IMG/VR virus record: IMGVR_UViG_3300044843_001102
Source of the DNA: an uncultured virus (IMG/VR IMGVR_UViG_3300044843_001102)
Lineage: Duplodnaviria; Heunggongvirae; Uroviricota; Caudoviricetes
Length of the DNA: 64,000 bases
Direction: 5' to 3' (one strand)
This document shows, piece after piece, positions 1 to 64,000 of this stretch. A program made the translations under genes and the position numbers. The notes beneath the pieces were generated by a model. That model worked only from the letters and a program-made list of their open reading frames with translations, was not told the DNA's origin and searched no databases. Positions within the stretch are counted from its first letter, which is position 1; the number at the start of each line of letters is the position of its first letter.

Positions 1-1
1 T

Positions 2-1258
2 TTATTCGAATGTATTAAGGTTCATATCTTCAAGCCATTGTTCCATATTAAACTCTTCTTCTTCATAAATAAAATTACATAACTTTTTATTTAAATCTTC
101 TTTTCTATTTAAAAGATATTCTTTTAGTTTGTTTGCTTGACCTTTAAATCTTCCATGATCTTTAAAAAGTTCTCTCATAGCAAGTTTTGCACCAATTGGT
201 TTTACATATGCCCATTCTGATTCCGCATGTAACACACCATTCCAAACAACTTCTGGGTGGATTTTTTTTATTTCATACGGTACTTTAGAAAAAAATGATT
301 TACTCTTGCCATTAACCTCTGCATATAAAAAATCTTTATGGCCAGAGTAGTCTGGTGCAATTACCGGCAAACCGCAATAAGCTGCTTCAAACAAAGGAAG
401 CCCAAATCCTTCGCCATGACCAAAATTAACAATTGCTTTAATTTGTGGGTGATTGTAGAGATTGTGTATTTCATCATTGTTCATATCTCCATGTAGTAAA
501 TAAACTTTACACTTCCTATCAGGAAAATTTTTCAACAATTCTTCTAATGCTTTTTGGCATGTAATTTTATCAATAATGGAATTATTTGAATGATTTACTT
601 TACATACCAATCCAACTTTATCCTTTTTAAATTCTTCTAAAAACCATTGAATTGTATTTGGGAGATTTTTTCTTGGACCCCATTGTGCGACACAGAGAAA
701 ATTAAAATCATAATCTAACGGGAATTTCTCTTTGGTATATTCCTCTGTATACTTATTAAATTCTTTTACTGGATATCCAACAACCTCTACTGGAACGTTT
801 AGTTTTAGATCAAGTGTTCTACCAAACTGATCTTGTGCTTTCCAAGAAGTATTAACTAATCCATCTTTTGAATGTTCGGATACTGTAATTACTTTATCGC
901 ATTCTCTGTTGAGAATATCAATCCACTCAGGAGCAACTTTGTTTGACTCAATACCAGCTGTTACTTCAATAGTTATTGGAGCTTTTCTTTTTAATTCATT
1001 TGGGATGCCAACATGAACATAAATATCAAATTGTCCTTGTTGATGGATATATTGAACTGTTTTGTTGATAACAGAATCAAACCACTTTCTTTCTTCATTG
1101 TCTTCAAATAACCAAGAAGTTTGCCCCCAATTTACAGGAATTGCATAAATATCAAATACATCTTCTTGAGATTTAAGAGATCTCATAACAAATCTTGCAT
1201 GTTCACCATATCCTGACTGTGTAAGAATTGGTCCTTCAACTAATACTTTCTTTTTCAT
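2..1258 (-). CDS. Glycosyltransferase (GT-B, GT4-like)
   Basis: SGYG N-terminal motif, RKN, and GEGFGLPLFEAA donor-binding signature. Confidence 0.85.
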   Translation of the reverse strand: MKKKVLVEGPILTQSGYGEHARFVMRSLKSQEDVFDIYAIPVNWGQTSWLFEDNEERKWFDSVINKTVQYIHQQGQFDIYVHVGIPNELKRKAPITIEVTAGIESNKVAPEWIDILNRECDKVITVSEHSKDGLVNTSWKAQDQFGRTLDLKLNVPVEVVGYPVKEFNKYTEEYTKEKFPLDYDFNFLCVAQWGPRKNLPNTIQWFLEEFKKDKVGLVCKVNHSNNSIIDKITCQKALEELLKNFPDRKCKVYLLHGDMNNDEIHNLYNHPQIKAIVNFGHGEGFGLPLFEAAYCGLPVIAPDYSGHKDFLYAEVNGKSKSFFSKVPYEIKKIHPEVVWNGVLHAESEWAYVKPIGAKLAMRELFKDHGRFKGQANKLKEYLLNRKEDLNKKLCNFIYEEEEFNMEQWLEDMNLNTFE

Positions 1259-2520
1259 TATTTAACCTCTTTAAGAGTCCAGCGTTGGTATTGCTTTCTA
1301 TTTTCCCAAGATCCCTTCTCTTCGTAAACCTTGGTCATTAATTCTACCCATTTATTTTGATAATCAGCAAATCCATAGTTCTTTAAAGCGTGCTCTCTGC
1401 CTTTCTGACCAAGTTTCTTTCTCTCAGATCGTGGTAGAGTCCACATATCATAAAGAGCTTGTTTAAAATCTTTTCCAGATACCTTATCCTCATAAATGTA
1501 CGGAACTTCTTGAGATCCAATTACGTATTGGGATGCTGGTTCCATCATTATGCCAAAAGTATCTATTCCGTCTGTTACTTGTTCTTGTAGACCACCTGTT
1601 CGTGGGACAATGATTGGAGTTCCACAATTTAAAGATTCTAGAGTTGAAAGACCAAAACCCTCTGCATCAGAAGCGGATACTGTTACATCTGCCATATTAT
1701 ACATTAATCTTAGGTGTTCTGGTGGAACTCCTTGATTTGAAAACAATACTCTTCCATCATCAATTTGCAATTCTCTAACGATTGCTTCAAGATCTGGGCC
1801 ATTGGGATCTTTTGGGTTTGTATGCATCAAGAGAATTGCCTTGTCTTGACCAACTCTATCCAAAAATTCCTTAAACCACCAAATAATTGCACCAGATTGT
1901 TTACGTCTAGCGTTTCTACTGTTCCAAAAAACAAGCATTGCATCGTCTTTCATATTTGGGAAGTGGACTTTTCTCGCTCGCTTTACTTCTTCTTCTGGCA
2001 TCGGGAAGAAGAAATTAGGATCAATTGCATGAGGTAAGTAATGGCATTCTACTTCTGGCGAGACAGTGCGGACAATATCGTCTGTTACTTTACTAATAGT
2101 AGCAATTACATCATTTGAATCATAAAATGGTTTATTAAATTTTGGATAAGGATAATTATCCCAAACATGATAATAAACCAGAGGAACTAACGGTCTAATC
2201 TCGTTTGCAATGTTCCATAACCACCCATAAAATCTTGGATCTGTCATAAACCAAAGAATATCTGGTTTTTCTGATCTAACAATTGATCTAATAATATTTG
2301 GATCTCCAAATCCATCAACAGGAAAAATAGTCCAATCTTCACCAAATTCCTCTGTCCTGACTGGTTGATAATTCTGGTGTTTAATTGCACCGCCTAATGA
2401 AATTACTTTAAATTTGCCGGACTTTAATAATCCTTCAATAAAATACTTTGTTTGAGTTGCAACACCAGACGGCATCAGTGGATGATCCGAGATGGTAAGA
2501 ACCTTAATCTTCTTTTCCAT
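1258..2520 (-). CDS. Glycosyltransferase (GT-B, GT4-like)
   Basis: NARRK and AEGFGLSTLESL motifs; stop codon overlaps the start of the downstream GT gene. Confidence 0.85.
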   Translation of the reverse strand: MEKKIKVLTISDHPLMPSGVATQTKYFIEGLLKSGKFKVISLGGAIKHQNYQPVRTEEFGEDWTIFPVDGFGDPNIIRSIVRSEKPDILWFMTDPRFYGWLWNIANEIRPLVPLVYYHVWDNYPYPKFNKPFYDSNDVIATISKVTDDIVRTVSPEVECHYLPHAIDPNFFFPMPEEEVKRARKVHFPNMKDDAMLVFWNSRNARRKQSGAIIWWFKEFLDRVGQDKAILLMHTNPKDPNGPDLEAIVRELQIDDGRVLFSNQGVPPEHLRLMYNMADVTVSASDAEGFGLSTLESLNCGTPIIVPRTGGLQEQVTDGIDTFGIMMEPASQYVIGSQEVPYIYEDKVSGKDFKQALYDMWTLPRSERKKLGQKGREHALKNYGFADYQNKWVELMTKVYEEKGSWENRKQYQRWTLKEVK

Positions 2521-2560
2521 TTAAACCTCTAAATTTGTTTTAGTTTAGCATTGATTTTTA

Positions 2561-2884
2561 TTATTTTAAGAGTTCAGCAATCAACTCTTCTTTTTTCATC
2601 TTCATTAAATTCTTATGAGGAATTCCAAGAGTTGACTTTGCCATATTACGAAGTTGATTAATATCTAAAGTATCAAGATATTCCATCTTTTCTTCTAAGT
2701 TTTCTTCTTCTTTATCTTCTTCTGATAATGCTTTCATAGTCTCTTGATGCTCTGCTATTACTTGATCAATTTGTCTATGAAGATTTTTATCATCTTTAGA
2801 AATTCTAACTCCATAAGTTTCTTCTACGAAGTCGTCACCGCCCATTCTGTAAGCGTGTCTTAGTTTCATTTTGTTGCTAACCAT
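2561..2884 (-). CDS. Hypothetical protein, C-terminal Rho_N-like helical motif
   Basis: QLRNMAKS.LGI....MKKEELIAELL resembles Rho_N/HeH repeats. Confidence 0.45.
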   Translation of the reverse strand: MVSNKMKLRHAYRMGGDDFVEETYGVRISKDDKNLHRQIDQVIAEHQETMKALSEEDKEEENLEEKMEYLDTLDINQLRNMAKSTLGIPHKNLMKMKKEELIAELLK

Positions 2885-2885
2885 T

Positions 2886-3554
2886 TTACTTTTCCGCTGT
2901 CTCCTCTAGTAGTTTAATTTTATTATACAACACTGGACACATATCTTCAATCAAATTTTGATCTCCTAGATAGTATCTTTCAAATCCATCTGAGAAATAT
3001 TCTCTTAATGAAGTCGCACTGTAAGGTGTTACGAACAGTGGTTCTGTGAAATAGGATAATGTATCATACCCTACTTTTTTATAGAAAAACTGATCTAGTG
3101 ATTTAGAATATTCTGTTTTTCTAAAATATTTGTCGTCTACCGAATATTTTTGCGATAACTCATTGTAAAGTTGTTTTCTTTTCCTAAGAAACTCTTTCTT
3201 CAATAATCCATCGCCGTATATTTGTTCTGAGTATAATTCTTCTAATGAGTGAGCAACTTCGTGAATAATGTTTTCAATAATATCTTCTTCGTCGTCTTGT
3301 ACATTTGTAAGATAAATTATTTTTTTATCATAAACAGAATCAACCGCTCTATCGTCTAATGTATCATATTGTCCAATAGAAACAGCAGAAATATTTTTAA
3401 ATAAAAAGGCAGGTAAGATATTTCCTACCCGCCGACATACACTATCCATATTTATTTTCTTTGTAAGTCCATTTTTAAAATACACAGGTATTCTGCCGTG
3501 AATCATAAAATGTGCTTTTGGTGATTGCTGTATGTATTCTACGATCTTTTCCAT
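2886..3554 (-). CDS. Putative zinc metallopeptidase
   Basis: HEVAH motif plus downstream EYFSDGF. Confidence 0.65.
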   Translation of the reverse strand: MEKIVEYIQQSPKAHFMIHGRIPVYFKNGLTKKINMDSVCRRVGNILPAFLFKNISAVSIGQYDTLDDRAVDSVYDKKIIYLTNVQDDEEDIIENIIHEVAHSLEELYSEQIYGDGLLKKEFLRKRKQLYNELSQKYSVDDKYFRKTEYSKSLDQFFYKKVGYDTLSYFTEPLFVTPYSATSLREYFSDGFERYYLGDQNLIEDMCPVLYNKIKLLEETAEK

Positions 3555-4906
3555 TACAATAACTTTGCTGCTAATGTTGCTACTTTGCTTCTTTCACCCT
3601 TGGTTAAACTAATGTGTCCGGTTAATTCACTTCCCTTTAACTTTTCAATCGCATAAGTCAAACCGTTTGTAGTTTCATTTAAATAAGTATTATCAATTTG
3701 TTCAATGTCACCAGTCAAAACAATTTTTGTGTTTTCGCCTACACGGGTTAGAACGGTTTTAATTTCATGCGTATTCATGTTTTGGCATTCATCGATAATA
3801 ATAAAAGCATTGTTCAAAGAACGACCACGAATATATGTCAAAGCCTCAACCTGAATGATACCCTTGTCTTTGTAGTGCTCTAGCGGATCAAGATTCTTGA
3901 ATGCCTTATTACTGAACAGAGTATCGAGATTGTCTTGGATTGGAGCAACCCAAGGTGCCATCTTTTCTTCCATTGTGCCGGGCAAGAAACCGATATCTTT
4001 ACCCATTGGCATTACAGAACGAGATACAATAATCTTCTCGTACTTCTGTCCTTCGTCCTCTCTATTGATGACGTATTCCAGAGCCGCTGCTATGGCTAGG
4101 AGCGTCTTTCCAGTTCCAGCCGACCCCATCATAGATACAACTGGTACGGACTCGTCCATGAGGAGATTTAGAGCCATTTGCTGTTCTTTGTTGCGAGGAG
4201 TTAAACCGAATATAGTTCCCTCTTTGCCTTTAACAAATTCTTTAACTTTGAGAAGTGGTTTATTAAAGGCAACAAATCTAGATAATCCAGTCTTCTTTTC
4301 ATTAGCAGAAGATACAAGAATTACGAATTGATTTGGCTTAAATTCTTTTGTATTATCATCTTCTTCTAGGAAGATTTGCTCACCAGCATAAAATCTATCA
4401 ATTAACTGATCATCAACCAATAATCTAGAGCAACCTGTATAAATATCGTTTGCTTTCTTAATTACTTGATTTTCTGTGTATGCTTCACACTCAAGTCCCA
4501 ATGCATCACAACGAACACGAAGATTGATGTCTAAAGAGACAACAATAACTTTCTTACCTGGATTTTCACTCTTCTCAGATAATGCACATGCTAATATGGC
4601 ATTGTCCGCTTGACTAGGATCAAAGTCAGCAGGAAGAGTGCTAAGGTCAGAAGATCTTGCTCTAACAATTCCAAGTCCCTTATCGATTCGCACACCCTTA
4701 TTTAAATTACCCTTGCTTCTTAGTTCGTCAAGGATTCTAATAAAGTTTCTAGCATTAAGACCTACGCCATCCTGCCTCTTCTTGTGCTTATCTACTTCTT
4801 CTAACACTTTGAGAGGAATGATAATGTCTCCAGTGCCGAATTTATATATTGCCTCGTAGTCTGTTAAGTAACAATTCGTATCCAGAACATAGATTTTTTT
4901 GGACAT
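3554..4906 (-). CDS. phoH: PhoH2-like protein (PIN domain + PhoH ATPase)
   Basis: N-terminal YVLDTN (PIN); GSAGTGKT Walker A, RGRS, IIDECQN, TGDIEQID; start trimmed to MSKK after the GAGG RBS. Confidence 0.92.
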   Translation of the reverse strand: MSKKIYVLDTNCYLTDYEAIYKFGTGDIIIPLKVLEEVDKHKKRQDGVGLNARNFIRILDELRSKGNLNKGVRIDKGLGIVRARSSDLSTLPADFDPSQADNAILACALSEKSENPGKKVIVVSLDINLRVRCDALGLECEAYTENQVIKKANDIYTGCSRLLVDDQLIDRFYAGEQIFLEEDDNTKEFKPNQFVILVSSANEKKTGLSRFVAFNKPLLKVKEFVKGKEGTIFGLTPRNKEQQMALNLLMDESVPVVSMMGSAGTGKTLLAIAAALEYVINREDEGQKYEKIIVSRSVMPMGKDIGFLPGTMEEKMAPWVAPIQDNLDTLFSNKAFKNLDPLEHYKDKGIIQVEALTYIRGRSLNNAFIIIDECQNMNTHEIKTVLTRVGENTKIVLTGDIEQIDNTYLNETTNGLTYAIEKLKGSELTGHISLTKGERSKVATLAAKLL

Positions 4907-4942
4907 AATTCCTCTCAAGTGGATATAATAATTAGTTAGAAT

Positions 4943-5257
4943 TTACCCATTATCTGTTTGTCTTGGCATTGTTGCGACCCTTTTGTTATAAGTGCCAAGT
5001 ATGCCATAACCCGCAATATCCTGCCACGGATCTTCACTAAAAGCATTTTTATCATTTGCAATCCTAAATAATTTATCTAAAATTCTCACAACCGCAAGCA
5101 TATCACCATATTGATCTGGTTTAATACCTTGTGGAAATAATATTTTTAACATATCACCAGCATTATCAAATGCTGAACCATATGCTTGATTCTTTTTATC
5201 AACCAACGATCCAATTTCTTTACCAATTTGTTCATAAACCATAAATCCTCCAAACAA
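4943..5257 (-). CDS. DUF1599-like (nucleotide-modification-associated) protein
   Basis: KKNQAYG, DKLFRI and WQDIAGYGIL motifs. Confidence 0.65.
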   Translation of the reverse strand: MFGGFMVYEQIGKEIGSLVDKKNQAYGSAFDNAGDMLKILFPQGIKPDQYGDMLAVVRILDKLFRIANDKNAFSEDPWQDIAGYGILGTYNKRVATMPRQTDNG

Positions 5258-5280
5258 AAAAGCCCAACCGAAGTTGGGCC
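5256..5280 (-). terminator. Intrinsic terminator
   Basis: GCCCAAC-TTCG-GTTGGGC followed by TTTTTT on the minus strand. Confidence 0.85.
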
Positions 5281-5302
5281 AAAACTTTCGTTTTATTTTA
5301 GA

Positions 5303-5524
5303 TTAACCACCGACAGAAGCATCAGTTGAAGTGGAAACATCTGGTGAATCTACTCCAGTAACATCTACAGAAGCATCAACAGCGGAAACATCGTCAGCTA
5401 CATCAACTGCGTCAACTTCCGATACTGAATCTGCTGATACTGTATCAGTTGCTGGTGATTGCTCATCCTTATCGCAAGCGATAAGTGAAGCAACCATTAG
5501 ACACATTACAAATAACTTCTTCAT
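5303..5524 (-). CDS. Small acidic lipoprotein
   Basis: MKKLFVMCLMVASLIAC signal peptide and lipobox, AGGAG RBS, low-complexity D/V/S/A tail. Confidence 0.65.
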   Translation of the reverse strand: MKKLFVMCLMVASLIACDKDEQSPATDTVSADSVSEVDAVDVADDVSAVDASVDVTGVDSPDVSTSTDASVGG

Positions 5525-5734
5525 AAATAAACTCCTTTTATTAAACAATTGTATCATCTTCGGTGGCTTCCAGATTGAACATCCGACCAGTTCTTACTGA
5601 CCATTTGTGTGTTTCTGGACCTCCTCGATTGTTTGTGAAGGAATGATACCAAACCAACGGATTGTTGTCAAGTTGTGTTCCTTCACTATTACATAGTGGA
5701 CAACGGGTAAATTTTTTCTTGTTCTCTTCCATTT

Positions 5735-5908
5735 TCAATCCAACAATAAATCTTTTTTCTTTGACTCATTTAAGTTTTTTGATTCATATTCTTTCCAGAG
5801 TTCTTCTTTTTGAAGGTCTGCAAGGTGTGGATACTTTTTAAAAACTTCTTGAGTTGTAAGATCTTCTTCTAACTTGATCTTCTCAATCATCTCGGTAACT
5901 TTACCCAT
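5735..5908 (-). CDS. Hypothetical 57 aa protein (not in ORF track)
   Basis: MGKVTEMIEKIK...KKKDLLLD ORF fills the gap between neighbours. Confidence 0.55.
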   Translation of the reverse strand: MGKVTEMIEKIKLEEDLTTQEVFKKYPHLADLQKEELWKEYESKNLNESKKKDLLLD

Positions 5909-5910
5909 TT

Positions 5911-6114
5911 TTAACCCTCTGCAGTCTCTGCAACGCCCTCACCGCTGTCTACACCGAAGGAAGCTTGGCGAACCTCTTGTAGAGACTTCTTGGCGTCTTG
6001 CAGGGCAACTCTAACTCTACGAGCAGCAGCTTTATTACCACGATCAGCCTTCTCGGCATCACCTTGTAGTGCAGTTAGTTCAGTAACAACTTGATTTAGT
6101 CTTTCTAGTAGCAT
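5911..6114 (-). CDS. Hc1-like small basic (histone H1-like) protein
   Basis: DAEKADRGNKAAARRVRVALQ..K...QEVR matches the recalled Hc1 family pattern; AGGAG RBS. Confidence 0.75.
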   Translation of the reverse strand: MLLERLNQVVTELTALQGDAEKADRGNKAAARRVRVALQDAKKSLQEVRQASFGVDSGEGVAETAEG

Positions 6115-6125
6115 AATTTTCTCCT

Positions 6126-6773
6126 TTAAATAATTTCATCGGCAAAGCCGTTTTTGATAATTGTCTCAGATTCCATCCAGAGATCATGTTTCATTAACTC
6201 TGTAAGTTCTTCTTCCGACATCTTACTTGTTTCCAAGTAAATCTTTTTGACAGTATGCATGATTTTTTCTTGATTTTTAAGTTCATCTTTAAATTCTTCA
6301 AATTTTCCACCCAAGACAGATGTAGAAATTTGGTGAATTAACATGAATGAGTTATTATACAAGTATCTTCTTCTACCAGCAAGGTACAGAAGAGTTGCCG
6401 CAGAAGCAGCGCAACCATCAATATATGTATGGACTGGTGTTTTGCAAGCTTTAATACAATCATAAGCAGCAATACCAGCAAAAGCAGAACCACCTTCACT
6501 TTGAATATGCAATTCAATTGGTGGTGGTGGAATATTGAATGTAAGTCCAATAACCTGCATTTCTTTATCTAATCTTCTAATCAATTTATTAAGTTCAAGT
6601 ACTTCTCTGTCTCCAACGGGACAATAGAAATAAACTTTGTTTTCATCGTGCTCTACGCCATTATTTGGCCCGCCTTGATCGGAAGACATAATAACAACTT
6701 GTTCTGGTTGAATTTCTGGTTCTTGTTTAACTTCTTCTTTCTTCTTCTTTGCGTTCCAATAATACGATCTCAT
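6126..6773 (-). CDS. ClpP-like serine protease
   Basis: IQSEGG, GCAASAA (Ser), MLIHQ (His), DLWM...GFADEI. Confidence 0.85.
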   Translation of the reverse strand: MRSYYWNAKKKKEEVKQEPEIQPEQVVIMSSDQGGPNNGVEHDENKVYFYCPVGDREVLELNKLIRRLDKEMQVIGLTFNIPPPPIELHIQSEGGSAFAGIAAYDCIKACKTPVHTYIDGCAASAATLLYLAGRRRYLYNNSFMLIHQISTSVLGGKFEEFKDELKNQEKIMHTVKKIYLETSKMSEEELTELMKHDLWMESETIIKNGFADEII

Positions 6774-6811
6774 TTTACCTCATTAGGTCGGAATTTCTCT
6801 TCGACCCTCTT

Positions 6812-6840
6812 AGAATAGCATTCTATGCAGTTTGTGTCAA
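6812..6840 (-). promoter_or_regulatory. sigma70-type promoter
   Basis: TTGACA-17-TATTCT; inverted repeat across the -10 box. Confidence 0.75.
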
Positions 6841-7160
6841 GTTGGGTTCTTTTTGTTTCTGTTTTTAACAGGTATTTTATATCTATACATGTTTCTTTCT
6901 AGTGTATCAATATCTAAACCTAGAAATCTTGCTGCTCCTTTCTTTGTTCCCTTCAAATCAAGAGCAAATTTTAATAATCCTTCGCTGACAACTTCTTTTA
7001 TTGTAGCATATAACTTGTAACCCATTAAATTATTTTTAAAAGTTTCATTTTCTAATTCTAAACGCAAAAAGAATATCTCTTCGAGTGTTAGGTGTTTTAA
7101 CATCACCTCAAATTCCTCGTTTGATCTTTTTTCTTCTCTTAATTTTTTGAGTAAGGACAT
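6837..7160 (-). CDS. Fis-like HTH protein
   Basis: ALDLKGTKKGAARFLGLD..TL C-terminal HTH. Confidence 0.6.
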   Translation of the reverse strand: MSLLKKLREEKRSNEEFEVMLKHLTLEEIFFLRLELENETFKNNLMGYKLYATIKEVVSEGLLKFALDLKGTKKGAARFLGLDIDTLERNMYRYKIPVKNRNKKNPT

Positions 7161-8089
7161 TAGCGTAACAAGTGAGCGAGAATTTGATCGCTTAATTTTT
7201 TTGATTCAACAAGCTTTTTTCTTGGTTTCTTGTTTTCTTGTAATGCAGTTTGCTGTCCACCAGTATAACTTTGACCAGTCTGTTTAATTTTTTCATATGC
7301 TGGCGTGGTTGGTTCTGCTACGGTTGCCTGTAGTTCTTTTTCAAACTTATCGAAATAAAGTTTAAGATTCGTTAATAAGTAATCAAAGAATATTTTTCTA
7401 TCTTTTGCATTGTCTAATAATCTATAACCATTCTTAATTGTTGTACCGATACCTCTCTTATTCCAAGTTCTTAAAGCAATATTTCTACCTGTTAAGTCTT
7501 GTCCTGGAATTGTAAAGGATTCTTCTGTTTGTTCTTCTTTAGTTTTTGCTTTATCGCTTTCTTCTTTCTTTCCTTGCGTTTCAACATCGATCATTTTTTC
7601 ATCTTCTTCGTCATCTTCTTCGTCATCATCACCAATTTTAATTTTTAGATCTTCTTGTTCTTGTAGAGTTTCAGTTGCTTCAGGTGGAAGATCTGCTTTT
7701 ACAGCAGCGGGTATCTCTTCTTTACTTAACTCACCTTCTGCTTGTTCTTCGGCAGAGAATTTAGCATCTGCTGCTAAAAGAATATCAATTGCAGCGCGAA
7801 TAATATGTGCTCTATAGGACTTTCTTTGTTCTTCACTTGTTGTGAGTTTTTTGTAGTCAGACTCAACAGCAGGAATAATAGCAGTTAATACGGATTCAAG
7901 TTCATTTTCTCCAGTAGAAGCTCCAGGGACAACAGATTCTTTTTCTTGTAATAATTTACGAATTGCTGTTCTTAATATTTTTTCTTCTTTTAATGTTTGT
8001 TTTTGTTCTTCTAGTCTCTCAACATGCTTTTGTTCAAGATACTTTCTAACAAACATTCTTAACTTTTTTTCTTCTACTTTATTAGACAT
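7160..8089 (-). CDS. Hypothetical acidic protein (probable virion/head protein)
   Basis: Long ORF in the late cluster with many L-x-E motifs. Confidence 0.5.
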   Translation of the reverse strand: MSNKVEEKKLRMFVRKYLEQKHVERLEEQKQTLKEEKILRTAIRKLLQEKESVVPGASTGENELESVLTAIIPAVESDYKKLTTSEEQRKSYRAHIIRAAIDILLAADAKFSAEEQAEGELSKEEIPAAVKADLPPEATETLQEQEDLKIKIGDDDEEDDEEDEKMIDVETQGKKEESDKAKTKEEQTEESFTIPGQDLTGRNIALRTWNKRGIGTTIKNGYRLLDNAKDRKIFFDYLLTNLKLYFDKFEKELQATVAEPTTPAYEKIKQTGQSYTGGQQTALQENKKPRKKLVESKKLSDQILAHLLR

Positions 8090-8092
8090 TCT

Positions 8093-10183
8093 TTATATCC
8101 TCTTATTATAAATACTATTCACTCTACTAATTAGATCTCCAAGGTTTAATTTTGGTTGAATTGGTTGAGGTTTAGTTAATTCTTTGTTTATTAAATTAAT
8201 AATAGATGATTCTTTGAGTTCTTCCATTTCTGCTTGAACACCAAGAATATTATATGCTCTCTTTAAATATTCTGGTGAAGATAAAATTTCTTCTGGTAGA
8301 TACTCTTTAATTGTTTCTAAGTCATTATTTGATATGGCGTTTCTAAATTCTGTTGAAGCGTATTCGCCTAGTATGTCTCTTTTTTCATCTTTATCGCCTT
8401 TTAAGGCAACTGGAATCTCATAATCTTCTCCGAACAGAATTTGCCAAGGTTTATCTTTTACAAATTTTGATAAGTTAGAATAGTACCCGCGATCTTTTCT
8501 ACTTACTCCTAATAAGATTACATCACCAGGTTGTGCCTTGTCAAGATCGTTGTCAGAATTTGCGATATAATCGTAGACATCCTTGACAGGATTTTCCCGC
8601 TTTGTTACTCTTAGTTCAACTAAGTCTTGCAACCCCGCAGCATCAAGATATAGTTTAAACAACTCCATTGATTGTTTTAATGGGAACTCTTGATTAGAAG
8701 TAGAAAATCTTGCTTTGTCTCCTACTATAATAATTACTTTTTCAACTACAAAGTTCTTATTATTATATTTTGGTAGTTCAATAAAACTCTTAATAACCTG
8801 CAAATGACCACGGTGAGGTGGTTTAAATGCTCCTGCATACAAAACTTTCATTCCATTTGCTTCAATTGTTTTATTTTCGTTTAATGATTTGTATTCAAAG
8901 TTGCTCATATTAATAATCTGGTTGACAGGACCAAAAGTTGATGTTATCTTGTAAGTGTGGTCTTTATAGCGGAACACAACTCCCTCAACTGGATTGTTTA
9001 CAAGTTCTTTAAACCCGATTGTATTATGCTTTAGTTTATCCAGTTGTTTATTTAGTTTGTTTTTCTGCTCGGCGGTTCCTTTGTTGTTTATATTTTCAAT
9101 CGCATTATTTACAAGTTTAATAATATCATCTGCCGTTTGTTTATTATCTGTTATGTATCTGCTCTCGTACATATCCAGAAGAATAGACGAGCAATTAAAG
9201 ATTGTTTTATCTATTGGAGATCTTAACTGTTTGAAAATATCTCTCGCAGGTTCTTCATTTGTTAATTCTTTAATTTTACCACTGTCCTGCATACTGTTTG
9301 TTGTAAAAAACTTATTTATTCGTGGTTTCTTAACGTGCTTTGGACCAAATCCAGCGGATAAAACTGATTTAACAACAAACTCTGTTTGGTGGTTATCTAA
9401 ATTTAGTTTTTTATCTACCAAATATTTTTCTATAGATTTAATAAAATACTGTCCGACAGTATCATTCATATCTAAGCCAAATCTTCTAAACTCAGATCGT
9501 AATTTACCAAGTTCTTCTTCGAGTTTTGGCATATTTACAAGATCCATCTTGGATTCTTTGTCGTCTGTTATTTGTATGCCGTTTTCTTTGCTACTATCTC
9601 CAAAAATCTTAGATAGTTCATTAAATCTTAAATTGACTTCATCAGTATCAGAAGCAATAATCGAACCTTTTTCAGCATCAATTTTAACATTTCCCAATTT
9701 GTGGAAAATAATCATTTTACGATCATATTTTATAACATTTGGAGCATATGGATCAATTAATTCTGCATTAAAAAAGAATTGTGGATTGCCAGAAACATCT
9801 TCTCCGAATACTAATTTCTTTTGTTCTGGAGATGTAAACACTTGTGGTACAATTTTTTCAAAAAATCCAATTAAGTTTGTATACACAGAAACAACATTTG
9901 TAGGAACGGGTCTCTTTCCTGCTTGAATTCTGTTTGTAGTAAATTCACTCTTTAATTCTTGTAAGGTTATACCACCTGTTTTAATTTGACCATTATTTCT
10001 TAATAATTTTGCTTTATTCTCTTTAGCAGAATAAGACAAATAAATATTGTATCCGTCTAGTTTTTCATAGACAGGTATTTCTTTTGAATTATTAGCAATT
10101 TTTCGATATATTTTTACAATATCTTCAAGAGTAAGATTTGGGTCTTCGTATAAATGATCTATGTGTCCTGTTAGTCCGCTCAT
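8093..10183 (-). CDS. Fusion: ligase-like nucleotidyltransferase (DUF6267-like) + HxGH cytidylyltransferase-like domain
   Basis: GHIDHLYE, EKLDG and EGVV motifs at the N-terminus; GAFKPPHRGH and ASTEFR at the C-terminus. Confidence 0.7.
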   Translation of the reverse strand: MSGLTGHIDHLYEDPNLTLEDIVKIYRKIANNSKEIPVYEKLDGYNIYLSYSAKENKAKLLRNNGQIKTGGITLQELKSEFTTNRIQAGKRPVPTNVVSVYTNLIGFFEKIVPQVFTSPEQKKLVFGEDVSGNPQFFFNAELIDPYAPNVIKYDRKMIIFHKLGNVKIDAEKGSIIASDTDEVNLRFNELSKIFGDSSKENGIQITDDKESKMDLVNMPKLEEELGKLRSEFRRFGLDMNDTVGQYFIKSIEKYLVDKKLNLDNHQTEFVVKSVLSAGFGPKHVKKPRINKFFTTNSMQDSGKIKELTNEEPARDIFKQLRSPIDKTIFNCSSILLDMYESRYITDNKQTADDIIKLVNNAIENINNKGTAEQKNKLNKQLDKLKHNTIGFKELVNNPVEGVVFRYKDHTYKITSTFGPVNQIINMSNFEYKSLNENKTIEANGMKVLYAGAFKPPHRGHLQVIKSFIELPKYNNKNFVVEKVIIIVGDKARFSTSNQEFPLKQSMELFKLYLDAAGLQDLVELRVTKRENPVKDVYDYIANSDNDLDKAQPGDVILLGVSRKDRGYYSNLSKFVKDKPWQILFGEDYEIPVALKGDKDEKRDILGEYASTEFRNAISNNDLETIKEYLPEEILSSPEYLKRAYNILGVQAEMEELKESSIINLINKELTKPQPIQPKLNLGDLISRVNSIYNKRI

Positions 10184-10430
10184 TCTTCATCTTCTTTGGC
10201 TTCTTCAATAATTTTAACTTGTTCTTCTAATACTTTTAATCTTTCTTCCATTAATCTTGCATGTTTTCTTGCTTTACGGAGATTTTCTCTCATAACAGCA
10301 AGACGAGAAGATTCGGAAACAGATGATGGTTTAAAATGATCAACCATTTCTGAAATTACACTTAAATATTCCATTAGGGTAGGCTCTTTCTTTTCGCCCA
10401 ATAGAAAATCTTTTGTCATTTTATGATAAT

Positions 10431-11537
10431 CTACTTGCATACTTTCACCAATCTTTCAAATACGAGTTTTTCAACTTGATTATGTCTATTTTTTATTGGA
10501 TCAATAAAATAATTTTTGTGTATTTTAGATTCTTCAAAAAGAGATGGATAAATATCAGAAAGTTTCATTGAAAAAAGTTTTCCAAAACTAATTCCAACTT
10601 CTTTTGCCACTTGCTTTTCAAATTGTTCTCTTTCATCGCTTTGTGAGCGACTCATTCCTCCGACTCTAAACATTATTAATTTTTTATATTTTTCACCATT
10701 TTTTCCAAATATTTCTTTTGCTTTTTTTACTGCTTCTTTACCTGAATTTCCTTCTTTCATTAAATAAGCAACAAAAAGTTTTGGTAAATCCATAAAACTT
10801 TCTTTACCTAATTTATAACTTGATGCGGATTGTCCAACTGTTTCATTTAATTCATCAAATGCTACATTTAGATCATTTAATGTTACTTTTTTCTCTTTTT
10901 CTTTTTCTGGCGTAGCTGATCCACTGCCTACTGTTGCTGGTGCTGCTGATTGTGCTGGTGCTGCTGATTGTGCTGGTGCTGCTGGTTGTGCTGGTGCTGC
11001 TGATTGTGCTGGTGCTGCTGATTGTGCTGGTGCTGCTGTTGCTGCTGCTCCTGTTGCTGCTGTTGCTGGTTGTGCTTCTTTTGCTATAGTTTGATCGTCG
11101 TATTTACCTGTTACTTGTGCTCCTATCTTTTCTTGATATTCTTTCAAAGCAGCTTCAGTATGTTTACCAAATTTACCATCGGCTCCAAAACGCAAGGGAA
11201 TACCTTTATCAATTATTTTTTGTTGTAGTTCTTCTACATTATCGCCTTTACAACCTCTCTTTAAATCTGGACCTGGACATCTTTTCCATTTAGATTTTGG
11301 TCTTACTACGACTGGAGTTCCTCTACCACCTCTTGATTCATCGTCTGCTACAGTTCCTCTACCACCTCTTGATTCATCGTCTGCTACAGTTCCTCTACCA
11401 CCTCTTGATTCATCGTCTGCTACAGTTCCTCTACCACCTCTTGATTCATCGTCTTGCTCATATAAAAGAGAGGCGGGTGAAATATTATTAGAAAATTTTT
11501 TTCTGTTGTTAAAAAATTTATTCATTTTTGGTCCCAA
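10431..11537 (-). CDS. Peptidoglycan-binding-domain protein with repeats
   Basis: LKRGCKGDNVEELQ..ADGKFGKHTEAALKEYQ PG_binding_1 pattern. Confidence 0.75.
   Translation of the reverse strand: MGPKMNKFFNNRKKFSNNISPASLLYEQDDESRGGRGTVADDESRGGRGTVADDESRGGRGTVADDESRGGRGTPVVVRPKSKWKRCPGPDLKRGCKGDNVEELQQKIIDKGIPLRFGADGKFGKHTEAALKEYQEKIGAQVTGKYDDQTIAKEAQPATAATGAAATAAPAQSAAPAQSAAPAQPAAPAQSAAPAQSAAPATVGSGSATPEKEKEKKVTLNDLNVAFDELNETVGQSASSYKLGKESFMDLPKLFVAYLMKEGNSGKEAVKKAKEIFGKNGEKYKKLIMFRVGGMSRSQSDEREQFEKQVAKEVGISFGKLFSMKLSDIYPSLFEESKIHKNYFIDPIKNRHNQVEKLVFERLVKVCK
10936..11070. repeat. 18-bp coding tandem repeat (PAQSAA) and Ala/Thr-rich linker
   Basis: gctgctgattgtgctggt units. Confidence 0.9.
11316..11454. 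repeat. 36-bp coding tandem repeat, about 4 copies (DDESRGGRGTVA)
   Basis: agttcctctaccacctcttgattcatcgtctgctac units. Confidence 0.95.
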
Positions 11538-11546
11538 AATTATTGT

Positions 11547-12962
11547 TTATGATTTTTTTCTTTCTTTTTCGTATGCATCTATAATTTTTTTATCTTTTGG
11601 AATACTTGGATTAAGTTCTTCTTCCTCAAATTGTTTTTCTCCTACAGTTTCTGCTGGTAAATAATATTTACCGTTTCTTTTAATTACAGTAAATGTAAGA
11701 GTTTTTCCTTCTTTAGATACTATTTTAACTTTTAGTTCAGGCCCATTGACTTCTTCAGCTTTTTGAGGCGCTGGACTTGGAGTATAATCACCATCTTTTG
11801 GTGCTGGTTTTTCTTTTGGTGCCTCTGGAACTAAATTTTGGTTTACTAATTCATCTAATTTTCTAAGAATAACATAACCAGTATCTACAAACTGTTGTTC
11901 ATCAGCTGGACGACTTCGTAAACTTTCAGTAAATGTTTTAGAAGCCATTTCACATTTATATCTTGTTATCCAATCCCATTTTTGTGCATTTTGAATATCT
12001 CGATTACATTCTCCTATTAATTTTTTGGCCATACCATCTGGTGGAAAGTATCTAGAACCAGTATAACCAAGCATGTCAGCAAGATATGCCACAGGGCCTC
12101 CAATTGTAACGATCGCTCCAGTTCCTACAAGAGTTTTATTAAAGATTCTTTCAAACCAATTTGGTGGTGATTTAGCAGCGGCTTCAAAACCCGAAATTCT
12201 ACCTTGAACAAAACTATCAAAAAGTCTGCTATACCAAGTATTTGCATTCTTCATTAAGTCGGAATCCGACTTAACAATATAAGCTAAATCATGCACAGAA
12301 AATCCCCTAGGAAGATTTGCTTTTTTATATTCCATAAGAAGATTATAAAAACCTTTAACATAGTCATCAAAATTAACACTATTTTTCTTAAGTTGATCAA
12401 TTCGTACTGAAAAATCACGGTAAAAATCTTGAACTACTTCAAGGGAAGTAGAAGCGGGTACTGGCATTAAAGGAGGGTCTACGGGTCGAACAGTAGTTGT
12501 TCCACCAGTTTGTGCTCCACCAGTTTGTGCTCCACCAACTTGTGTACCTTGAGAAAAGTCTTTTACTGTTGGTGATTTTTGTCCAAGGCTTAAATCTTTA
12601 TTTAATTTCTTTGCAATATCAGACTTTGTTTGATTATAAACTTTTACAGCTTCTGCTGGATCCATCTGATCAACATTTTTTGCAGTTAATGTGTTTTGGG
12701 CTTCTATATAAATTCGTCTTACAATACCATCAAGATCTGCGGGAAGTGATTTTCCAGATTTTTTTATAGAAGTAATGGTATCTTGTATTATATCTTCAAA
12801 AACATCAGAAGTGCGCAAGTTACTCATATCAAGATTTTTTATTGCCGCAACAACCTCGTCCCACCAAGAAGCGCCACCTGTAACTTCTTTTAATAATCTT
12901 TCATATAAAAGTTCAGAATTTTTAACTTTTAATTTACTATAAAATTTTTCGTTAATTAACAT
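11547..12962 (-). CDS. Hypothetical protein (probable virion protein)
   Basis: 471 aa ORF, ACTATTTA motif and AGGAG RBS upstream. Confidence 0.55.
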   Translation of the reverse strand: MLINEKFYSKLKVKNSELLYERLLKEVTGGASWWDEVVAAIKNLDMSNLRTSDVFEDIIQDTITSIKKSGKSLPADLDGIVRRIYIEAQNTLTAKNVDQMDPAEAVKVYNQTKSDIAKKLNKDLSLGQKSPTVKDFSQGTQVGGAQTGGAQTGGTTTVRPVDPPLMPVPASTSLEVVQDFYRDFSVRIDQLKKNSVNFDDYVKGFYNLLMEYKKANLPRGFSVHDLAYIVKSDSDLMKNANTWYSRLFDSFVQGRISGFEAAAKSPPNWFERIFNKTLVGTGAIVTIGGPVAYLADMLGYTGSRYFPPDGMAKKLIGECNRDIQNAQKWDWITRYKCEMASKTFTESLRSRPADEQQFVDTGYVILRKLDELVNQNLVPEAPKEKPAPKDGDYTPSPAPQKAEEVNGPELKVKIVSKEGKTLTFTVIKRNGKYYLPAETVGEKQFEEEELNPSIPKDKKIIDAYEKERKKS

Positions 12963-13028
12963 TTTCTTCTCCTACCCTTGGTATATCTTAAATAGTTTTA
13001 TTTTTCTTTTATTGCCTTTGTTTCTTAC

Positions 13029-14495
13029 TTATTTAACTACAACTCCCCTTCCACCTCTTGTTTCATCATCTATTCTACTTCTTTTTCGAGGAGGTCTTGA
13101 TGCTGGAAGCCCTGTAGAACCGTATGGTCTTGTTGCCGGAAGACCTGGTGATCCAAACGGTCGCGACTTACCAGTACTTTCATCGGATAAATATTGTTTA
13201 TCATCTTTTTCTGTTGGATCACCATATTCTGTTTTATTTTGATAAAAATTGTTGTAATTATTTTGCGCTCTTTTTTGCCACATCTCAAGAGCGCTTTTAA
13301 TATCTTCAATTACTTCTTCTGATGTTTTATCATATTCTCTTCGTTTTAAATCACGAAAAACTAGACTATTTTTAATTTTTTCATCAAAAACCGAACTTGG
13401 TCCACTAATGTTCAATTCTGGAATTTCAATTGTAATCTTTTCTTTATTTATAACTGCAAATTTATTACAAAATTCAATGTTTGCTCTTTCTTTACACCAG
13501 TTTTTTATACTGGCATATGCTTTTGCTTTTCTTTCTTCTTCCTTCTTTTTTGCTAGTTCATCAGAAGATGTAAGACTTGCAGTAGAAGTAGCAGCGCCAG
13601 CAACTTGTAACACTCTCATGCCTGTAGAAATTGGTTGTCCACTTTTCATGTTATCTATAACATTTTGATATCTATTGGCACTAGTTGCATCATATTTTGA
13701 TATACTGTCACCAATAATCTCTTCTAACTTTCTAATACCATCTTGACCATCAGGGATGTTTTTGCCAGATTGTATAATTTGCTCCGCTTTTTTGTGGGCA
13801 TTGTTTAAACTTTGACCCGCAGATCTAAACTGAGGTGAATTACTCTTTTCTAATCTGCTAACTACTTTTTTAATATTAGGATTTGCTAATAGACGTAAAG
13901 TATCCATTATTTTTCCAGATCTTATCATCGTCTTTAGTCCAATGATGGTAACTTTTACTCCAACAGCTCCCAATATTCCGACACCAGTTTCGGCAGCGGC
14001 GATATTTGAAGCGACTTGGATAGATCCAAATATTAAAGGCAAAAGTCCAATTTTTTGACCTTGACTTAAAAGAACAACTCCTTGAGTTAAATCCGCAAGC
14101 CCAGTTGGATCAGCAATACTCAATATATCTAGTCCATATGTAATAGCAGCAACGGGATCGTTTTTTAAAACCCACATGGTATCTTTTCCCATCATTTCAA
14201 ACATTTTTTTTATAGATTCGTAGTTTGCTCCCTTAAATGCTTTATAAAATTCCACCCAATTATCATAAAGAATAAATTTTGTTGCATTATAAAAGATTGA
14301 TGGTTGACAATTTGGATCATTTGGATTTTTTTTACAAAATCTTTTTGTTACTTCAGTTGGAGAATTTGGATCTTCTGGTGGCATTTCTACATAAAAATCA
14401 TCAAAAGGAGACCACTCATTTAATAAAAAATTTAATTCATTAAGAATTTGTTTTTTTAATATTGATTGTTTTAATCTTCTTTCGGACAAAAACAT
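13029..14495 (-). CDS. Hypothetical protein with a glycine-rich hydrophobic segment (pre-toxin TG-like)
   Basis: DILSIADPTGLADLTQG followed by hydrophobic helices. Confidence 0.45.
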   Translation of the reverse strand: MFLSERRLKQSILKKQILNELNFLLNEWSPFDDFYVEMPPEDPNSPTEVTKRFCKKNPNDPNCQPSIFYNATKFILYDNWVEFYKAFKGANYESIKKMFEMMGKDTMWVLKNDPVAAITYGLDILSIADPTGLADLTQGVVLLSQGQKIGLLPLIFGSIQVASNIAAAETGVGILGAVGVKVTIIGLKTMIRSGKIMDTLRLLANPNIKKVVSRLEKSNSPQFRSAGQSLNNAHKKAEQIIQSGKNIPDGQDGIRKLEEIIGDSISKYDATSANRYQNVIDNMKSGQPISTGMRVLQVAGAATSTASLTSSDELAKKKEEERKAKAYASIKNWCKERANIEFCNKFAVINKEKITIEIPELNISGPSSVFDEKIKNSLVFRDLKRREYDKTSEEVIEDIKSALEMWQKRAQNNYNNFYQNKTEYGDPTEKDDKQYLSDESTGKSRPFGSPGLPATRPYGSTGLPASRPPRKRSRIDDETRGGRGVVVK

Positions 14496-15712
14496 TATTT
14501 TTTACCTCTGTATTTATAATCGTCTTCCCAGTCTCTAAAAGTCATATTTCCTTTTAAATACGCTTCTTTTTCCATTTTTCTTAAATGTGGATTTTGTTGT
14601 GCATAACCATGAATCGTTGGTTGATTTTTCTTAAATTCTCCGCGAATGTTTTGTCTATGATGAACCATCTCGTGAGCAAGAGATCTTAAAACGTCTTTTA
14701 CGTGTCTATTGGTCACAAAGATATGAATTTTGTTTTCTTGATTTACATATCCACCAGTTCTACCTAAAACTTTTTTAGAATTTTTTTCATCCTCTTCAAG
14801 GATAATTTTAACTGGTTTTGTTATTTTTAGTTCTTTTTTTAAGAACATTAAAAGTGAATCAAAATATTTCTTATTATTTTCATAAATTTTATTTTTGGAT
14901 TTATCTTGAACATGAAATAATTTTTCATCAATTGATTCTGTAAATACAGATTTAACTTTTTCCCAAGCAGAAGATCCAATATCTTTTATATAATCATAAG
15001 CCTTTGATAAAACTCCAGGCTCTTCATCATCAGAAGTGGATAGTAAACTTGGTAGATATGTTTCAGGGTTACTAATATCAAATTTAGTTAAATTTTCAGG
15101 ACCGCTTGAAACTGAAGAACCTCCAGATGCTAATTGATCCATCGGAAAATTTTCAGGACATCCAGTATTAACAAAATTTCTATGTCTAAACAAAGTATAT
15201 CCGCCACCTTCTTTCTGCCACTCGGGCCATCTCATTGGTCCTTTATCTGGAGCAACAACTAATCCAAAATTATATTTTTTTGCTAACGCTTGAACAAGTC
15301 TTCTTACTGCATCTATTTGAGCAGGAGGCCATTTTGCTCCGCTTAGGTGTGTTAAATCTATTCCTATTGTATGTTCATTTGCCCCACCACCAGTTGCCCA
15401 AGAAACTCTATCTGCTGGGATATATTCGTAAATTGTTCCATCTTTATCTACTTCGTAATTTGTAGATTTTGGACTTTTACTGTATTTTAAGGTTGCAAAA
15501 GTGGCAGAAGGAGTATTGCCAGCAGTATGATGAATTACGACGCCTTTTATTGGTTTAGTTCTTTCAGAAGATCTAAATTCTAAACCATGTTTAACAATTA
15601 CGTTAACATCACCAATTTTTTTTGTTTCTTGTTCTTTTAATACAAGTTTATTTGCCTCTTTGTGTTCGGCAACAAAGTCTAACCAATCATGAGTTAAATT
15701 ATCATTTCTCAT
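14495..15712 (-). CDS. N-acetylmuramoyl-L-alanine amidase fused to a HExxH domain
   Basis: VVIHHTAG, SWATG, N..TIGID, HR...TGCP; C-terminal RSLAHEMVHH. Confidence 0.85.
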   Translation of the reverse strand: MRNDNLTHDWLDFVAEHKEANKLVLKEQETKKIGDVNVIVKHGLEFRSSERTKPIKGVVIHHTAGNTPSATFATLKYSKSPKSTNYEVDKDGTIYEYIPADRVSWATGGGANEHTIGIDLTHLSGAKWPPAQIDAVRRLVQALAKKYNFGLVVAPDKGPMRWPEWQKEGGGYTLFRHRNFVNTGCPENFPMDQLASGGSSVSSGPENLTKFDISNPETYLPSLLSTSDDEEPGVLSKAYDYIKDIGSSAWEKVKSVFTESIDEKLFHVQDKSKNKIYENNKKYFDSLLMFLKKELKITKPVKIILEEDEKNSKKVLGRTGGYVNQENKIHIFVTNRHVKDVLRSLAHEMVHHRQNIRGEFKKNQPTIHGYAQQNPHLRKMEKEAYLKGNMTFRDWEDDYKYRGKK

Positions 15713-16088
15713 TATCTCGATTTCTTATATTGTTGATATTCTAGGTAGTGATAAACATCGCTAATTTTTGAGGTTGCTTCTACAATTTTTTCTTGTACCC
15801 ACTCTTCAGTATCACAACCCTCTTCCATTAAATCATGGAGTTTGGCAGCATAAACGGAGAGTTGAAAAAGATTTTGTTTAATCATTTCTTGTTCTTCACC
15901 ACCATCTGTGTGTCCATCATCCATATGCATTTCATAATCATGACTATAGTTGTGATCTTCTTCAAAATCATCATGACCGAAAGAACTGTGAGAACCTTGA
16001 TGAACCTCAACTGGCTCAGCAAATCCAACAAATTGCTCAGAAACAAGTTTTTGATTAACTGCTTTTCTTAGTGTATTAATGTCTAACT

Positions 16089-16880
16089 TCATTTTTTCTC
16101 TCCATGTTGTTTGCCTGTATACTTAATTGTCATACTAACTAGTTCTCTTGGTTCGCCAAAGTGTTTCTCAATGAGATCAATATTTTTTCCATCGTCGTCA
16201 GAAAAACCAACTTTAATTGGCATATATTTATTTATTTTTTGACAATAATCAATAAATTCACCTAATGCTTGAACTTTTGCTTGTTCTGGACTTGCCATTG
16301 ATGCCATTGGTCCAAAAGAAACAGGATAGAATTTACAAAGATCTAAGTATCCCTGAATTGAACTATCTTTATTAGTTTTGTTAAAAAGTTTATTGTATTT
16401 TTGAATATTTCTTTTTACTTCCCCAGAATTAATTCCATCATGATTCGAGATTATATATTTATATACCGCTCTTTTAAGGGTAGATGGTTTGTGTCCTCTT
16501 GCTGTAATAATAGCAAAAATTGATGCTGAATTAATACATTCGACAAAATCATTCCAAGAAGGAGCAGGTTCCGCAGAACGAATATCTTTTAAGAATTGTC
16601 CATCACCTGCAACTCTAAAGTTTCTAAATGGATTTGAGGCGAAGTCTTTTACGACAACACCTTCATAATCAAATTCTTCTTTGCCGATCATTCCTCTATA
16701 GTGAGCAAAATCTTCTGTTCCCATGCCAACTTCATTACCAGATTTATCTAAAAGAATAATTTTTGTTGGCATTTCAACAATATTATCATCCCAGTCAAAA
16801 GCATAATATTTGAAGTTGTGCTCTCCATCTTCAATACCTTCTTCAATATAATTTTGCCAATTTTCTACAATTAATTTCAT
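16089..16880 (-). CDS. HAD-superfamily phosphatase-like protein
   Basis: FDWDD motif I, ITARGH motif II, GFSDDD motif IV. Confidence 0.75.
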   Translation of the reverse strand: MKLIVENWQNYIEEGIEDGEHNFKYYAFDWDDNIVEMPTKIILLDKSGNEVGMGTEDFAHYRGMIGKEEFDYEGVVVKDFASNPFRNFRVAGDGQFLKDIRSAEPAPSWNDFVECINSASIFAIITARGHKPSTLKRAVYKYIISNHDGINSGEVKRNIQKYNKLFNKTNKDSSIQGYLDLCKFYPVSFGPMASMASPEQAKVQALGEFIDYCQKINKYMPIKVGFSDDDGKNIDLIEKHFGEPRELVSMTIKYTGKQHGEKK

Positions 16881-16885
16881 TTTGC

Positions 16886-17245
16886 TTAATCCAATGTTAG
16901 TAGATATTTGAGTTTATTTACTTCTCCAAGCATTTCGTCTCTAATATTCAAAAGATCACTATCTTTTGTCGAATCATATTCTTCGCTCATTTCAATTAAA
17001 AATTGCTCTATTTCTTCAAGATAATCTTTAATTTGAACATCATTCATGTTTGAAACTTGGATTGAACCATCAGTTTTTACTCTACCATATTTGCCCATTT
17101 GGGTTTCAACAAATTGATCGATTAAATCACCCATAGTAGAATAAAAGTCTCCATATGCGTTATGACGAGCATAAGACTTAGTCTGCCAGTGAAGAATTCT
17201 GAATTGTTGTTCGTATTCTATTAATTTATCAATAATATTATTCAT
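16886..17245 (-). CDS. Ferritin/Dps-like protein (DUF5856-like)
   Basis: LHWQTKSYARH..YGDFY...DLIDQFVE and KLKYLLTL. Confidence 0.75.
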   Translation of the reverse strand: MNNIIDKLIEYEQQFRILHWQTKSYARHNAYGDFYSTMGDLIDQFVETQMGKYGRVKTDGSIQVSNMNDVQIKDYLEEIEQFLIEMSEEYDSTKDSDLLNIRDEMLGEVNKLKYLLTLD

Positions 17246-17514
17246 ACAATAAACCTCTCTAACTAAATAGTCGCTTAGAGAGAATTAAGCTTCTGCTGGC
17301 TTTTTATTGTATGCTTGTTTGTAAGATTTTAAATTTTTTAATGATTCACTGATTACTTTATTACCATCTATATTACTTTGTTCTAATTCTTCCAACATAA
17401 ACCAAAGTGATTCGTTTTCATCTTTCAGTTTTTCTATCTCAAACATAAGACGAGAAATCAGTTTTTTTACCTGTTTCTCGTCTAAATATTCGTAATCTTC
17501 CTCTTCACTTTCTA

Positions 17515-17955
17515 TCATTTATCCTCTTTGGATTTTGTTGGAACTGGTTCTGGCATTTTGACTTCAATAGCATCTTGCGGAGGAGATACCAACAATGTAT
17601 CTGATTTTGGAGTTCCTGGTGGGTCGTCCTCTTCATCAATCTTTTGTAGCATTATCTGATCTCTTTGGGAATTATTAAACCAGAAGTCAATGACTCTATT
17701 GTAGGAACCAATGAAGGCACCAAGTATTAGAAGTAGTATCTCTTTCCATTCTTGTTCCATTGTTGCTTTTACCATAATGGAAAGAACGATACCACAGAGA
17801 ATGGCGAGCAATGTAACCATTGTGATAAATGTAATGTACCATCTAACACTCATCATTCTCTGAAAAAGAATGTTGAAACGGTTTGATTTATCTTGTGGAA
17901 CTTGCACTTGACCCTCTGACTTTATTACGTTTGCTAATGCATCTTTTATTGACAT
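17515..17955 (-). CDS. Two-TM membrane protein (holin-like)
   Basis: Two hydrophobic helices ending VIDFWF, located in the lysis-like cluster. Confidence 0.5.
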   Translation of the reverse strand: MSIKDALANVIKSEGQVQVPQDKSNRFNILFQRMMSVRWYITFITMVTLLAILCGIVLSIMVKATMEQEWKEILLLILGAFIGSYNRVIDFWFNNSQRDQIMLQKIDEEDDPPGTPKSDTLLVSPPQDAIEVKMPEPVPTKSKEDK

Positions 17956-17967
17956 TCATTTAATCTC

Positions 17968-18399
17968 CTATAAAATCTTTGCTATGCTTATAACTAGTCC
18001 AGTCGTAACGATAACACCAACTCCGGCACCAATTCCAAACCACAAACCTCTGCTGACTGGCTTGTGACCATTGATTATTTCATTTAATCTTGTTATCTCG
18101 CTATTCTTTGTATCGAGTTGAATCTTGAAGGTTTTTTCAAGCGCTTCCTTTTCATTTTTGCAAGTATCATTTATGAATTTACATTCGCCATCACACTTCT
18201 TTACTAAGAACTCTTTGTCTGCCTCACACTTCTTTATTAACAACTCTTTATCTGTTTCTATTGTGGCAAATGCAGCAGGGTCAAATAGATAACCGGTAAA
18301 TGGAGCCTTCTGACCCTCCTTGATACTTGCTACTTTTCCATCAGCAAATGCTGGCGAAGCAAACATAAAGCATAGAATAATGGCGATTAGTTTGTTCAT
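17968..18399 (-). CDS. Secreted coiled-coil protein with C-terminal TM (spanin-like candidate)
   Basis: Signal peptide, coiled coil, C-terminal TM helix. Confidence 0.4.
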   Translation of the reverse strand: MNKLIAIILCFMFASPAFADGKVASIKEGQKAPFTGYLFDPAAFATIETDKELLIKKCEADKEFLVKKCDGECKFINDTCKNEKEALEKTFKIQLDTKNSEITRLNEIINGHKPVSRGLWFGIGAGVGVIVTTGLVISIAKIL

Positions 18400-18809
18400 G
18401 GAACATCCTCTGTTATTGGAACAACTTCAAAACCAAACTTGTGAGCAAGGTTGTCGAGAACAACTTCTGGGTCTTGTTTGATTTTCTTTGTGAGTTCTTG
18501 AATCTTTGTAACACGCAAATCTTCTAACTCTTTTACCTTTTGATCGTATTCAAGTTGTAAAGAGTCAAGATGGTTTTTGTATTCTTCCATCAATAACTTC
18601 TGCTTTGCTATTGTTTCAGCATTTACTTTATTAATTTGTTCTACTTGAGCATCATAAGCTTTTCTCTGTTTTTCTAGTTCTAAAACATGTTGATGTTGTG
18701 CTTCTTCAAGCGCATCTTTATCAAACTGATTTTTAAACCAGAGACAAGTAGCTAGAATAATTGTAAATACTGCCAGTGTGGGTAGGTTGTCTTTTAACCA
18801 AGTTTTCAT
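18396..18809 (-). CDS. N-terminal TM coiled-coil protein (i-spanin-like candidate)
   Basis: Single TM followed by a long coiled coil; adjacent to the endolysin. Confidence 0.45.
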   Translation of the reverse strand: MKTWLKDNLPTLAVFTIILATCLWFKNQFDKDALEEAQHQHVLELEKQRKAYDAQVEQINKVNAETIAKQKLLMEEYKNHLDSLQLEYDQKVKELEDLRVTKIQELTKKIKQDPEVVLDNLAHKFGFEVVPITEDVP

Positions 18810-18818
18810 TTATACCTC

Positions 18819-19757
18819 TTAGAACCAGTTGACGCCATAAACGTTATCTTTTACTTCGCTCCAGTATACAAACTTTTGAGCTTCATTTAAGGAGTAAACT
18901 TTTAATAATTCTTCACCAAACTTAGAAACATTCTTTGTTAGGGCTTTGTCATATTGGAAATGCCACCATTCAGCACCACCATAGGCTCCACCCTCAAAGA
19001 AACTCTTTCTTGCTGAAATGTTTACGAAACCATGCTTGGCTGCGACTTCTGTGAAATTGAAGGCTTTTACAGTCATCTTCTTTGTTTCTAGAACGGTTTT
19101 ACCGCCTTTTGTTCTACAAACAACGGCATCTAGTGTAACTTCTGGAGCATTTGGTGATTTGCACCACACGGTCCATTTACGAGTTCCTTCAACTCTTACA
19201 CAGAGATAAGGATCTGTATCGAAGTTTTGCATACCAGTTGCCAATGACATATCAAAAGCTAAACCAGTATAATGCATGGAGGTCTTTGATCTTGCAGGAC
19301 CAGCACCAGAGCTTAGGGCACGACGACCACCAGCAGAGGTTACGACACCACCAAGGGCATTTACTTCGGCTTTTAGATTCTTATAAACCACGGAAGCATC
19401 GGTTCTTAATACTGTTGAACCGTAACCGTCTTTACCAGCGACTTTATCGGCGGGGCATGTAACCCAGCCCATCTTTACAGCAGCTTCTTGAACAACTGCG
19501 GGGGGTTCTTCTGGTTGGTCATCAAACTCTGCGCCTTCTTTACCAGCAGCTTTTAGAGCAGCATCAATTGCTTGTAATGTTTTTGGACCAACAACACCGT
19601 CTGCACCAAGACCTTTCTTTGTTTGAAAATCTTTTACAGCGGCTTCTGTATTCTTACCAAATGCTCCATCTACATTGCCCAATTCATAACCTAGATCTTC
19701 TAGGTTTTGTTGCAAAGATGCAACCACTGGACCTGTCATACCTCTTTTAATTAGCAT
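18819..19757 (-). CDS. Endolysin: PG-binding domain + peptidase M15-type catalytic domain
   Basis: VDGAFGKNT..ADGVVGPKT; SMH..GLAFD and EWWHF zinc motifs. Confidence 0.85.
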   Translation of the reverse strand: MLIKRGMTGPVVASLQQNLEDLGYELGNVDGAFGKNTEAAVKDFQTKKGLGADGVVGPKTLQAIDAALKAAGKEGAEFDDQPEEPPAVVQEAAVKMGWVTCPADKVAGKDGYGSTVLRTDASVVYKNLKAEVNALGGVVTSAGGRRALSSGAGPARSKTSMHYTGLAFDMSLATGMQNFDTDPYLCVRVEGTRKWTVWCKSPNAPEVTLDAVVCRTKGGKTVLETKKMTVKAFNFTEVAAKHGFVNISARKSFFEGGAYGGAEWWHFQYDKALTKNVSKFGEELLKVYSLNEAQKFVYWSEVKDNVYGVNWF

Positions 19758-19790
19758 AAATTATCCTCCGTTTGGTATTATAAATAGTTT

Positions 19791-20699
19791 CTAAATGTCG
19801 AAGAAGATTGGAATATCTGAATTCGGTCTGAATCCAAAGTTTCCACTATGTAGATCCAGTGTTACGTGATAACCGTTTTTAACAAATGCTTCGTCCATAA
19901 TTTTATATAATTGTAAACAAATACCTATAAATTGTTTTTCAGATAATTGACGAAGCAAATTTCTAATATCAAAAATGCTGTACAAAAGTCTAAAAAGATT
20001 TTTATTATCACCTATTTTTAAAAGGTGTTCTATTCTTTCTCCTTCATAATCTGATGCACGTGTATCTTCTTTTATTTTTTTTGTTATACTTGTTTTTCTA
20101 AAATCTTGTGTTGCATGTTTCAAATCTACAATATTCATAATTATATATTTAATTCTTGTTCTAATAATATCATTCATTACATCATCAGTGGTCATTGGTT
20201 TTCCTGTTTTACCAGATATACCAGTTTGCGCTGCTTTCGCCATAACTGTAGCGGAGATAAATATCTTATCGTTGCTTCCTATAGTTGCAAATCCTTTTTC
20301 AGAATCTAAAACTCTTAATTCTTTGGGATCAAAATCATCTTGTTCTTGTTTTTTGTAAAGATGAGTGATGTATTCAGTTCCAACTTCTCCGCCTTCATGT
20401 ATAGCATCTTCATCAAGAATTTGAAATTTTAAAATATAATTTTCATGTGGATCTTTTAATGTAAAGGCAAGACCCATTGCTCCTTTACCTAAAAGTTCAT
20501 CAATCTGGTATTCACTCATTATTTTTATAGTATTTGATTCTTTTAATGCATTTATAAATTCTTCTTCAGTATAAAATCTTGATAAATTTAATAAAGTTGC
20601 ATTACCTCTTTCTGGAGATATAAATGAAATATATCGAAGATTATGATTAAGGAAGTTTCTTGTTCCTTCGTTTAATAAAAATTTATACCAATTAATCAT
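19791..20699 (-). CDS. Atypical protein-kinase-like protein
   Basis: LGKGAMG loop, ILK lysine, DLHSGN catalytic loop, terminal FFD. Confidence 0.7.
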   Translation of the reverse strand: MINWYKFLLNEGTRNFLNHNLRYISFISPERGNATLLNLSRFYTEEEFINALKESNTIKIMSEYQIDELLGKGAMGLAFTLKDPHENYILKFQILDEDAIHEGGEVGTEYITHLYKKQEQDDFDPKELRVLDSEKGFATIGSNDKIFISATVMAKAAQTGISGKTGKPMTTDDVMNDIIRTRIKYIIMNIVDLKHATQDFRKTSITKKIKEDTRASDYEGERIEHLLKIGDNKNLFRLLYSIFDIRNLLRQLSEKQFIGICLQLYKIMDEAFVKNGYHVTLDLHSGNFGFRPNSDIPIFFDI

Positions 20700-22933
20700 T
20701 TAAGTATTCTCCAAGTTGCCCCGTCTAATTTAAATAACCTATTTTTCTTTTCTTCAATATATTCTTGATATTCTTGACCATCGCGACCTTTTAATGTTTG
20801 AGTAAGTCTTCTTTGCGATAAGTCTGCAGGAATATACCCGCCTTTATCTCTTAAAGATTTCATGTTTTCTATGATTTCTAACATTTTTTCTTTTCTCATT
20901 TCGTTTGCTTGTATAACAATCGATCTAAAAGCTTGAAAAATTTGAGCATAATTGTTATTTAAATAAGTTAAAAATTTAATAAATACTTCTCTATTTTTAT
21001 TTCTGTCTTGACCAGCGGTTAACTCTTCTTCATCATCGTATTGAATAATTGATCTAAATATGTAATAGTCTGCAATTGGTCCAATTTCCATGTTAAAATT
21101 AATATTAAACTTTGAAAGGTTATTTAAACCAGCTTGTAAATCAGATCCAGTTTTTTCTTGTGATAAAAATAAATCTGGTTGTTTTGGTGTAAATGAATTT
21201 CCACTAAGAAAGTTTTCTTTTATTTGAGAAACAGTGTTTAACATCGCCTCTTCTAAATAATCTCTTCTTATTGCATAGGTAATGTTAGGATCTCTATCAT
21301 AAAGTGTTGTATCAATTTTTTCTCTTGTTTCTTGAGGTTGTTGATTAACAATTTCATTTTTTATTTTTTCAAAATCATTTAGAAATCTCATTTCTTTTAA
21401 TCTTGTAAAAATAATTCCGTCTTTTATTTCAATATTTTCAAGTTTATTTAGATTTAAATTTTTTATTTTTTCAAAATATTCATTTTCTATAACTCCGTAA
21501 GTTATATATGCTGATTTAATAGATAACAAAGCCGATGAGTAATCTTCTTCAGCATAAAATAAATCGCGAGCAAATATTTCTAAACCATCTACGCTGGTTT
21601 CATAATCCTCATCTAAATCAATTAAAAATCTAAATTCTGGAAAATATTTTCCAGGTTCTTTTTCAAAATATTCTACACTCATGTCGCCACGAAACATATA
21701 TTTAAAATTAGTTAATTTATCTTGTACTAAATTTTCAACTGCTTTTGCTTTGGCAACATCAACTGCTTCGTTAAAATCAATTACAAATCTTGCAGTTGCA
21801 TTAACTATAATTTCTTCTTCTCCAACATCAACATCGGCAGATAGAGAAGCATGTTTGCTTTGATTATTAAAATTTTCTACTATTTCTGCAACTCTTCCTT
21901 CTACTTCTTCCCTTTCTGATGTAGATGCTCTATAACTTGTCTCATATTTAAACTTAAATTCATTTCCATAAAACTCTTCAAACAATTCTCTTCCTGGATG
22001 ATCTTGATATGATCCTCCGGTTAGAAAAAAATAATCCAATCTTACAACAGGATCTCTTGATTTGCTTACAACATCTTTAAGTTTCGATGTCATATCAGTT
22101 TGTTTTTGTTGAACAAAACTAGCAATTGCTTCGTAGAAACCTTCAAAAGATTGTCCATAAACTCTTTGCTCTGGTATTCCTAGTTCAATTCCTTGATATT
22201 TATCAGTTCCAACAAATCTTCTGATTCTTAATCTTGATAGAGGCTTGATACCAGAAACTTGTCTTTCCCAGTCGGCAAATATTTCTGCTTTTGTTAAATC
22301 AAGTCCTTGAACATCATCGTTATTAACAACGTATGCAATTGCTCCGCCATCAACCGCTTCTGAGACAGCACACTTAAAATAACTACCGTGTGTTCCGTGA
22401 CAAGAACTCCAACCATCATGATCAGACATTCTTAAAATATCCATTGGAACTCTAGAAATTATAATTGTATATTTTTTATTAAAATAAAATTCATTCTCTT
22501 TTGTTGTATAAAACTTATTATGTTTTTGCCAAAACTCACTTGCTTCTCTGCCCATTTTGGCGAACAAAGGACCAAGTCGTTCTTTTCTTTTTGTTTCAAA
22601 TGTTTTGCCACCATATTCAGATTTAACAATTTTTGTGGCATAACCAAATGGTTCATTAAAATCGATTGTCCAACCTTCGTTCCTTAACATATTGATATAT
22701 TCAATCATTTCGGCATCTCTGCCTGTATAATTCGTTCCCGTATTAAAAGGAATTAATATACGATTTTGCCCTTCAAATATGTGATTTAATTGAGTTGTTA
22801 CATCTTCTTTTTTAGAAATATAAGTTTGTAATTTTGTGCCTCTAAGTTTTTCACGAGTAATCTCATTTAATTGATTATCGATTGCTTCCAATAATTTTTG
22901 ATAAAGACTTTTCTTTTTCATATTAAATTCCAA
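20696..22933 (-). CDS. Large hypothetical phage protein
   Basis: 745 aa; SRVPMDILRMS..GWSSCH motif. Confidence 0.55.
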   Translation of the reverse strand: MEFNMKKKSLYQKLLEAIDNQLNEITREKLRGTKLQTYISKKEDVTTQLNHIFEGQNRILIPFNTGTNYTGRDAEMIEYINMLRNEGWTIDFNEPFGYATKIVKSEYGGKTFETKRKERLGPLFAKMGREASEFWQKHNKFYTTKENEFYFNKKYTIIISRVPMDILRMSDHDGWSSCHGTHGSYFKCAVSEAVDGGAIAYVVNNDDVQGLDLTKAEIFADWERQVSGIKPLSRLRIRRFVGTDKYQGIELGIPEQRVYGQSFEGFYEAIASFVQQKQTDMTSKLKDVVSKSRDPVVRLDYFFLTGGSYQDHPGRELFEEFYGNEFKFKYETSYRASTSEREEVEGRVAEIVENFNNQSKHASLSADVDVGEEEIIVNATARFVIDFNEAVDVAKAKAVENLVQDKLTNFKYMFRGDMSVEYFEKEPGKYFPEFRFLIDLDEDYETSVDGLEIFARDLFYAEEDYSSALLSIKSAYITYGVIENEYFEKIKNLNLNKLENIEIKDGIIFTRLKEMRFLNDFEKIKNEIVNQQPQETREKIDTTLYDRDPNITYAIRRDYLEEAMLNTVSQIKENFLSGNSFTPKQPDLFLSQEKTGSDLQAGLNNLSKFNINFNMEIGPIADYYIFRSIIQYDDEEELTAGQDRNKNREVFIKFLTYLNNNYAQIFQAFRSIVIQANEMRKEKMLEIIENMKSLRDKGGYIPADLSQRRLTQTLKGRDGQEYQEYIEEKKNRLFKLDGATWRILK

Positions 22934-23659
22934 TTAAAATTTTCTTAAAAATCTTGACAACATATCTTCTTCTGGTTCTTTTGGATCAGATTTTTGAGGA
23001 GAAGCAGAAGAAATCGGTTTAATTTCCCCTGGAGGAGTTACTGTTCCCTTACTAATATTTCCTGAACCAGGAATTAAATACATATTTAATTCTTCTCTTC
23101 TTCTCTTTTTTAATCCTAAAGAAACTTTTCCTCCAACAGTTGCAACTTCATCAGATAAAAAAAGATCTTTTACTTTTGGATCATCTGGATTTAAACTTGC
23201 TACCGTAAACAATTCTGTGTCTAAAAATCCTTTATTTCCCATATTATACATAACAGAGGCAAGAGCATCTATTTGATTTTGTGTCAATGGTTTATCTTTA
23301 AGGTATCGATTCAAACTAGGCATAACAATCTGGTTTAAATAATCAAGCATTAATTGATTTGCTTGTTGCTCTGTTACTGGTTTGTCATCTAATGTAACAG
23401 CAACTTCTTTACCATTTTTTACATAATAAGTTGTCCCATAACCAATTGTTGGTCTATCGCCCTTCTTTTGATATGGACTACTTTTAAATGCCTCTCTTGA
23501 TTTTAAAAAGGAAATTAATTTTGGACTATAAGTATATGAGAATTTACCAGGAGTTGGAGCCTGTGGGGTTTTAACTTGTGGTTTAACTTTTGGTTTGATT
23601 TGTGGTTTAACTTCGTTTAAAATATGTTTATGCCATTCTGTTAATAATTGTTTCATCAT
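22934..23659 (-). CDS. GH24 lysozyme (muramidase)
   Basis: E..Y....PTIGYG, NQIDALAS..YNMG, GLKKRRREE. Confidence 0.9.
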   Translation of the reverse strand: MMKQLLTEWHKHILNEVKPQIKPKVKPQVKTPQAPTPGKFSYTYSPKLISFLKSREAFKSSPYQKKGDRPTIGYGTTYYVKNGKEVAVTLDDKPVTEQQANQLMLDYLNQIVMPSLNRYLKDKPLTQNQIDALASVMYNMGNKGFLDTELFTVASLNPDDPKVKDLFLSDEVATVGGKVSLGLKKRRREELNMYLIPGSGNISKGTVTPPGEIKPISSASPQKSDPKEPEEDMLSRFLRKF

Positions 23660-23760
23660 ACCAATAAATAGTCAAAGAACCTAGAAACAGGATAAAAGTC
23701 AAAGACCAAAATCGCGAAATTTTTCCAAAAATTTTTTTTGAATTTGTTTATTAAAATTTG

Positions 23761-24351
23761 TTATTGTTGCTGCGCTTTTCTCGCAAGATCTGTTATTGCT
23801 CTTGAAATTGCAGCATCTCTTGCAAGACCAAAATTTTTCATACCAGACACCTTGCCAACACCAACTATTCCTGGTGCATCTGGACTTGTAACCGTAGCTG
23901 TTACAGTACCATCATCGTCCACTTTTATTTCTGGTGAGTCAATCCTGCCTTTAAATCTATATTCAGTTACTTTTGGCTGTGAGGCTGGTTGATCTTTTGC
24001 TTGTTCTTGCGCTTGTGTTGAAGGTTTGGAACGAATTGAATTCAAGAATTTTGCAACATCCATGTTTCCATAACCTTTCCAAAAATTAAACAATTCAGGA
24101 TCTTGTTGTGCTGTATCCCTTGCTTTATTTAACGCAATTGTTGAAACCTTTTGACTTAATGCTGATTTGGGATTTGTTCTATAAGCAACAAGTTCATTAA
24201 TTGCTGGTTCAATAGAAGATAATTTATTTGGATTATCTTTTACATATGTCATCAAATATCCAAGAGCACTAGCAATGACATCTTGACTTGGAGCTTGTTG
24301 AGCAGTTTGCTCGTTAATATATTTTCTCCACTCAGCAATTAATTCTTTCAT
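23761..24351 (-). CDS. Hypothetical protein with the shared N-terminal leader
   Basis: MKELIAEWRKYINE start. Confidence 0.55.
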   Translation of the reverse strand: MKELIAEWRKYINEQTAQQAPSQDVIASALGYLMTYVKDNPNKLSSIEPAINELVAYRTNPKSALSQKVSTIALNKARDTAQQDPELFNFWKGYGNMDVAKFLNSIRSKPSTQAQEQAKDQPASQPKVTEYRFKGRIDSPEIKVDDDGTVTATVTSPDAPGIVGVGKVSGMKNFGLARDAAISRAITDLARKAQQQ

Positions 24352-24376
24352 TTAAAATACCTCTTTGTATAAATAG

Positions 24377-24907
24377 TTATATTTTTTTATAGTTCTTGTT
24401 TCTAAAAACCTCACAATCAACATAATTACAATAATTATCGGTTGTTTCATAACCGCGCTTTTTTAACATTTTAACAGGAACTCTTGAAGCAACAAGTTTT
24501 TTCCAATGTCCAGAATTTTCCAATGCTTTATCAATAACTTTGCTTGCCAAATCAAGACCACGATACCAAGAATCTACATATACATTTATCAAACCATATG
24601 GACTATACTTATCCTGTGTTATAGCAGCAATTGCAACAGGTCGATCTCCATCATATGCAACCGCAGCAATATCATTTTCTCCAGGATTTAAATATGCATC
24701 TGTTTGCAAAGACCAACTTGGAACTCTTAATTTTTTTATCTTTTTATCATCTACCAATAAGTCTCTTAACTTTCCAAACTTAATTTTAAAATCAACTTTG
24801 TTTATGTCGAATCCTGGAAATCTTGGATATTTTTGTTCCTCCGGAACGACCACATCCGTTAATTCCTCATTGACATACTTTCTCCACTCTGTTAAAATTT
24901 GTTTCAT
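24377..24907 (-). CDS. GNAT acetyltransferase
   Basis: VYVDSWYRGLDLASKVI acetyl-CoA motif A. Confidence 0.7.
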   Translation of the reverse strand: MKQILTEWRKYVNEELTDVVVPEEQKYPRFPGFDINKVDFKIKFGKLRDLLVDDKKIKKLRVPSWSLQTDAYLNPGENDIAAVAYDGDRPVAIAAITQDKYSPYGLINVYVDSWYRGLDLASKVIDKALENSGHWKKLVASRVPVKMLKKRGYETTDNYCNYVDCEVFRNKNYKKI

Positions 24908-25524
24908 TATTTAAGTCCAATTAGTGTTAAACAAAGATCATCATTATTTCTAAAATAATTTATGTTCTGAATTTCTTGAGGTGCTCCTACATATTTTTTA
25001 ATAAGATTTTGTTCAAGAACGTTTATATTTTGTTCCACCCAATCTGGATACTCTTGATTTGGAAATTGTTTTTTATATTTATTGTATTCTTGATTAATAG
25101 CAATTAATATAGTATTATTAATTTGTGCATAATTATAAGCAGTTCTTGGATCTCTTGGACACTTTGCTTTTAATTCTTTAAGATATTGTTCTGGTTCCAA
25201 GATTTCAGATCCCGATTCTTGTTCATATGCAAAAATTGATTTTGAATCATTTAGCATTTCCAAAACTTTTTTTATATTTTCTGGTTTAAAGTATGATTCT
25301 TGTTTTGCAACACTTGCTTGTTTAGGATCTGGTTCAAACATTGTTACAACAATTTTCTTACCATTCTTCTTTTGAAGGAACTTCATGCAAGTTCCTTTTT
25401 GACCCTTATAAGCACAAGTTGTAGGAGAAAGATCTGAGTCTCTTGTTTCTGGTTCTTCTTTGATTCGAATCCAATTCTCTTTGAGAATAAAATTACGCCA
25501 CTCTGTTAATAATGATTTCATCAT
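24907..25524 (-). CDS. Hypothetical protein with the shared N-terminal leader
   Basis: MMKSLLTEWRNFILKE start; ACTATTTA upstream. Confidence 0.55.
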   Translation of the reverse strand: MMKSLLTEWRNFILKENWIRIKEEPETRDSDLSPTTCAYKGQKGTCMKFLQKKNGKKIVVTMFEPDPKQASVAKQESYFKPENIKKVLEMLNDSKSIFAYEQESGSEILEPEQYLKELKAKCPRDPRTAYNYAQINNTILIAINQEYNKYKKQFPNQEYPDWVEQNINVLEQNLIKKYVGAPQEIQNINYFRNNDDLCLTLIGLK

Positions 25525-25847
25525 AGATTAAATAGTGTGAGACTTGACAAAAAAGTTCAAATCTGGGAAAATTATAGGCGCGTTGAAAGAGGGTCAAGCA
25601 AACCGTTTATTCGCGATACTGCGCCTTGAAACATAAATTCCGGTTTCCATTCGGTTTAGAAGGGGGAGGGGGAGGGGGCATTGTTTGTGCCCTGAACGAT
25701 GTTTGACTTTGCTGCAATGCTTTGCTGTTAAACGTTTATTCATTAATCATTTAATCGAAATGAATATTCCTTATGCTGGTCTGCAATGTTTAAACAGGGT
25801 TGATTAACATTTCGCTAGGCGCTGATAGAACCTTATCACACGTTTGG

Positions 25848-25876
25848 TTGACAACCTTAACCGTTTGTTATATAAT
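25848..25876 (+). promoter_or_regulatory. Perfect-consensus sigma70 promoter on the plus (non-coding) strand
   Basis: TTGACA-17-TATAAT. Confidence 0.85.
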
Positions 25877-26100
25877 GCGTTGTGCCCTGAGGTATTCAAC
25901 TTTCGCTGGGTGTTAGAAAGAAACGTAATCGTTGTCCACCCATAATCTACCCTTGACTGAATAGATGAAGTGTGATACCCTATGGCGGAGGGGTCATGCT
26001 TGATAATACAGATCCAGGGGTCTAGTCCATACCCACTGTTTGGGTGCCTCCGCCTATGCTGTTCACCTACCCGTGGTAGAGGAGTGTTGCTATGTAATCC

Positions 26101-26268
26101 AGCAGGGGAGCAGTACCACATGCATAATAACGCATTTAACGATGGTTGTCAACAGGTCGGGATAGTGTATTTGGCTGGTTCACTGGTCATCCATTTCCTG
26201 CCCATTATCTATTCTCTCCTACCACGATTATTTAACAGCATCGTTTAGGCTTCTCTATCTCCCCTGCT
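26101..26268 (+). ncRNA. Candidate rod-shaped ncRNA (6S-like architecture)
   Basis: AGCAGGGGAG/CTCCCCTGCT closing stem; inner AACGATG/CATCGTT and GGATAGTG/CATTATCT stems with plus-strand G-U pairs. Confidence 0.45.
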
Positions 26269-27370
26269 ATCTACTGATTACCTATTCGTATACCATGTGT
26301 GAATGTATGTGATAGTGCAATCTATCTAACACCATTTACTTACCCTCTGACTTCTTCTTTGGTCTAGGTGGTTCTGGTGTCTTTGGATAGGGATAGGTTA
26401 CTCGTTTATCCAGCAGGACTGATTGCTTATCTACTTTCTCTACCCACTGGTTTAGTTTGTGCATGTGGTATGCCATCCATCCCATGGGAATGAATACAAC
26501 AATGCTGAGACCGATAATGAGAATGAGTTCGTTCCTAGTCATGCGATTGTTCCTCCCTCAGTAGATTGAGTGTGTGTCTTGCAATGTTCTCTGCCATTGA
26601 AAACTCACCCTCATTCATTCTAGTGTTTGCTCTTTCTCTATCCGCAAGGTAACGTGCTAGGTCAAGGATCAAATACAAACTCTTCTTATCTTCCAGTGCC
26701 ATGTTTATTCCTCCCGATTGGTTGTTATGGTTCATCTATTCGTTATAGGCTTCCGTCTTCCATTTCATCGGAGTAGTCCCATTCTTCATCGTCATCAATG
26801 TCATAGGGATACTGGTCGTCGTTCCACCCTTCTTCTTCCACGAATAGATGTTCGCGACATAGCTTACCATTCTGATCAATATACAAACGATCGTAATGCT
26901 GTCCTCTTGCTTCCGCAAGGAACTTGTATTGTTCGATATGACGGCGCATCCATGCGATCATTTGACACCTCCGTTTAATGATTTGATTGCGCTGTATAGA
27001 AAGCCAACCACAACCCCAACGAATAGCACGGGCCAGAATAGACCGAGAACAGAAATGGCAAAGAGTTTATCCCTTGCTTTGTATTGCGAATAATCCTTCG
27101 TATTCTCTGATAGATCAATCGCGACGTAGCAAGTCGTAATCAGCACACATAGGGCATACATTGTATAGAAAGACATTCGCTATCTCCGTTTATCTATCCT
27201 GCCCACAGGTGGTCAAGAGTATCTGAATAATCGAAACCGATCTCATCATCGTTTGAACGTGAAACATCAACGGATGGATCATAGTCGTTGTCCTCGCAGT
27301 AATCATATGCATATTCAAACAACTCGATTAGATCATTTCCATTCATGTTTCCCCCATTCACGATTGTTCG

Positions 27371-27448
27371 TGGTGCCAGCAGGTGGACTCGAACCACCAT
27401 CACAATCCATACCAAGGATTGGCTCTATTCCAATTAAGCTATGCTGGC
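27371..27448 (-). tRNA. tRNA-Thr(GGT)
   Basis: Cloverleaf, anticodon loop TTGGTAT, encoded CCA. Confidence 0.9.
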
Positions 27449-27454
27449 GAATGT

Positions 27455-27531
27455 GCTAGGGCAGGACTTACAGAACCGTACATTCCAATCGGGTTCATGC
27501 CTAATACCATTGGGTTCGTGGTTGCCCTAGC
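27455..27531 (-). ncRNA. Candidate 77-nt structured RNA containing CCGAUUGGAA
   Basis: GCTAGGGCA/TGCCCTAGC closing stem between a promoter and tRNA-Thr. Confidence 0.5.
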
Positions 27532-27544
27532 GATCGTGGGAATG

Positions 27545-27573
27545 ATTATAGCAAGTCCCACGATTTCTGTCAA
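27545..27573 (-). promoter_or_regulatory. Perfect-consensus sigma70 promoter
   Basis: TTGACA-17-TATAAT; 9-bp inverted repeat ATCGTGGGA/TCCCACGAT flanks the -10 box. Confidence 0.85.
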
Positions 27574-27917
27574 GCTCGATTCTCAACCTTCGTTGCCACC
27601 AAACCAATGGACATGGTGAGCGGAAGGATGGAAAGCATAAGCAGAAGCAGTTGAGAGGTATTCATTGTTCGTCCTATCTGTTTAGGTGTTTATTCTTTCT
27701 CGGACATATAAAGAGTGAAGGAAGCCCAAACGAAAGTGACTCCGATCACAAGCAACCAATCCATTCTATCCTCCCGCAGTCTATTGAATGAACCAAACCC
27801 ACTTTGGACTGTAACGGCTGGATACTGTTCGATGAACCAAGCCACCGCTGAAATGTGTGATTACTTTATTGTAGGTCGGCACTTTCAATTTGAACGTCAT
27901 GTTGTCTCCTTCGTGTG

Positions 27918-27994
27918 TGGTAGGGGCAGGTGGACTTGAACCACCGACTTTCGCCTTATCAGAGCGATGCTCTAACCAACTGAACTATGCCCCT
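27918..27994 (-). tRNA. tRNA-Ile(GAT)
   Basis: Cloverleaf, loop CTGATAA, CCA. Confidence 0.92.
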
Positions 27995-28562
27995 GTTGAG
28001 TCTGCTGAATATTCACAAACACTTCATCAAACGTTCCATCAAATACCTTTGTGCAGTTGGATGTGATCTGTGGACTCAGCGCACCCCATCCAATGCGTGG
28101 GCGACGTTGAGCTTTGCATTGATCGCCATACGTTTGCTTCTTGCTAATCTGCACGGCTTCCCATAGCGGGTCATTGTTTGCAAGCGAAACACCATACATA
28201 ACGAAACGATCATTCCGCCAATCTGTTGCATCAAGGAACAGTAGCGTATCCCATGCTTCGGTTGGACCGAATGAGATCGGGCCAGTTGAAGTGAAACACT
28301 TGACTTCCAGCCTGCCGAATGAATCTGAACGGAGATCGCCTGGAAGTTTGACCTTTCCCTTCGTGCCCTTGGGCCACAACGCAGTCTGATCATTCATATG
28401 ATTCTGAACGATAAACTTGGCGATGTTTTCGCTAACTTCCTCTGGCATGTTGGGCAATCGGCTTTTCAATCCAAGCCTCTTGTTTCGTTTCTCAATTTTC
28501 AGTGCATAGTCCTTGAAGTCTGCAAACGACTCTCTCAGTTCTGCCTCTGTGTAAACATCCAT
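27972..28562 (-). CDS. Bsp6I-family type II restriction endonuclease-like protein
   Basis: R.PNMPE.VSEN, GD...EVK (PD-D/ExK), SFGP...WD.L.F, TYGDQ...QRRPR recalled as family motifs. Confidence 0.7.
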   Translation of the reverse strand: MDVYTEAELRESFADFKDYALKIEKRNKRLGLKSRLPNMPEEVSENIAKFIVQNHMNDQTALWPKGTKGKVKLPGDLRSDSFGRLEVKCFTSTGPISFGPTEAWDTLLFLDATDWRNDRFVMYGVSLANNDPLWEAVQISKKQTYGDQCKAQRRPRIGWGALSPQITSNCTKVFDGTFDEVFVNIQQTQQGHSSVG

Positions 28563-28600
28563 TCGTATCTCCGCTCGGTCTATTGTTTATTCATTATCGG

Positions 28601-28672
28601 TGACCTTGCCGGGACTCGAACCCGGATTTAGAGATTGAAAGTCTCTCGTCCTAACCTTTGGACGACAAGGCC
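28601..28672 (-). tRNA. tRNA-Glu(TTC)
   Basis: Cloverleaf, loop CTTTCAA; CCA not encoded. Confidence 0.9.
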
Positions 28673-29194
28673 GATTGTGGGATTGTTAGTCCCGTTTGTT
28701 CCTACCACTTGAAACCAATGACTCTTTGCTCTTGCGACTTCGCTAGAAGTTCCTGCCTTTTCTTGTATTCAGAAACCGCTTTAGTCCAGTCTTCCTTTTC
28801 CTGAACAACTGTTTCACGAACCTTGTCCTTGATCTGCTTCACCACTTTAGTTGCATCCATCATTTACCTCAATCAGTTGGGGAGTTGGTGCTCGAATAGA
28901 AGTTCGCCCTGTGGACTCTGAATGATTTTTACCTTGCCCGACAGAACGAGAGACACAAGGGCAACACCAATCTGAAACTTGTTCTCGTCCTTTTCTACTT
29001 CAGTTTCCCGTAGCAGTCTAGCGAACAAAGGATCATGCTTGTTATGAAAATCAATCAGTTCTTCATTCGTGTGAACATCATACATGATGACCTCCTGCAT
29101 TTGTTAGTCCCAGAAACTTTCGTCGTAGATCCAAGAACGAAGTTGCCAATCAATAACGATCATTTGTTCCCTCCGTCTATTGTTTATTCGTATC

Positions 29195-29270
29195 TGGTGG
29201 ATCAGGAGGGGATCGAACCCACGACCTACGGATTAAGAGTCCGCTGCTCTACCGACTGAGCTACTGATCC
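29195..29270 (-). tRNA. tRNA-Lys(CTT)
   Basis: Cloverleaf, loop CTCTTAA, CCA. Confidence 0.93.
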
Positions 29271-29281
29271 ATTTATTCGTT

Positions 29282-29357
29282 TGGCTCCCCGAGTGTGAAT
29301 CGAACACACGACAAAGTGATTAACAGTCACTCGCTCTACCAACTGAGCTATCGGGAA
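29282..29357 (-). tRNA. tRNA-Asn(GTT)
   Basis: Cloverleaf, loop CTGTTAA, G73, CCA. Confidence 0.92.
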
Positions 29358-29373
29358 ATTGAACACCTATTCA

Positions 29374-29694
29374 CTACACAGAGCGAATGGCGTCGATGAC
29401 ATCTTGAATATTCGATGTATTGTAAACCACCTTGCTGAAGATTTCGACAACCCGATGTGTATCGGCCAGTTGATCGTTGAGGTCATCCAGTTTGCCGTTC
29501 ATAACCCACCGACGAATGTCCATTCGTTGGAGTTCGCCATCATCGCGATTTTCCATATCGTCAAGTTCCATACAACGATCACTAATATCGTTACACTTGA
29601 CTTCCGTCTCTTCGATTTCCTGTCGCAGGGCGATCATGTGTTCCTGCGCCTTTTGCATAACCTCAGCAATCGTCATCTTGCTTGCATCAAACAT
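29374..29694 (-). CDS. Hypothetical coiled-coil protein
   Basis: GGAGG RBS, 106 aa. Confidence 0.6.
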   Translation of the reverse strand: MFDASKMTIAEVMQKAQEHMIALRQEIEETEVKCNDISDRCMELDDMENRDDGELQRMDIRRWVMNGKLDDLNDQLADTHRVVEIFSKVVYNTSNIQDVIDAIRSV

Positions 29695-29941
29695 ATGGAA
29701 CCTCCGTCTATTGATTGGGTGTTATGGGCGAACCCAACCACGCTGAAGCAACTCCCTTACCTGATTATCAAATAGCCTTGCATTTTCTTGTTGAACTTTG
29801 CGAACCAACGCAACATCGCTGGGGTTTTCGGATTCGTAAATGCTTTCGCTAAGGTTTACCTGTTCAATCCAGAACTGTTTGAACCGCTTGGTATCTTTGT
29901 GAATGAAACAGAACAGCATTGTGAAACCTCTGTCTATTGAT

Positions 29942-30016
29942 TGGCTTGCACAAGCGGGAGTCGAACCCGCATCACGCGTATATTCACGCGCACTTTCCAT
30001 TTAGACGATTGTGCAA
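29942..30016 (-). ncRNA. tRNA-like RNA with aberrant anticodon loop and extended acceptor stem
   Basis: Perfect T-arm GCGGG-TTCGACT-CCCGC, 8-bp TTGCACAA/TTGTGCAA stem, GCCA end; CGCGT-GAATAT-ACGCG with a 6- or 8-nt loop. Confidence 0.7.
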
Positions 30017-30019
30017 GTA

Positions 30020-30128
30020 GCCGTGCTTGTCATCCACGGTTGGATGGGTTAGCTTCCAATCGGCGTAACCGTCGCCTGCTGTGCTGTTCAACCACAGCGG
30101 GATGGGTTCACTTCCAATCGGTGGAACC
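30020..30128 (-). ncRNA. Two tandem copies of a two-hairpin RNA motif (CCGAUUGGAA loop)
   Basis: Compensatory stem changes between the copies; conserved loop, bulged C and CATCC linker. Confidence 0.6.
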
Positions 30129-30138
30129 ACACCGCGAA

Positions 30139-30223
30139 TGGTGGCTTGCGTCCAACTGCATTTCCCTACAGCGGGAAACCGTTGATTGAACCCCATTCTG
30201 TTTGGGGTCTATCGCAAGCCACC
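30139..30223 (-). ncRNA. Candidate branched RNA ending in ACCA
   Basis: 11-bp GGTGGCTTGCG/CGCAAGCCACC stem enclosing two hairpins. Confidence 0.5.
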
Positions 30224-30229
30224 GTTTGA

Positions 30230-31045
30230 CTACTCGGCGTCGGTCGCCTCAATCTCGTCATCGGCATCGACCGACTCAGCATCGAGATCGAGGTCATCGC
30301 CGTCATCCGAATCCGCTTCAGCGTCAACCGAAGCGGTATTCAGCGAACCGAGGACACCGGCGAGAGTGTCGCGAGCGGCGATTGCCTCGTCACGCTCGGC
30401 GCGAACCTTACGGAGCAGATCGAGCAACTCAGCCTTGGTCAGCTTATCTTCCGACTTGCCACCCTGTTGAGCGAACGCAAGCGCCGCCTGCGGATTGAGA
30501 TACTGACCATCGGCGTTGCACTCGAACGCCAACTTTGCCTTGGACGGACGACCAGCGCCAAACGGCTCAACCTTGCTGGTCTCAGGGTTAACGAACAAAC
30601 GAGGAGCCTTCTTGGTAGCAGTCTTGGTAGCCATGGTATTCACCTTCTTGGTATTGGTATTGATATTGGAAACAACCGCCGAAACCTTTTCAGTATTAGC
30701 GCAGTCAGCGGTACGCTGCACCAACCTTTCAACAATCTTACCACCCTCAGAGATTAGCGTCAAGGCCACATCCTTATCCGCAATCTTGTAAACCGAGAAC
30801 GAACTTCCGGGTTGCTGAGTCTCAAAGATAACCGAACGCATACGCAGACTCGACAGGATCGACTTGACCTTCTGTTGCGAACGAGCAACATCGTTGTTGA
30901 ACTGCGACATGATTTGCGGTTTACCCGCAACAGTGATGAACGACGCACCCTTGGGGTTTTCGTTCAGGATCGACAGGACTTGCGAATAGAACGGCAAGTC
31001 AGCGTTCGTGTAGAGGAAATTTCCGATCTTGGTGTTCGTGCTCAT
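30230..31045 (-). CDS. GC-rich early protein with an acidic C-terminal tail
   Basis: 271 aa, GAGG RBS, first long ORF downstream of the promoter array. Confidence 0.75.
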   Translation of the reverse strand: MSTNTKIGNFLYTNADLPFYSQVLSILNENPKGASFITVAGKPQIMSQFNNDVARSQQKVKSILSSLRMRSVIFETQQPGSSFSVYKIADKDVALTLISEGGKIVERLVQRTADCANTEKVSAVVSNINTNTKKVNTMATKTATKKAPRLFVNPETSKVEPFGAGRPSKAKLAFECNADGQYLNPQAALAFAQQGGKSEDKLTKAELLDLLRKVRAERDEAIAARDTLAGVLGSLNTASVDAEADSDDGDDLDLDAESVDADDEIEATDAE

Positions 31046-31087
31046 TGTAACCTCGCATGGTTAGGGGTTTGCTTCACACTTACTCGG

Positions 31088-31161
31088 CCCGCCTTGCAAG
31101 ACTCGAACTTGCGACCCTCTGCTTAGAAGGCAGATGCTCTATCCAACTGAGCTAAAGGCGG
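31088..31161 (-). tRNA. tRNA-Arg(TCT)
   Basis: Cloverleaf, loop CTTCTAA; CCA not encoded. Confidence 0.92.
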
Positions 31162-31289
31162 ATTAATCGTACTCACTCTACGTCACGCACTTATTGCGTG
31201 TCGTCTTGATTGCGATGTGGAAGGTCTCGTGACTTCGCAGACCACGGCAGTCCATCATCTTTGCAGAGCAACTCTGTGCTCGCAATCGT

Positions 31290-31308
31290 TATTCAGTTAT
31301 CAAAGATC
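31290..31308 (-). promoter_or_regulatory. rrn-type boxA-like antitermination site
   Basis: GATCTTTGATAACTGAATA just downstream of a leader hairpin and promoter. Confidence 0.6.
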
Positions 31309-31351
31309 CGATGCGGAGTGGGTGAACGCGAAGCTCACCGCCGACTTAGGG

Positions 31352-32010
31352 ATTGTACACCAAGTAGATTCGCTTGTCAAGAGCTTGCAGTATCACGTTT
31401 CCGATTTCTGCTTCTCTCCGTCGTTTCGCGAACCGCTCAGGCTCGCTCACATTCAGGAGTTTACCACAACTTCGAACCGTTGTCAAGCCCTCGCAGTATC
31501 GCGTTTCTCAGTACCGCGTTTCTTAATCTCGGCAACCGCTCAGGTCGCCGTCACAGTCAGGATCTTACCACAACTCGGAACCGCTGTCAATACCTCGCGG
31601 TCTCACGTTTCGGTTCAGTTAGCCGTTCAGCAGAATAACCAATTTGGCAATCGTCAGACCAAGAACAATACCCTTCAGTGCGTCATTCGTAATCGACATT
31701 TCGCCTCCTTGCGGAACCATTCCGCGTTTAGTAGTCTACCACAACCAGATTCGGTTGTCAAGCCCTCGCAGTATCACGTTTGCGAATCTACTCGGTTTTC
31801 AAGGAGCGTTTGCGGTTTCAGAGCGCGAAGCCCGTTTCCCGCGTTGACCTTAGTAGCTTACCACAACTTGGAACGGTTGTCAAGACCTCGCAGTCTCGCG
31901 TTCCCCGGTTTGCCGTTTGCCGTTTCGAGAAACCGCGCAGGTCTCTCGCTTTGACTTAGGTATCTTACCCGATCTGTTTGCTGGCGTCAAGACCTCTCAG
32001 TCTGCCGTTT
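31352..32010 (-). repeat. Tandem array of six sigma70 promoters with a conserved upstream element
   Basis: -35 boxes at 31375, 31481, 31585, 31756, 31878 and 31985, each 17 bp from a TAnnnT -10 box; shared AAACGyGAkACyGCGAGG upstream. Confidence 0.9.
31619..31699 (-). CDS. 26-aa hydrophobic micropeptide MSITNDALKGIVLGLTIAKLVILLNG
   Basis: AAGGAGG RBS 4 nt before the ATG, directly downstream of one array promoter. Confidence 0.7.
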   Translation of the reverse strand: MSITNDALKGIVLGLTIAKLVILLNG

Positions 32011-32795
32011 GGCTTTCAGTCCCTCATATACAAAGTGAGGCATAAAGATCTTTTTTTTCAGTGTCACATATGCTTTCAGCGGAATATGCTGAGGAAGTTA
32101 AATGCCTACTTTATCGAGAATGATTATTAAGTAATAAAGTATTCAACAATCAAATAAATAGAACTATTAATCTTTATTAAGTTCTAATCTTTATTAAGTT
32201 TTAAAGGTATTAACTCTTCATATCTTAAATAATCAAGAACAATTCTTGGATTCTCCAGAGCAACTATTTTATAAGAGTATCTGTGATCCCGAATCATATG
32301 TGATGATGATTCAATAGGTTTTTCCTTAGACGAGACTACAAATAATACTTCATTACTTGCTGTTTTATAACCAGATAAAATTTTATACATGTACCAAACA
32401 TGTGGAGCGGTTAAAACAATGTCTCCAACCTCATATTCGTATTCATCATACAAGATAGTTATTCCGTTTTCGATTTTTTCTTTTATACCATGAATATTGT
32501 TTGCCACGGAATAATTTGACATATCGCCCTCTCTCTCGTATATGCGGGCAGGGGTATAGGGGTGTAGTAGTGGGGTGGAGTAGTACTATCCCACTATATG
32601 TCTACTACCTTTTACCAATCTCGCATGGACGAAGCAACATCACGATAATAACCAAGATCAACATCCAAATCGTCAACATCATAGATTTCGATTAGATCAT
32701 CTTCTTTGTCTCCGCTGGACTTCGATTCCTTAGAAACAATCTGCTTCTTTGGTTTCTTTCGTTTCACTACCTTTTCTGCGAAAACTGAATCAGTA

Positions 32796-33293
32796 TCAGT
32801 CATCTTGTTCATCTTCTTCTTCATCTTTGATTCCTCTTTGATCGCAATACTTCTTCTGACATTCATCACACCGACAAGTATTCCAACTGGTGTATCTAAT
32901 CTTCCCAGGGTTTCCGCATTGTTCGCAAGTAACAATTGCCATGTTCTCGGCAAAAACGATTAGGTTATTAACTACTTCATCGGCACCGCTGGTATAAACT
33001 CGCAGACCACCAAACTTTTCCTTGATCTGGAAGAACTCAACCTGTTTGTATTCTGGATTCTTTCTCTGCTGGTAATCAACATGATTTTGAATCGTCCAGC
33101 AAAGGACATTCATAATGTTATACCAACCATCACCAACACCAATCCCATACGACATAAGACTAATCGTATCAGGAAGGTTCCTTTGGGCAAAGAGTTTGGG
33201 ATACTTTTCATACAATTTGTTTTCGAGTTCTTCTCTCATTTTGGTTCCCTTACTTGAAATCCTAATTCGTAGTATGTGTGAAACTCTGTACAA
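32796..33293 (-). CDS. Conserved phage hypothetical protein
   Basis: GDGW, QIKEKFGGLR and CEQCG motifs. Confidence 0.7.
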   Translation of the reverse strand: MYRVSHILRIRISSKGTKMREELENKLYEKYPKLFAQRNLPDTISLMSYGIGVGDGWYNIMNVLCWTIQNHVDYQQRKNPEYKQVEFFQIKEKFGGLRVYTSGADEVVNNLIVFAENMAIVTCEQCGNPGKIRYTSWNTCRCDECQKKYCDQRGIKDEEEDEQDD

Positions 33294-33926
33294 ACATCAA
33301 GAGTTTCTTTATAAAATGAACAATAAGAGTAAGCAGGACCAGTTTCTGGATCTCTATGAGTGAGTTCTTTCCAATACCAAACTTTCTCTATAATGAGAAT
33401 ATCTTTGCGATCTTTTGGTTCGCTATTCCTGATTCTCAGGGTTTTCGTTGTCTTCGGTCTTTGGTTCTCCCCAGACATATCGGACTGCTCCATACTTGAG
33501 AGAGATTGTAAACCCTTCGTCATTTCCTGTCAACTCGGTTGATTTCGGCCAATTCAAATATGAATATTGACCTTCTTTAATTTCATCCCCACTAAATTTA
33601 ACAAAAGTGGTTGAGATGCCAGCAACAACTCTTCGCTTTTTAACTGGAGTTCCATGGAAATCAACCATGGTCAATACTGCTCCCTCTGTCATTCGCCGTT
33701 TGAGTTCGGCAACTGTAAGTTTCTTTTGTTTAACTGCTTTAACCCTCGGCATTGTATTCTCCTGTTAGAAATTTTTCAACAATCTCTTCTGCTTCTTCTT
33801 TCGTTCGACAAGGGATGGATCGCTCTTCACTTTTTCCATCCTTCCATTCCGTAACCAAGTGAGCATAATAACCTGCCCACATTTCACTAATATCTGCTGA
33901 AATGAATCCTTCTCTGTGAACCATCG

Positions 33927-34463
33927 TCATAAATCACCTATGTAATCCTTCCATTCTTCCGGCCAAGTTATATTGGCTCTGGACTTGTTTAGTATTTCAA
34001 AACTATCCGGAACATAAGGTTCTCGAATAAGTTTCATTCCTGATTGATAAGGTGTTCTATCTTTTTTCTTTTGATTACAAGGAACACAACAAGCAACAAT
34101 ATTCTTCCAATTTGTCTTTCCGCCTTGAGAAACAGGCAGGACATGATCAAATGTAAAGTTCTTTCGTTCCAATTTAACACGGCAATACTGACATTCACTA
34201 TTGTCGCGGAGCAATACATTTGCTCTATTGAATTTTGCTGACTTCGATTGTTTGCTTCTTCTAATCACACCCTTTACAAAGCGGACAATTGAAGGAACAT
34301 TAAAGGTTTCACTGATGGTGTTTACCACCTTGTCTTTGTGGAACTCAATGACTTCAACTCGACCAGAGAACCAAAGGCAAAATGCCTCTTTCCAGTCAAC
34401 ATAGCGCATAGGCTGATATGCTGTGCTTAAAACCAGTGTGTCCATAACATCCCCGTATCTCAC
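33927..34463 (-). CDS. HNH endonuclease (McrA-like)
   Basis: LRD..CQYC, TFDHVLP.SQGG, W.NIVACC.PCN.KK. Confidence 0.9.
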   Translation of the reverse strand: MRYGDVMDTLVLSTAYQPMRYVDWKEAFCLWFSGRVEVIEFHKDKVVNTISETFNVPSIVRFVKGVIRRSKQSKSAKFNRANVLLRDNSECQYCRVKLERKNFTFDHVLPVSQGGKTNWKNIVACCVPCNQKKKDRTPYQSGMKLIREPYVPDSFEILNKSRANITWPEEWKDYIGDL

Positions 34464-34479
34464 TCACAAGTAGGTAGGT

Positions 34480-34508
34480 AGTATGGCACCTCTCTTCTAC
34501 TCTGTCAA
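34480..34508 (-). promoter_or_regulatory. sigma70-type promoter
   Basis: TTGACA-17-CATACT. Confidence 0.6.
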
Positions 34509-37500
34509 GTCTGTTTATCTCTTCTTATTCTCTTCCAATCACGATATGCATCATCAAGATATATCCAAGATTTTACTGGAACTACTTCTTGAAATTCAAA
34601 CATAGTGTATGATGGAGAAAAATGATCGCTTTCATAATCTTTGGTAAAGACTTTTCGTGCAAATTGATCTCTGTAATCAATGTAATAAACTCTTCCATTT
34701 TCAACAAATGATTCACCAGTGGATAAACGAAACAATTCAACTGGTTTTTCTAACCTAACTTTGAGCACAATGATCTTAGTCCTTGCCTTTGTATTCGTAT
34801 CCAATAACGCCCCCATCTTTACACCACCACTTTCTACCATCTGAATAAATAATAGCAGGCTTACCGTAATCTCTATGTAAGAGACTGTTTCTAAACCACA
34901 GCTTACTTCCTTCCCGATCAATTCTTAATAAGAAGACATTAATCATTTGAATAAATTTCCCTTAATTTGGACCACTTGATTTTCTTTTGCTTCGATAAAG
35001 TTTTTACATTCGTTCTTGTCTTGATTTAATCCACTTTCAGCATGAAAGTATGCTTGCCATTTGCTGGATGGGGCCAAATATCGCCAACACTTATCTTTCA
35101 TTGGGCAATCAGTTCCACGGCATTTTGATATATCAGCCATGTTTCTCCTTATTATAGAATCCACTTGGTTCCATAAATCTCTTCATAAAGTTCTTCTGGA
35201 ATTGTCAAAGCATAATCTTGGCTATCTGTTTCTCCGCACTTGGGACAAAACCAACGCACCACATCTTCGCTAATCTTTTCACAATTATATTCCGCTCTAC
35301 ATTTTACGCAAATTTGTGGCCCTAACATTCTTAACCCACCAAATAATTATCGCTCTTGTATTCCGTGATCACTTGCCACAGCAATCTTAGCAGAGACTCG
35401 TCTGCGTGTAAATAGCACGAATAGCAACAAACCCACATAGGTTTATCGCCAATGACTCCTGCTTTCTCACGACGGATTGGGAATTTCATTTTGTCTCTAA
35501 CTCTTTTAGAATCTCTTCTGATTCTTTTGTGATCTCTTTATAATATTCAATTCGTTCTTCAAGCTCTTCTGGACTACCAACGCGAGGTACGCCATGATCG
35601 CTTGCAACAAGAATCTTATCACCGTTTGAGTTCTGCGTCAAGTACCATTCAGAATCACAAGCCCAAGCTCTCCAAAGAACAGGAAATGATTTGATAAGTG
35701 TCAATTGGTTTTGTTGTAGGAATTGATCAATGTTCATTTTGACCTCACTTTGACTGGATAATGCCACACACCATTTACATACGCAGAAGTCCAGAGTTCT
35801 CCACCAATACATTTATGAATTGGTACTTCTCCTGTTTTCTTATCGTAATCAAAGTCTTGTAAGCATCGTTTGCACTCTACTTTACCAAAATAACTTCTTC
35901 CCTCATCATCAGACCAGTTAGGCATTTGATTTCTCCGGATTGTTCTTCATCTCATCAAGATCTTTTCTCATGATCTCGGCAACTTGCTTCAGTTCTTCTT
36001 CCGAAAGGTGATCCAACTTCTGGATGATTTCAGGATCTCTGATGATCAGTTTTCCGTCAATTAATTCGTAGGGTTTCATTTTTACTTCTTGTCTAATCTT
36101 CAACGCAGTTTCTATTTTTTAGATAATCACGCACGCCGTCTGCATAACCTTCCTCAAAAGCAACAGGGTCAAAAGATACAGGAATTAAAAGAATGTCTAC
36201 TCCATCAGCCCATTGCTTGTATAGTATTTCAACGGGAACGTTGTGGTATTCAGTGTTCAGACCTCTGTGATAACCAGCATTGTAAGAATAAGCACTCATT
36301 TTGATTCCTCTTGCTCCTGCTCTACAATTCCATCCATTTCTAGAATGAATCGTTTCAGGTCATTTTTGGTAATGTTCAGAATTTCATGGGCAGGTTTTTC
36401 AAAAAGAATACTTTGTTTGAGGGCTTCAATGATAATGAATTCATCAAAAATCGTGTCGCTTTTGCATACGAATTTTTTGCTCATTTTGATTCCTTGTCGT
36501 TGGTGATTTCAATTTTGCTGATTTGTAAAGGGATGTAAGGAGCGTAGATCCCTAATGGACTAAAAAGATCGCAATCGCAAGTTGTGTCATCTTGATACCA
36601 AGAACACTCCTTTAAGTGTTTGGATCTGATTCCTTTTTCATCAGTCATAACCACTCTCGCAATAAACCATCCAGTAAGGAGTTTTATTTTGATATCCGCC
36701 AGCATATCCGTTAGGTGGAATGAATGTGTGTCTTGGAAGTTCAACCTCTACCGACCACTCGACAAATTTTTCCAAAGAAGGAAACTCCATAGGCGTTGAT
36801 TGTGATGGATATTTCCACCCTTTGTAGGTTTCGTTACCATCCCTGTCCAAAAAAATAAACTTCATTCTTAGTCCTTCACAATCTTGCGAACCTTATCGGC
36901 AATAGAATTTCCATCATCATCCTCAAAAGCCCAATCACGCAAACAATCAGTTTCATAAATGATTTTGAGAAGTTCTTTCATCTCTTCGTTTTGTTCTTCA
37001 AGAACATTAATCTTCAAATACAAATCTCTTTCCATTTCCATCATATTCTTTTTGGTCTTTTCAAGAGCGTCTTTGTATTGTTGAATTTGAACTCCACGAC
37101 CTTGAAATGTATCGCGGTTATTTTCTGGGTTCATATCAGGCATTTGATTCATTCATCCTTTCCATAAAGGACTCTTCACTATGATCGCCAGAATAGAGAT
37201 AATCAATGTGTCTCATTTCTTCTGCGATCTTGCGGAGTTCAACAACTTTCTGTCGAAGGTAGTTTAGGGTTTCTTCACTAAGTTCAGGAGCATAACCCCA
37301 TTCATCCTTAGTGTTATTCCGTTCGATTTCATTATCGAGTTCATCAGCAAACTGATATACTTGATAATAGATGTATCCGTTTCCGTTAAAGTGTCCGCCA
37401 CTCATTTTGATTCCTTACATGTGCATTGCTGATCTTCATAACCAGCATCACACTTGGCACAATCGTACCACTTGGAAGGTTTCTTGTCAAACGCTCCACA

Positions 37501-37988
37501 ACTACAATCATGCCAATCTTTATGCCAACCACAAGTTGGAGAATGTTTCGGTTGTTCGTTCTTGACACTCATCTTACCATCCACAATAGCACAAGTCAAG
37601 GAGCAATAAGCATCGCCTTCATGATCATCTTTGACCTCAACCATTCGGTGAGAGCGGGTTTCATCTGGAATAGAAAAGTGAACTCGTCTTTGGTCGCAAT
37701 CTTTGTAAGAGCAGGGAATGGTTTTCATGGTGTTTCCTATTCTAGATAGAAGCATTCATTCTTTTTGTATGGAAATAAACCTTCTGCTTTTGTGATATTC
37801 CACACCTTAGATATTGAATTATCTGAACCATATCGAATATATAACTCAATTTTATTCTTATAAGATTTCTTCATCCAACTCTACCCAAACCCTAACCCTT
37901 TTTGCCTGATTCTTTAAGCCAAACCATTCATAACGAAGGTTTCTGATTTTGTTATAATAAAAAATTTCAACTTGCAATTCAATTGTTC

Positions 37989-38396
37989 TCATAGCTTCAT
38001 CACTTCAAAGTGCCCGTATTCAGTTGAGTAAAATACTCTCTTGACTCCACAGAATCTCATTGCCTCTTGACACATTGGACAGGGCTTGGAGTTTCTGTAT
38101 TGATTCTCGTAATTCACTCTCACCACATAAATATCAGAACCTTCGGTTGACTCACGGGGCATATTGAGGATTGCCCCAAGTTCAGCATGGAGAGTTGCCT
38201 GACCCTTTGATCTACAACGGAATCTGCTTCCAAACGAACAAGGCTTATCCTTGTTGTGGGAAGCATTAAGGACAACACCATGGTGAACCAAAACAGCACC
38301 ATGACGAAACTTCCCGTAACTGGAAAGTTCCGCCATTCTCTTTGCGAATCCAAAGAGTCGCTCGTTTCTTCTGGTAAGTTCTATTCTGTTTGCCAT
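37989..38396 (-). CDS. Cytidine/dCMP deaminase-family protein
   Basis: HGAVL, LHAE, PCPMC. Confidence 0.88.
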   Translation of the reverse strand: MANRIELTRRNERLFGFAKRMAELSSYGKFRHGAVLVHHGVVLNASHNKDKPCSFGSRFRCRSKGQATLHAELGAILNMPRESTEGSDIYVVRVNYENQYRNSKPCPMCQEAMRFCGVKRVFYSTEYGHFEVMKL

Positions 38397-38789
38397 TTTT
38401 CATCCAATAACTGCGACTGCTTTAGTTTTCCAGATTTTCCCGTCAGTCAGCCAGTTGTAATAAAGCATATACTTACAAGAAGAACGAGAGGGAATATATG
38501 TATTGTCTATTTCAACTTTAAGATGATAAACTTTCATTGTTAAGCAATCATATCCGATTCTGGTTCCAACATTTCTTCGATCTTATCAAGATCAATTTCT
38601 TCTCCTGCCAGCACAAGCAGACACCCAATAGTAGCAGGGTCGTCAATATCTGGCAAGCAGTTTTTAATTTGTTTAGAATTCCAATTATCCACAAGTGGAG
38701 GAGTTAGACGAATGGGATGCCATTCATCCTCAACAGGAATGTAGGCGAGCATACCTTCCATCCAAATAAAGTTCTTGGAATTAACAATT

Positions 38790-39191
38790 CTAATCGCCTT
38801 CCTTTGGTTCATCTTTTTCCTCGCTTGGTTCATCCTTCTTTGGGAAGAAAGGTGAAATATCATCAGAAAATATATCCTGTTTCATATCATTTACAATTTC
38901 CCAATAACGATCATTATCTCTAGCACAATCTTCTGGATAAGTATTGTATGTATGAATCACATGGGGAGGAACAAATTCCAAGTTCTCTCGTAGTTCTTTT
39001 TCACTAACAGAGAAATCATAATGCATCTCCATATCATAAGCGATACTGCCTCTAACTTCATCTGTCGATGAGAAGTCAAGAGAACCAGAATAGATTTCAT
39101 CTTCATTCGCAAGACTAATCTCATGAACAACTTCCAACAACTTTTCTCTCAACTCTTTCGCAGTATAAGTTGTCAATCTGATATAAGGCAT
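38790..39191 (-). CDS. Hypothetical acidic protein
   Basis: Start trimmed to MPYIRL after the GGAG RBS to avoid overlap with tmRNA. Confidence 0.55.
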   Translation of the reverse strand: MPYIRLTTYTAKELREKLLEVVHEISLANEDEIYSGSLDFSSTDEVRGSIAYDMEMHYDFSVSEKELRENLEFVPPHVIHTYNTYPEDCARDNDRYWEIVNDMKQDIFSDDISPFFPKKDEPSEEKDEPKEGD

Positions 39192-39204
39192 TTTATTCTC
39201 CGCT

Positions 39205-39563
39205 TGGTGGATCTGGCGGGAGTCGAACCCGCGTCTCACATAGTTTTTATGATTACTCATTCACAGGAATAGTCAAGCACCCAACCTACCCTTGACAAAA
39301 CACCTGGGTTACAGGGACTTCATACTGATTTATTCAGGGCAAAACCAGTTAGAAAAGCCGATGAATCTTGTTTTCGATAAGATTCCAACCTATCCAAACT
39401 TATTTTACAGAGTGTTTGGAGACTCCGTGATTTAAGCCGCTACGGCGTAATCAAAAGCAACGTTGTCGTTGGCAATTAAACATTTAAGCGTTTTTACGAT
39501 GCCTCGCTCCCCATCGTCCTGCATAATCATAAAACTCTACCCGATCGATACCATTTCAGACCC
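39205..39563 (-). ncRNA. ssrA: tmRNA (one-piece), tag ANDNVAFDYAVAA
   Basis: GGGTCTG/CAGATCC acceptor stem with G3-U70, GGTTCGACTCC T-arm, ACCA end; tag ORF 39473-39432. Confidence 0.95.
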
Positions 39564-40060
39564 GTTAATTGTTTAATCAGACTTCTCTTCCAGAGAAAAG
39601 AACTCGCCATTGTCAATTGAATTCTCAACTTCCCTTAACAACTTAAGGGCATGAATGAGCTTGATAAAATGTGGAGGACACGAAATCATATTCGGACCTT
39701 CCACCTCAATCAAATCAGTTGACAACATTCTTTCAGATTCTTGGCAGAACAACGATTCCAAATTAGAAATGTTGGTGCCAAGATTGTGCTTTACCGATGA
39801 CTTTGTAGACCAGTAATATTTGCTCATATCTACCTCGTTCTCATACCCTTAGCATAGCAAGGCAGAGATTTCCAGTCAAATTGTTTATGAAAGTAGTTAT
39901 AGAAATACTTTTGATCCTGCTGAAACCTAACCATCTCAACAGATTCTCTCTGTTCACACCAAACACAAAATCCGTTGGAGTTAATGTCTCTCGAATCGTG
40001 TTCGACTTTACACTTTTTACATACGACAAGCATAGCAAAACCCTCCTCTCTATATACCTA

Positions 40061-40089
40061 ACTATAGCAGAGGAGGGTTTTTGTGTCAA
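40061..40089 (-). promoter_or_regulatory. sigma70-type promoter with an RBS-sequestering inverted repeat
   Basis: TTGACA-17-TATAGT; 13-bp inverted repeat 40037-40049 / 40069-40081. Confidence 0.8.
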
Positions 40090-40118
40090 GTGGGCGAATA
40101 ATCTTCTTTAGTTTGTTT

Positions 40119-40883
40119 TCATTTCTTCTTTGAAAGACTTTCTTCTATTGATCTAATATCTTTATTAAGTTTCATAATCTCAGCATTAAGAACTTTAACT
40201 CTCTTATTAAACTCTCTATCTTCCTTGATCTCAATTCTATTTGCTGGACTGGTATTTACAATCTCTTCTGTCATAGCGATTGAGGACTTAACACCATCAG
40301 ATTTGGAATTGCATTTGGTCTGCTCTTCCTTTTCCTTCTGCTCCCGCTTCTGTGAGTCTTGCGATCTTTGTGAATTTTCCATTTTCTTTGCTCTTCTTGC
40401 TTTTGTCGATGAAGATGCTACGGAAGAAACAACAGAGGCAATAGCAGCGGTTGCGATTGCTCCAGCAACGATTGGATCAATTACACCAGAGTTAACTGGG
40501 TTTATATCTCTACCTGTTGTTGGAGGAATAAGGGTAGATTCCACCACAGGTATTGTAGGTATGGTGGGGTCGTGTATGGGTGGTGTGGTGTCGGTGGGTA
40601 ATACGACAGCAGTTTCAGTTTTATGAATCTTTGGTTTTGGTTTCTCTCTTTTAATAGCGATCAATTTTTCCTCCTTTGGTTCTTCTTCTCTATAAACCAA
40701 CTGAGATCCACTTTGTAAATCGCAATCCGATATGTCGCTTATGATTGAACCATCAGGCATTCTGTATTTGCCCGATGATAATATCTCAACTTTCTCACCA
40801 GATTTGACAACACAAGCGGTTCCTTGTTTATCTTTGGTAAGTGTAGCAGAGGTTGCTTCTTTTGGCAAGAGAGTTTCATCCAA
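40119..40883 (-). CDS. Membrane-anchored hypothetical protein
   Basis: Pro/Thr linker, TM helix, coiled coil. Confidence 0.55.
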   Translation of the reverse strand: MDETLLPKEATSATLTKDKQGTACVVKSGEKVEILSSGKYRMPDGSIISDISDCDLQSGSQLVYREEEPKEEKLIAIKREKPKPKIHKTETAVVLPTDTTPPIHDPTIPTIPVVESTLIPPTTGRDINPVNSGVIDPIVAGAIATAAIASVVSSVASSSTKARRAKKMENSQRSQDSQKREQKEKEEQTKCNSKSDGVKSSIAMTEEIVNTSPANRIEIKEDREFNKRVKVLNAEIMKLNKDIRSIEESLSKKK

Positions 40884-40886
40884 TTC

Positions 40887-41360
40887 TTATTTCCCCTTCT
40901 TGGTTGATTCTACCTGCTCCTCAAGTTTTTTAACTTTCTTCTTTACTTTCTTTACGGCATCTTCAATTGATTCAAGTGTTTCTTGATTGGAGACTTTGAT
41001 TTCTTCTGCTTTCTTTTCTGCCGTTGTTGCTTTTGATTCAATATCAGAGATTTTTCCTTTTAACCCTGAAACTTGTGATTCTAGTTCTTGTTGTTTGGCG
41101 ACACATTGTTCGTGTCCCGTTCCAACAGAAACCTTTGATGCTTCAATTTCAGCCATCTTTTGTTCGTGTTGTTGTTCTTGTCGTTGTTTGAGCCAATCCC
41201 AAACTTTTTTACCGCCCAAAACGGCAATAGCACCTAGTGCAACAATCATCATAGGATTGCCTCCACTTAGGTGCGCCAATTGGTTTATGTCGATTTCGCC
41301 GTTTGATACGGCGCTAGAAACATGATTTGCTAAGTCAACTTGTGCTAATAGGTTTAACAT
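40887..41360 (-). CDS. TM + coiled-coil hypothetical protein
   Basis: IVALGAIAVLGGKKVW followed by a coiled coil; ACTATTTA and GGAGG upstream. Confidence 0.6.
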   Translation of the reverse strand: MLNLLAQVDLANHVSSAVSNGEIDINQLAHLSGGNPMMIVALGAIAVLGGKKVWDWLKQRQEQQHEQKMAEIEASKVSVGTGHEQCVAKQQELESQVSGLKGKISDIESKATTAEKKAEEIKVSNQETLESIEDAVKKVKKKVKKLEEQVESTKKGK

Positions 41361-41404
41361 TCATAGATCCCTCCCATTATATAATAAATAGTATAACAGA
41401 AGGG

Positions 41405-41546
41405 AACAAACACTGGGATTTCGGAATTATCAAGTTCCATGATACCCTGAATCTTTTTAACATGTAGGATTTGAACCTACATCGCCCGGCAATCCGGGAA
41501 TTTACCACTTTAAACTAATGCAAGCTTTCTACTTCCAGTGTTTGTT
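41405..41546 (-). ncRNA. tRNA-mimic RNA embedded in a 12-bp closing stem
   Basis: AACAAACACTGG/CCAGTGTTTGTT enclosing a D-loop (AGTGGTA), CCCGG-ATTG-CCGGG and T-arm GTAGG-TTCAAAT-CCTAC. Confidence 0.65.
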
Positions 41547-41550
41547 GGTT

Positions 41551-41715
41551 ATCCAGGATTGCGGTTAAGAGTTATTTTGTTACAGGGACCATATATTGAT
41601 GTTGTTAAAAACTAATCTCACTGGTTGAGCCTTCTTTAACCTACCTAACGGTCAGGATCCTATTCAATCCAATCATTCAAAGTGATTTTAACCAATCTTT
41701 CGGCTACTTCTGGAT
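41551..41715 (-). ncRNA. Candidate 165-nt rod-shaped ncRNA (6S-like architecture)
   Basis: Nested stems ATCCAG/CTGGAT, GATT/AATC, GGTTAA/TTAACC, central bubble, GTTAAAGA/TTTTTAAC, CTCA/TGAG. Confidence 0.5.
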
Positions 41716-41791
41716 TGGTGCCGTCGAAGGGAGTCGAACCCCTGACCGCCTGATTACAAATCAGATGCTCTACCAACTGAGCTACGACGGC
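41716..41791 (-). tRNA. tRNA-Thr(TGT)
   Basis: Cloverleaf, loop TTTGTAA, CCA. Confidence 0.93.
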
Positions 41792-42136
41792 ATATCTAAA
41801 TCTACTTCTCTAAATTTTACCTTACAAGTTTTTCTCTTATTACCATTAGAATATATCCAAGTTTTTCTTATCCAATCTCTTGGTTCTGGAAAATAATCAA
41901 TTTTTAGTTTAATTACTTTCATTCTTTTACTATACGAGATCCGTGTTTATTTTTTAAGATCTCAAACAAACTTTTTGAAACCATACGAACTTCTTTGATA
42001 TTCATTGCTTGTTTAAACCAAAGAAATCTAGCATTACCTTCGAAAATGCTCATTCCGAGTTCTCGGTGAGATAGAATGTAGTAGTCTTTGCCGTCAAAAA
42101 CGAATTCTACTGCTTTCATAACTCACCTCTTTTTAG

Positions 42137-42220
42137 TGCTCCCGGTGAGACTCGAACTCACATAACTAAATAGTTGGCAGATTTTAAGTCTGCTGCGTCT
42201 ACCTGTTCCGCCACAAGAGC
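42137..42220 (-). tRNA. tRNA-Leu(TAA)
   Basis: Cloverleaf with variable arm, loop CTTAAAA. Confidence 0.92.
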
Positions 42221-42228
42221 ATGATGCT

Positions 42229-42257
42229 AGTCTACACTAGCTGGAGGTTCCTGTCAA
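42229..42257 (-). promoter_or_regulatory. sigma70-type promoter
   Basis: TTGACA-17-TAGACT immediately upstream of tRNA-Leu. Confidence 0.8.
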
Positions 42258-42616
42258 CCTGCCTCTTTAATTGCCTCTACGATAGAGATTGGTTCACAAT
42301 CATAATCAAAACATTTCCAATATCCATTGTCGTATAGGTAATAATATTCTATCCAACAATTCTTGCCTCTATCAAAAAACAAATCAATATTGCTGTATTC
42401 TCCGATAGATCCATCTTGATAGAATGAGCAAGTATCTATTGTTTCTCCTAAAACAGAGAGATCTCCTTTCGAAAGCAACGAATCAACTTTATCATCTGTT
42501 TCATAATTCTGAAGAAGGATTTTTCCATTGTGAGAAGGATAACCATCCCAATGACAATAAATAGCGCTGATAGTTTGATCTTGATTAACTTTTCCGATAT
42601 AAGATCTAGTTGCCAT
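42254..42616 (-). CDS. Conserved phage hypothetical protein
   Basis: MATRS.IG...IYCHWDGYP motif. Confidence 0.7.
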   Translation of the reverse strand: MATRSYIGKVNQDQTISAIYCHWDGYPSHNGKILLQNYETDDKVDSLLSKGDLSVLGETIDTCSFYQDGSIGEYSNIDLFFDRGKNCWIEYYYLYDNGYWKCFDYDCEPISIVEAIKEAG

Positions 42617-42624
42617 TTTATCCT

Positions 42625-43581
42625 CTATGCGTCATTTGTTTCTTCATAAAGACCAACGATTCTGTTTGCGATTAGTTCTACTACTGGGTATGATACAGCA
42701 TTTCCAGCTAGTTTGTAAAGTCCACTGTCAGAAATATTTGATGGAACAATATATGTTTGTGGAAAGCCTTGGAAATTAAAACACTCTTTTGGAGTGAGTT
42801 TTCTAATCCCGTTTGAATCAAGCAAGATTGGAACATTATGTCCGCCACTACCCATGTTATAAGTTAATGTTGGACATACATTACTCTTGTTTTCTCTGAC
42901 ATAATATCTACGGTATTGATAGATCACATCTTTTTTAACAACATCTGAGACTAGTTTCCCATAGATTTTAACATTGTTTCCATAATAATACTTACCTAGA
43001 ACGCTTGTTTCCAATAGAGAACCAATTTTCAGGTTTGTTTGAGATGGAAAATCAAGATTGAACTTGTCAGCCATTTCTTTTTGCTTAAACCCAACAATGT
43101 AAATTCTCTCTCTATTCTGTGGAACTTGTGTAATTTCTGAGGTATTCAACACTTTGTAATGAAGATGATAACCTCTGTTTACAAGATTTGATTTGATAAC
43201 GGAGAAAGTATTACCACCATCATGAGAAGTTAGATTTTTAACGTTCTCTAGAACAATACAAGATGGAGAGTGCTTGTCGATAATCTCAAGGATTTTCCAG
43301 AAAACGTTTGATCTTTTATCAGAAAATCCTTGTTGTTTGCCAGCGATACTGAAAGGTTGGCACGGAAAGCCACCTGTCAGAATGTCATGAGAAGGGATTA
43401 GATTAACATCAAACTTATCAATATCTGCAAGAGTTAGTTTGTGATTAAAGTTAAGATCATAAATTTGCTTTGAAGTTTTTTCCATGTCATTTGCAAAAAC
43501 AACGTCAACTTTTTTTGTTGACTCAAATGCCAAAGAAAAGGCTCCAGTTCCAGCAAATAGATCAATCATCTTTAAATTCAT
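42625..43581 (-). CDS. DNA (cytosine-5) methyltransferase, M.Bsp6I-like target recognition domain
   Basis: DLFAGTG, GFPCQ, ENVKN, QNRER, YVRENKSNVCPTLT.NMG.GGHNVP, AGNAV. Confidence 0.93.
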   Translation of the reverse strand: MNLKMIDLFAGTGAFSLAFESTKKVDVVFANDMEKTSKQIYDLNFNHKLTLADIDKFDVNLIPSHDILTGGFPCQPFSIAGKQQGFSDKRSNVFWKILEIIDKHSPSCIVLENVKNLTSHDGGNTFSVIKSNLVNRGYHLHYKVLNTSEITQVPQNRERIYIVGFKQKEMADKFNLDFPSQTNLKIGSLLETSVLGKYYYGNNVKIYGKLVSDVVKKDVIYQYRRYYVRENKSNVCPTLTYNMGSGGHNVPILLDSNGIRKLTPKECFNFQGFPQTYIVPSNISDSGLYKLAGNAVSYPVVELIANRIVGLYEETNDA

Positions 43582-43722
43582 TCTATACTCTCCTGTTTAC
43601 ATTCTTCTTTTTGTTAGAAAGATAAATTGGTTTACGATCTGCCAAAGCCTCTTTGTCTTTTGTAAGACCCGCTAGGATCGCGAAAAGAAGAAAGGCAAAA
43701 CCGAAACCATAAAAAAAGGTAA

Positions 43723-43938
43723 TCATTTCTTCTCCCTGTTGTTCCTAATAGAGTTTAGCCAATCCGATGTAGAAGTCAAGTCGAAAGGTTTTGGGATTGG
43801 AAGGAATGGAAAGACTGCGTGAAAGAAGAAGATTATTGCTGAAACACCAAGCCTGTAAGTTCCTTTCCAAGCAATCAGCAAGTGTTCAATATATGTTTCG
43901 CCTACTGATTGTGGATGTTGTGTAAATGGATTCTTCAT
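43723..43938 (-). CDS. DUF6356-like small protein
   Basis: FTQHPQSVGETYIEH...HAVFPF. Confidence 0.7.
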   Translation of the reverse strand: MKNPFTQHPQSVGETYIEHLLIAWKGTYRLGVSAIIFFFHAVFPFLPIPKPFDLTSTSDWLNSIRNNREKK

Positions 43939-44768
43939 CTAAAAGCCTCTGACATCATTATCACTGATGATCCAATCTTACCATGATACCAAGGGGAAGT
44001 CAAGGGGTAAAATTCAACAAGTGGATTTCCTTTTGCTTGCATTCTTTTTGCTGATGCCTGAGTTTCAGTTCCCCTCATGTAGAATACTTCCATACGAACA
44101 GGGCTATTCCCCAAGCAAGCATCCCAAGCTGTATCTAACCATTTGCTATAACTAGAATCAGACCAGAGAACCCAGTTTGGTAAAATATCACAGAGTCCAC
44201 CATGTTTAGCAGCATCACGAATTGACTTGCCTCCACGAGAATGTCCAGCAACGACAAAGACAAGTTCTTTATTCGGCTGAATACCAGTTGTCATAAGTGG
44301 AGTTGCATCCATCGCTGATTTAACAAATATCTTGAAACTATCTTTTTTGCTCCAAGATGTTCTTCCATCAATTCCGTTTACATTCTTGCTCCAAGGAAGT
44401 TCTGGAGCAATCCAAGTGAAACTCTTTTTGTTTTCATATAACCATTTTAGGAATGGATAAGTATTGGAGGAGAAGTTTCTGAAACCATTCATTCCATGAT
44501 TCCAAATGACAACATAATGCTTTTTGGCATCTTTGTTCTCATGATGAGCGAGAAAGGTTGCTCTCACTTTATTCGCGTGACGGGGATCTAATTCGTCATT
44601 ACCTTTGATGATTGCAACCTTTGTCCAAATCGGCAGAGCAAAACTCTTGTCTGCCTTCTTTACATCTTCCGCTGTCGGCTTATAAATCTTATCTTCGATT
44701 GAAAGAGCATCTGCTCTCGAAGCAACCAAGCCCAGCGATAATATTAAAGATGTAAATATTTTTCTCAT
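43935..44768 (-). CDS. Secreted alpha/beta hydrolase-like protein
   Basis: Signal peptide, HG, GHSRGG nucleophile elbow. Confidence 0.65.
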   Translation of the reverse strand: MRKIFTSLILSLGLVASRADALSIEDKIYKPTAEDVKKADKSFALPIWTKVAIIKGNDELDPRHANKVRATFLAHHENKDAKKHYVVIWNHGMNGFRNFSSNTYPFLKWLYENKKSFTWIAPELPWSKNVNGIDGRTSWSKKDSFKIFVKSAMDATPLMTTGIQPNKELVFVVAGHSRGGKSIRDAAKHGGLCDILPNWVLWSDSSYSKWLDTAWDACLGNSPVRMEVFYMRGTETQASAKRMQAKGNPLVEFYPLTSPWYHGKIGSSVIMMSEAFR

Positions 44769-44779
44769 TTCCTTCTCCT

Positions 44780-44870
44780 TGGCGGAAACAACAGGATTTG
44801 AACCTGTGCGGGACTTTCGCCCCCTAGCGGTTTAGCAAACCGCCCCCTTCAGCCTCTTGGGTATGTTTCC
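44780..44870 (-). tRNA. tRNA-Ser(GCT)
   Basis: Cloverleaf with long variable arm, loop TTGCTAA, GCCA. Confidence 0.92.
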
Positions 44871-44875
44871 AGATT

Positions 44876-45075
44876 GATCTATAATAAGAGTTCAGCACAC
44901 GAATTGACCATATTTCGTATTCTACGGAACTAATGTGCCTGTTCTTTTTGCTTCGGGACCACTTCCCCCTAAAGGTTGTAGCATCTGTCCCCTTTGACAG
45001 GGTTATTTAAGTACTACACGACCTGGTTAATTATTTTATCCTTTCTTACACTAGAAGAATTACTTATTATAGATC
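44876..45075 (-). ncRNA. Candidate 200-nt structured RNA between two tRNAs
   Basis: Perfect 13-bp terminal stem GATCTATAATAAG/CTTATTATAGATC plus internal hairpins; strand inferred from context. Confidence 0.5.
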
Positions 45076-45153
45076 TGGTGCGCCCGGTTGGATTTGAACC
45101 AACATACCATCGCTTATAAGACGAATGCCATTAACCAGTCGTGCCACAGGCGC
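45076..45153 (-). tRNA. tRNA-Ile(TAT)
   Basis: Cloverleaf, loop CTTATAA, A73, CCA. Confidence 0.8.
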
Positions 45154-45165
45154 GTTGTTGGAGAC

Positions 45166-45194
45166 AGTATAGCGTGTCTCCGTTCGCTTGTCAA
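45166..45194 (-). promoter_or_regulatory. sigma70-type promoter
   Basis: TTGACA-17-TATACT; GGAGACA/TGTCTCC flanks the -10 box. Confidence 0.85.
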
Positions 45195-46572
45195 ACACTA
45201 TTCTTTATCTTCTTTCTCAATTAATAGAACTGGTCGCATTGTTTTTAGGAAAGCAACAGCATTTGAAGCAACCGCTCTTGCTTCTTCTTCTGAGGCAACA
45301 CAAAGATCAATGCTGGAATAATTCGAATCATCAATAAACTCAGCGGTTACTCGCCAATCAGTTTCCTGATTATACTTTTTTGCTTTACGATCCCACTTAC
45401 GATTTTCAACACAAGTTACAAGAATACCATCAGTTTCTGCTTCGAGTCTTGAAACCAGTTCTCTTACCTTAAAGTCCAACATCTTTCTTATCCTCTGGAA
45501 GCTTTCCTTCCTTTTTCAGTTTGGCGTAAACCCCTGCGTCATAAAGAGCATTATGAAGATCCAAATAACCGCAGTCCATTCCAATTACATAAGCATCTGA
45601 TTCGAAACCGAACACATCGTATAAAGCATATCGGTATGAGCCTCGTTCTTCGATTTCAGCCTTACAAATTCGCTTTACAACCGCGTGAAACACTTTCAAC
45701 TGATCGTCGTAGGGTAAAGAGTTCCAAAGAGTTTCTGAGGCATTGTCGTAAGCAATACGGGCATCTTCAAACTCTTTTCTAATCTTCTCCAACTGCTCTG
45801 TGTCCATCAGCTTAGGCATTGTACCCTACATGAATATACTTGTCAAACCCGCCATTATCATTCATCCACTTAAGAACCTTTTCTTGTTCTTCTGGATTCA
45901 GGGTTTCCATCGCCTGATCAAGTTCCTTCTTGGTAAATCGCATCTTGGAACCCTTGATCAAGGAGTATTCGTAATAATGCTCAATGCGGAAGATTACATT
46001 TTCAGCAGAAGGCATTCTTTCCTTTGCCTCTTGTTGAGCAAAATTAACACGATTGTATCTCGACATAACCGCTTCTCTACAAATCTTTTCCAACTCTTCA
46101 AATAGATCTGCCTTACAGAACTCTGGATAATGAGACTTTAATACATCCCGAGTGTATGGCGAAATAAACTTGATGTTTTCAATTAAAATGCTCATCTTTC
46201 TCCTTCACTTCGTCCTTGTTCGATTCCTTCATCGTATCCGGCATCATATCCTTCTTCGTATCCGCTATCTCTTCCGTCTTTCCAACCTCTATTGTAACAA
46301 TCTTCTTGTTCATCCTCTTTTGCTTTCTCAATCGTAGATTCGATTGCTTCTTTTAAAGAGCGAACATAATACAAATAACTTTTGGAAATACTATCGCCTG
46401 ATTTTTCTTTCTCAAGAAAGTTTTTTCTTTCGCATTCAAAGATTGCTTCATCATAATCAAAATAGAGGTCTTGTGTATTGCTCACGGGATCTATGATTGG
46501 ATCAAATCCCTGTAGAATGACATAGATTTCACTAATATCTAAAATCATAACGAACTCTTGGTTGTTTATTGT

Positions 46573-46646
46573 TGGTGGACAGTGAGGGAATCGAACCCTC
46601 GATCTCGGCTTGCAAAGCCGATGTTATCCCGTTTAACTAACCGCCC
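46573..46646 (-). tRNA. tRNA-Ala(TGC)
   Basis: Loop TTTGCAA, G3-U70, A73, CCA. Confidence 0.9.
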
Positions 46647-46654
46647 GTAATGAT

Positions 46655-46731
46655 TGGTCGGTGTTGGGGGATTTGAACCCACGACCCTCTGCTCCCAAAG
46701 CAGATGCGCTACCAGACTGCGCTAAACACCG
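46655..46731 (-). tRNA. tRNA-Pro(TGG)
   Basis: Cloverleaf, loop TTTGGGA, CCA. Confidence 0.93.
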
Positions 46732-46741
46732 ATTGTCTCAG

Positions 46742-46813
46742 AGCGGGTAATGGGATTCGAACCCATGACGAACAGCTTGGAAGGCTGACACTCTACCCCT
46801 GAGTTATACCCGC
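46742..46813 (-). tRNA. tRNA-Gly(TCC)
   Basis: Cloverleaf, loop CTTCCAA, U73. Confidence 0.92.
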
Positions 46814-48017
46814 ATACAACGATCCTACCATAAGTAGGATCATATTTTAAGTTAATCCCACCAGTGTCTCATGCGATTCTTCAACAGATCCATCGCTCTC
46901 TCCCAACTATCTTCCTCGATCTGCTGAACTCTGTCAAGCAGGATTTTATCTTTTATTCTGCCCTCTTCGGATTCAGACCACAGCGGAGAGAAATCATAAC
47001 CAAGTTCATCAATTCCAACTCCAACATGGTTGTTGAAATTATCAATCGCATTCAGGAAATCATCAATCTCTTCTGCCGTTTGGTTTGAAGATTCACAAAC
47101 AGCATCGGAACTTGCCATAAAGTCTCTGGTATGCTCCAGAGAACGGCAGAAAAGATCCATGTTATACTTGTAATCAAAAGTTCGGAAGTTCCACAACTCT
47201 TTACGGAAGAGCCAAATGTTTTTGAGGAACATAAAAAGTGGATTGTAAATGGTAAGTCTCTTGATCTTACGAATCAGATTCATTCGAAAAACCATGTTTT
47301 TCATCTTCTTCATTTGATCCTCCGATACTTTTTGATTAGGTGAACAATCCAACTACCAACCAATTTCTTTGGAAGCAAAGCACTTCCACTTACTTTCGTA
47401 TTTGAAAGGCTTACGACAACATCGGCATCTTCTTTATCGTCGCTCCACAAAATAACGATTCGCATTTTTACCACGGGAAATCGTCCCAATCTTTGTAGTG
47501 GACGCCGTGTTCCATTATCATTGGCATAAGTGATTCCAAAGAATAACCAACTGCTCCACCAACTTCATTCCAATTTTCAACTCTTCCTGCTTCATCGCAT
47601 TCAAAGATCATAGTCTCGACTGGTTGAATATGCTCGCTGGATTCAGAAACAAGATAGAACTTATCATCTTGCCGAACAACGATCTGCCTTGGATTAAGTT
47701 TCTTAAGAATTAGAACCATCATCTGAATCCCCCACTTTGTAGACTTGGAACATAGCAATCTCTTCCTTGCGGAAGGTATTTGGAAAAACTACATCATAAT
47801 AAATAAAGTCTGCTTCACGAATGCTTGAGACAATCCCCCAACGATTCAAACCATTTGGATCGAAATAAATAATATCTCCGATCTTAACATGGGCGGGATC
47901 AACGAAAGTCCATGGTTCGTCGTTGAGGAAATAAGTCTTATTACCAGTTTCCTCTTCAACAAGAATTTTGTATACAATGTCTCTCGGTTCCATAATAATC
48001 CTCAATAACAAAGTAGT

Positions 48018-48108
48018 TGGCGGGAAGAGGGGGATTCGAACCCCCGGAACGCTATTCACGTTCGATCGCTTTCCAAGCGATTGCCATAAACCACTCGACC
48101 ATCTCCCC
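48018..48108 (-). tRNA. tRNA-Ser(GGA)
   Basis: Long variable arm, loop TTGGAAA, GCCA. Confidence 0.92.
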
Positions 48109-48121
48109 TCGACACTCCACC

Positions 48122-48150
48122 ATTGTAGGCGAAGTGAGCTTGCGTGTCAA
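48122..48150 (-). promoter_or_regulatory. sigma70-type promoter
   Basis: TTGACA-17-TACAAT upstream of tRNA-Ser. Confidence 0.85.
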
Positions 48151-48880
48151 GCCTATTTATAATCACCGCACTTAAAAATACCTTTTACTTGTTCAGTGCT
48201 GGCGACATAAGTGTATGCTCCCTTGTTATATGCGGGAGCGGTACATCTTGCCTTGAATGCTTTCTCTGCTTCTGCCTGTCTGCCACCGCAATCAAGACAA
48301 GAGATATAACCAAGCTCAAATCGCTTGATCGAATAATCATCACCACAAAAACGACAAATAGCAGTATTCATATTAAAACCAATCAGCAAAGAGTTCAGTG
48401 TGATCAAATTCAGTTACTTCCCACGACATGGGATCAATTGGCAAATCAATGGAACCGGTTTCACTAACATAACCTTCCCCGTCTTTTGCCTTAACCATTG
48501 CTTCCCACTCATCATTTGCCTCAACGACAAATGGAGTGATCTTCTGTTCAATAACATTTACGACAAACCGCTTCATTGTGTCTCCTAAAATAGAGTGAGT
48601 TGATCCTCTGGGATGCTGAACATCTTAGTCTCTAGCGAGTTCTCTGTCAACACCTGGTACAAATACTCATTTGATCTCTTAACATATTCAACATTAACAA
48701 CAACCATACCTTCGTCGCCAACAAGCAGAACCTCATCAATTTGAAGCTTCTTTTCGCCTTCCGCTGGCTCTTTTAGATTAACTGCCATTGTTGGCATGAC
48801 AACTCTAACAACATCGCCCATTTGAAATTGTGGTTCTGCTTGCTTCTTCATTGTGTCCTCGTTGGGTCATTGATAGAACA

Positions 48881-48909
48881 AGTCTACCACCCCTGAGATT
48901 TCCTGTCAA
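48881..48909 (-). promoter_or_regulatory. sigma70-type promoter
   Basis: TTGACA-17-TAGACT with extended TG. Confidence 0.8.
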
Positions 48910-49661
48910 TCCGGATAATAACTAATCGTATTCAAACGGTTTGAATATACAATTGCGCTCGTAGATCCGCACTTGCTATTATCCTCGATAATCTCTAGCA
49001 AATAGAAATCCTCATCGGTATTACAAACTTCATCAAGTTCACTATCCCAATCTCGGGCATCGGAGTTAAAGATCCCTAGATTGTTCTTTCTAAGTTCACT
49101 CCAAGGAACAAACTCATGACTGAGATAAATAATGCTATTACCTTCTCGGTTTGTTCCAATAACATCACCATTCTTCAGACTAGAAAAATCAAGATCATTT
49201 TCCAAATACACATCGACCGAATCATAAGTTAGATTTCTTAGAAGATTGAATGCCTTATCGCCATTTGGAATATCTTCACAATCATCAACTCCATCGGAAT
49301 AAGTTCCAACGAAACCTGCTCCTGGTTCATAATAAGAAGCCTCTACGGAGAATCCTTTTTCGGTCATAAAGTTATAGAACCCAACCGGAGGTGACCAAGC
49401 AGTCTCCTCGTAGAAGTCAATAACACCTTCTTCTGGATGGACATTGTCTTTGCTAAGACTTACATCCCACTTGGTTCCCCAATTATCAATGTTCCATCTA
49501 TACCAGTTTTCTGCTTGATCTTCTGGCATAGGATAAAACCAACCAAAGAACTTTGGTTCTTCTGGTGCTGAATCCAGATACTCCTTAAACTGCTTTAGCA
49601 GTTCCTTTGCTTCATCAGTTACAGGAATGAATGTTGCTTTGTTATTACACCAATTAGGCAT
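48906..49661 (-). CDS. DUF1281/Api92-like ferredoxin-fold phage protein
   Basis: MPNWCNN, WY.W...NWGTKW, TAWSPP, YYEPG. Confidence 0.8.
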   Translation of the reverse strand: MPNWCNNKATFIPVTDEAKELLKQFKEYLDSAPEEPKFFGWFYPMPEDQAENWYRWNIDNWGTKWDVSLSKDNVHPEEGVIDFYEETAWSPPVGFYNFMTEKGFSVEASYYEPGAGFVGTYSDGVDDCEDIPNGDKAFNLLRNLTYDSVDVYLENDLDFSSLKNGDVIGTNREGNSIIYLSHEFVPWSELRKNNLGIFNSDARDWDSELDEVCNTDEDFYLLEIIEDNSKCGSTSAIVYSNRLNTISYYPD

Positions 49662-50105
49662 TTTAATCCTCTGCTCTTCTAACAAGAAAGTCTTCGTGAA
49701 ATGCTAGATCATACCAACATTCCTCATTGGAGGGGTCATCCAGCAGTCTTAGAGTATAGGTCTTGAACTTTTGTGTGTCAACTGGAAGCTGAACAATTAC
49801 AAAGGGTCTCCCAATATAAGTTGCCATCTTCCAGTTAATATCAGTCACAAAAGCGGAAAGATAAACAATATCACCAACATTAAACTTTGGTTTGATAAGT
49901 CTAGTCTTCACCTTATTAACGACAGAATGCCCGTGTGAGACAAGGGTCGCAAGTGAAAGACCTTCCGGAAAGAGACTTTCGGACATTGGGATAGTATTCT
50001 CCGCAATACATACATGACTCTCCGGTTCTGCTTGCTTCATAACTTGCCTCTGCCCTTGAAAGGGAAACATTATATCTGCCTTGTTCTGCTTTTACATATC
50101 GCTTC

Positions 50106-50738
50106 TTAGCCATTTTGACCCTTCTTGTTCTTAATAACATTAAGATCCGCTTCTTTGACTTCAACAATCCTTTGATCTTCCATCAGAGCGGTACAAATAA
50201 CCTTGTAGTAATTTACAAAGTTGGTTGAAACTGGCTTCATCTGCTCAAGAATCAGAATGGGATTTTCCCTGTATTCCTTAGCAAAACCAGAACGATTCTT
50301 CTGTGTATCTCGCAGAACAACGAGATCTCCAACTGAAAAACGAAATGGTGTCTTGTAATTCTTGATAGTAGTTTTTGCCCATTGAGATTCGCAAGACTTC
50401 TCATAAATATCCTTGCTGGGAATCCAGTTAGGATCTTTGTAAAACTTTGCGATACGAGAATTTGGATAGTGATACTCGTAATACATACCAGTAATCTTCA
50501 AGTTCTCTTTCATTTCGGGAGTAAATGAGTTTTTCCAAGACTCCTCCGCATCCACCACTTCCTGCGGAGGATAACACTCCTCCCAAAACTTATCAACATA
50601 CGTAATCTGCTTTTCGGACAGATCACGATTCTTTGCTTGTGCGAGCAGAGATTCCACAAAGGACTTGCTCGATTCACGCAGACGAGGGGAAACCAAAATT
50701 TTCTCAAGCTTATCAATCGTATTCAGTTCATACAGCAT
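50106..50738 (-). CDS. Hypothetical protein
   Basis: FVESLLAQ...LSEKQ motif; downstream of promoter 50777-50805. Confidence 0.6.
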   Translation of the reverse strand: MLYELNTIDKLEKILVSPRLRESSKSFVESLLAQAKNRDLSEKQITYVDKFWEECYPPQEVVDAEESWKNSFTPEMKENLKITGMYYEYHYPNSRIAKFYKDPNWIPSKDIYEKSCESQWAKTTIKNYKTPFRFSVGDLVVLRDTQKNRSGFAKEYRENPILILEQMKPVSTNFVNYYKVICTALMEDQRIVEVKEADLNVIKNKKGQNG

Positions 50739-50776
50739 TGGAACACCAGAAAGGCTGACACCCAGCCAACACACAT

Positions 50777-50805
50777 AGCATAGCCAACGTGAGGTTGAGT
50801 GTCAA
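50777..50805 (-). promoter_or_regulatory. sigma70-type promoter
   Basis: TTGACA-17-TATGCT. Confidence 0.75.
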
Positions 50806-50817
50806 GCGGGAGGGAAA

Positions 50818-52047
50818 CTACTTTTGCTTCTGTCGCTCTTCAATAACAATCATCATCTCATTCGGACGAGGATCGAAGTAAGGACGCTTTGCGTGACGAG
50901 CGGAGGTCATCCACATTCTCTGCTTCTTGGAGGCAACAGGCTTCTCTGCACACATATCGGTTAGAATGATGTGTCCGTCAAAGTTACGCTCATTCACATA
51001 CTTGGTCGGAGCACTGAAGTTCGTACCACCGTGAAGAACTCGCTCACGCTGACGCTTATCGCCCTTCTTCCAGACATAGACCTTCTGCTCGAAAACCTGA
51101 TCGTCAAACGGAATCACAGTGAAAGTTGCCAACTTGGAAAGACTATTCAACTCGGCATAGAACGCACCAAGCAAATCATCGTCAACAGAACCAGACTGAT
51201 CAATCGACACAGCGATATTGGCAATCTTGTTGATCTTACGACCTGGATTGATTGAGACAACATCAATACCCTGAGCATAACTGTGAGTACGCTTATCAAT
51301 CTTGCGACGAGTATTGGACTTGTCCGCACGCTGGGCGCGACCAATAAACATACGCAGAACCTTACGCCAGTCAACATACGACTCAAGGAACTTCTTGATT
51401 TCCTCGCGGGTCTTGCTGGTCATGGAACCCCAACCCTTAGCATCAGCCTTTTCGGCTGCTTCCTTCAGGTATTCCTTGACTCGCTCGTTGGCGGTCTCGG
51501 CTTCCATTCCGTCACCGGAACCTTCTGCCCAATTGCCGTGATCGTCAAACTGACCAGAACCGTCAACACCATCGCCACCGCCACCATTCGGATCCATTTC
51601 CACCTTCTCAAGAATCTTGCGGAAATAGAACTCAGCAGACTCCATCGAGGGGAAATTCTCAAAGGACTTACCGCCGGGAATACAGCAATTCTCGGGCAGG
51701 TTCTCTGCTCCAATCAAGCAGTTGATCGACAAGTCAGTAGCGATGTTCCAGAACTTGAAGAATCGCTCTGGTTCACGAATAACCTGAGCAGGACGACGAT
51801 TAGCAACATGGCGGAAAACCAAGTGATAGAACTCGTGGACGATTACACCACGACGCTGACCTTCGGTAAGCTTCTCAAAGAACTCTGGATTGTAAAGGAA
51901 CTCATACTGCATAGCTTCACGGTTAAGACCAACAGCAGCAGTAGGAATAGAATTGGTGGAAATCTTCTCGATGCGACGAGAAAGAGCAGCAAAGAAAGGC
52001 TCATCCTTGAGCAGACGAGCAATATCAATATTGAGATCGTAAGACAT
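50818..52047 (-). CDS. DUF2201-type metallopeptidase + vWA domain protein
   Basis: HEFYH, WNIATDLSIN, DQSGS MIDAS, GGTNF, LTD. Confidence 0.88.
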   Translation of the reverse strand: MSYDLNIDIARLLKDEPFFAALSRRIEKISTNSIPTAAVGLNREAMQYEFLYNPEFFEKLTEGQRRGVIVHEFYHLVFRHVANRRPAQVIREPERFFKFWNIATDLSINCLIGAENLPENCCIPGGKSFENFPSMESAEFYFRKILEKVEMDPNGGGGDGVDGSGQFDDHGNWAEGSGDGMEAETANERVKEYLKEAAEKADAKGWGSMTSKTREEIKKFLESYVDWRKVLRMFIGRAQRADKSNTRRKIDKRTHSYAQGIDVVSINPGRKINKIANIAVSIDQSGSVDDDLLGAFYAELNSLSKLATFTVIPFDDQVFEQKVYVWKKGDKRQRERVLHGGTNFSAPTKYVNERNFDGHIILTDMCAEKPVASKKQRMWMTSARHAKRPYFDPRPNEMMIVIEERQKQK

Positions 52048-52084
52048 AACATCACCTGTGAGGTGGAGGGTTGAACATGATAGA

Positions 52085-52113
52085 AGCATACCACCCTGAC
52101 AGTTTCCTGTCAA
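52085..52113 (-). promoter_or_regulatory. sigma70-type promoter
   Basis: TTGACA-17-TATGCT with extended TG. Confidence 0.8.
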
Positions 52114-52140
52114 GGTGGCATACTAAGTTGTTAATTGATT

Positions 52141-53208
52141 CTAACCGACCTTCTTACCAGTCAGGATCTGAACCGCATACAGCGAAGCAAGACCCTTGCT
52201 GGTGGTCTGCTTCATGATCAGCGGGTTGTTCAACTTACCGAACACACCTGCGATCTTGGTTGCCGCCTCGGAAGGCAGATTGACATAGTACTCCGCGACA
52301 TGCTTTGCCTGATCGGCATCGAGTTGCGAATCAAATACCTTGCTTGCACCCAACTTCTCGATCAGAGCGAGGTGTTCGTTCAGCGAGAACTTCTTGGTCA
52401 TCTTGAGAGCCTTGCCGTTCAGAACGTCCTCAACCTTAACCTGACGGTCATAGTTACGAACGAAGTCGGTGAAGGCAGTCGAAGCCTCGAAACCAACGAA
52501 ACCCTGAACGATTGCCTGAAGTTCAGGAGTTGCACCCTTCTCAATCAACTTGCTCTTGCTGATTGCAGTCGAAGCACGCGCCCAAGAACGACGAGAAGGA
52601 TACTTCTTGTTCGGCTCAAAGGTATCGGTGTGCTCCAAGTGACCACGGTTGTTGTTGATAAAGTCCCACACTTCGCCAGCGACGTTATCCTTAGCCCACG
52701 TCAGCCAATCCTCAACGGTCGGCTCGACATCGAAAGTGGTGTAACGATCCAACTCAGCGGGATCCATGTCCGAAACCTGATAGTTGGAACCGTGGATACC
52801 ACCGTTGACTGCGGCGAACATCAAAGTACCGGGGTGAATGTGCTTACCCGCCAACTTGCGGGAGTCCATCAACTCGAACAGACCCTGACGAACCTCGGTC
52901 GCACCACGGTCAACCTCGTCGAAGAACAGAACCACAGGACGCTCACAGGCATCTTGAAACCAATCCGACGCAGCCCACTTGGTCACAGTCGCATTAACGC
53001 GTTGCTCAAGAGTAGGCAGACCGATCAGATCGCCTTCGGTCATCTGCGAAGCACGACGCTCGATAACGTCCAGAGTGCGACGACCAGCGAACTGATAGAC
53101 AAGTTGCGACTTACCAATACCGTGACGACCACGGATAAGGACGGGGAAACCAGCGTCAATCACGCTGTCAACGATTGCATTGAAAGTACCGAACGAAATA
53201 GTAGCCAT
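52141..53208 (-). CDS. MoxR-like AAA+ ATPase
   Basis: GRHGIGKS, DLIGLP, FFDEVDR, AAVN, DPAELDR, PSRRSW. Confidence 0.9.
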   Translation of the reverse strand: MATISFGTFNAIVDSVIDAGFPVLIRGRHGIGKSQLVYQFAGRRTLDVIERRASQMTEGDLIGLPTLEQRVNATVTKWAASDWFQDACERPVVLFFDEVDRGATEVRQGLFELMDSRKLAGKHIHPGTLMFAAVNGGIHGSNYQVSDMDPAELDRYTTFDVEPTVEDWLTWAKDNVAGEVWDFINNNRGHLEHTDTFEPNKKYPSRRSWARASTAISKSKLIEKGATPELQAIVQGFVGFEASTAFTDFVRNYDRQVKVEDVLNGKALKMTKKFSLNEHLALIEKLGASKVFDSQLDADQAKHVAEYYVNLPSEAATKIAGVFGKLNNPLIMKQTTSKGLASLYAVQILTGKKVG

Positions 53209-53272
53209 TGTAGAAACCTCAAAGTAAATAGGAACCAAGTAAAAAGTGCCTTGAACCGTTCAAGACACCCAC

Positions 53273-53396
53273 ATCATACCGCACCTTAACGATCCTGTCA
53301 AGCACGGTTAAGAACCAGAGGCAGAACGAAACCATATCGAACTGCTCTCTGTCCTTTCTACTCTCTAAGCATAGCCTGCCCAGAGTTTGCTGTCAA
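53273..53396 (-). promoter_or_regulatory. Two tandem sigma70-type promoters
   Basis: TTGACA-17-TATGAT (53301-53273) and TTGACA-17-TATGCT (53396-53368). Confidence 0.8.
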
Positions 53397-54106
53397 TTGT
53401 GGATCTTAATGATCTTGGGATTTTTGCTCTTGCCAGTCTCAAATCTGTATCCCGATGAAAAGAAATCATCTGAGTCTGTATAATCATTTAGCGGACTTGA
53501 TAATGAAGGAAGAAAGTTCTTAATCTTTTCAATGTCTTCATCGTTTGAACGATGAATAATCTGAACCTTCATGGAAGTTGGTTTCGGAGAAAAGACTGGA
53601 TGGAACGGAAGATAAATGTTTCGGATTGTTTCATTGGTTGTGTCTACAGCACAAACTGGAAACCAGTTTCTTTCTTTGCCGTAGAGCAACTCAGACACAA
53701 ACCTTTCTCCAGTAATCTTATTAAATTCTTCAATTACAACAATTCTATCTCCCTTCTCTCTTGAACTCCAAGATGAAGTTCTGCCCATACCAGAAAGCAT
53801 TGCTCCTGGTCCAAACCCAATTTCCTTCAACCATTCAAATGCTTTCTCTGCAATTTGTCTCTCAGAGACAACGGTTCTACGAGAATCCTCAAATCTTTTT
53901 GGACAAATACCGGAAGTATGATTCTCATCACCACAGTACCCACATAGGCGACCAGTAGAACCACTCAATCTTTTGTCGTATTTGATGGCAGCGACACTAT
54001 TTTGACCGACCGAATGTTTAAGATTTGGACAATCTTGAGCCTTATGTGATCTGCTATAGCACCAACCACAACCACCATATTTATTTTGCCCTGTAACTGA
54101 TCTCAT
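53393..54106 (-). CDS. Double CCHC zinc-knuckle protein
   Basis: CGWCYSRSHKAQDC and CGYCGDENHTSGIC. Confidence 0.75.
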   Translation of the reverse strand: MRSVTGQNKYGGCGWCYSRSHKAQDCPNLKHSVGQNSVAAIKYDKRLSGSTGRLCGYCGDENHTSGICPKRFEDSRRTVVSERQIAEKAFEWLKEIGFGPGAMLSGMGRTSSWSSREKGDRIVVIEEFNKITGERFVSELLYGKERNWFPVCAVDTTNETIRNIYLPFHPVFSPKPTSMKVQIIHRSNDEDIEKIKNFLPSLSSPLNDYTDSDDFFSSGYRFETGKSKNPKIIKIHN

Positions 54107-54119
54107 TCGTCCTCCGTGT

Positions 54120-54878
54120 TTATTGTGCTTCTTTCTTTCTCTTTCTCATTTCCGACTGATACGGCTTTCGTTCAGTGAAATCAACGATTACCGGCTTTTC
54201 CATGAGCAGAGACTCAACCGCCTTATTGACTTCCTCGTCGGATGCTTCGACAAGCACATTATAGTTTTCTTCGTAAACGCGGTTAATTCTTGAATCAGCA
54301 AGACCGGAAACACGATCTTGGTGAGCATTCCAAGTATCAACTGCCTCCTTCATTGTGGAAGAAAGGTTTTGGACCTCGTTGTGAATACCGGGCAACGGCA
54401 AACTGGTACGGAAATATCTAGCATCACCACTTGGTTCAACAAGTGTTTCAAATCCGTAGCATGGAGAATAAGGAGTGCTATCATTGTAAGCAATATGCTT
54501 TACACAATAGTTACCCAAATCATAGTTTCTTGGTTCACCATCGTAAGTGTTGTATGGAACATCATTCCAACGATGAATGATTGGACCATAGATAAATGCT
54601 CCGTTCGCAATCTTCTTGGTTTTGATCACATTGATCATGGCATTCAAATGTGCCCACTTGACCAGACCTTCGTTTCTTTGATCACTAAACAACTTATCAC
54701 AACCTGCCTTGTTGTGATCGGTTCCACGGCAATAAGAACACTGCTTGACACTTGAACTTTCAAGCAATCTCTTCGCATAAGAATCACCATTCGCAGCCTC
54801 TGCCTTTACCTTAGGACAAGAAGTGCGATTGTGACCAGACTGCCAACAATAACTACAACGAACTTGACGCTTGCTCAT
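54120..54878 (-). CDS. Double CCHC zinc-knuckle protein (paralog)
   Basis: CSYCWQSGHNRTSC and CSYCRGTDHNKAGC. Confidence 0.75.
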   Translation of the reverse strand: MSKRQVRCSYCWQSGHNRTSCPKVKAEAANGDSYAKRLLESSSVKQCSYCRGTDHNKAGCDKLFSDQRNEGLVKWAHLNAMINVIKTKKIANGAFIYGPIIHRWNDVPYNTYDGEPRNYDLGNYCVKHIAYNDSTPYSPCYGFETLVEPSGDARYFRTSLPLPGIHNEVQNLSSTMKEAVDTWNAHQDRVSGLADSRINRVYEENYNVLVEASDEEVNKAVESLLMEKPVIVDFTERKPYQSEMRKRKKEAQ

Positions 54879-55225
54879 ACTATCCCTCTACTTCCTGATC
54901 AATTAAGTCTTGTAGTGATTCAACAACTTGCTGAACATCACCCACTTCATACTCCATAGGATGCCCCACCGCTGGTAAAACTGCAAGTGAGTCAAATAAG
55001 TATGGTTCGAAGTCGCTCTTTAAGATAAAAAGAATATCTTTCTCTTTGGCGTTACAATAAAAATAACCGTCTTCATACTGCCAACCAAATCGGGTGAGGT
55101 TTCCACTCAACTCGTTTAGTTGGTCTAGCATTTCTTTCTTAACTTTTCTGTGAAATTCTAGTTTTCTTGTCTCAAAAAACTCACGAAAATTATTCATCTT
55201 CCACTCCCGCTGTCAATGTCCCTAC

Positions 55226-55254
55226 AGTCTACAGGAGTGGAAGATTTCTGTCAA
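55226..55254 (-). promoter_or_regulatory. sigma70-type promoter with an RBS-sequestering inverted repeat
   Basis: TTGACA-17-TAGACT; 12-bp inverted repeat 55196-55207 / 55234-55245. Confidence 0.8.
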
Positions 55255-55267
55255 GTCGTATTAAAAA

Positions 55268-56341
55268 CTAACCAATATCAGATGGTTTTGGTTCTGGTAA
55301 GTTTAATTGACTACTAACTTTCTTCTCTCTTGGTTTTGGTTCTGGCTCTGGTTCTAATGAAGATAGGTCAGTGCGAACATCCAAGAAGTTAATAACTGCT
55401 TTTAGAACATCCAAAAGCATTGTCACATCGGCAAGAGCATCATGCCAGCCCTTGTTTTCTACGTCAAATGCCTTAATAATCTTTCCTAAGGATACAGTTA
55501 GTTTACCCTTATCTGAGGTTAGAGCATCGAGAATCTTTGAATCTTCTGGACTTAGTTCTTCTCCTGCTTCTCTGGTCGCCTTAAACATTTTTAGTGCAGG
55601 GGTTAAGAACTTTCTGAAAATCATAACTGTGTCAACAACAATGTCATCAGGCGGAACTTCTCCAATTCTTTGATACATGTTATTTAAGAATCCATTATCG
55701 AATGGAGCATTTTGAGCAACTAGAATTCTATCTGGATATCTATCTAGAAATTCGTTGAATTGCTCTAGTGCTGGAACAAGTCTCATAAATGTAGCGGACT
55801 CTGGTACATCTTCCATTGAGATATCTTCTTTTCCAGGCATTTCTCTTGCCTGTAAGAACGCTTTTCTTCTTGCCTTTTCTGGATCTCTTGATACACCATA
55901 TTGTGTCATAGAGAAAATATCAGAAATGCCTTTGAACTTCTCTGGTTCTTGTCTTATACGCTTAATGCCGGGGGCTACCTCTACCCCAGCAGCACGGGCG
56001 GCGGCTCGTTTCTCTGCTTTCTTACTACGATCCCAATCCATAAAACCACGGGTTCTATCTCCCAACTGGATCTTAACATTAAATTTCTCTAGAATCTCTG
56101 GTTCTTCATCAAAGTTTTTAACATCGACAGCGATTGCTGCTATTTGAGTAACTTGGTGGAAGTCCTTTTCAGCAGAAAGACCTGTTGTTTCTGTATCAAA
56201 GAATATCCATGTCTTATCTGATGCATCTTTGATAAGTTCTCTCATTTCTTGAAACGAGGAACCATATTCAGAATAACGCATTACGTCTTCTTTAATTACT
56301 TTTTTGTAGTTTCTCCAATTCTCAAATAACTTTTGATACAT
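55268..56341 (-). CDS. DEDDh 3'-5' exonuclease (DnaQ-like)
   Basis: FFDTETTG, AQNAPFD, HDALAD. Confidence 0.88.
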   Translation of the reverse strand: MYQKLFENWRNYKKVIKEDVMRYSEYGSSFQEMRELIKDASDKTWIFFDTETTGLSAEKDFHQVTQIAAIAVDVKNFDEEPEILEKFNVKIQLGDRTRGFMDWDRSKKAEKRAAARAAGVEVAPGIKRIRQEPEKFKGISDIFSMTQYGVSRDPEKARRKAFLQAREMPGKEDISMEDVPESATFMRLVPALEQFNEFLDRYPDRILVAQNAPFDNGFLNNMYQRIGEVPPDDIVVDTVMIFRKFLTPALKMFKATREAGEELSPEDSKILDALTSDKGKLTVSLGKIIKAFDVENKGWHDALADVTMLLDVLKAVINFLDVRTDLSSLEPEPEPKPREKKVSSQLNLPEPKPSDIG

Positions 56342-56361
56342 TATCGATCTCCTTGCTATTA

Positions 56362-56892
56362 CTAAATAGTATGCGAAATCGATTTCATCGCTTCTGCCAT
56401 CAAAATTCCGCTTGCTGTACCAACATTGAGACTTCTAACTGAACCAATCATTGGGATATAAACATAATCTTCGCAGAGATCGAGTATCTCGTCGCTCAAT
56501 CCCTTTGACTCTTCGCCAAAGATAAACATGGTATTCGGTTCAATTTTATAATCAAAGAGAGAAACACAATTTCTTTCGATGTTGCATTCAATCGCAACAA
56601 ATTTATACTTGGACTTTAATGCTTTAATCGCATCAATATCCTTCAAATGAGATACGAGGGAGTAGTGGTGTGTACCCACCGACCCCCTCTTGTCCCATCG
56701 CTTTTGTCCAAAGTAAAATAGTTCTTTGCAACCAAATGCATTAGCATTTCTTACCGCCGTGGACATATTGAAATCACCCTCGACATGCGACATTAAACAC
56801 GCATACGGGAGGGTGTTTCTTTGTACATCTTCTTTGATTAAATCAACTGACCACTCTGCATACTTACTCTGAACATTCATCTTCATACTCAT
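56362..56892 (-). CDS. SpoU/TrmH-family RNA 2'-O-methyltransferase
   Basis: N.STAVRNANAFG, FGEESKGL, IPMIGSVRSLNV. Confidence 0.88.
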   Translation of the reverse strand: MSMKMNVQSKYAEWSVDLIKEDVQRNTLPYACLMSHVEGDFNMSTAVRNANAFGCKELFYFGQKRWDKRGSVGTHHYSLVSHLKDIDAIKALKSKYKFVAIECNIERNCVSLFDYKIEPNTMFIFGEESKGLSDEILDLCEDYVYIPMIGSVRSLNVGTASGILMAEAMKSISHTI

Positions 56893-57664
56893 AATTGGAA
56901 ATGTAATCGTTTGAATTAACTTTAGAAACAAATTCTCCACAGGATTGGTCAAAGTAAACAAATGGCCAAAATCCACCACTTTGTATATCACCTGCTCTTG
57001 GAGCATATCGAATGCAATTACCAGCCCATTGTGCAGAATTAGGAACTACGCTTTTGAAATATATACAATTTTCACACTTAATCATAATACCTCTAATTCA
57101 GAAATGTCGTTCACATGAAACCAGTGAGAGATCGGCTTCTCATCTTCAATGTACGACACCTCAAAGTTCTCGTCAAACAGGATTGAAGTGACCAAACCTT
57201 CACAAGTAAAAGTCCTGAATTCAAGAGGGCGAATACTACGAACTAGTTTTACTCTTACGAACTGCCCTACTTTTGGTTGTTGATTTTTCATTCTTGACCT
57301 CGTTTTTATCAGCTACGAGGACTTTAACTGTGCATCTTGCTCTGCAACTATTGAACACGGTTGGGAACTCAATAGTTGATTTCACCCATTTGATTACTTC
57401 ATCCTCAGATGAAAAATATCTTGAAAAGATTAAAGTCTCTGTAGCTTTTTTGTAGTTTACACCAGAACCAACTTCTTTCCAATCTTTAAAGACTGGATCA
57501 ATTACCTTAGTATAAACTCCTCTTTTAATTCCGTCAATCTGGAATCTATACTCTACACTGTCTTTATCTCTTACATACGCCCAAATTGAACCTTTCATTT
57601 TCATACAGAAGGGAAGTTGTTAACTTCCCTTCCCTCCTCTACTATAAGTATAGTGTTGTTTTTG

Positions 57665-58018
57665 TTAATTCACTGCGATAGTTCTAGTTCCCTGCTTTTG
57701 AGATTTTTGCTTTGGAACAACAACAGTTAGCAATCCGTCTTTTAGATCTGCTGTAATGGAATCAAAATCAACTTCATTTAGTTTCCAATACTTAGAAAAT
57801 GACGGAGCATAAATGTTCTTCTGACTTGGGTTGTAGGAAATTTCTAGTTGATTTCCAGTTACAATAACTTTCACATCCTCTCTCTTAGCACCCGGCAGGG
57901 GTGTAGTAAGGGAGTAGTGGTCCTTTTGATCAACAAATGCAATCTTGTTTTGGACTGGCAGACTCTGATCAAAGAGTTGATCAAGTGCTTTATCTACAAT
58001 ATCGTAAGTGTAATACAT
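57665..58018 (-). CDS. Small heat shock protein (Hsp20)
   Basis: LPGAKREDV and ITADLKDGLLTVVVPK. Confidence 0.85.
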   Translation of the reverse strand: MYYTYDIVDKALDQLFDQSLPVQNKIAFVDQKDHYSLTTPLPGAKREDVKVIVTGNQLEISYNPSQKNIYAPSFSKYWKLNEVDFDSITADLKDGLLTVVVPKQKSQKQGTRTIAVN

Positions 58019-58063
58019 TCTTTTTCCTCCATTTGTTATATCCCTCTAGGGGGTAGTGGTGGT

Positions 58064-58092
58064 ATAGTAGGATGGTGGTAGTACTCTGTCAA
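58064..58092 (-). promoter_or_regulatory. sigma70-type promoter
   Basis: TTGACA-17-TACTAT. Confidence 0.7.
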
Positions 58093-58829
58093 GTCTCGTC
58101 TGGAAATTTTCCTTTAAACCCTGCGTCTCGATACATTTGTTTAAATAATCTTGCTTTTTTTGCAACCAATGGGTATTTTTGATAATATATTTTAAGTAAA
58201 TCTGGATGCATGAATAAGTGTTCCGCATAAACATTAAAATCATTTTCATCATCGGTCGTTGAATAGTTTAAAAGATAACCTTTATATAATATTTCATCAT
58301 TACTTGCATTACCAAAGTTTATATTATCTAAACATTTTTTTAAAAATTGTAGTGAATACTCGTAACCTGGACTAATTTTTTTCCAAATTAATGTTTTATC
58401 AAAAAGACTTGGTTGTTTATATATAACGCTGGAAAATTCATGATGAAGAATCTCTTGATATATAATTGGTATTTTTTCTTCAGGATAATTTCCAATTGTT
58501 AACCATACGTGTCCTGCATGATGAAGACCGCCTGCCCGAGAACCTCGAAAAGTTATTTTATTAAATAAATTTAAAGACTTTATTTTTTCTTTGATAAAGG
58601 ATTTGTCATATCTTAAAAGAAATAATTTAACTGGATTACTTGATTTATTTATCATCTCATCATTTGCTTCTTTAAATGTAATTTCCGTATTATAATCTGC
58701 AATAGATTGTTCTTTGCAAATTATTTTAATTTCATATTCTCTTGCTAACCTATCTATTTCCTCATTACATTCATAAGCATATCCAAAATTTGGAATCAAA
58801 AGACTAAGAGCAAATAAAAATCTAAACAT
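58089..58829 (-). CDS. Secreted zinc-metallopeptidase-like protein
   Basis: Signal peptide, ILHHEFSS, Y...ENDFNVYAE. Confidence 0.55.
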   Translation of the reverse strand: MFRFLFALSLLIPNFGYAYECNEEIDRLAREYEIKIICKEQSIADYNTEITFKEANDEMINKSSNPVKLFLLRYDKSFIKEKIKSLNLFNKITFRGSRAGGLHHAGHVWLTIGNYPEEKIPIIYQEILHHEFSSVIYKQPSLFDKTLIWKKISPGYEYSLQFLKKCLDNINFGNASNDEILYKGYLLNYSTTDDENDFNVYAEHLFMHPDLLKIYYQKYPLVAKKARLFKQMYRDAGFKGKFPDET

Positions 58830-58832
58830 TTT

Positions 58833-59183
58833 TCACCTGTGATAGAATTGAGTTAATATAATACAGATAGCAAAAAATAGAGTTAGGAGATTCTTTATAT
58901 TAAGAAATGAATCTCCAAACATCGTGGTTGTTAAAACAAACATTGGCGGGAAACTCATGGCAAACAATAACCATCTAACCTGCCAAGGGTCCGCCATTCC
59001 TTCTCGAATGGACTTTGAAGCAAACCAAAACACAACATTAGACGGTATACCAAATAAAACTGCTGTTAAGAATGGTCTTGTGCTCCAGAACTCCCACAAA
59101 AACTGGGAGTTCATAGCAAACCAAGAGATCGAATGGCCTATTGTACCAAGCAATAGACCAAATAGAATTAAGTTATAGTTCAT
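58833..59183 (-). CDS. Four-TM membrane protein (SMR/DMT-like)
   Basis: Four hydrophobic segments in 116 aa. Confidence 0.5.
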   Translation of the reverse strand: MNYNLILFGLLLGTIGHSISWFAMNSQFLWEFWSTRPFLTAVLFGIPSNVVFWFASKSIREGMADPWQVRWLLFAMSFPPMFVLTTTMFGDSFLNIKNLLTLFFAICIILTQFYHR

Positions 59184-59898
59184 TAATGAATCCTTAAACT
59201 ATACTTTGGAGAACTATTTATCTCCTCCTCGATGCTTGTGATAATCTTTTTATAGTTATTCAGTTTATCCATCAACTCTTGAGAAATTAAATAGTATTTT
59301 CCCTCTTGAAGAATTAGTTTTTCTATCTCATGCATGTAGTTAAAGATAGAATTATAGTAAAGACTCAATAGATCATAATAATATGATTCGAATGGAGACT
59401 CCATAACAATATGAGCCTTGACAAACTTTGCTTTTATTGAACAATTTTTAAGTACAGCATAAACTTCTTGTAATATATCTTTATCTAATTTATACTTTTT
59501 TGTTTTCACCAAGAGAGTCCTTCATTTCTTTAAGAGATTTCATAGCTTCTAATAGAGTTGTAAGTTGTTTTGTATCGGGTGTTTGACTTGAAACATTTTC
59601 TTGCTTTTCTTCTGTTTCTTTTTCCTCTTCCACTGTCCTTTGTGGCAACAAAGAAAACAAGTAAGATTCGTAGTTAGATTTTAAATTTGAAGTCATCGTA
59701 GATACTACTTTTGATAATTCTTCTGCTTCTAAAATTAATTTTTGAGCATTTTCTAAATCTCTAGTATCACAAGAATTTACAAATTCCTTTACAAGGCAAA
59801 CAAGATCATTAGACATACTGGATAGTTCTTTGCCATCATTTGATAATCTTCTTACTAAATCCTCTTTCTTTACCAAGCTCGTATAATATGCCAACATT

Positions 59899-61467
59899 TT
59901 AAACCTCCACGATTGCGTTGTTTGTTGTAATCAAAGTAGAAACAACTGATACAGAATTCTTGACCGCAGAAGTTGTCACACGAACAGGATCTATCACGCC
60001 TGCCTCATACAAGTCTACCACCCTCAGGGTCTTTACGTCAAGTCCATATCCATCCTTTGACTTGGTGACTCGTTCTGCCAAAGTTTGTGGAACAAGGTCA
60101 AGATTCTCGCAGATCTTTTCAAACGGAGCAGATAAGGATCTAATAACAATGTTATATCCGTCAACTTGATCTTGTGGTAACTTTGGGGCCTTAAGGGTTC
60201 TAGAAGCTCGTAGAAGCGTTACACCTCCCCCTGGGTGGGTTCCCGCTAGTTGGGCGGATCTAACCGCCTCTAAGGCGTCTTCAATGCGATGTTTCTTCTC
60301 AATCACCTCTACTTCGCTTGAACCACCGACTCTAATTGAAACGACTCCACTTGCTAGTCTAGTAACACGATCTTGAATTCTCTTACATTCCTCAAGATCA
60401 TTTGTTTCTTTGATTAGTTGTTTTAGTTCTTCTGAACGATTATCAATTGCTTCAGCGGATCCTTTTCCGCCGATGATTGCTGTCTGAGACTTTCCAATCT
60501 CGACTCCTTTACAACGTCCAAAATCCGCGAGAGTAAAGGAACTGAAATCCAAACCAGACTCGCGAGTAAAGAACTTACCACCAGTAGCAACAGCAAGATC
60601 AGCCAGAACATTTCTTCTCTCTTCTCCATAGTAAGGGGCTTTTACAGCAACAACTTTCATTGAATTACGAACAGCATTAACAATAAGTGCAGCAAGCAAT
60701 TGACCTTCAATATCATCAGCAACAATTACTAATGGTTTCTTTTCTCTTGATGCCAACTCTAACACTGGGAGGATTGGTTCAACATGTTCCAGTTTCCAGT
60801 CTGTAATAAAGACAAGACAATCATTATGCTTTGCAACCTTCCTCATCTCGTCAGTAATGAATTGAGGAGATAGATAACCGGATTCAAAGATAAACCCTTC
60901 TGTCAGATCAAGTTCTGTCTCGTAAGATCTTGAATCTTCAATTGTTATTGCTCCGTTCTTTCCCGCCAGATCAACTGCCTTGGCAATCAACTTACCAATA
61001 ACTGGATCGTTATTGGCCGAAACTGTCGCAATGTTCTCAATATCTTCGATTGACTGAATAGTTTTTGCTTTTGACTGAACAAACTCAATAACATCCTTTG
61101 ATGCTCTTTCCATTCCTCTTCTCATTTCAGTTGGAGAAACTCCAGCAGAAATAAATCTTTGAGATTCTTTAAGCATTCTATGTGCTAGGAGGGTACTAGT
61201 AGTTGTTCCGTCACCTGCTTCGTGAGCAGTAAGAGCCGAGACTTGCTTGAGAATCTGTGCTCCAACATTTTCAAATGGATCTTCAAAATCAACAAAACGA
61301 GCAACGGTTACTCCGTCCTTTGTAATGATTGGTCTTTTATCTTTTTGTTGTAGGATTACATTTCTACCACCAGGTCCAAGGGTAGAACTTACAATGTTAG
61401 AGAGTTTTTCCACTCCGTTTAGAACTTTTTCTTGAAGAATCTTGTTTCCTTCGTATGCCTTCGCCAT
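59899..61467 (-). CDS. groEL: Phage chaperonin GroEL
   Basis: TLGP.GRNV, ITKDGVTVA, AGDGTTT, GGG, GVIDP; no GGM tail. Confidence 0.95.
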   Translation of the reverse strand: MAKAYEGNKILQEKVLNGVEKLSNIVSSTLGPGGRNVILQQKDKRPIITKDGVTVARFVDFEDPFENVGAQILKQVSALTAHEAGDGTTTSTLLAHRMLKESQRFISAGVSPTEMRRGMERASKDVIEFVQSKAKTIQSIEDIENIATVSANNDPVIGKLIAKAVDLAGKNGAITIEDSRSYETELDLTEGFIFESGYLSPQFITDEMRKVAKHNDCLVFITDWKLEHVEPILPVLELASREKKPLVIVADDIEGQLLAALIVNAVRNSMKVVAVKAPYYGEERRNVLADLAVATGGKFFTRESGLDFSSFTLADFGRCKGVEIGKSQTAIIGGKGSAEAIDNRSEELKQLIKETNDLEECKRIQDRVTRLASGVVSIRVGGSSEVEVIEKKHRIEDALEAVRSAQLAGTHPGGGVTLLRASRTLKAPKLPQDQVDGYNIVIRSLSAPFEKICENLDLVPQTLAERVTKSKDGYGLDVKTLRVVDLYEAGVIDPVRVTTSAVKNSVSVVSTLITTNNAIVEV

Positions 61468-61927
61468 TAATCGCCTCATTTAAGTAATGTATTAACTGCT
61501 CTTGAAGCATTCTTTTATCTCTGTATGCTTGAGCCTTCTCCATTGTATCAAAGAATCTCATTTTTGCAAGAGCTTTTTCTTTTATTTCGTCCTTTAAATC
61601 GTTCCCTCTAACTTCCAAAACAAACTTACACTTCTCTTTTGGGGAATATGGTCCAGCGGTGAGTGGTTGAACATTTGGTATGTAATCAACAATCTGTCCG
61701 TATTTTCCAATAAATACCATATCAAGCGGTATGTATGTTTCTTTCATTTGGAAAGAATGAACATCTTCCTTTGGCATATCAAATAACATGCCGAGTCCTT
61801 CGTCAAGATTATGTCTCTTGGAAAGTCCTTTGTGACGAGATTGATCATCCATAGCAACTTCCACAACATAATGCTTCGAACCTATGCTAACATGACCAAA
61901 TGGTTTTGTCAAGATCTTTTTTTTCAT
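61397..61927 (-). CDS. DUF192 domain protein
   Basis: GMLF..F.MKET.IPLDMVFI..VLEV. Confidence 0.8.
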   Translation of the reverse strand: MKKKILTKPFGHVSIGSKHYVVEVAMDDQSRHKGLSKRHNLDEGLGMLFDMPKEDVHSFQMKETYIPLDMVFIGKYGQIVDYIPNVQPLTAGPYSPKEKCKFVLEVRGNDLKDEIKEKALAKMRFFDTMEKAQAYRDKRMLQEQLIHYLNEAINGEGIRRKQDSSRKSSKRSGKTL

Positions 61928-61930
61928 TAT

Positions 61931-63232
61931 TTATCCTTCCGAGTCAGATACTCCAGGTGTTGCTTTGGTTGTGAATTGTCTAAATCCTTTTCTAACCTTT
62001 GTCATCGCTTGAAATGTATTTTCTGCGCTTTCTTTATTCATTGTTGAAAAATATGAGTTCATGCTTGATAGCACTTCTTGGTTGTCCTTAAGAATTTGAT
62101 TCATTTTACCAACAAGAGTTTTTTGATACTCATTTGAAATTTGTTGCAATCTTTCGTCTGATAAATTAAATTCTCCTATTAAAGCTTCGGATCCTTTTAT
62201 GTTTGCATCGATAACACCTTTTGATATACTAAATTGAGTTTCTAGTGAAAAAGAATCAGCATTTGTAAATAAGTCTTTGTTGTCTTCTATAAATTGTAGA
62301 TTCCTAAACCTATCGACCATTGCCTCTCCGGCATTTCTGTAAGTGTTGTTCTCATATCCTGATTGTATTCTGCTCAAAATAGCATCAGATTCTCTTTCTG
62401 TTAAAACCGGGAAGTGTAAATAATAAACATTTTGATTCGAAGAAATCTTTAGACTTAGTCCTTCTTTCTGTATTAATTTGTTAATTGCATTTAAATCTAC
62501 GCCATCTTTAAAAATAAAATTACCATTGTTTCCACCAGCCTCAAGAAAACCTTTTGGATAAGTTATTTGCGTAAAAAAGTTTTCATATGGTAAGACCCAT
62601 TCATAAAATCTATAAATACCATTTTTAACATCTTTTGTGATAATTAAATACTCATATTCTTCGTTTCTATCAAGATTAGCAAATTTCTTACAGAGATTTA
62701 AAAAACTACCTTTGATTTTTAAACTGGTTGCTGATAAAGTTTTTATTGAATAATCTCTCACAAATTCTTCTCCGCCGGAAGACTTTTGAACTTTAATAAC
62801 GTCAACAATTGAGTTATTTGCTAATTTTGAACCTTGAATGATTTGTGCAATAATTGTTTCCATTTGGAAACCGGCAGAACTTGCCTCTAGTTTTTCAAGC
62901 GCTTCTTTAAGTTCTTGAATTAACAATATCGATGAAAACGCAACATTAATTGGAAAACTCTTTACCTGTGCTTTGTCAGCGGTTAAGAAACTATTAACGG
63001 TTGATAAACGATCAGATAATAACTCACCTTGACCTTTAAACAATCCGGAGAATAATGATTGCAATTCTCTATATGCTTCTGTATCTGGATCTCCTGATAA
63101 TAGATTTATTCTTGATTTTGAATAAATTGGACCAAATGCTTGCTCATTCAATTTTGATTCAATCATTTCAATTAACAATTCGTTTCCTTTTTTTGGAGCG
63201 AAATGTTTTTCAATTAACTTCTCAAGATTCAT
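61931..63232 (-). CDS. Hypothetical protein (possible PD-D/ExK fold)
   Basis: AGFQME...IVD...YSIK spacing. Confidence 0.45.
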   Translation of the reverse strand: MNLEKLIEKHFAPKKGNELLIEMIESKLNEQAFGPIYSKSRINLLSGDPDTEAYRELQSLFSGLFKGQGELLSDRLSTVNSFLTADKAQVKSFPINVAFSSILLIQELKEALEKLEASSAGFQMETIIAQIIQGSKLANNSIVDVIKVQKSSGGEEFVRDYSIKTLSATSLKIKGSFLNLCKKFANLDRNEEYEYLIITKDVKNGIYRFYEWVLPYENFFTQITYPKGFLEAGGNNGNFIFKDGVDLNAINKLIQKEGLSLKISSNQNVYYLHFPVLTERESDAILSRIQSGYENNTYRNAGEAMVDRFRNLQFIEDNKDLFTNADSFSLETQFSISKGVIDANIKGSEALIGEFNLSDERLQQISNEYQKTLVGKMNQILKDNQEVLSSMNSYFSTMNKESAENTFQAMTKVRKGFRQFTTKATPGVSDSEG

Positions 63233-63269
63233 TGTTTTACCTCTGGAGTAATTAGGTTCTTAATAAAGA

Positions 63270-63297
63270 TGAAGCCCAGTTTTTAGGCTGGGCTTCA
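63270..63297. terminator. Intergenic hairpin, likely terminator
   Basis: GAAGCCCAG/CTGGGCTTC. Confidence 0.6.
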
Positions 63298-63325
63298 CTT
63301 GATTTCTTGGAGATTGCTTACCTGC

Positions 63326-63997
63326 TTATTTCTTCTTAGCCATTGCTGCTTTCTTTTTCTTCATCATCATTTCTTTTTTCTTGGCAGCTTCTTCTTTCTC
63401 TTTTTTCTTTGCAGCCATTTGCTTTTCTTTCATCATTTTCTTAGCTTTTGCTGCAGCTTTTGGATCTTTCTTTGCTTCCATTAAACGAGCCTTAACTCTG
63501 AGAGCAACTTTATTAACTAGGCGGTCAATTGCCTCTTGTAGAGCGGCTGGTGGTGGAGGTGATGCGCCTGCTGGTTCTTCGCCCTCTCCGCCTTCTGCTG
63601 GCTCCATTTCTTCTTCACCTTCTTCCTCAACCTTAACTTCCACGCCTAGTGTTTCTTGTACTAATTCACCAAGTTTCTTTACGAACTCTTTAATCTTTGC
63701 TTCCATTTGATCTCCACCTTCCATTGCTGGTGGTGGTTCTGCTGCTGGTGGTGGTGGCGCATCGGTTTCTGCTTGTTCTAGAAGTCTCTTTAATCTACTC
63801 ATGCTTCTACGAATACTTTCCTTCATCGCCCCACAATCTCCTTCGTGGATTTTATGGCAGTGTGGGCATTTTTCTTTTTTCTTTGCTTCTTCTAGATCTT
63901 CGTCTTCTTCATAATCATCACTATCATCACCATCGCCATGTGGTTTTTTCTTTGCTTCTTCTAGGTCTTCTTCGCCTTCATAGAGATTTTCTTCCAT
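63326..63997 (-). CDS. Acidic/Lys-rich low-complexity protein (scaffold-like), probably 5'-truncated
   Basis: LEEAKK repeats, L-x-E motifs, ORF reaches the window edge. Confidence 0.5.
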   Translation of the reverse strand: MEENLYEGEEDLEEAKKKPHGDGDDSDDYEEDEDLEEAKKKEKCPHCHKIHEGDCGAMKESIRRSMSRLKRLLEQAETDAPPPPAAEPPPAMEGGDQMEAKIKEFVKKLGELVQETLGVEVKVEEEGEEEMEPAEGGEGEEPAGASPPPPAALQEAIDRLVNKVALRVKARLMEAKKDPKAAAKAKKMMKEKQMAAKKKEKEEAAKKKEMMMKKKKAAMAKKK

Positions 63998-64000
63998 CTC

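Follow-up and report, generated by a model that had tools for sequence, protein, structure and literature searches.

The DNA analyzed here (the window) is a stretch of 64,000 nucleotides, the first 64 kb of a 77,468-base virus record with a completeness estimate of ~37%. The stretch is present in at least 14 lake-water DNA runs, many of which may be the record's own source. All 16 tRNA genes of the window and its tmRNA are encoded on the minus strand, and the window also has GroEL-like, PhoH/PIN, lysis enzyme and cytosine methylase genes; identity of the GroEL-like protein to that of the nearest isolated phages is only 43%. The tmRNA is of the one-piece phage type (39205-39563, minus strand; tag ANDNVAFDYAVAA; 111 bits), and a weak tRNA at 41456-41524 (minus strand) is called by Rfam (34.9 bits) and not by ARAGORN. 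A G+C-richer stretch extends from 25.6 to 32.0 kb (43-57% G+C vs 30-40% around it) and has a sharp edge at ~32.0 kb. It contains seven tRNA genes, the RNA units that are the subject of this analysis, and only ORFs without known families.

The units lie in an operon headed by tandem sigma-70-type promoters (31352-31990, minus strand). Along the minus strand, tRNA-Arg (31161-31086) is followed by a gene for a 271-aa protein (31045-30230), a 213-nt interval that lacks any credible ORF (30229-30017), a non-standard tRNA-like element (30016-29942), and small ORFs and further tRNAs. Much of the operon is untranslated, and a scan of its minus strand from 32.0 to 27.1 kb found no intrinsic terminators. 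The promoter cluster consists of six tandem promoters spaced by 105 to 170 nt and resembles an early promoter cluster; five of the six fall within a family of 67-nt repeats in which a block preceding the -35 hexamer is conserved. Farther downstream, a 196-aa ORF between tRNA-Glu and tRNA-Ile (27972-28562, minus strand) matches the PADLOC REase_II model (E 4.5e-8). A related metagenome locus, L005, has no such ORF, and its tRNA-Glu and tRNA-Ile are 26 nt apart; from this comparison, the ORF looks like a nuclease gene that was inserted into the tRNA array.

The 271-aa protein (early gene at 30230-31045, minus strand) has a winged-helix N-terminal domain (pLDDT ~90 for residues 1-110) and an acidic tail. 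Its best matches in the PDB are of the MarR/PadR type (E 4e-3), with none at E ≤ 0.001, and its best score in a protein atlas, 0.79, is below the meaningful level. The family comprises 43 homolog clusters, all of them unnamed (labeled "hypothetical protein" at most), and it marks a conserved locus. A nearly invariant FGAGRPSK block and the length of the acidic tail are further features of the protein.

The noncoding stretch begins with a three-way-junction RNA (30140-30223, minus strand), which has an 11-bp closing stem and begins 6 nt past the stop codon of the winged-helix gene. Because the closing stem ends in ...CCACCA, the junction could itself be a substrate of RNase P, similar to a tRNA in size and with an end that resembles CCA. 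At the other side of the units lies the tRNA-like element (29942-30016, minus strand), which has good acceptor and T arms, an encoded CCA, a weak D stem and a 6- or 8-nt anticodon loop. ARAGORN assigns it a 4-base anticodon, and the Rfam tRNA model scores it at 37.3 bits with a 6-nt loop. By its predicted anticodon arm, the element is incapable of normal decoding, and it is likely to be an RNase P handle. A leader of the form CCAAUCAAUAGACRGAGGU is repeated before start codons at 29922-29944, 29696-29718 and 29165-29187 (minus strand) and at 71805-71824 of G000 (minus strand); one of these leaders starts with the CCA end of the tRNA-like element. Boxes related to the CCAAUC leader also occur at 26707-26728 and at 71.8 kb.

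Between the junction and the tRNA-like element lie two tandem units, which the initial annotation described as covarying RNA repeats of two hairpins each. The letters that it quoted are present and read on the minus strand (30128 to 30020). Unit 1 (30128 to 30078) and unit 2 (30070 to 30020) repeat with a period of 58 nt and are 78% identical over 51 nt. The compensatory swaps between the units also held up: on the proposed structure, 25 of 26 cells pair, as compared to 23-36% in slid controls, and 3 of the 13 pairs are double changes, of which two fall in the first hairpin and one in the second. The shuffle control on this structure is weak (64/500) because there are only two rows. The shared 10-mer CCGATTGGAA has three exact copies in the window, each of them on the minus strand (30121-30112, 30063-30054 and 27492-27483), where 0.18 are expected from shuffles and none of 100 shuffles reaches three; the rest of the 77,468-base record has none. 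If one mismatch is tolerated, the 10-mer is at chance level (4 found vs 4.09 expected). A coding reading of the units was rejected: the 70-aa ORF on the minus strand (29984-30196) lacks a ribosome-binding site and overlaps the tRNA-like element, and the period of 58 nt is not divisible by 3.

We found that the two-hairpin structure is only partly correct. The second hairpin of each unit stands, while the first is weak, with a pair probability of ~0 in context. The first hairpin has energies of -4.7 and -5.1 kcal/mol in units 1 and 2, respectively, vs -6.9 and -5.6 kcal/mol for another hairpin, S1, in which bases upstream of each unit participate. In unit 1, the upstream CGGUG (30134-30130) pairs with CACCG (30123-30119); in unit 2, the upstream GGCG (30076-30073) pairs with CGCC (30065-30062). 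Where the units differ by A/G, S1 shows a matching U/C difference. S1 and the five outer pairs of the originally proposed hairpin (S2) make up a predicted H-type pseudoknot on the minus strand. The pseudoknot of unit 1 (30105-30134) combines S1 with S2 (30128-30124 with 30109-30105), L1 (30129) and L3 (30118-30110; AUUGGAAGU), and that of unit 2 (30047-30076) combines S1 with S2 (30070-30066 with 30051-30047), L1 (30072-30071) and L3 (30061-30052; GAUUGGAAGC). By textbook stereochemistry, this geometry (L1 of 1-2 nt, no L2, L3 of 9-10 nt) should be feasible.

The pseudoknot model changes the meaning of several features to which the initial annotation had pointed. What had been described as a bulged C becomes the first base of the S1 3′ strand, and the supposedly invariant loop dissolves into the end of S1 plus L3, which varies across relatives; the 10-mer itself corresponds to the last three bases of S1 and seven bases of L3. 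The pairing suggested between GGA of the loop and UCC of the linker is not kept in either unit of L058, a relative whose winged-helix protein is 45% identical, and it is probably sterically poor, as it leaves 2 nt to cross a 7-bp stem. Minimum free energy folding prefers pairing of unit 1 with unit 2 via the self-complementary CCGAUUGG (-42.8 kcal/mol vs -25.9 kcal/mol for the originally proposed local hairpins, in a comparison of these two structures only). The folding energy of the 213-nt leader as a whole is well beyond that of shuffled sequences (z = -4.87; none of 200 shuffles as good). One variant in an RNA contig, a change of U30110 to C on the minus strand that was observed once at low depth (6.6), would break an A-U pair of the originally proposed hairpin and lies within L3 of the pseudoknot.

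Each pseudoknot is followed by a pyrimidine-rich linker and by the second hairpin. The linker is CAUCCC in unit 1 (30099-30104, minus strand) and CAUCCAA in unit 2 (30040-30046, minus strand); in the three related units described below it is CUCCCC, CUUUC and UCUCUUA, again pyrimidine-rich and after the pseudoknot. The second hairpin of unit 1 (30078-30098, minus strand) has 6 bp and the 9-nt loop GUUGAACAG, with pair probabilities of 0.96-0.999, and that of unit 2 (30021-30039, minus strand) has 5 bp and the 9-nt loop GAUGACAAG and ends 4 nt before the tRNA-like element. In a gap-free alignment of four of the five units, 22 of 24 cells of this hairpin pair and five of six pairs are changed on both sides, values that were reached by 1 to 3 of 500 shuffles. 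The second unit of L058 (L058_B) was left out of this alignment because MAFFT did not align the five units structurally; all six pairs of its second hairpin, as located by a script, are standard. A model-made alignment, which contained spurious reverse-strand sequence, was also left out of the counts. UGA is invariant at loop positions 3 to 5 of the four aligned units, and the 9-nt loops may be read as having a GNRA-type apex.

Direct searches for relatives returned little. No match to phage records was obtained by blastn with 361 nt, and the patterns CCGATTGGAAGNNAACCCATCC, GGTTNNNCCGATTGGAAGNNAACC and GAACCCGATTGGAANNNNNGGTTC have no matches in viral contigs. Among the 49 loci in viral contigs that match CCGATTGGAANNNNNNNCATCC, none has the stems of the units (best, 16.8 bits), and the three loci that match GGTTNNNCCGATTGGAAGNNAACC in species genomes, about the number expected by chance, are not unit-like (best, 22.2 bits, with broken pairs). 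A search of viral contigs for loci of the 271-aa protein found nothing, and one for the 196-aa protein found one distant locus without a tRNA and without the motif. The metagenome scan yielded only L005, in which the units are identical to those of the window and the homolog of the 271-aa protein has 75% identity. Across the RNA and tRNA-like element, L005 and the window differ at 2 of 288 nt, as compared to 23 of 529 nt in the coding flanks (Fisher's exact test, P = 0.0025), and the units show 0 differences in 123 nt. Recent recombination could explain part of this conservation, since the block of identity includes the last 87 nt of the gene.

The 43 homolog clusters of the 271-aa protein, through an alignment of 33 of them, led to two more diverged viral loci, L058 and L059, whose winged-helix genes have 45% and 41% identity to that of the window. 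In both loci, tRNA-Arg is followed by the winged-helix gene and then by a long folded noncoding stretch (z = -5.0 and -3.0, respectively). A covariance model built from the two units of the window only matches L058 at 3448-3503 (21.7 bits; E 2e-5 in 11,398 bases). This match is at the syntenic spot and beside a second unit, whose S2 is nearly the same as that of unit 2 of the window. L059 carries one unit (3388-3451), which brings the total to five units in three phages (two in the window, two in L058, one in L059). L058 also has a counterpart of the three-way junction, in which the stem of the first hairpin differs and the loop is almost the same (AACAGA vs AACAGAA in the window), and L059 has an aberrant tRNA immediately after its folded stretch, at the same locus as the tRNA-like element (3461-3536; 2-base anticodon in ARAGORN, 49.2 bits with the Rfam tRNA model).

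All five units can be described by one scheme: S1 of 4-5 bp, L1 of 1-3 nt, S2 of 5-7 bp, L2 of 0-1 nt, the return strand of S1, L3 of 6-10 nt and the return strand of S2. Their stem sequences differ: S1 is CGGUG/CACCG and S2 is GGUUC/GAACC in unit 1 of the window, GGCG/CGCC and GGUUA/UAACC in unit 2, GGGUU/AACCC and GCUGCC/GGCAGC in L058_A, GCGU/ACGC and GGUUAGC/GCUAACC in L058_B, and GGGU/ACCC and UUGCA/UGCAG in L059. The pseudoknot fits five of five units as judged by sequence compatibility, with apparent covariation in S1 and S2. When the 10 upstream bases are shuffled, S1 arises by chance in 0.009 to 0.17 of trials per unit (product, 7e-4 for three phages). The pseudoknot grammar by itself is not rare, with 0.34 matches per shuffled leader and two or more matches in 6.7% of shuffles. 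L3 is AUUGGAAGU and GAUUGGAAGC in the window, AAUAAA and ACCGUCAA in L058, and AUUGUAAG in L059; because L3 differs between lineages, CCGAUUGGAA is lineage-specific. In G001 and G002, the L3 words of the relatives have no additional copies beyond the level of the reversed-pattern control, and one near match is an ordinary start region.

A comparison with Rfam was a check that the initial annotation had left to be made, and the units match no described RNA family (Rfam 15, E up to 10); the related stretches of the relatives have no match either (E up to 1), and only tRNA and tmRNA reach the gathering score in the window. Taken together, the compensatory changes within the window and among the three phages, the lack of an Rfam match and the contigs of RNA libraries described next bear out the claim of a structured RNA and place it under selection, as opposed to coding sequence or chance. 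The three phages demonstrate conservation of a predicted multidomain RNA architecture at one locus.

Three RNA libraries, which come from three studies, have contigs over the units (X15, 30023-30182; X16, 30022-30198; X17, 30006-30154), with the qualification that these contigs carry no strand information and that DNA may be present in RNA libraries. X15 and X16 stop at 30023 and 30022, 6 to 7 nt before the start of the tRNA-like element, where a contig of a DNA run continues; these stops are a weak hint of an RNA end near 30022-30023. X17 crosses the proposed RNase P cut by 11 nt. X15 to X17 have no coverage on 28046-29032 and 29456-29878, all of which is covered by the DNA run X12, and this gives no evidence of differential expression.

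The third copy that the initial annotation reported at 27483-27492 (minus strand) proved to be a copy of the 10-mer only. The 10-mer is there, within a stem-closed leader (27455-27531, minus strand; 9-bp closing stem), as had been stated; the fold of the units is not, as both the unit model and the pseudoknot grammar are silent at this site. The fold of the leader is not beyond that of shuffled sequences (z = -1.24; 23 of 200 as good). A consensus sigma-70-type promoter (27545-27573, minus strand; 12 of 12 matches) drives the leader. The promoter-plus-leader cassette (27449-27573, minus strand) is 100% identical to its counterpart in L005 (3380-3630), and homology between the window and L005 breaks exactly at the 3′ end of the cassette, which is followed by tRNA-Thr in the window vs a ribosome-binding site and an ORF in L005. 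By this arrangement, the cassette is a portable module.

Along the minus strand, the layout thus runs from the stop codon of the winged-helix gene through the three-way junction and two modules of pseudoknot, linker and hairpin to a tRNA-like element that would not decode. We tentatively propose that the modules form a compact RNA domain that is processed from an early transcript by release at the tRNA-like element and displays L3 to a partner. Host RNA polymerase would transcribe the operon from the tandem promoters at 31.4-32.0 kb, as their consensus matches suggest, and RNase P would cut at the 5′ end of the tRNA-like element. The modules would then become the compact 3′ end of the upstream RNA and could shield it against 3′ exonucleases, while the single-stranded L3 (AUUGGAAG in the lineage of the window) may be shown to a partner. 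A mere exonuclease block would need neither a conserved pseudoknot geometry nor an identical L3 in both units. The tRNA-like handle is not universal, because L058 has the modules without a tRNA-like element after them, and the 10-mer shared with the unrelated leader at 27.5 kb is left unexplained by a processed domain. Even so, we rank this explanation as the most likely, above readings of the units as a decoy, an antisense regulator, an antitermination site or a tRNA relic.

Variation of L3 and its flanks between phages is what specificity determinants might show, and the units could accordingly be imagined as a decoy, that is, an early antidefense RNA whose repeats, like an orphan type III antitoxin, neutralize a host endoribonuclease of the ToxN/CptN/TenpN kind. 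The operon is early, the two-unit layout recurs in L058, and a phage can reportedly carry antitoxin-like repeats, as in work on PhiTE. TenpI is described as a 102-nt cassette of two non-identical ~51-nt pseudoknot repeats that enters an assembly of two toxins and two RNAs (PMC13682666), and the families of type III antitoxins listed in Table 2 of PMC3401426 have repeats of 31-62 nt in 1.9-5.6 copies; type III arrays are also described on mobile elements and phages (PMC3401426, PMC12283969, PMC13682666). The initial annotation had raised this likeness, which is borne out for the repeats themselves: two short, non-identical units in tandem (58-nt period, 78% identical), each with a predicted central H-type pseudoknot, as in the TenpI description. 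It does not extend to the rest of the locus. No terminator-like hairpin with a U run follows the units in any of the three phages, no conserved ORF follows them in L058 and L059, and no ToxN-like matches were found among the 16 ORFs of the G+C-rich stretch (Pfam, PHROGs, PADLOC); because no terminator and no toxin gene follow the repeats, this is not a type III locus. A six-frame search with the ToxN family (PF13958) was silent in the three records, as it was in all 14 control genomes. The upstream gene encodes a winged-helix protein, and the units are in synteny with a regulator gene whose proteins are 41-45% identical, which one would not usually see with a plug-in decoy. The units have no match to any Rfam 15 family, and here a hairpin follows each pseudoknot, whereas in the solved type III systems as presented in PMC13682666 the toxin is bound by single strands that flank the pseudoknots. 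We consider a decoy unlikely. The initial annotation had also likened the loops to those of CsrB. Sponges of CsrA of the CsrB/RsmZ type carry many GGA motifs in hairpin loops; in the elements of the window, GGA occurs only in the two L3 loops and the third 10-mer, and the likeness fails because three of the five related units lack GGA in L3.

The proximity of a tRNA-like handle would also suit a cis-encoded antisense regulator, in which the displayed CCGAUUGG pairs with CCAAUC(GG) boxes at the downstream ribosome-binding regions of the operon; the RNase P-processed C4 RNA of P1/P7 and the CI RNA of P4 are regulators of this kind. The two genes that come after the tRNA-like element have CCAAUC immediately ahead of their Shine-Dalgarno sequences (29944 and 29718), and a perfect 8-nt complement abuts that of a small ORF starting at 26702. 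The number of such 8-mers is what chance would give (~1.2 expected per strand in 77 kb, 2 seen), the minus strand shows no enrichment of CCAATC (28 sites vs 43 on the plus strand), and CCG is paired in the pseudoknot model, so that only five complementary bases are left; antisense regulation is thus quite improbable. The GNRA-type apexes that the second hairpins may have, each after a pyrimidine-rich box, are reminiscent of boxA and boxB of the lambdoid nut site, which consists of boxA, a spacer and boxB and works with an N-type protein. A nut- or put-like site that loads a processive antitermination factor on RNA polymerase would serve the untranslated stretches that make up much of the operon, and it would stand behind an early helix-turn-helix-type gene, with the 10-mer recurring ~55 nt after a consensus promoter. 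We regard it as very unlikely: from 32.0 to 27.1 kb the minus strand offers no intrinsic terminators to read through, no candidate factor was found, nut sites have nothing that corresponds to the pseudoknot, the linker and the hairpin are immediately adjacent, and the third element has no hairpin-plus-linker module. Least probable, and already disfavored, is a functionless sequence decayed from a tRNA or a small repeat riding the tRNA array. The units do sit in such an array, and AUUGGAA..CC.AUCC parallels the stretch from D loop to anticodon stem of tRNA-Thr(GGU). Yet neither ARAGORN nor Rfam calls the units as tRNA, the units, the junction and the third element, when aligned locally with the 16 tRNAs, score no higher than the 95th percentile of shuffles, compensatory pairs are kept across three phages, and the 123 nt of the units are unchanged in L005, where the coding flanks have diverged. 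As for mimicry of CRISPR repeats, the likeness came down to an 8-9-mer coincidence, including an 8-mer in common with a Microcystis repeat read as its reverse complement (PMC4428289, table), a match at chance level; the stretches between the 10-mers are unlike CRISPR spacers because they are homologous to each other. A literature search for the 9-mer string gave only primers and barcodes among the matches listed.

Folded RNAs of phages are far less charted than phage proteins, and the element has a defined architecture that three diverged phages retain at one locus and that RNA-library contigs cover. It lies in an early operon, where functions of host takeover and antidefense are usually encoded. 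If it is a decoy, or a processing or stability device with a tRNA-like handle, it would be a new RNA tool of early phage biology. It would also yield a search model for many more such elements, and the 43 homologs of the neighboring gene mark places to look. Doubtful, though worth stating, is the idea that the modules represent a new class of phage-borne tandem-pseudoknot RNAs that act in the manner of orphan type III antitoxins and would assemble with a host abortive-infection RNase and silence it. Such RNAs would be made early, and their lineage-specific L3 and flanks would set which toxin is caught.

Among known RNAs, TenpI as described in PMC13682666 is the closest look-alike and resembles the units in having two non-identical repeats of about 50-60 nt, each an H-type pseudoknot. 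The units differ from it in carrying an extra hairpin and in sitting within a larger RNA with a three-way junction. In tmRNA, strings of pseudoknots are joined to a tRNA-shaped element. Consecutive H-type pseudoknots upstream of, or joined to, a tRNA-shaped element are also described for tobamovirus 3′ UTRs (PMC8127992, PMC7749636). In contrast to both, the setting here is a DNA phage operon in which genes follow the tRNA-like element, the window has a separate normal tmRNA, and the Tymo_tRNA-like model scores only 12.1 bits vs a cut-off of 40. Non-tRNA RNAs are known from tRNA transcription units as well: the species 1 and 2 RNAs of T4 are freed by tRNA-processing enzymes. The leuZ 3′ external transcribed spacer is reported to act as an sRNA sponge (10.1101/2021.04.25.441314, PMC6191717). 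The units share with these RNAs the position inside a tRNA transcription unit; there is no known relation in sequence or fold, and the units have pseudoknots of conserved geometry.

GOLLD and ROOL are large, ornate RNAs associated with phages and located near tRNA genes, and they share with the RNA of the window a multidomain fold in phage DNA from lake water, next to tRNAs. The RNA of the window is much smaller, at about 210-375 nt, and its three-way junction and two modules may together constitute a new ornate ribonucleoprotein scaffold of lake phages.

Follow-up and report, generated by a model that had tools for sequence, protein, structure and literature searches.

A tandem promoter array with conserved pentaloop hairpins and boxA-like sites at the head of a phage tRNA operon

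Described leaders and the layout of the array

Bacterial rrn operons are transcribed from a two-promoter layout, P1 and P2, and phage T7 carries tandem strong early promoters designated A1, A2 and A3. The nut site of phage lambda (boxA, boxB and boxC) acts together with protein N and host Nus factors; its boxB loop is purine-rich and GNRA-like, and its boxA and boxB are arranged in an order unlike the hairpin-then-boxA order described below. Many large phages carry tRNA clusters, and to our knowledge the high-level transcription of phage tRNA operons has been little studied. Because such operons are untranslated, they are exposed to Rho. For rrn leaders, the comparison made here relies on excerpts of three sources (PMC10250234, PMC6614797, PMC13753749). 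An excerpt of PMC2724277 places the lambda boxA and a small pentaloop hairpin just 3′ of early promoters. Outside rrn, at suhB and other genes, boxA is reported to govern the action of Rho on transcripts with little or no translation (PMC5725501), and it is mentioned as preceding suhB and CRISPR operons (PMC13753749).

The window is a 64,000-nucleotide stretch of DNA from an uncultured virus (IMG/VR record IMGVR_UViG_3300044843_001102). On its minus strand, which carries every feature placed below, positions 32010-31290 hold six promoter units, each composed of an upstream box, TTGAC(A/G), a 17-nt spacer and a TAnnnT hexamer. A preliminary description had listed these six units, and all were found at the places given there. 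The −35 hexamers start at 31990, 31883, 31761, 31590, 31486 and 31380, with successive spacings of 107, 122, 171, 104 and 106 nt, and four of the six promoters have a TG extension at the −10 hexamer. Scanning with a promoter consensus recovered units 1 (31962..31990; TTGACG, 17 nt, TAAGAT), 3 (31733..31761), 4 (31562..31590), 5 (31458..31486) and 6 (31352..31380; TTGACA, 17 nt, TACAAT). The unit 2 promoter (31855..31883; TTGACA, 17 nt, TAAGCT, with TG) scored below the threshold of that scan. Promoter activity is predicted from these sequences, and the immediate-early timing proposed in the preliminary description is putative.

The upstream boxes lie at 31993..32010, 31886..31903, 31764..31781, 31593..31610, 31489..31506 and 31383..31400 for units 1 to 6. 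Allowing up to 3 mismatches, the box pattern AAACGYGAKACYGCGAGG has six matches in 64 kb, all within the array (3 mismatches in unit 1, none in unit 3), compared with 0.09 expected from shuffled sequence, where 0 of 100 shuffles reached six. Viral contigs scanned for the upstream box plus a −35 hexamer gave six loci that were rejected as chance, since they were single matches within coding sequence. Upstream of unit 1 is an A-tract element (32027..32058), and relatives L023 and L024 have a nearly identical string 5′ of their first unit. Unit 3 also contains a 26-codon hydrophobic ORF with a Shine-Dalgarno site (31619..31699), whose 3′ end is identical in relative L022 and which had no match in a Pfam search. 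Two ORFs antisense to the array, of 245 and 142 aa, were rejected as genes: Pfam gave no match to either, and neither stays intact in relatives G001 and L023. No terminator-like site was found within 31290-32010; there is no U-tract, and the bases 3′ of the hairpins are A/G-rich.

The array heads a same-strand block that begins with a tRNA-Arg gene (TCT; 31086..31161) and P0001, the first protein gene (271 aa; 30230..31045). Six further tRNA or tRNA-like genes follow down to 27371, and the operon as a whole holds further tRNAs, small ORFs and structured RNA to ∼27.4 kb. Rfam searches, both at gathering thresholds and with E up to 5, returned tRNAs and tmRNA only. P0001 had no match in a Pfam search, and a PDB sequence match to uL23 (E 0.016) was weak and was taken as chance. 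Its predicted structure has a mean pLDDT of 69.8, with an N-terminal domain at about 90; in Foldseek comparisons this modeled domain weakly resembles MarR-type winged-helix regulators (best E 0.0097; none reaches 0.001).

Tandem arrays stand before the same tRNA-Arg gene and a P0001 homologue in G001, a distant 72-kb relative, and in metagenome contigs, with P0001 identities across relatives of 42 to 75%. Among seven loci with at least 550 nt of upstream sequence, six show an array. L024 repeats L023, leaving five distinct relatives; L025 begins inside the leader. Together with that of the window there are thus six arrays of three to six units each, all placed before the same tRNA-Arg and 271-aa genes; the relatives have three or four units. 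Their 24 promoter units comprise 21 with TTGACA and three with TTGACG. The upstream box is conserved within each of two clades, and clade II units carry the palindrome GGAATC-N4-GATTCC before the −35 hexamer. Because the layout is kept in related phages, we regard the array as real, and the multi-entry region proposed in the preliminary description is, by sequence and by comparison with relatives, a genuine multi-promoter entry at the head of an operon. Neither P0001 nor the 112-aa protein encoded upstream led to a usable locus in scans for close relatives.

Searches of published phage records with P0001 found no match, and with the array DNA matched only the tRNA-Arg; the best match for GroEL was 43% identical, to a Flavobacterium phage. 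Matches this poor mean that there is no cultured relative and that no host can be assigned. Contigs from RNA libraries (four runs) covered 31338-31521, 31543-31737, 31737-31861 and 31172-31306 as low-depth pieces. This coverage was partial, at a depth of 2-6, and possibly derives from DNA carry-over; the bulk of the depth came from foreign tRNA-Arg, and the pieces are not taken as evidence of transcription.

Judged from its promoter sequences, the array would resemble T7 A1-A3 in placing several strong host-polymerase-type promoters close together at the head of a transcription unit. It differs in having six promoters with a common upstream box, a hairpin for each promoter and boxA-like sites, and in standing before tRNA genes.

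Promoter-proximal hairpins

Five units encode a hairpin closed by C-G around a pentaloop. These are in unit 1 (31926..31948; 9 bp, loop UGCGC, −13.7 kcal/mol, z −3.39), unit 2 (31821..31833; 4 bp, loop UUCGC, within an outer 4-bp stem), unit 4 (31530..31550; 8 bp, loop UGAGC, z −4.32), unit 5 (31428..31446; 7 bp, loop UGAGC) and unit 6 (31321..31339; 7 bp, loop UUCGC). The coordinates agree exactly with those first proposed, and each hairpin has a G-U pair on the sense strand. Whereas a hairpin had been claimed for five of the six units, unit 3 has one as well, a 6-bp triloop hairpin (31711..31725). The hairpins start ∼6-8 nt 3′ of the predicted transcription starts (2 nt in unit 3), which is rather far for classic 5′-end protection. 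The 4-bp hairpin of unit 2, taken alone, is no better than shuffles (z −0.44); it is kept in L023 with one pair changed. Compensatory changes are seen in L022 for unit 4 and in L022 and L023 for unit 6.

The 77-kb record was searched for C-G-closed hairpins of at least 4 bp with the loop T(G/T)(A/C/G)GC. Five were found, each a minus-strand hairpin of the array, and none on the plus strand; C-G-closed pentaloop hairpins with any loop number 176 and 169 in the same record. All five are more stable as sense than as antisense RNA, by 1.4 to 3.7 kcal/mol. A covariance model run over 175 kb gave 22 matches of at least 21.5 bits, every one an array hairpin, with the next match at 17 bits.

C-G-closed pentaloop hairpins occur in 18 of the 24 units of the six arrays. 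The 18 were chosen by eye before alignment, which favors pairing, and the other six units were excluded for having other hairpins. In the resulting alignment, A2, which has 16 distinct rows, pairing holds in 81.3% of cells versus 59.1% in shuffles (0 of 500 reach the observed value), and 35 cells are changed on both sides versus a shuffle value of 12.8 (again 0 of 500); slid controls gave 28-44% paired. Because the units are paralogues and orthologues, these counts do not represent independent events. The proposal that stems differ yet keep pairing is nonetheless borne out by strong compensatory change among the 18, although the unit b hairpin of L026 has two stem mismatches. The loops are UGAGC, UUCGC, UGCGC, UAAGC and UGCGA. 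Conservation of the loop in homologous arrays had been set as a test, and the closing C-G pair, U1 and G4 are invariant in all 18, with the fifth base C in 17 and A in one.

In every one of the 18, loop bases 1 to 4 (UGAG, UUCG, UGCG, UAAG) fit Y-N-M-G, a motif named for stable RNA tetraloops in the part of PMC2346598 consulted. The array loops differ from that family in carrying a fifth base before the closing G, and for this reason we describe them as pentaloops.

Could the hairpins be boxB-like binding sites for a dedicated phage or host protein that modifies RNA polymerase, forming a new nut-like signal? An invariant closing pair, U1 and G4 with a nearly invariant C5, set on stems that vary, is typical of protein-bound hairpins, and the pentaloop hairpins are exclusive to the array. 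That of unit 5 is identical at 19 of 19 nt in G001 although the neighboring protein is just 47% identical, and YNMG-type loops can be protein targets, as for the enterovirus oriL tetraloop and protein 3C (excerpt of PMC5633025). However, loop positions 2 and 3 are exchanged freely between orthologous units (UGCGC/UGAGC, UUCGC/UGCGA, UAAGC/UGAGC), and since these changes remain inside the limits of the stability motif, a structural role suffices to explain the loops. In addition, the hairpin lies 5′ of boxA, or in a unit that lacks boxA, and no candidate protein was identified in the record, which represents 37% of the phage genome. We consider a dedicated protein site unlikely. The new nut-like signal of the preliminary description is putative: the conserved hairpin precedes boxA, and boxA is present in only two of six units. 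No N-like protein was recognized in the 37% of the genome represented; proteins of this kind are small and poorly conserved. As in the lambda nut site, a short boxA and a small pentaloop hairpin lie near promoters; the array differs from it in this placement of the conserved hairpin and in its U-N-(A/C)-G-C loop, which is not purine-rich or GNRA-like. A small hairpin of another type follows the last boxA by ∼15 nt (31266..31281), with one covarying pair in five of the six rows of the leader alignment (A4); it is absent in L022.

boxA-like sites and a long-range helix

The two boxA-like sites expected after the UUCGC hairpins are present, at 31796..31807 in unit 2 (GCTCCTTGAAAA; identical in L023 and L024) and at 31296..31309 in unit 6 (GGATCTTTGATAAC; core invariant across six relatives), and their position is conserved in relatives. 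In both units the hairpin comes first and boxA follows 13-14 nt on, an order shared by the boxA units of the relatives. boxA occurs in 10 of the 24 units overall and is lacking in the other four units of the window's array. The sites agree with GYTCTTTAANA at 8 to 10 of 11 positions, a consensus that is gamma-proteobacterial and may not be that of the host; it is taken from the part of PMC5725501 consulted.

The simplest competing explanation is a battery of strong promoters with stabilizing 5′ hairpins, in which boxA arose by chance or from a decayed −35 hexamer and there is no antitermination. Tandem strong early promoters are familiar from phage T7 (A1-A3), and the YNMG fit of the first four loop bases would be expected of hairpins that only stabilize. 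The short boxA core, TCTTTGANAA, is not rare in this AT-rich record (six on both strands versus 1.6 in shuffles, with one of the six in the array), and the surroundings of the −35 hexamers within the array (…CTTGACAA…) look much like the boxA-like sites, which may thus be promoters that have decayed. Reading by eye, we found no TAnnnT hexamer 16-18 nt 3′ of either site in the window. Against this explanation, the boxA core (G.TCT.TGA.AA) is the sole invariant block from the last −10 hexamer to the tRNA in alignment A4, within a leader that is otherwise unalignable, and two boxA-like sites occupy equivalent places in all four complete arrays. Scanning viral contigs for a promoter, 25-55 nt and then CTCTTTGAYAAC returned 18 loci, which fall into 11 sequence families. 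A G that the scan did not require precedes the motif in 9 of the 11 (P ∼1e-4 at 25% G, by our own arithmetic), and several families have a hairpin shortly 5′ of it; the motif thus recurs 3′ of promoters in nine unrelated phage contig families. Finally, the first boxA directly precedes a covarying long-range arm. Promoters without antitermination therefore appear improbable to us as a full account.

That arm (31782..31795), directly 3′ of the first boxA-like site, pairs with 31373-31360, the spacer of the unit 6 promoter, at −24.3 kcal/mol. In all four complete arrays a stretch of 14-15 nt following the first boxA-like site pairs with the last promoter's spacer, an arrangement newly recognized here, with duplex energies of −24.3 to −26.3 kcal/mol. 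Within the downstream array no site pairs better than this spacer, and 0 of 500 shuffles do as well. Two compensatory double changes separate the window from L023, the two clades use wholly different sequences for the helix, its G-U wobbles fall on the sense strand, and it is found in both minimum free energy and centroid folds. The fold of the final leader (31345-31162) is not exceptional (z −1.18). This pairing, the downstream tRNA operon and the 26-codon ORF of unit 3 had been missed in the preliminary description, whose elements and placement are otherwise borne out.

Inverted repeats of 14 nt lying 408 bp apart could also act as DNA, delimiting an invertible promoter segment or a replication origin, and the boxes or palindromes could be operators, for example of the winged-helix-like P0001. 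The repeats do flank three promoters, an upstream box conserved within each clade directly precedes every −35 hexamer, the clade II palindrome occupies the box position, and the modeled N-terminal domain of P0001 bears a weak likeness to regulators of the MarR type. But the hairpins and the long-range helix include G-U wobbles, which can form in the sense RNA only, and the stems covary rather than hold one sequence. Cumulative GC skew has no turning point at the array of the kind that an origin would predict, and no inverted form was seen in the RNA runs. A role at the DNA level is very unlikely.

A scan of genome contigs for a promoter plus CCTGAGCGGTT gave 22 loci in unrelated taxa versus ∼16 by chance (our own estimate), of which four are the D-arm of tRNA-Ser and three a common leader in Propionibacteriales, and it revealed no connection to a host rrn promoter. 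The earlier suggestion that each unit yields a separate small decoy RNA could draw on the presence of six strong promoters, on the conserved hairpin that accompanies each, and on the 11 nt that the top of the UGAGC hairpin shares with the D-arm of tRNA-Ser of some bacteria, but it is extremely unlikely because no unit has a terminator: no hairpin has a terminator or U-tract after it, transcripts must run through into the next unit, and the tRNA likeness is confined to 11 nt in a different fold.

A proposed rrn-style control region

The array shares with rrn leaders strong promoters in tandem at intervals of about 100-170 bp, a hairpin followed by a boxA-like site within an untranslated leader (the order named for rrn being boxB, boxA, boxC), a strand right behind that site that pairs with one far downstream (a pairing that compensatory changes preserve in four of four complete arrays), and stable RNA genes downstream. 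It differs in having six promoters versus two, a hairpin of its own for each promoter with a conserved pentaloop, and two boxA-like sites; its helix encloses promoters rather than rRNA, and it is phage-borne with no rRNA gene involved. With boxA at suhB and CRISPR operons it shares the association with weakly translated or untranslated transcripts; those are single sites in cellular genes, whereas here the sites lie inside a phage multi-promoter array.

We favor, with somewhat better than even confidence, the interpretation that the array is an rrn-style region controlling a tRNA operon, highly expressed and for the most part untranslated, in an uncultured freshwater jumbo phage, and that it uses host Nus factors. 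Six tandem primary-sigma-type promoters would load host RNA polymerase at many points. Each transcript would open, a few bases past its predicted start, with a stable stem-loop of 7-9 bp, closed by C-G and with the loop U-N-(A/C)-G-C. These hairpins may be boxB-like or may act as a 5′-terminal stem, providing fast local folding, 5′-end protection, or both. As boxA is in the second and last units, all transcripts would cross a boxA before the tRNA, whichever promoter they started from. Host NusB/NusE would be recruited by boxA, as happens in bacterial rrn operons, and would make elongation on ribosome-free RNA resistant to Rho. The NusB and NusG families were not found in the two phage fragments (37% and 39% complete), so host factors would be needed. 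In transcripts started upstream, the 14-nt strand 3′ of the first boxA would base-pair with the last promoter's spacer and fold the middle of the array into one domain, resembling a small leader helix.

A more speculative version, which we hold only tentatively and think unlikely, makes the array an N-independent phage device that captures the host rRNA antitermination/RNA-chaperone complex. boxA would tether the leader to the polymerase, the helix would close over the internal promoters, and the C-UNMGC-G hairpins would be a new promoter-proximal recognition class for a phage or host protein. A limited literature search, which does not prove absence, found no described counterpart of the conserved pentaloop or of the helix between leader strand and promoter spacer.

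The RNA elements of the array, conserved and covarying, form a compact set, and the promoter-hairpin cassettes could serve as strong insulated expression parts. For phage tRNA operons, the locus suggests an answer to Rho exposure: to copy the design of the host rRNA operon, with many promoters, boxA and a leader helix.

Promoter units of the array and its relatives

Six tandem promoter units, as proposed in the preliminary description, were borne out on the minus strand (32010-31290) by reading the sequence. Each consists of an 18-nt GC-rich box abutting TTGAC(A/G), a 17-nt spacer and TAnnnT, with -35 starts at 31990, 31883, 31761, 31590, 31486 and 31380 (-) and a TG extension in four units. 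The upstream-box pattern, which may be a protein site, matched six times in the window (0.09 expected), always within the array. Direct-repeat analysis gave a 67-nt family of 64-81% identity that takes in five of the six units, which makes the units paralogues. In place of the pentaloop hairpin, unit 3 carries a triloop hairpin, a strong Shine-Dalgarno site and a 26-codon hydrophobic ORF (MSITNDALKGIVLGLTIAKLVILLNG; 31619-31699 (-)) whose 3′ end is the same in L022, a metagenome locus. One RNA-library contig connects 31565 with 31737, reflecting either a variant without unit 3 or assembly collapse. An A-tract element (32027-32058 (-)) lies ∼40-70 nt ahead of the first -35; despite differing flanks it is near-identical in metagenome loci L023 and L024, and it may act like an UP element or be bound by a factor.

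A viral scan using the promoter plus the hairpin top as query led to G001, a viral record of 72 kb in which the gene order is conserved, an array being followed by tRNA-Arg and then by a homologue (47% identity) of P0001, the 271-aa protein encoded at 30230-31045 (-). An alignment of P0001 was then searched against metagenome contigs, giving nine loci; with G001 (L020), seven have at least 550 nt upstream, and an array was seen at six of these (L022, L023, L024, L026, L028 and L020). At the seventh, L025, the sequence starts within the leader. L024 repeats L023, leaving five distinct arrays in relatives, with 3-4 units where the contig permits. The window, L022 and L023/L024 form clade I, and G001, L026 and L028 form clade II. 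Over six distinct arrays (the window's included) 24 promoter units were counted, 21 with TTGACA and three with TTGACG. The -35 and -10 elements are common to both clades, as is a G-rich run ahead of the former; spacers and upstream boxes differ. In clade II a palindrome, GGAATC-N4-GATTCC (L020 3190-3220; equivalent units of L026 and L028), takes the place of the clade I AAACG…GCGAGG box; it could either bind a dimer or form an RNA hairpin in read-through transcripts.

Covariation of the pentaloop hairpins

All five hairpins previously claimed were found (31339-31321, 31446-31428, 31550-31530, 31833-31821 and 31948-31926 (-)). They are the only C-G-closed hairpins of at least 4 bp with the array loop pattern in the whole 77-kb record, all on the sense strand; control counts of C-G-closed pentaloop hairpins with any loop were 176 and 169. 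Four exceeded shuffled sequences in stability by a clear margin (z -2.5 to -4.3), and the 4-bp hairpin of unit 2 did not (z -0.44). Because of their G-U pairs, all five are more stable in sense than in antisense.

A C-G-closed pentaloop hairpin is present in 18 of the 24 units, the set omitting window unit 3 (triloop) and five clade II boxA units, which have other, longer hairpins. In an ungapped alignment (18 rows, 16 distinct; L024 duplicates L023), the 9-bp structure was 81.3% paired versus 59.1% in column shuffles (0/500), and cells with both sides changed numbered 35 versus 12.8 (0/500), for hairpins that were picked by eye and rows that share descent. Moving the partner by 1-3 columns left 28-44% paired. 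Compensatory changes also separate orthologous hairpins (window unit 4 versus L022; window unit 6 versus L022 and L023), and the stem of L026 unit b is disrupted. As judged from these alignments, the hairpins are under selection. A covariance model built from them matched array hairpins exclusively in 175 kb comprising the window, its relatives and another tRNA-rich phage contig.

The preliminary description had set retention of the loop in homologous arrays as a test; across the 18 hairpins the closing C-G, loop U1 and loop G4 are invariant. Position 5 is C in 17, while positions 2 (G/U/A) and 3 (A/C) vary, also between orthologues. Bases 1-4 fit Y-N-M-G in all 18, plus one additional base; Y-N-M-G is described in PMC2346598 as a family of stable tetraloops. 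The string CCTGAGCGGTTCG also occurs at G001:C1:27859-27869 (-) (L016, about 7850-7900), behind a promoter that precedes an AAA ATPase gene. A hairpin of another kind is predicted at this place, with the string in its loop, and the hairpin model does not detect it.

boxA-like sites and a long-range helix

The boxA-like sites suggested earlier at unit 2 (31807-31796 (-), GCTCCTTGAAAA) and at the last unit (31309-31296 (-), GGATCTTTGATAAC) are present and positionally kept in relatives, but the short core by itself is not rare in this AT-rich record. Every complete array (window, L023/L024, G001 and L026) has two: the last unit carries one, and the other is in unit 1 or 2. When six sequences were aligned from the last unit through the tRNA, the sole invariant block was G.TCT.TGA.AA, with largely unalignable flanks; clade II sites read (C/A)GCTCT(T/A/G)TGACAAC. 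The sites match 8-10 of 11 positions of GYTCTTTAANA, the consensus given in PMC5725501, which is gamma-proteobacterial and may not be the host's. They also resemble the -35 context of the array's own promoters; on reading the sequence, no -10 partner was found 16-18 nt behind either window site.

Viral contigs were scanned for a consensus promoter followed after 25-55 nt by CTCTTTGAYAAC, which gave 18 loci in 11 sequence families. A G that the scan did not require precedes the motif in 9 of the 11, and several have a hairpin shortly upstream. Promoter, hairpin and GCTCTTTGACAAC therefore form an arrangement that recurs among phage contigs, in support of the boxA reading of the motif; the boxA part of the array is thus not new. 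In contigs from unrelated phages (L052, L054-L056, L058-L063, L065 and L067-L069) a consensus promoter is followed by GCTCTTTGA(C/T)AAC, in some with a Shine-Dalgarno site and start codon directly after it. These look like promoter-proximal boxA leaders outside lambdoid phages.

In an inverted-repeat search, the first boxA-like site proved to be followed immediately by 14 nt (31795-31782) with complementarity to the last promoter's spacer (31373-31360), which lies 408 nt farther downstream. The pairing is found in all four complete arrays (duplex -24.3, -26.3, -25.5 and -25.5 kcal/mol); each time no other site in the downstream array pairs better than this partner, and 0/500 shuffled spacers equalled it. 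Two compensatory double changes distinguish the arms of the window from those of L023, clade II uses an entirely different strand pair, and the wobble pairs are on the sense strand. The helix is predicted in both the MFE and centroid folds of RNA started at unit 2. Only RNA started at a promoter upstream of the first boxA contains both strands, and in such RNA units 3-5 would lie inside the helix. The inverted repeats could also be read as a DNA inversion switch, but this account is weaker. In rrn operons, boxA tethering may help leader-trailer helices to form. A pairing strand directly behind boxA recalls the rrn leader-trailer helix, as outlined in PMC10250234.

Stable-RNA setting and interpretation

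The 77-kb record is an estimated 37% complete, and the window is its first 64 kb. Nearly all window genes are on the minus strand; products include GroEL, PhoH, glycosyltransferases and endolysin-like proteins, and stable-RNA genes comprise 15 tRNA or tRNA-like genes and one tmRNA (39205-39563 (-); tag ANDNVAFDYAVAA, versus ANDNVETFNYALAA in G001). DNA runs containing the stretch are lake-water metagenomes. Comparison with published phages found no cultured relative: array DNA matched only in tRNA-Arg, P0001 had no match, and the best GroEL identity was 43%. Behind the array lie a 130-nt leader, tRNA-Arg (TCT), P0001, a tRNA-like gene, small ORFs, and tRNA-Asn, Lys, Glu, Ile and Thr. G+C is 44-54% in this array-plus-tRNA block versus about 28-40% for the genome. 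Besides the array, the high-G+C block (26000-32000) holds seven tRNA or tRNA-like genes as well as small ORFs in which a ribosome-binding context recurs (repeat families D2-D4 and D8); G001 has the same block. The tRNA-like gene (29942-30178 (-); four-base anticodon call, ARAGORN '???'; Rfam tRNA 37 bits) adjoins a tandem pair of 51-nt repeats (30020-30128). In three of four RNA libraries, contigs of low depth cover 29990-30178, which may therefore be a stable RNA. Long antisense ORFs across the array were rejected as genes, having no family match and being broken in relatives.

P0001 is the first protein gene after the array in all relatives. It has an acidic tail and, centrally, a highly conserved stretch (…NPET..VE.FG.GRPSK.KLAFEC…), and no Pfam or PHROG family was assigned; a high-confidence model of its N-terminal domain shows weak likeness to MarR-type winged-helix regulators. 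P0001 is a candidate regulator of the array.

A dedicated hairpin-binding protein acting on a 'new nut' signal, as first proposed, is possible and would fit the invariant loop bases; it is less likely because loop positions 2 and 3 vary freely inside a stability motif, the order is hairpin then boxA, and there is no candidate protein. Function at the DNA level (operators, inversion or origin) is weakened by strand-specific wobble pairs, covariation and a monotonic GC skew. The conserved boxA position argues against strong promoters with stabilising hairpins and nothing more. Decoy small RNAs, one per unit, were also suggested earlier; they are not favoured, no terminator-like site having been found within the array.

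There are precedents for each component taken singly: tandem early promoters, boxA leaders and 5′ hairpins. The present analysis adds a quantitative measure of covariation across 18 hairpins whose U..G(C) pentaloop is invariant and, at the level of sequence, the apparent two-boxA architecture in both clades, the survey of the putative boxA motif behind promoters of other phage contigs, and the conserved predicted pairing of the strand after the first boxA with the last promoter's spacer.

The best-supported reading is that the array is an rrn-style control region of a phage stable-RNA operon; we infer that its promoters are active, that Nus factors bind and that Rho is resisted, and likewise when the array is used and what the hairpins do. 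The hairpin-before-boxA order matches that of B. subtilis rrn operons, which, as described in PMC13753749, may begin with a small 5′-terminal hairpin followed by boxA-like elements. Neither NusB nor NusG was found in the two phage fragments (37% and 39% complete), so host factors would be used. Multiple promoters would give high polymerase loading, the hairpins would serve as boxB-like or 5′-terminal stems and the long-range pairing as a leader helix, and boxA would recruit host NusB/NusE, allowing polymerase to resist Rho on untranslated RNA.

Follow-up and report, generated by a model that had tools for sequence, protein, structure and literature searches.

What is the element on the minus strand at positions 41405-41546 of this viral DNA, where parts of a tRNA appear to be set into a much longer hairpin, and what could a phage gain from it? 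The stretch analysed here, hereafter the window, makes up the initial 64 kb of a virus record that measures 77.5 kb and has an estimated completeness of 37%, and its minus-strand RNA genes comprise 15 tRNA calls and one tmRNA. A preliminary description, made from the sequence and naming no strand, had presented the element as a lone tRNA-mimic unit. The unit is indeed present, but it forms only half of a tandem pair. The 142-nt RNA, called e2 here, follows a sister RNA, e1, that had been missed, and the pair lies right behind tRNA-Thr(UGU) and ahead of a gene of 157 codons (Table 1). Comparison of related sequences indicates that e1 and e2 are a real, selected phage RNA pair of the tRNA-mimic kind, with a junction core in common and a tRNA elbow as the head of one member.

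Table 1. Features of the e1/e2 locus. Positions are those of the window; paired strands are separated by a slash.
Feature	Positions	Strand	Remarks
Sigma-70-like site before tRNA-Leu (42136-42220)	42229-42257	-	candidate transcript start
tRNA-Thr(UGU), encoded CCA	41716-41791	-	e1 starts on the next base in 5/5 loci examined
Sister RNA e1, 165 nt (L003 copy 106 nt)	41551-41715	-	same core as e2
e1 P1	41710-41715/41551-41556	-	6 bp
e1 J1/2	41705-41709	-	
e1 head, hairpins A and B	41655-41687	-	loops kept in window, L002, L003, L009 and L010
e1 hairpin A, 5 bp, 7-nt loop ending UUGAA	41671-41687	-	UUGAA in 5/5 loci
e1 hairpin B, 5 bp, loop GAAWAK	41655-41670	-	
e1 J2/3	41642	-	
e1 P3 base	41636-41641/41563-41568	-	
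e1 J3/1, GCAAUC	41557-41562	-	
Linker e1-e2, 4 nt	41547-41550	-	4 nt in L002 and L009; 7 nt in L003
RNA e2, 142 nt: P1, junction core, tRNA-like head on P2, hairpin P3	41405-41546	-	
e2 P1, 5' strand	41535-41546	-	12/12 pairs
e2 P1, 3' strand	41405-41416	-	pairs with 41535-41546
e2 J1/2, AAGUA (consensus RAGYA)	41530-41534	-	8/8 distinct full copies of e1 and e2
e2 P2 and tRNA-like head	41449-41529	-	P2 is 41522-41529 with 41449-41455
e2 acceptor, 4 bp	41518-41521/41460-41463	-	no CCA
e2 U8-A9 and D arm, loop AAAGUGGUA	41499-41517	-	tRNA model match; D loop with GG at 41503-41511
e2 anticodon-like arm, 5-bp stem, 4-nt loop AUUG	41485-41498	-	length and sequence not conserved
e2 T arm, loop UUCAAAU	41464-41480	-	
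e2 3'-strand bulge	41456-41459	-	4, 11 and 5 nt in window, L002 and L003
e2 J2/3, single A	41448	-	core linker
e2 hairpin P3, closed by two G-C pairs	41423-41447	-	'extra hairpin' of the preliminary description
e2 J3/1, GAAAUC	41417-41422	-	core strand
ACTATTTA motif, probable phage promoter of the next gene	41385-41392	-	13 nt past e2
157-aa gene, downstream, synteny marker	40887-41360	-	two relatives have the gene without the RNA pair

The whole anatomy first proposed for e2 was recovered: a perfect closing stem, a D-loop with the GG, a short anticodon stem capped by four nucleotides, a canonical T-arm and an acceptor of about 4 bp lacking CCA. The additional hairpin exists as well, but it is not an extra, being one arm of a conserved three-way junction. 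The 12-mer of the closing stem occurs exactly in the window at its two stem sites only, and this stem, P1, counts 12, 12 and 11 pairs in the homologs from L002, L009 and L003, respectively. A match to the Rfam tRNA family (RF00005) covers 41456-41524 with 34.9 bits, above the gathering threshold of 29, and shows the shortened anticodon loop; no Rfam family fits e1 or e2, and ARAGORN at default settings did not call e2 as a tRNA. The 142-nt sequence folds at -44.1 kcal/mol (z -4.15), a stability reached by none of 200 shuffles. Its minimum-energy fold contains the closing stem, the anticodon arm, the T arm and the hairpin P3, lacks the D arm and the acceptor, and engages J3/1 in a rival pairing; the energy of the cloverleaf-plus-junction model exceeds the minimum by 15 kcal/mol in the window and by 8 kcal/mol in L002 and L009. 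Since the energy model alone forms neither, the D arm and the acceptor rest on comparison with relatives.

Such relatives were reached through the downstream gene, which led to four loci (five with an alignment). L001 is identical to the window over this stretch, L002 (e2 at 4623-4771) and L003 (e2 at 4804-4955) hold diverged copies at the same place, and two of the five gene-carrying contigs, L004 and L294, possess the 157-aa gene while the RNA pair is absent from these partial contigs. A metagenome scan yielded four loci: L008 and L011 of the L002 type, L009, a close variant, and L010, with a partial e1 near that of the window. The e2 alignment comprises four rows from three lineages, whose e2 copies are 59-64% identical. 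Both partners change in 20 of the 44 pairs of the model, 85% of the cells being paired; by stem, such changes affect 6 of 12 pairs in P1, 4 of 6 in P2 and all 4 of the acceptor. None of 500 shuffles reached this count and slid controls gave 2-4 pairs, a comparison whose significance the shuffles overstate because only three lineages are independent and two of the four rows (L009 and L002) are 97% identical. The structure model was drawn from the very rows in which covariation was counted, so that this evidence is strong while falling short of a formal test. In the two other lineages the homologs are thus not ordinary tRNAs deprived of an outer stem, the outcome that would have undone the preliminary description; the outer stem is kept by compensatory changes.

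Within the tRNA-like module, conservation is concentrated at the elbow. U8, A14, A15, G18, G19, A21, U48, G53, the T-loop positions and C61 are invariant across the three lineages, and altogether 15 of 15 elbow positions are invariant compared with 13 of the 45 other module columns (Fisher p 7e-7), or with 11 of 30 when the poorly aligned anticodon arm is left out (p 2e-5). The anticodon loop measures 4, 5, 5 and 4 nt in the window, L002, L009 and L003, never 7 nt, and reads AUUG, GUGUA or, on a lengthened arm, ACUA. No CCA stands at the expected place in any of the four e2 copies, and the acceptor of 4-6 bp runs into the 3'-strand bulge and further stems instead of forming a 7-bp helix with a free NCCA. 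The falling tRNA score across lineages (34.9, 28.9 and 12.9 bits) and the position of e2 in a tRNA cluster could suggest a decayed tRNA that landed by chance in an inverted repeat or a small mobile element. The loss is however non-random, an outer stem that changes on both sides and a single copy at a fixed place do not suit decay, and neither does a second RNA with the same core; this explanation is hardly credible and is refuted for these three lineages. An elbow that is kept while anticodon and CCA are lost points to selection on the elbow rather than to tRNA decay. We consider it very probable that e2 is an elbow mimic that does not decode; it presumably cannot be charged, and its D and T loops would meet in a three-dimensional elbow.

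Both RNAs are built on one core, in the order P1, RAGYA, P2, A, P3 (with two G-C pairs), GMAAW-M and P1 again. Its elements RAGYA, A, GG-CC and GMAAW are common to all eight distinct full copies of e1 and e2. Searching the 77-kb contig with a descriptor of this core retrieved e1 and e2 and nothing else; the outcome was the same in L002, L003 and L009, and 30 Markov controls gave no match. Less can be drawn from e1 by itself: it is not more stable than its shuffles (z -0.51 and -1.48, the former for the window copy), and 6 of its 40 pairs change on both sides, P1 being uninformative on covariation because it is invariant. For the L003 copy the minimum-energy structure is nevertheless the three-way junction, and at the foot of P2 L010 has an A-U pair where the others have G-U. 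Taken together, e1 and e2 are very probably a selected pair of structured RNAs. The GCAA/GAAA strand of the core fits the GNRA pattern. A loop-E or bulged-G module may arise from the AGUA and GAA strands, but the latter is GCA in e1.

A catalytic or ligand-binding core would likewise offer unpaired strands with almost no variation, held in a compact three-way junction. It could be a small ribozyme trimming the tRNA transcript by self-cleavage, or else a tandem aptamer, with the head as a folding aid. The position of e1 against a tRNA 3' end recalls the theta ribozymes as they are presented in PMC10879173. Against this, no ribozyme or riboswitch family of Rfam 15 (theta/HDV-like, hammerhead, yybP-ykoY, glnA and others) matched the 421, 351 and 291 bases searched at E-values up to 10, and a nested double pseudoknot was not seen. 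Between the 5' end and the core there are 6 bp in e1 and 11-12 bp in e2, a disparity at odds with a single core that cleaves at the 5' end, and a head that only assists folding could do without the full set of 15 elbow positions. A catalytic or ligand-binding core is therefore quite unlikely. Partial likenesses of short strands to the hammerhead, SRP helix 8, the yybP-ykoY L1 loop and the glnA E-loop came without an Rfam match and were dismissed. A likeness of the core strands to the GTPase-associated centre of 23S rRNA (loops of H43 and H44) was also considered. In Escherichia coli 23S rRNA, AAGCA at 1069 and CGUAAUAG at 1092 fit the core strands; as such a pair arose in 122 of 500 shuffles of 16S and 23S sequences, the likeness is not above chance and the idea that the core mimics this centre was set aside. 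The H43 and H44 loops themselves contact each other, as noted in the ribosomal work of PMC2952862.

The surroundings of the pair bear on how it would be made. In L002, e1 still abuts the CCA although the body of tRNA-Thr differs in sequence. The ACTATTTA motif downstream of e2 is counted 13 times on the minus strand of the contig versus once on the plus strand, mostly 15-30 nt before a start codon (further minus-strand examples lie at 25529-25536 and 19781-19788), a distribution that marks it as a probable phage promoter. As the 157-aa gene has this promoter-like motif of its own and, in L002, another reading frame separates it from e2, the pair is unlikely to be the leader of that gene. The sigma-70-like site ahead of tRNA-Leu is a candidate start for a transcript of tRNA-Leu, tRNA-Thr, e1 and e2; such sites are not above chance, with 6 found versus 4.5 expected. 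A terminator scan of 40800-42400 found none. Elsewhere on the minus strand, a phage tmRNA with the tag ANDNVAFDYAVAA is encoded at 39205-39563, about 2 kb downstream of the pair as in all three lineages, and a tRNA-Ile with the rare UAU anticodon at 45076-45153 is present in L002 too.

Standing at the end of a tRNA run and 13 nt before the next promoter-like motif, e2 might be a cis-acting mark of processing or stability. Its head would call RNase P or RNase Z, or block exonucleases, and would thereby define the 3' terminus of the tRNA transcript and free e1, with no role in trans. Plant mitochondrial t-elements and mascRNA are tRNA-like marks of this sort that call RNase P or RNase Z, and an elbow kept while the anticodon is lost is what they need. 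The acceptor of e2, on the other hand, is only 4-6 bp long before the bulge in its 3' strand and is enclosed by two more stems, and a processing mark gives no account of why e1, which has no elbow, keeps the same core. RNase P moreover cleaved only YrlA with a 7-bp acceptor in the assays summarized in PMC4201824. We regard a purely cis-acting mark as rather unlikely.

A weak hint of expression comes from public RNA runs. Part of 40900-42300 is contained in 7 of the 10 listed runs, and contigs of four RNA runs from four studies (X1, X2, X4 and X5) were compared with the locus; they have a depth of 2-6, are unstranded, stem from runs chosen for holding the stretch and may derive from DNA in the libraries. 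Contigs of three of the four (X1, X2 and X4) cover e1/e2 with few differences. Among the pieces listed for X2 and X4, e2 is covered over 142 and 134 of its 142 bases, in agreement with the depth table, half of e1 is covered, the next gene over 13 and 0 of 461 bases and the upstream region over none of 336 bases. X1 covers parts of both the pair and the next gene, and X5 the next gene only. At least 13 differences, counted among those listed, spare P1, the T arm and the junction strands (p 0.02); they are located in loops, the linker, the D stem and the anticodon arm. The latter is 5 nt shorter in the X2 and X4 contigs, and the GG of the D-loop is retained in the run contigs through a one-base shift. 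Both the X2 and the X4 contig end at 41630, where X1 continues through, a coincidence that carries no weight.

Contigs of X1, X2 and X4 also cross the linker between e1 and e2, which, although contigs cannot prove one transcript, would agree with both units being domains of a single RNA of about 310 nt, either joined or self-assembling through the repeated core. The linker of only 4-7 nt and the order of e1 and e2, fixed in three lineages, favour such an arrangement; each unit has nevertheless its own closing stem and a full core, and joint folds of e1 and e2 gave no pairing between them. One RNA is accordingly a doubtful reading, though one to be taken seriously, and a single molecule of 311 nt is compatible with the docking and elbow roles discussed below.

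As a whole, these features are best explained by a shared docking core combined with an elbow effector, a proposal to which we give an even chance of being correct. According to it, tRNA-Thr, e1 and e2 would be made as one precursor and cut out by processing, the cut at the tRNA 3' end creating the 5' end of e1. Each RNA would be clamped by its own terminal stem P1, protecting the ends, and P2 of the common core would carry an exchangeable head, so that the heads of e1 and e2 may face different targets. The core would act as a common docking site, for one protein of phage or host origin or for an RNA-RNA contact. The head of e2 would present the tRNA elbow, composed of the two loops (D and T) and their tertiary partners, while its acceptor end is buried in RNA and its anticodon arm is free to drift. 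Such an elbow could serve as bait or tether for a host factor reading tRNA elbows, for example a defence protein that cuts or senses tRNAs, an enzyme of modification or processing, or a nuclease complex. The window also encodes, on the minus strand, a SpoU-family RNA methylase (56362-57006) and a zinc deaminase (37989-38396); enzymes of both families act on tRNA, and these two could be partners of the mimics. A bolder version is unlikely: a core unrelated to the Ro60 site would carry interchangeable heads taken from tRNA parts, and the pair would be a tRNA decoy split in two, with the elbow in e2 and an anticodon-like stem-loop in e1, assembled on one protein or as an RNA dimer, that soaks up or steers host tRNA-cutting or tRNA-sensing defences. 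The end of the e1 loop, UUGAA, would then read as a Gln-type anticodon with its 3' neighbours.

Other unusual elements occur in the window. A second tRNA look-alike devoid of anticodon lies at 29942-30016 (minus strand); it has a full acceptor with CCA, a T arm and a 7-bp stem capped by the 4-nt loop AAUA, and a DNA search of five related contigs gave no match to it. Directly upstream, at 30020-30128 on the same strand, a stretch free of genes holds two direct repeats of 51 nt, 78% alike, which could represent a further non-coding RNA in tandem. At 31349-31918, adjoining a tRNA-Arg, a non-coding repeat of about 67 nt occurs five times with a spacing of 104-171 nt, a candidate promoter array or origin. 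Many proteins without a Pfam family encoded at 7160-25524 and 55268-56341 (minus strand) have the N-terminal motif M..L...W..F in common.

The pair is narrow in distribution, being known from three lineages of uncultured phages. Among the matches of pattern scans of viral sequences, only the known members were recognized (3 of 3, 3 of 15 and 3 of 91, the model R2 being run on 80 of the 91). A screen with the relaxed descriptor gave no member among the 119 matches listed, and its extra matches, which have closing stems of 5-8 bp and no recurring features, were attributed to chance. A further scan gave no member among 112 matches, with 28.3 bits as the best score of model R1 on 80 of them. A scan of GTDB for the pair found none, and that for proteins two weak unrelated matches. 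When R1 and R2 were applied to 22 records, strong scores were obtained only in the three training records; in the other 19, found mainly through the tmRNA motif, R1 remained at or below 28.2 bits, a level to be expected of ordinary tRNAs, and R2 detected nothing. Neither model matched in G023. Among 50,697 GenBank phage records, blastn with the pair of the window or of L003 revealed no homolog beyond tRNA-like words, and the nearest PhoH match is only 38%; for both reasons, no cultured relative or host was found. The literature contained no description of the pair that we could find, and in a catalogue of 10,006 viral candidate RNAs (PMC10690425) a core string and three contig identifiers were unmatched in the supplements searched, others of which may list it. 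The pair is thus apparently undescribed, and e2 may belong to a new class of tRNA-mimic non-coding RNA.

The comparison resolves RNAs of unexplained role from a tRNA cluster into a common core and swappable heads, and demonstrates selection on a tRNA elbow alongside the loss of anticodon and CCA. It also provides a junction motif usable for searching, and small RNAs (106-165 nt) that are easily made and offer clear mutation targets for the role of elbow mimics in phage.

Among known systems, phage T4 has a similar order, a tRNA ending in CCA followed by the stable RNAs rnaD and rnaC (species 2 and 1) of 119 and 139 nt. Like e2, rnaC is the second RNA of a phage tRNA cluster and has a T arm, but this arm occupies the 3' end, a closing stem that encloses a D arm is absent, and the relaxed core descriptor gave no match in L047. 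The function of rnaC and rnaD is treated as open for decades in PMC3014915 and PMC9697503. GOLLD, with a tRNA in its linker, and ROOL are likewise phage non-coding RNAs near tRNA islands, some of which embed a tRNA (as introduced in 10.1101/2024.12.08.627333); they are far larger, of another build and without an Rfam match here. Theta ribozymes resemble e1 as structured RNAs directly behind a phage tRNA (PMC10879173, in its outline), yet their HDV-like fold is not seen here and e2 does not follow a tRNA. The SpF41 sRNA (RF02435), whose consensus likewise has a short anticodon loop, matches the head and the next hairpin of e2 with 25.3 bits (E 0.075), below its gathering threshold of 52; the match includes neither closing stem nor core and was not seen in L002 or L003.

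The bacterial Y RNAs come closest in design. In YrlA and YrlB (RF02553), as portrayed in PMC4201824 and 10.1101/312249, an elbow mimic without free CCA is likewise carried on a larger RNA, with a tandem partner devoid of the full tRNA module. YrlA is however a circular permutation (T-AS-D according to PMC4201824) joined through the anticodon stem, unlike e2, which reads D-AC-T and is joined through the acceptor. This difference of order had been noticed in the preliminary description; it stands, but its weight is smaller than was thought, since Deinococcus Yrn1 has been modelled with its anticodon arm between D- and T-like arms (PMC4201824, in the models it gives). Deinococcus radiodurans Yrn1 and Yrn2 (RF01053) are two RNAs with a common module, made with tRNA-Asp as one precursor, which offers a precedent for the layout, and in one of the two a terminal stem encloses D-like features together with a T arm and a short anticodon-like arm (both in the account of PMC4201824). 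Their module is a bulged Ro60 helix, whereas that of e1/e2 is a three-way junction, and the D loop of e2 is fully tRNA-like.

Could e1 and e2 then be a divergent Y RNA pair that binds a host Ro60, or a phage Ro60 encoded beyond the sequenced part, and diverts the decay or repair of RNA? The succession of a tRNA, an RNA without the tRNA module and a D/AC/T RNA does mirror tRNA-Asp, Yrn2 and Yrn1, and NCCGAA before and in J3/1 of e2 comes near the motifs GNCGAA(N)G and GGUCCGA (both as set out in PMC4201824). This look-alike is placed at the 3' end, where NCCGMAAW occurs in 8 of 8 copies; its final G is absent from all eight, CCGC stands in all four e1, and neither motif was found near the 5' end of e1 or e2. 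The window e1 has GCCGAAAG after J1/2, an element absent from L002, L003, L009 and L010. The search for Ro60/TROVE or RtcB proposed at the outset returned neither: TROVE (PF05731) was absent from five contigs that are 25-61% complete, with a control positive in 2 of 14 genomes, and RtcB from the same number of partial contigs. Here the pair is flanked by about 40 kb and 36 kb without TROVE, compared with the 4 kb within which nearly all YrlA are reported to lie from Ro60 in the survey part of PMC4201824. RF01053 matched none of three contigs at E-values up to 1, with the D. radiodurans control over its cut-off, and RF02553 matched neither RNA in five contigs. Binding of a Ro60 by a divergent Y RNA pair is thus distinctly improbable, and by the tests run e1 and e2 are not members of the bacterial Y RNAs. 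A docking core with an elbow effector would nonetheless follow the same logic as these RNAs, and if e2 proved to be a true decoy or tether operating without Ro60, the Y RNA design would have arisen again in phages.
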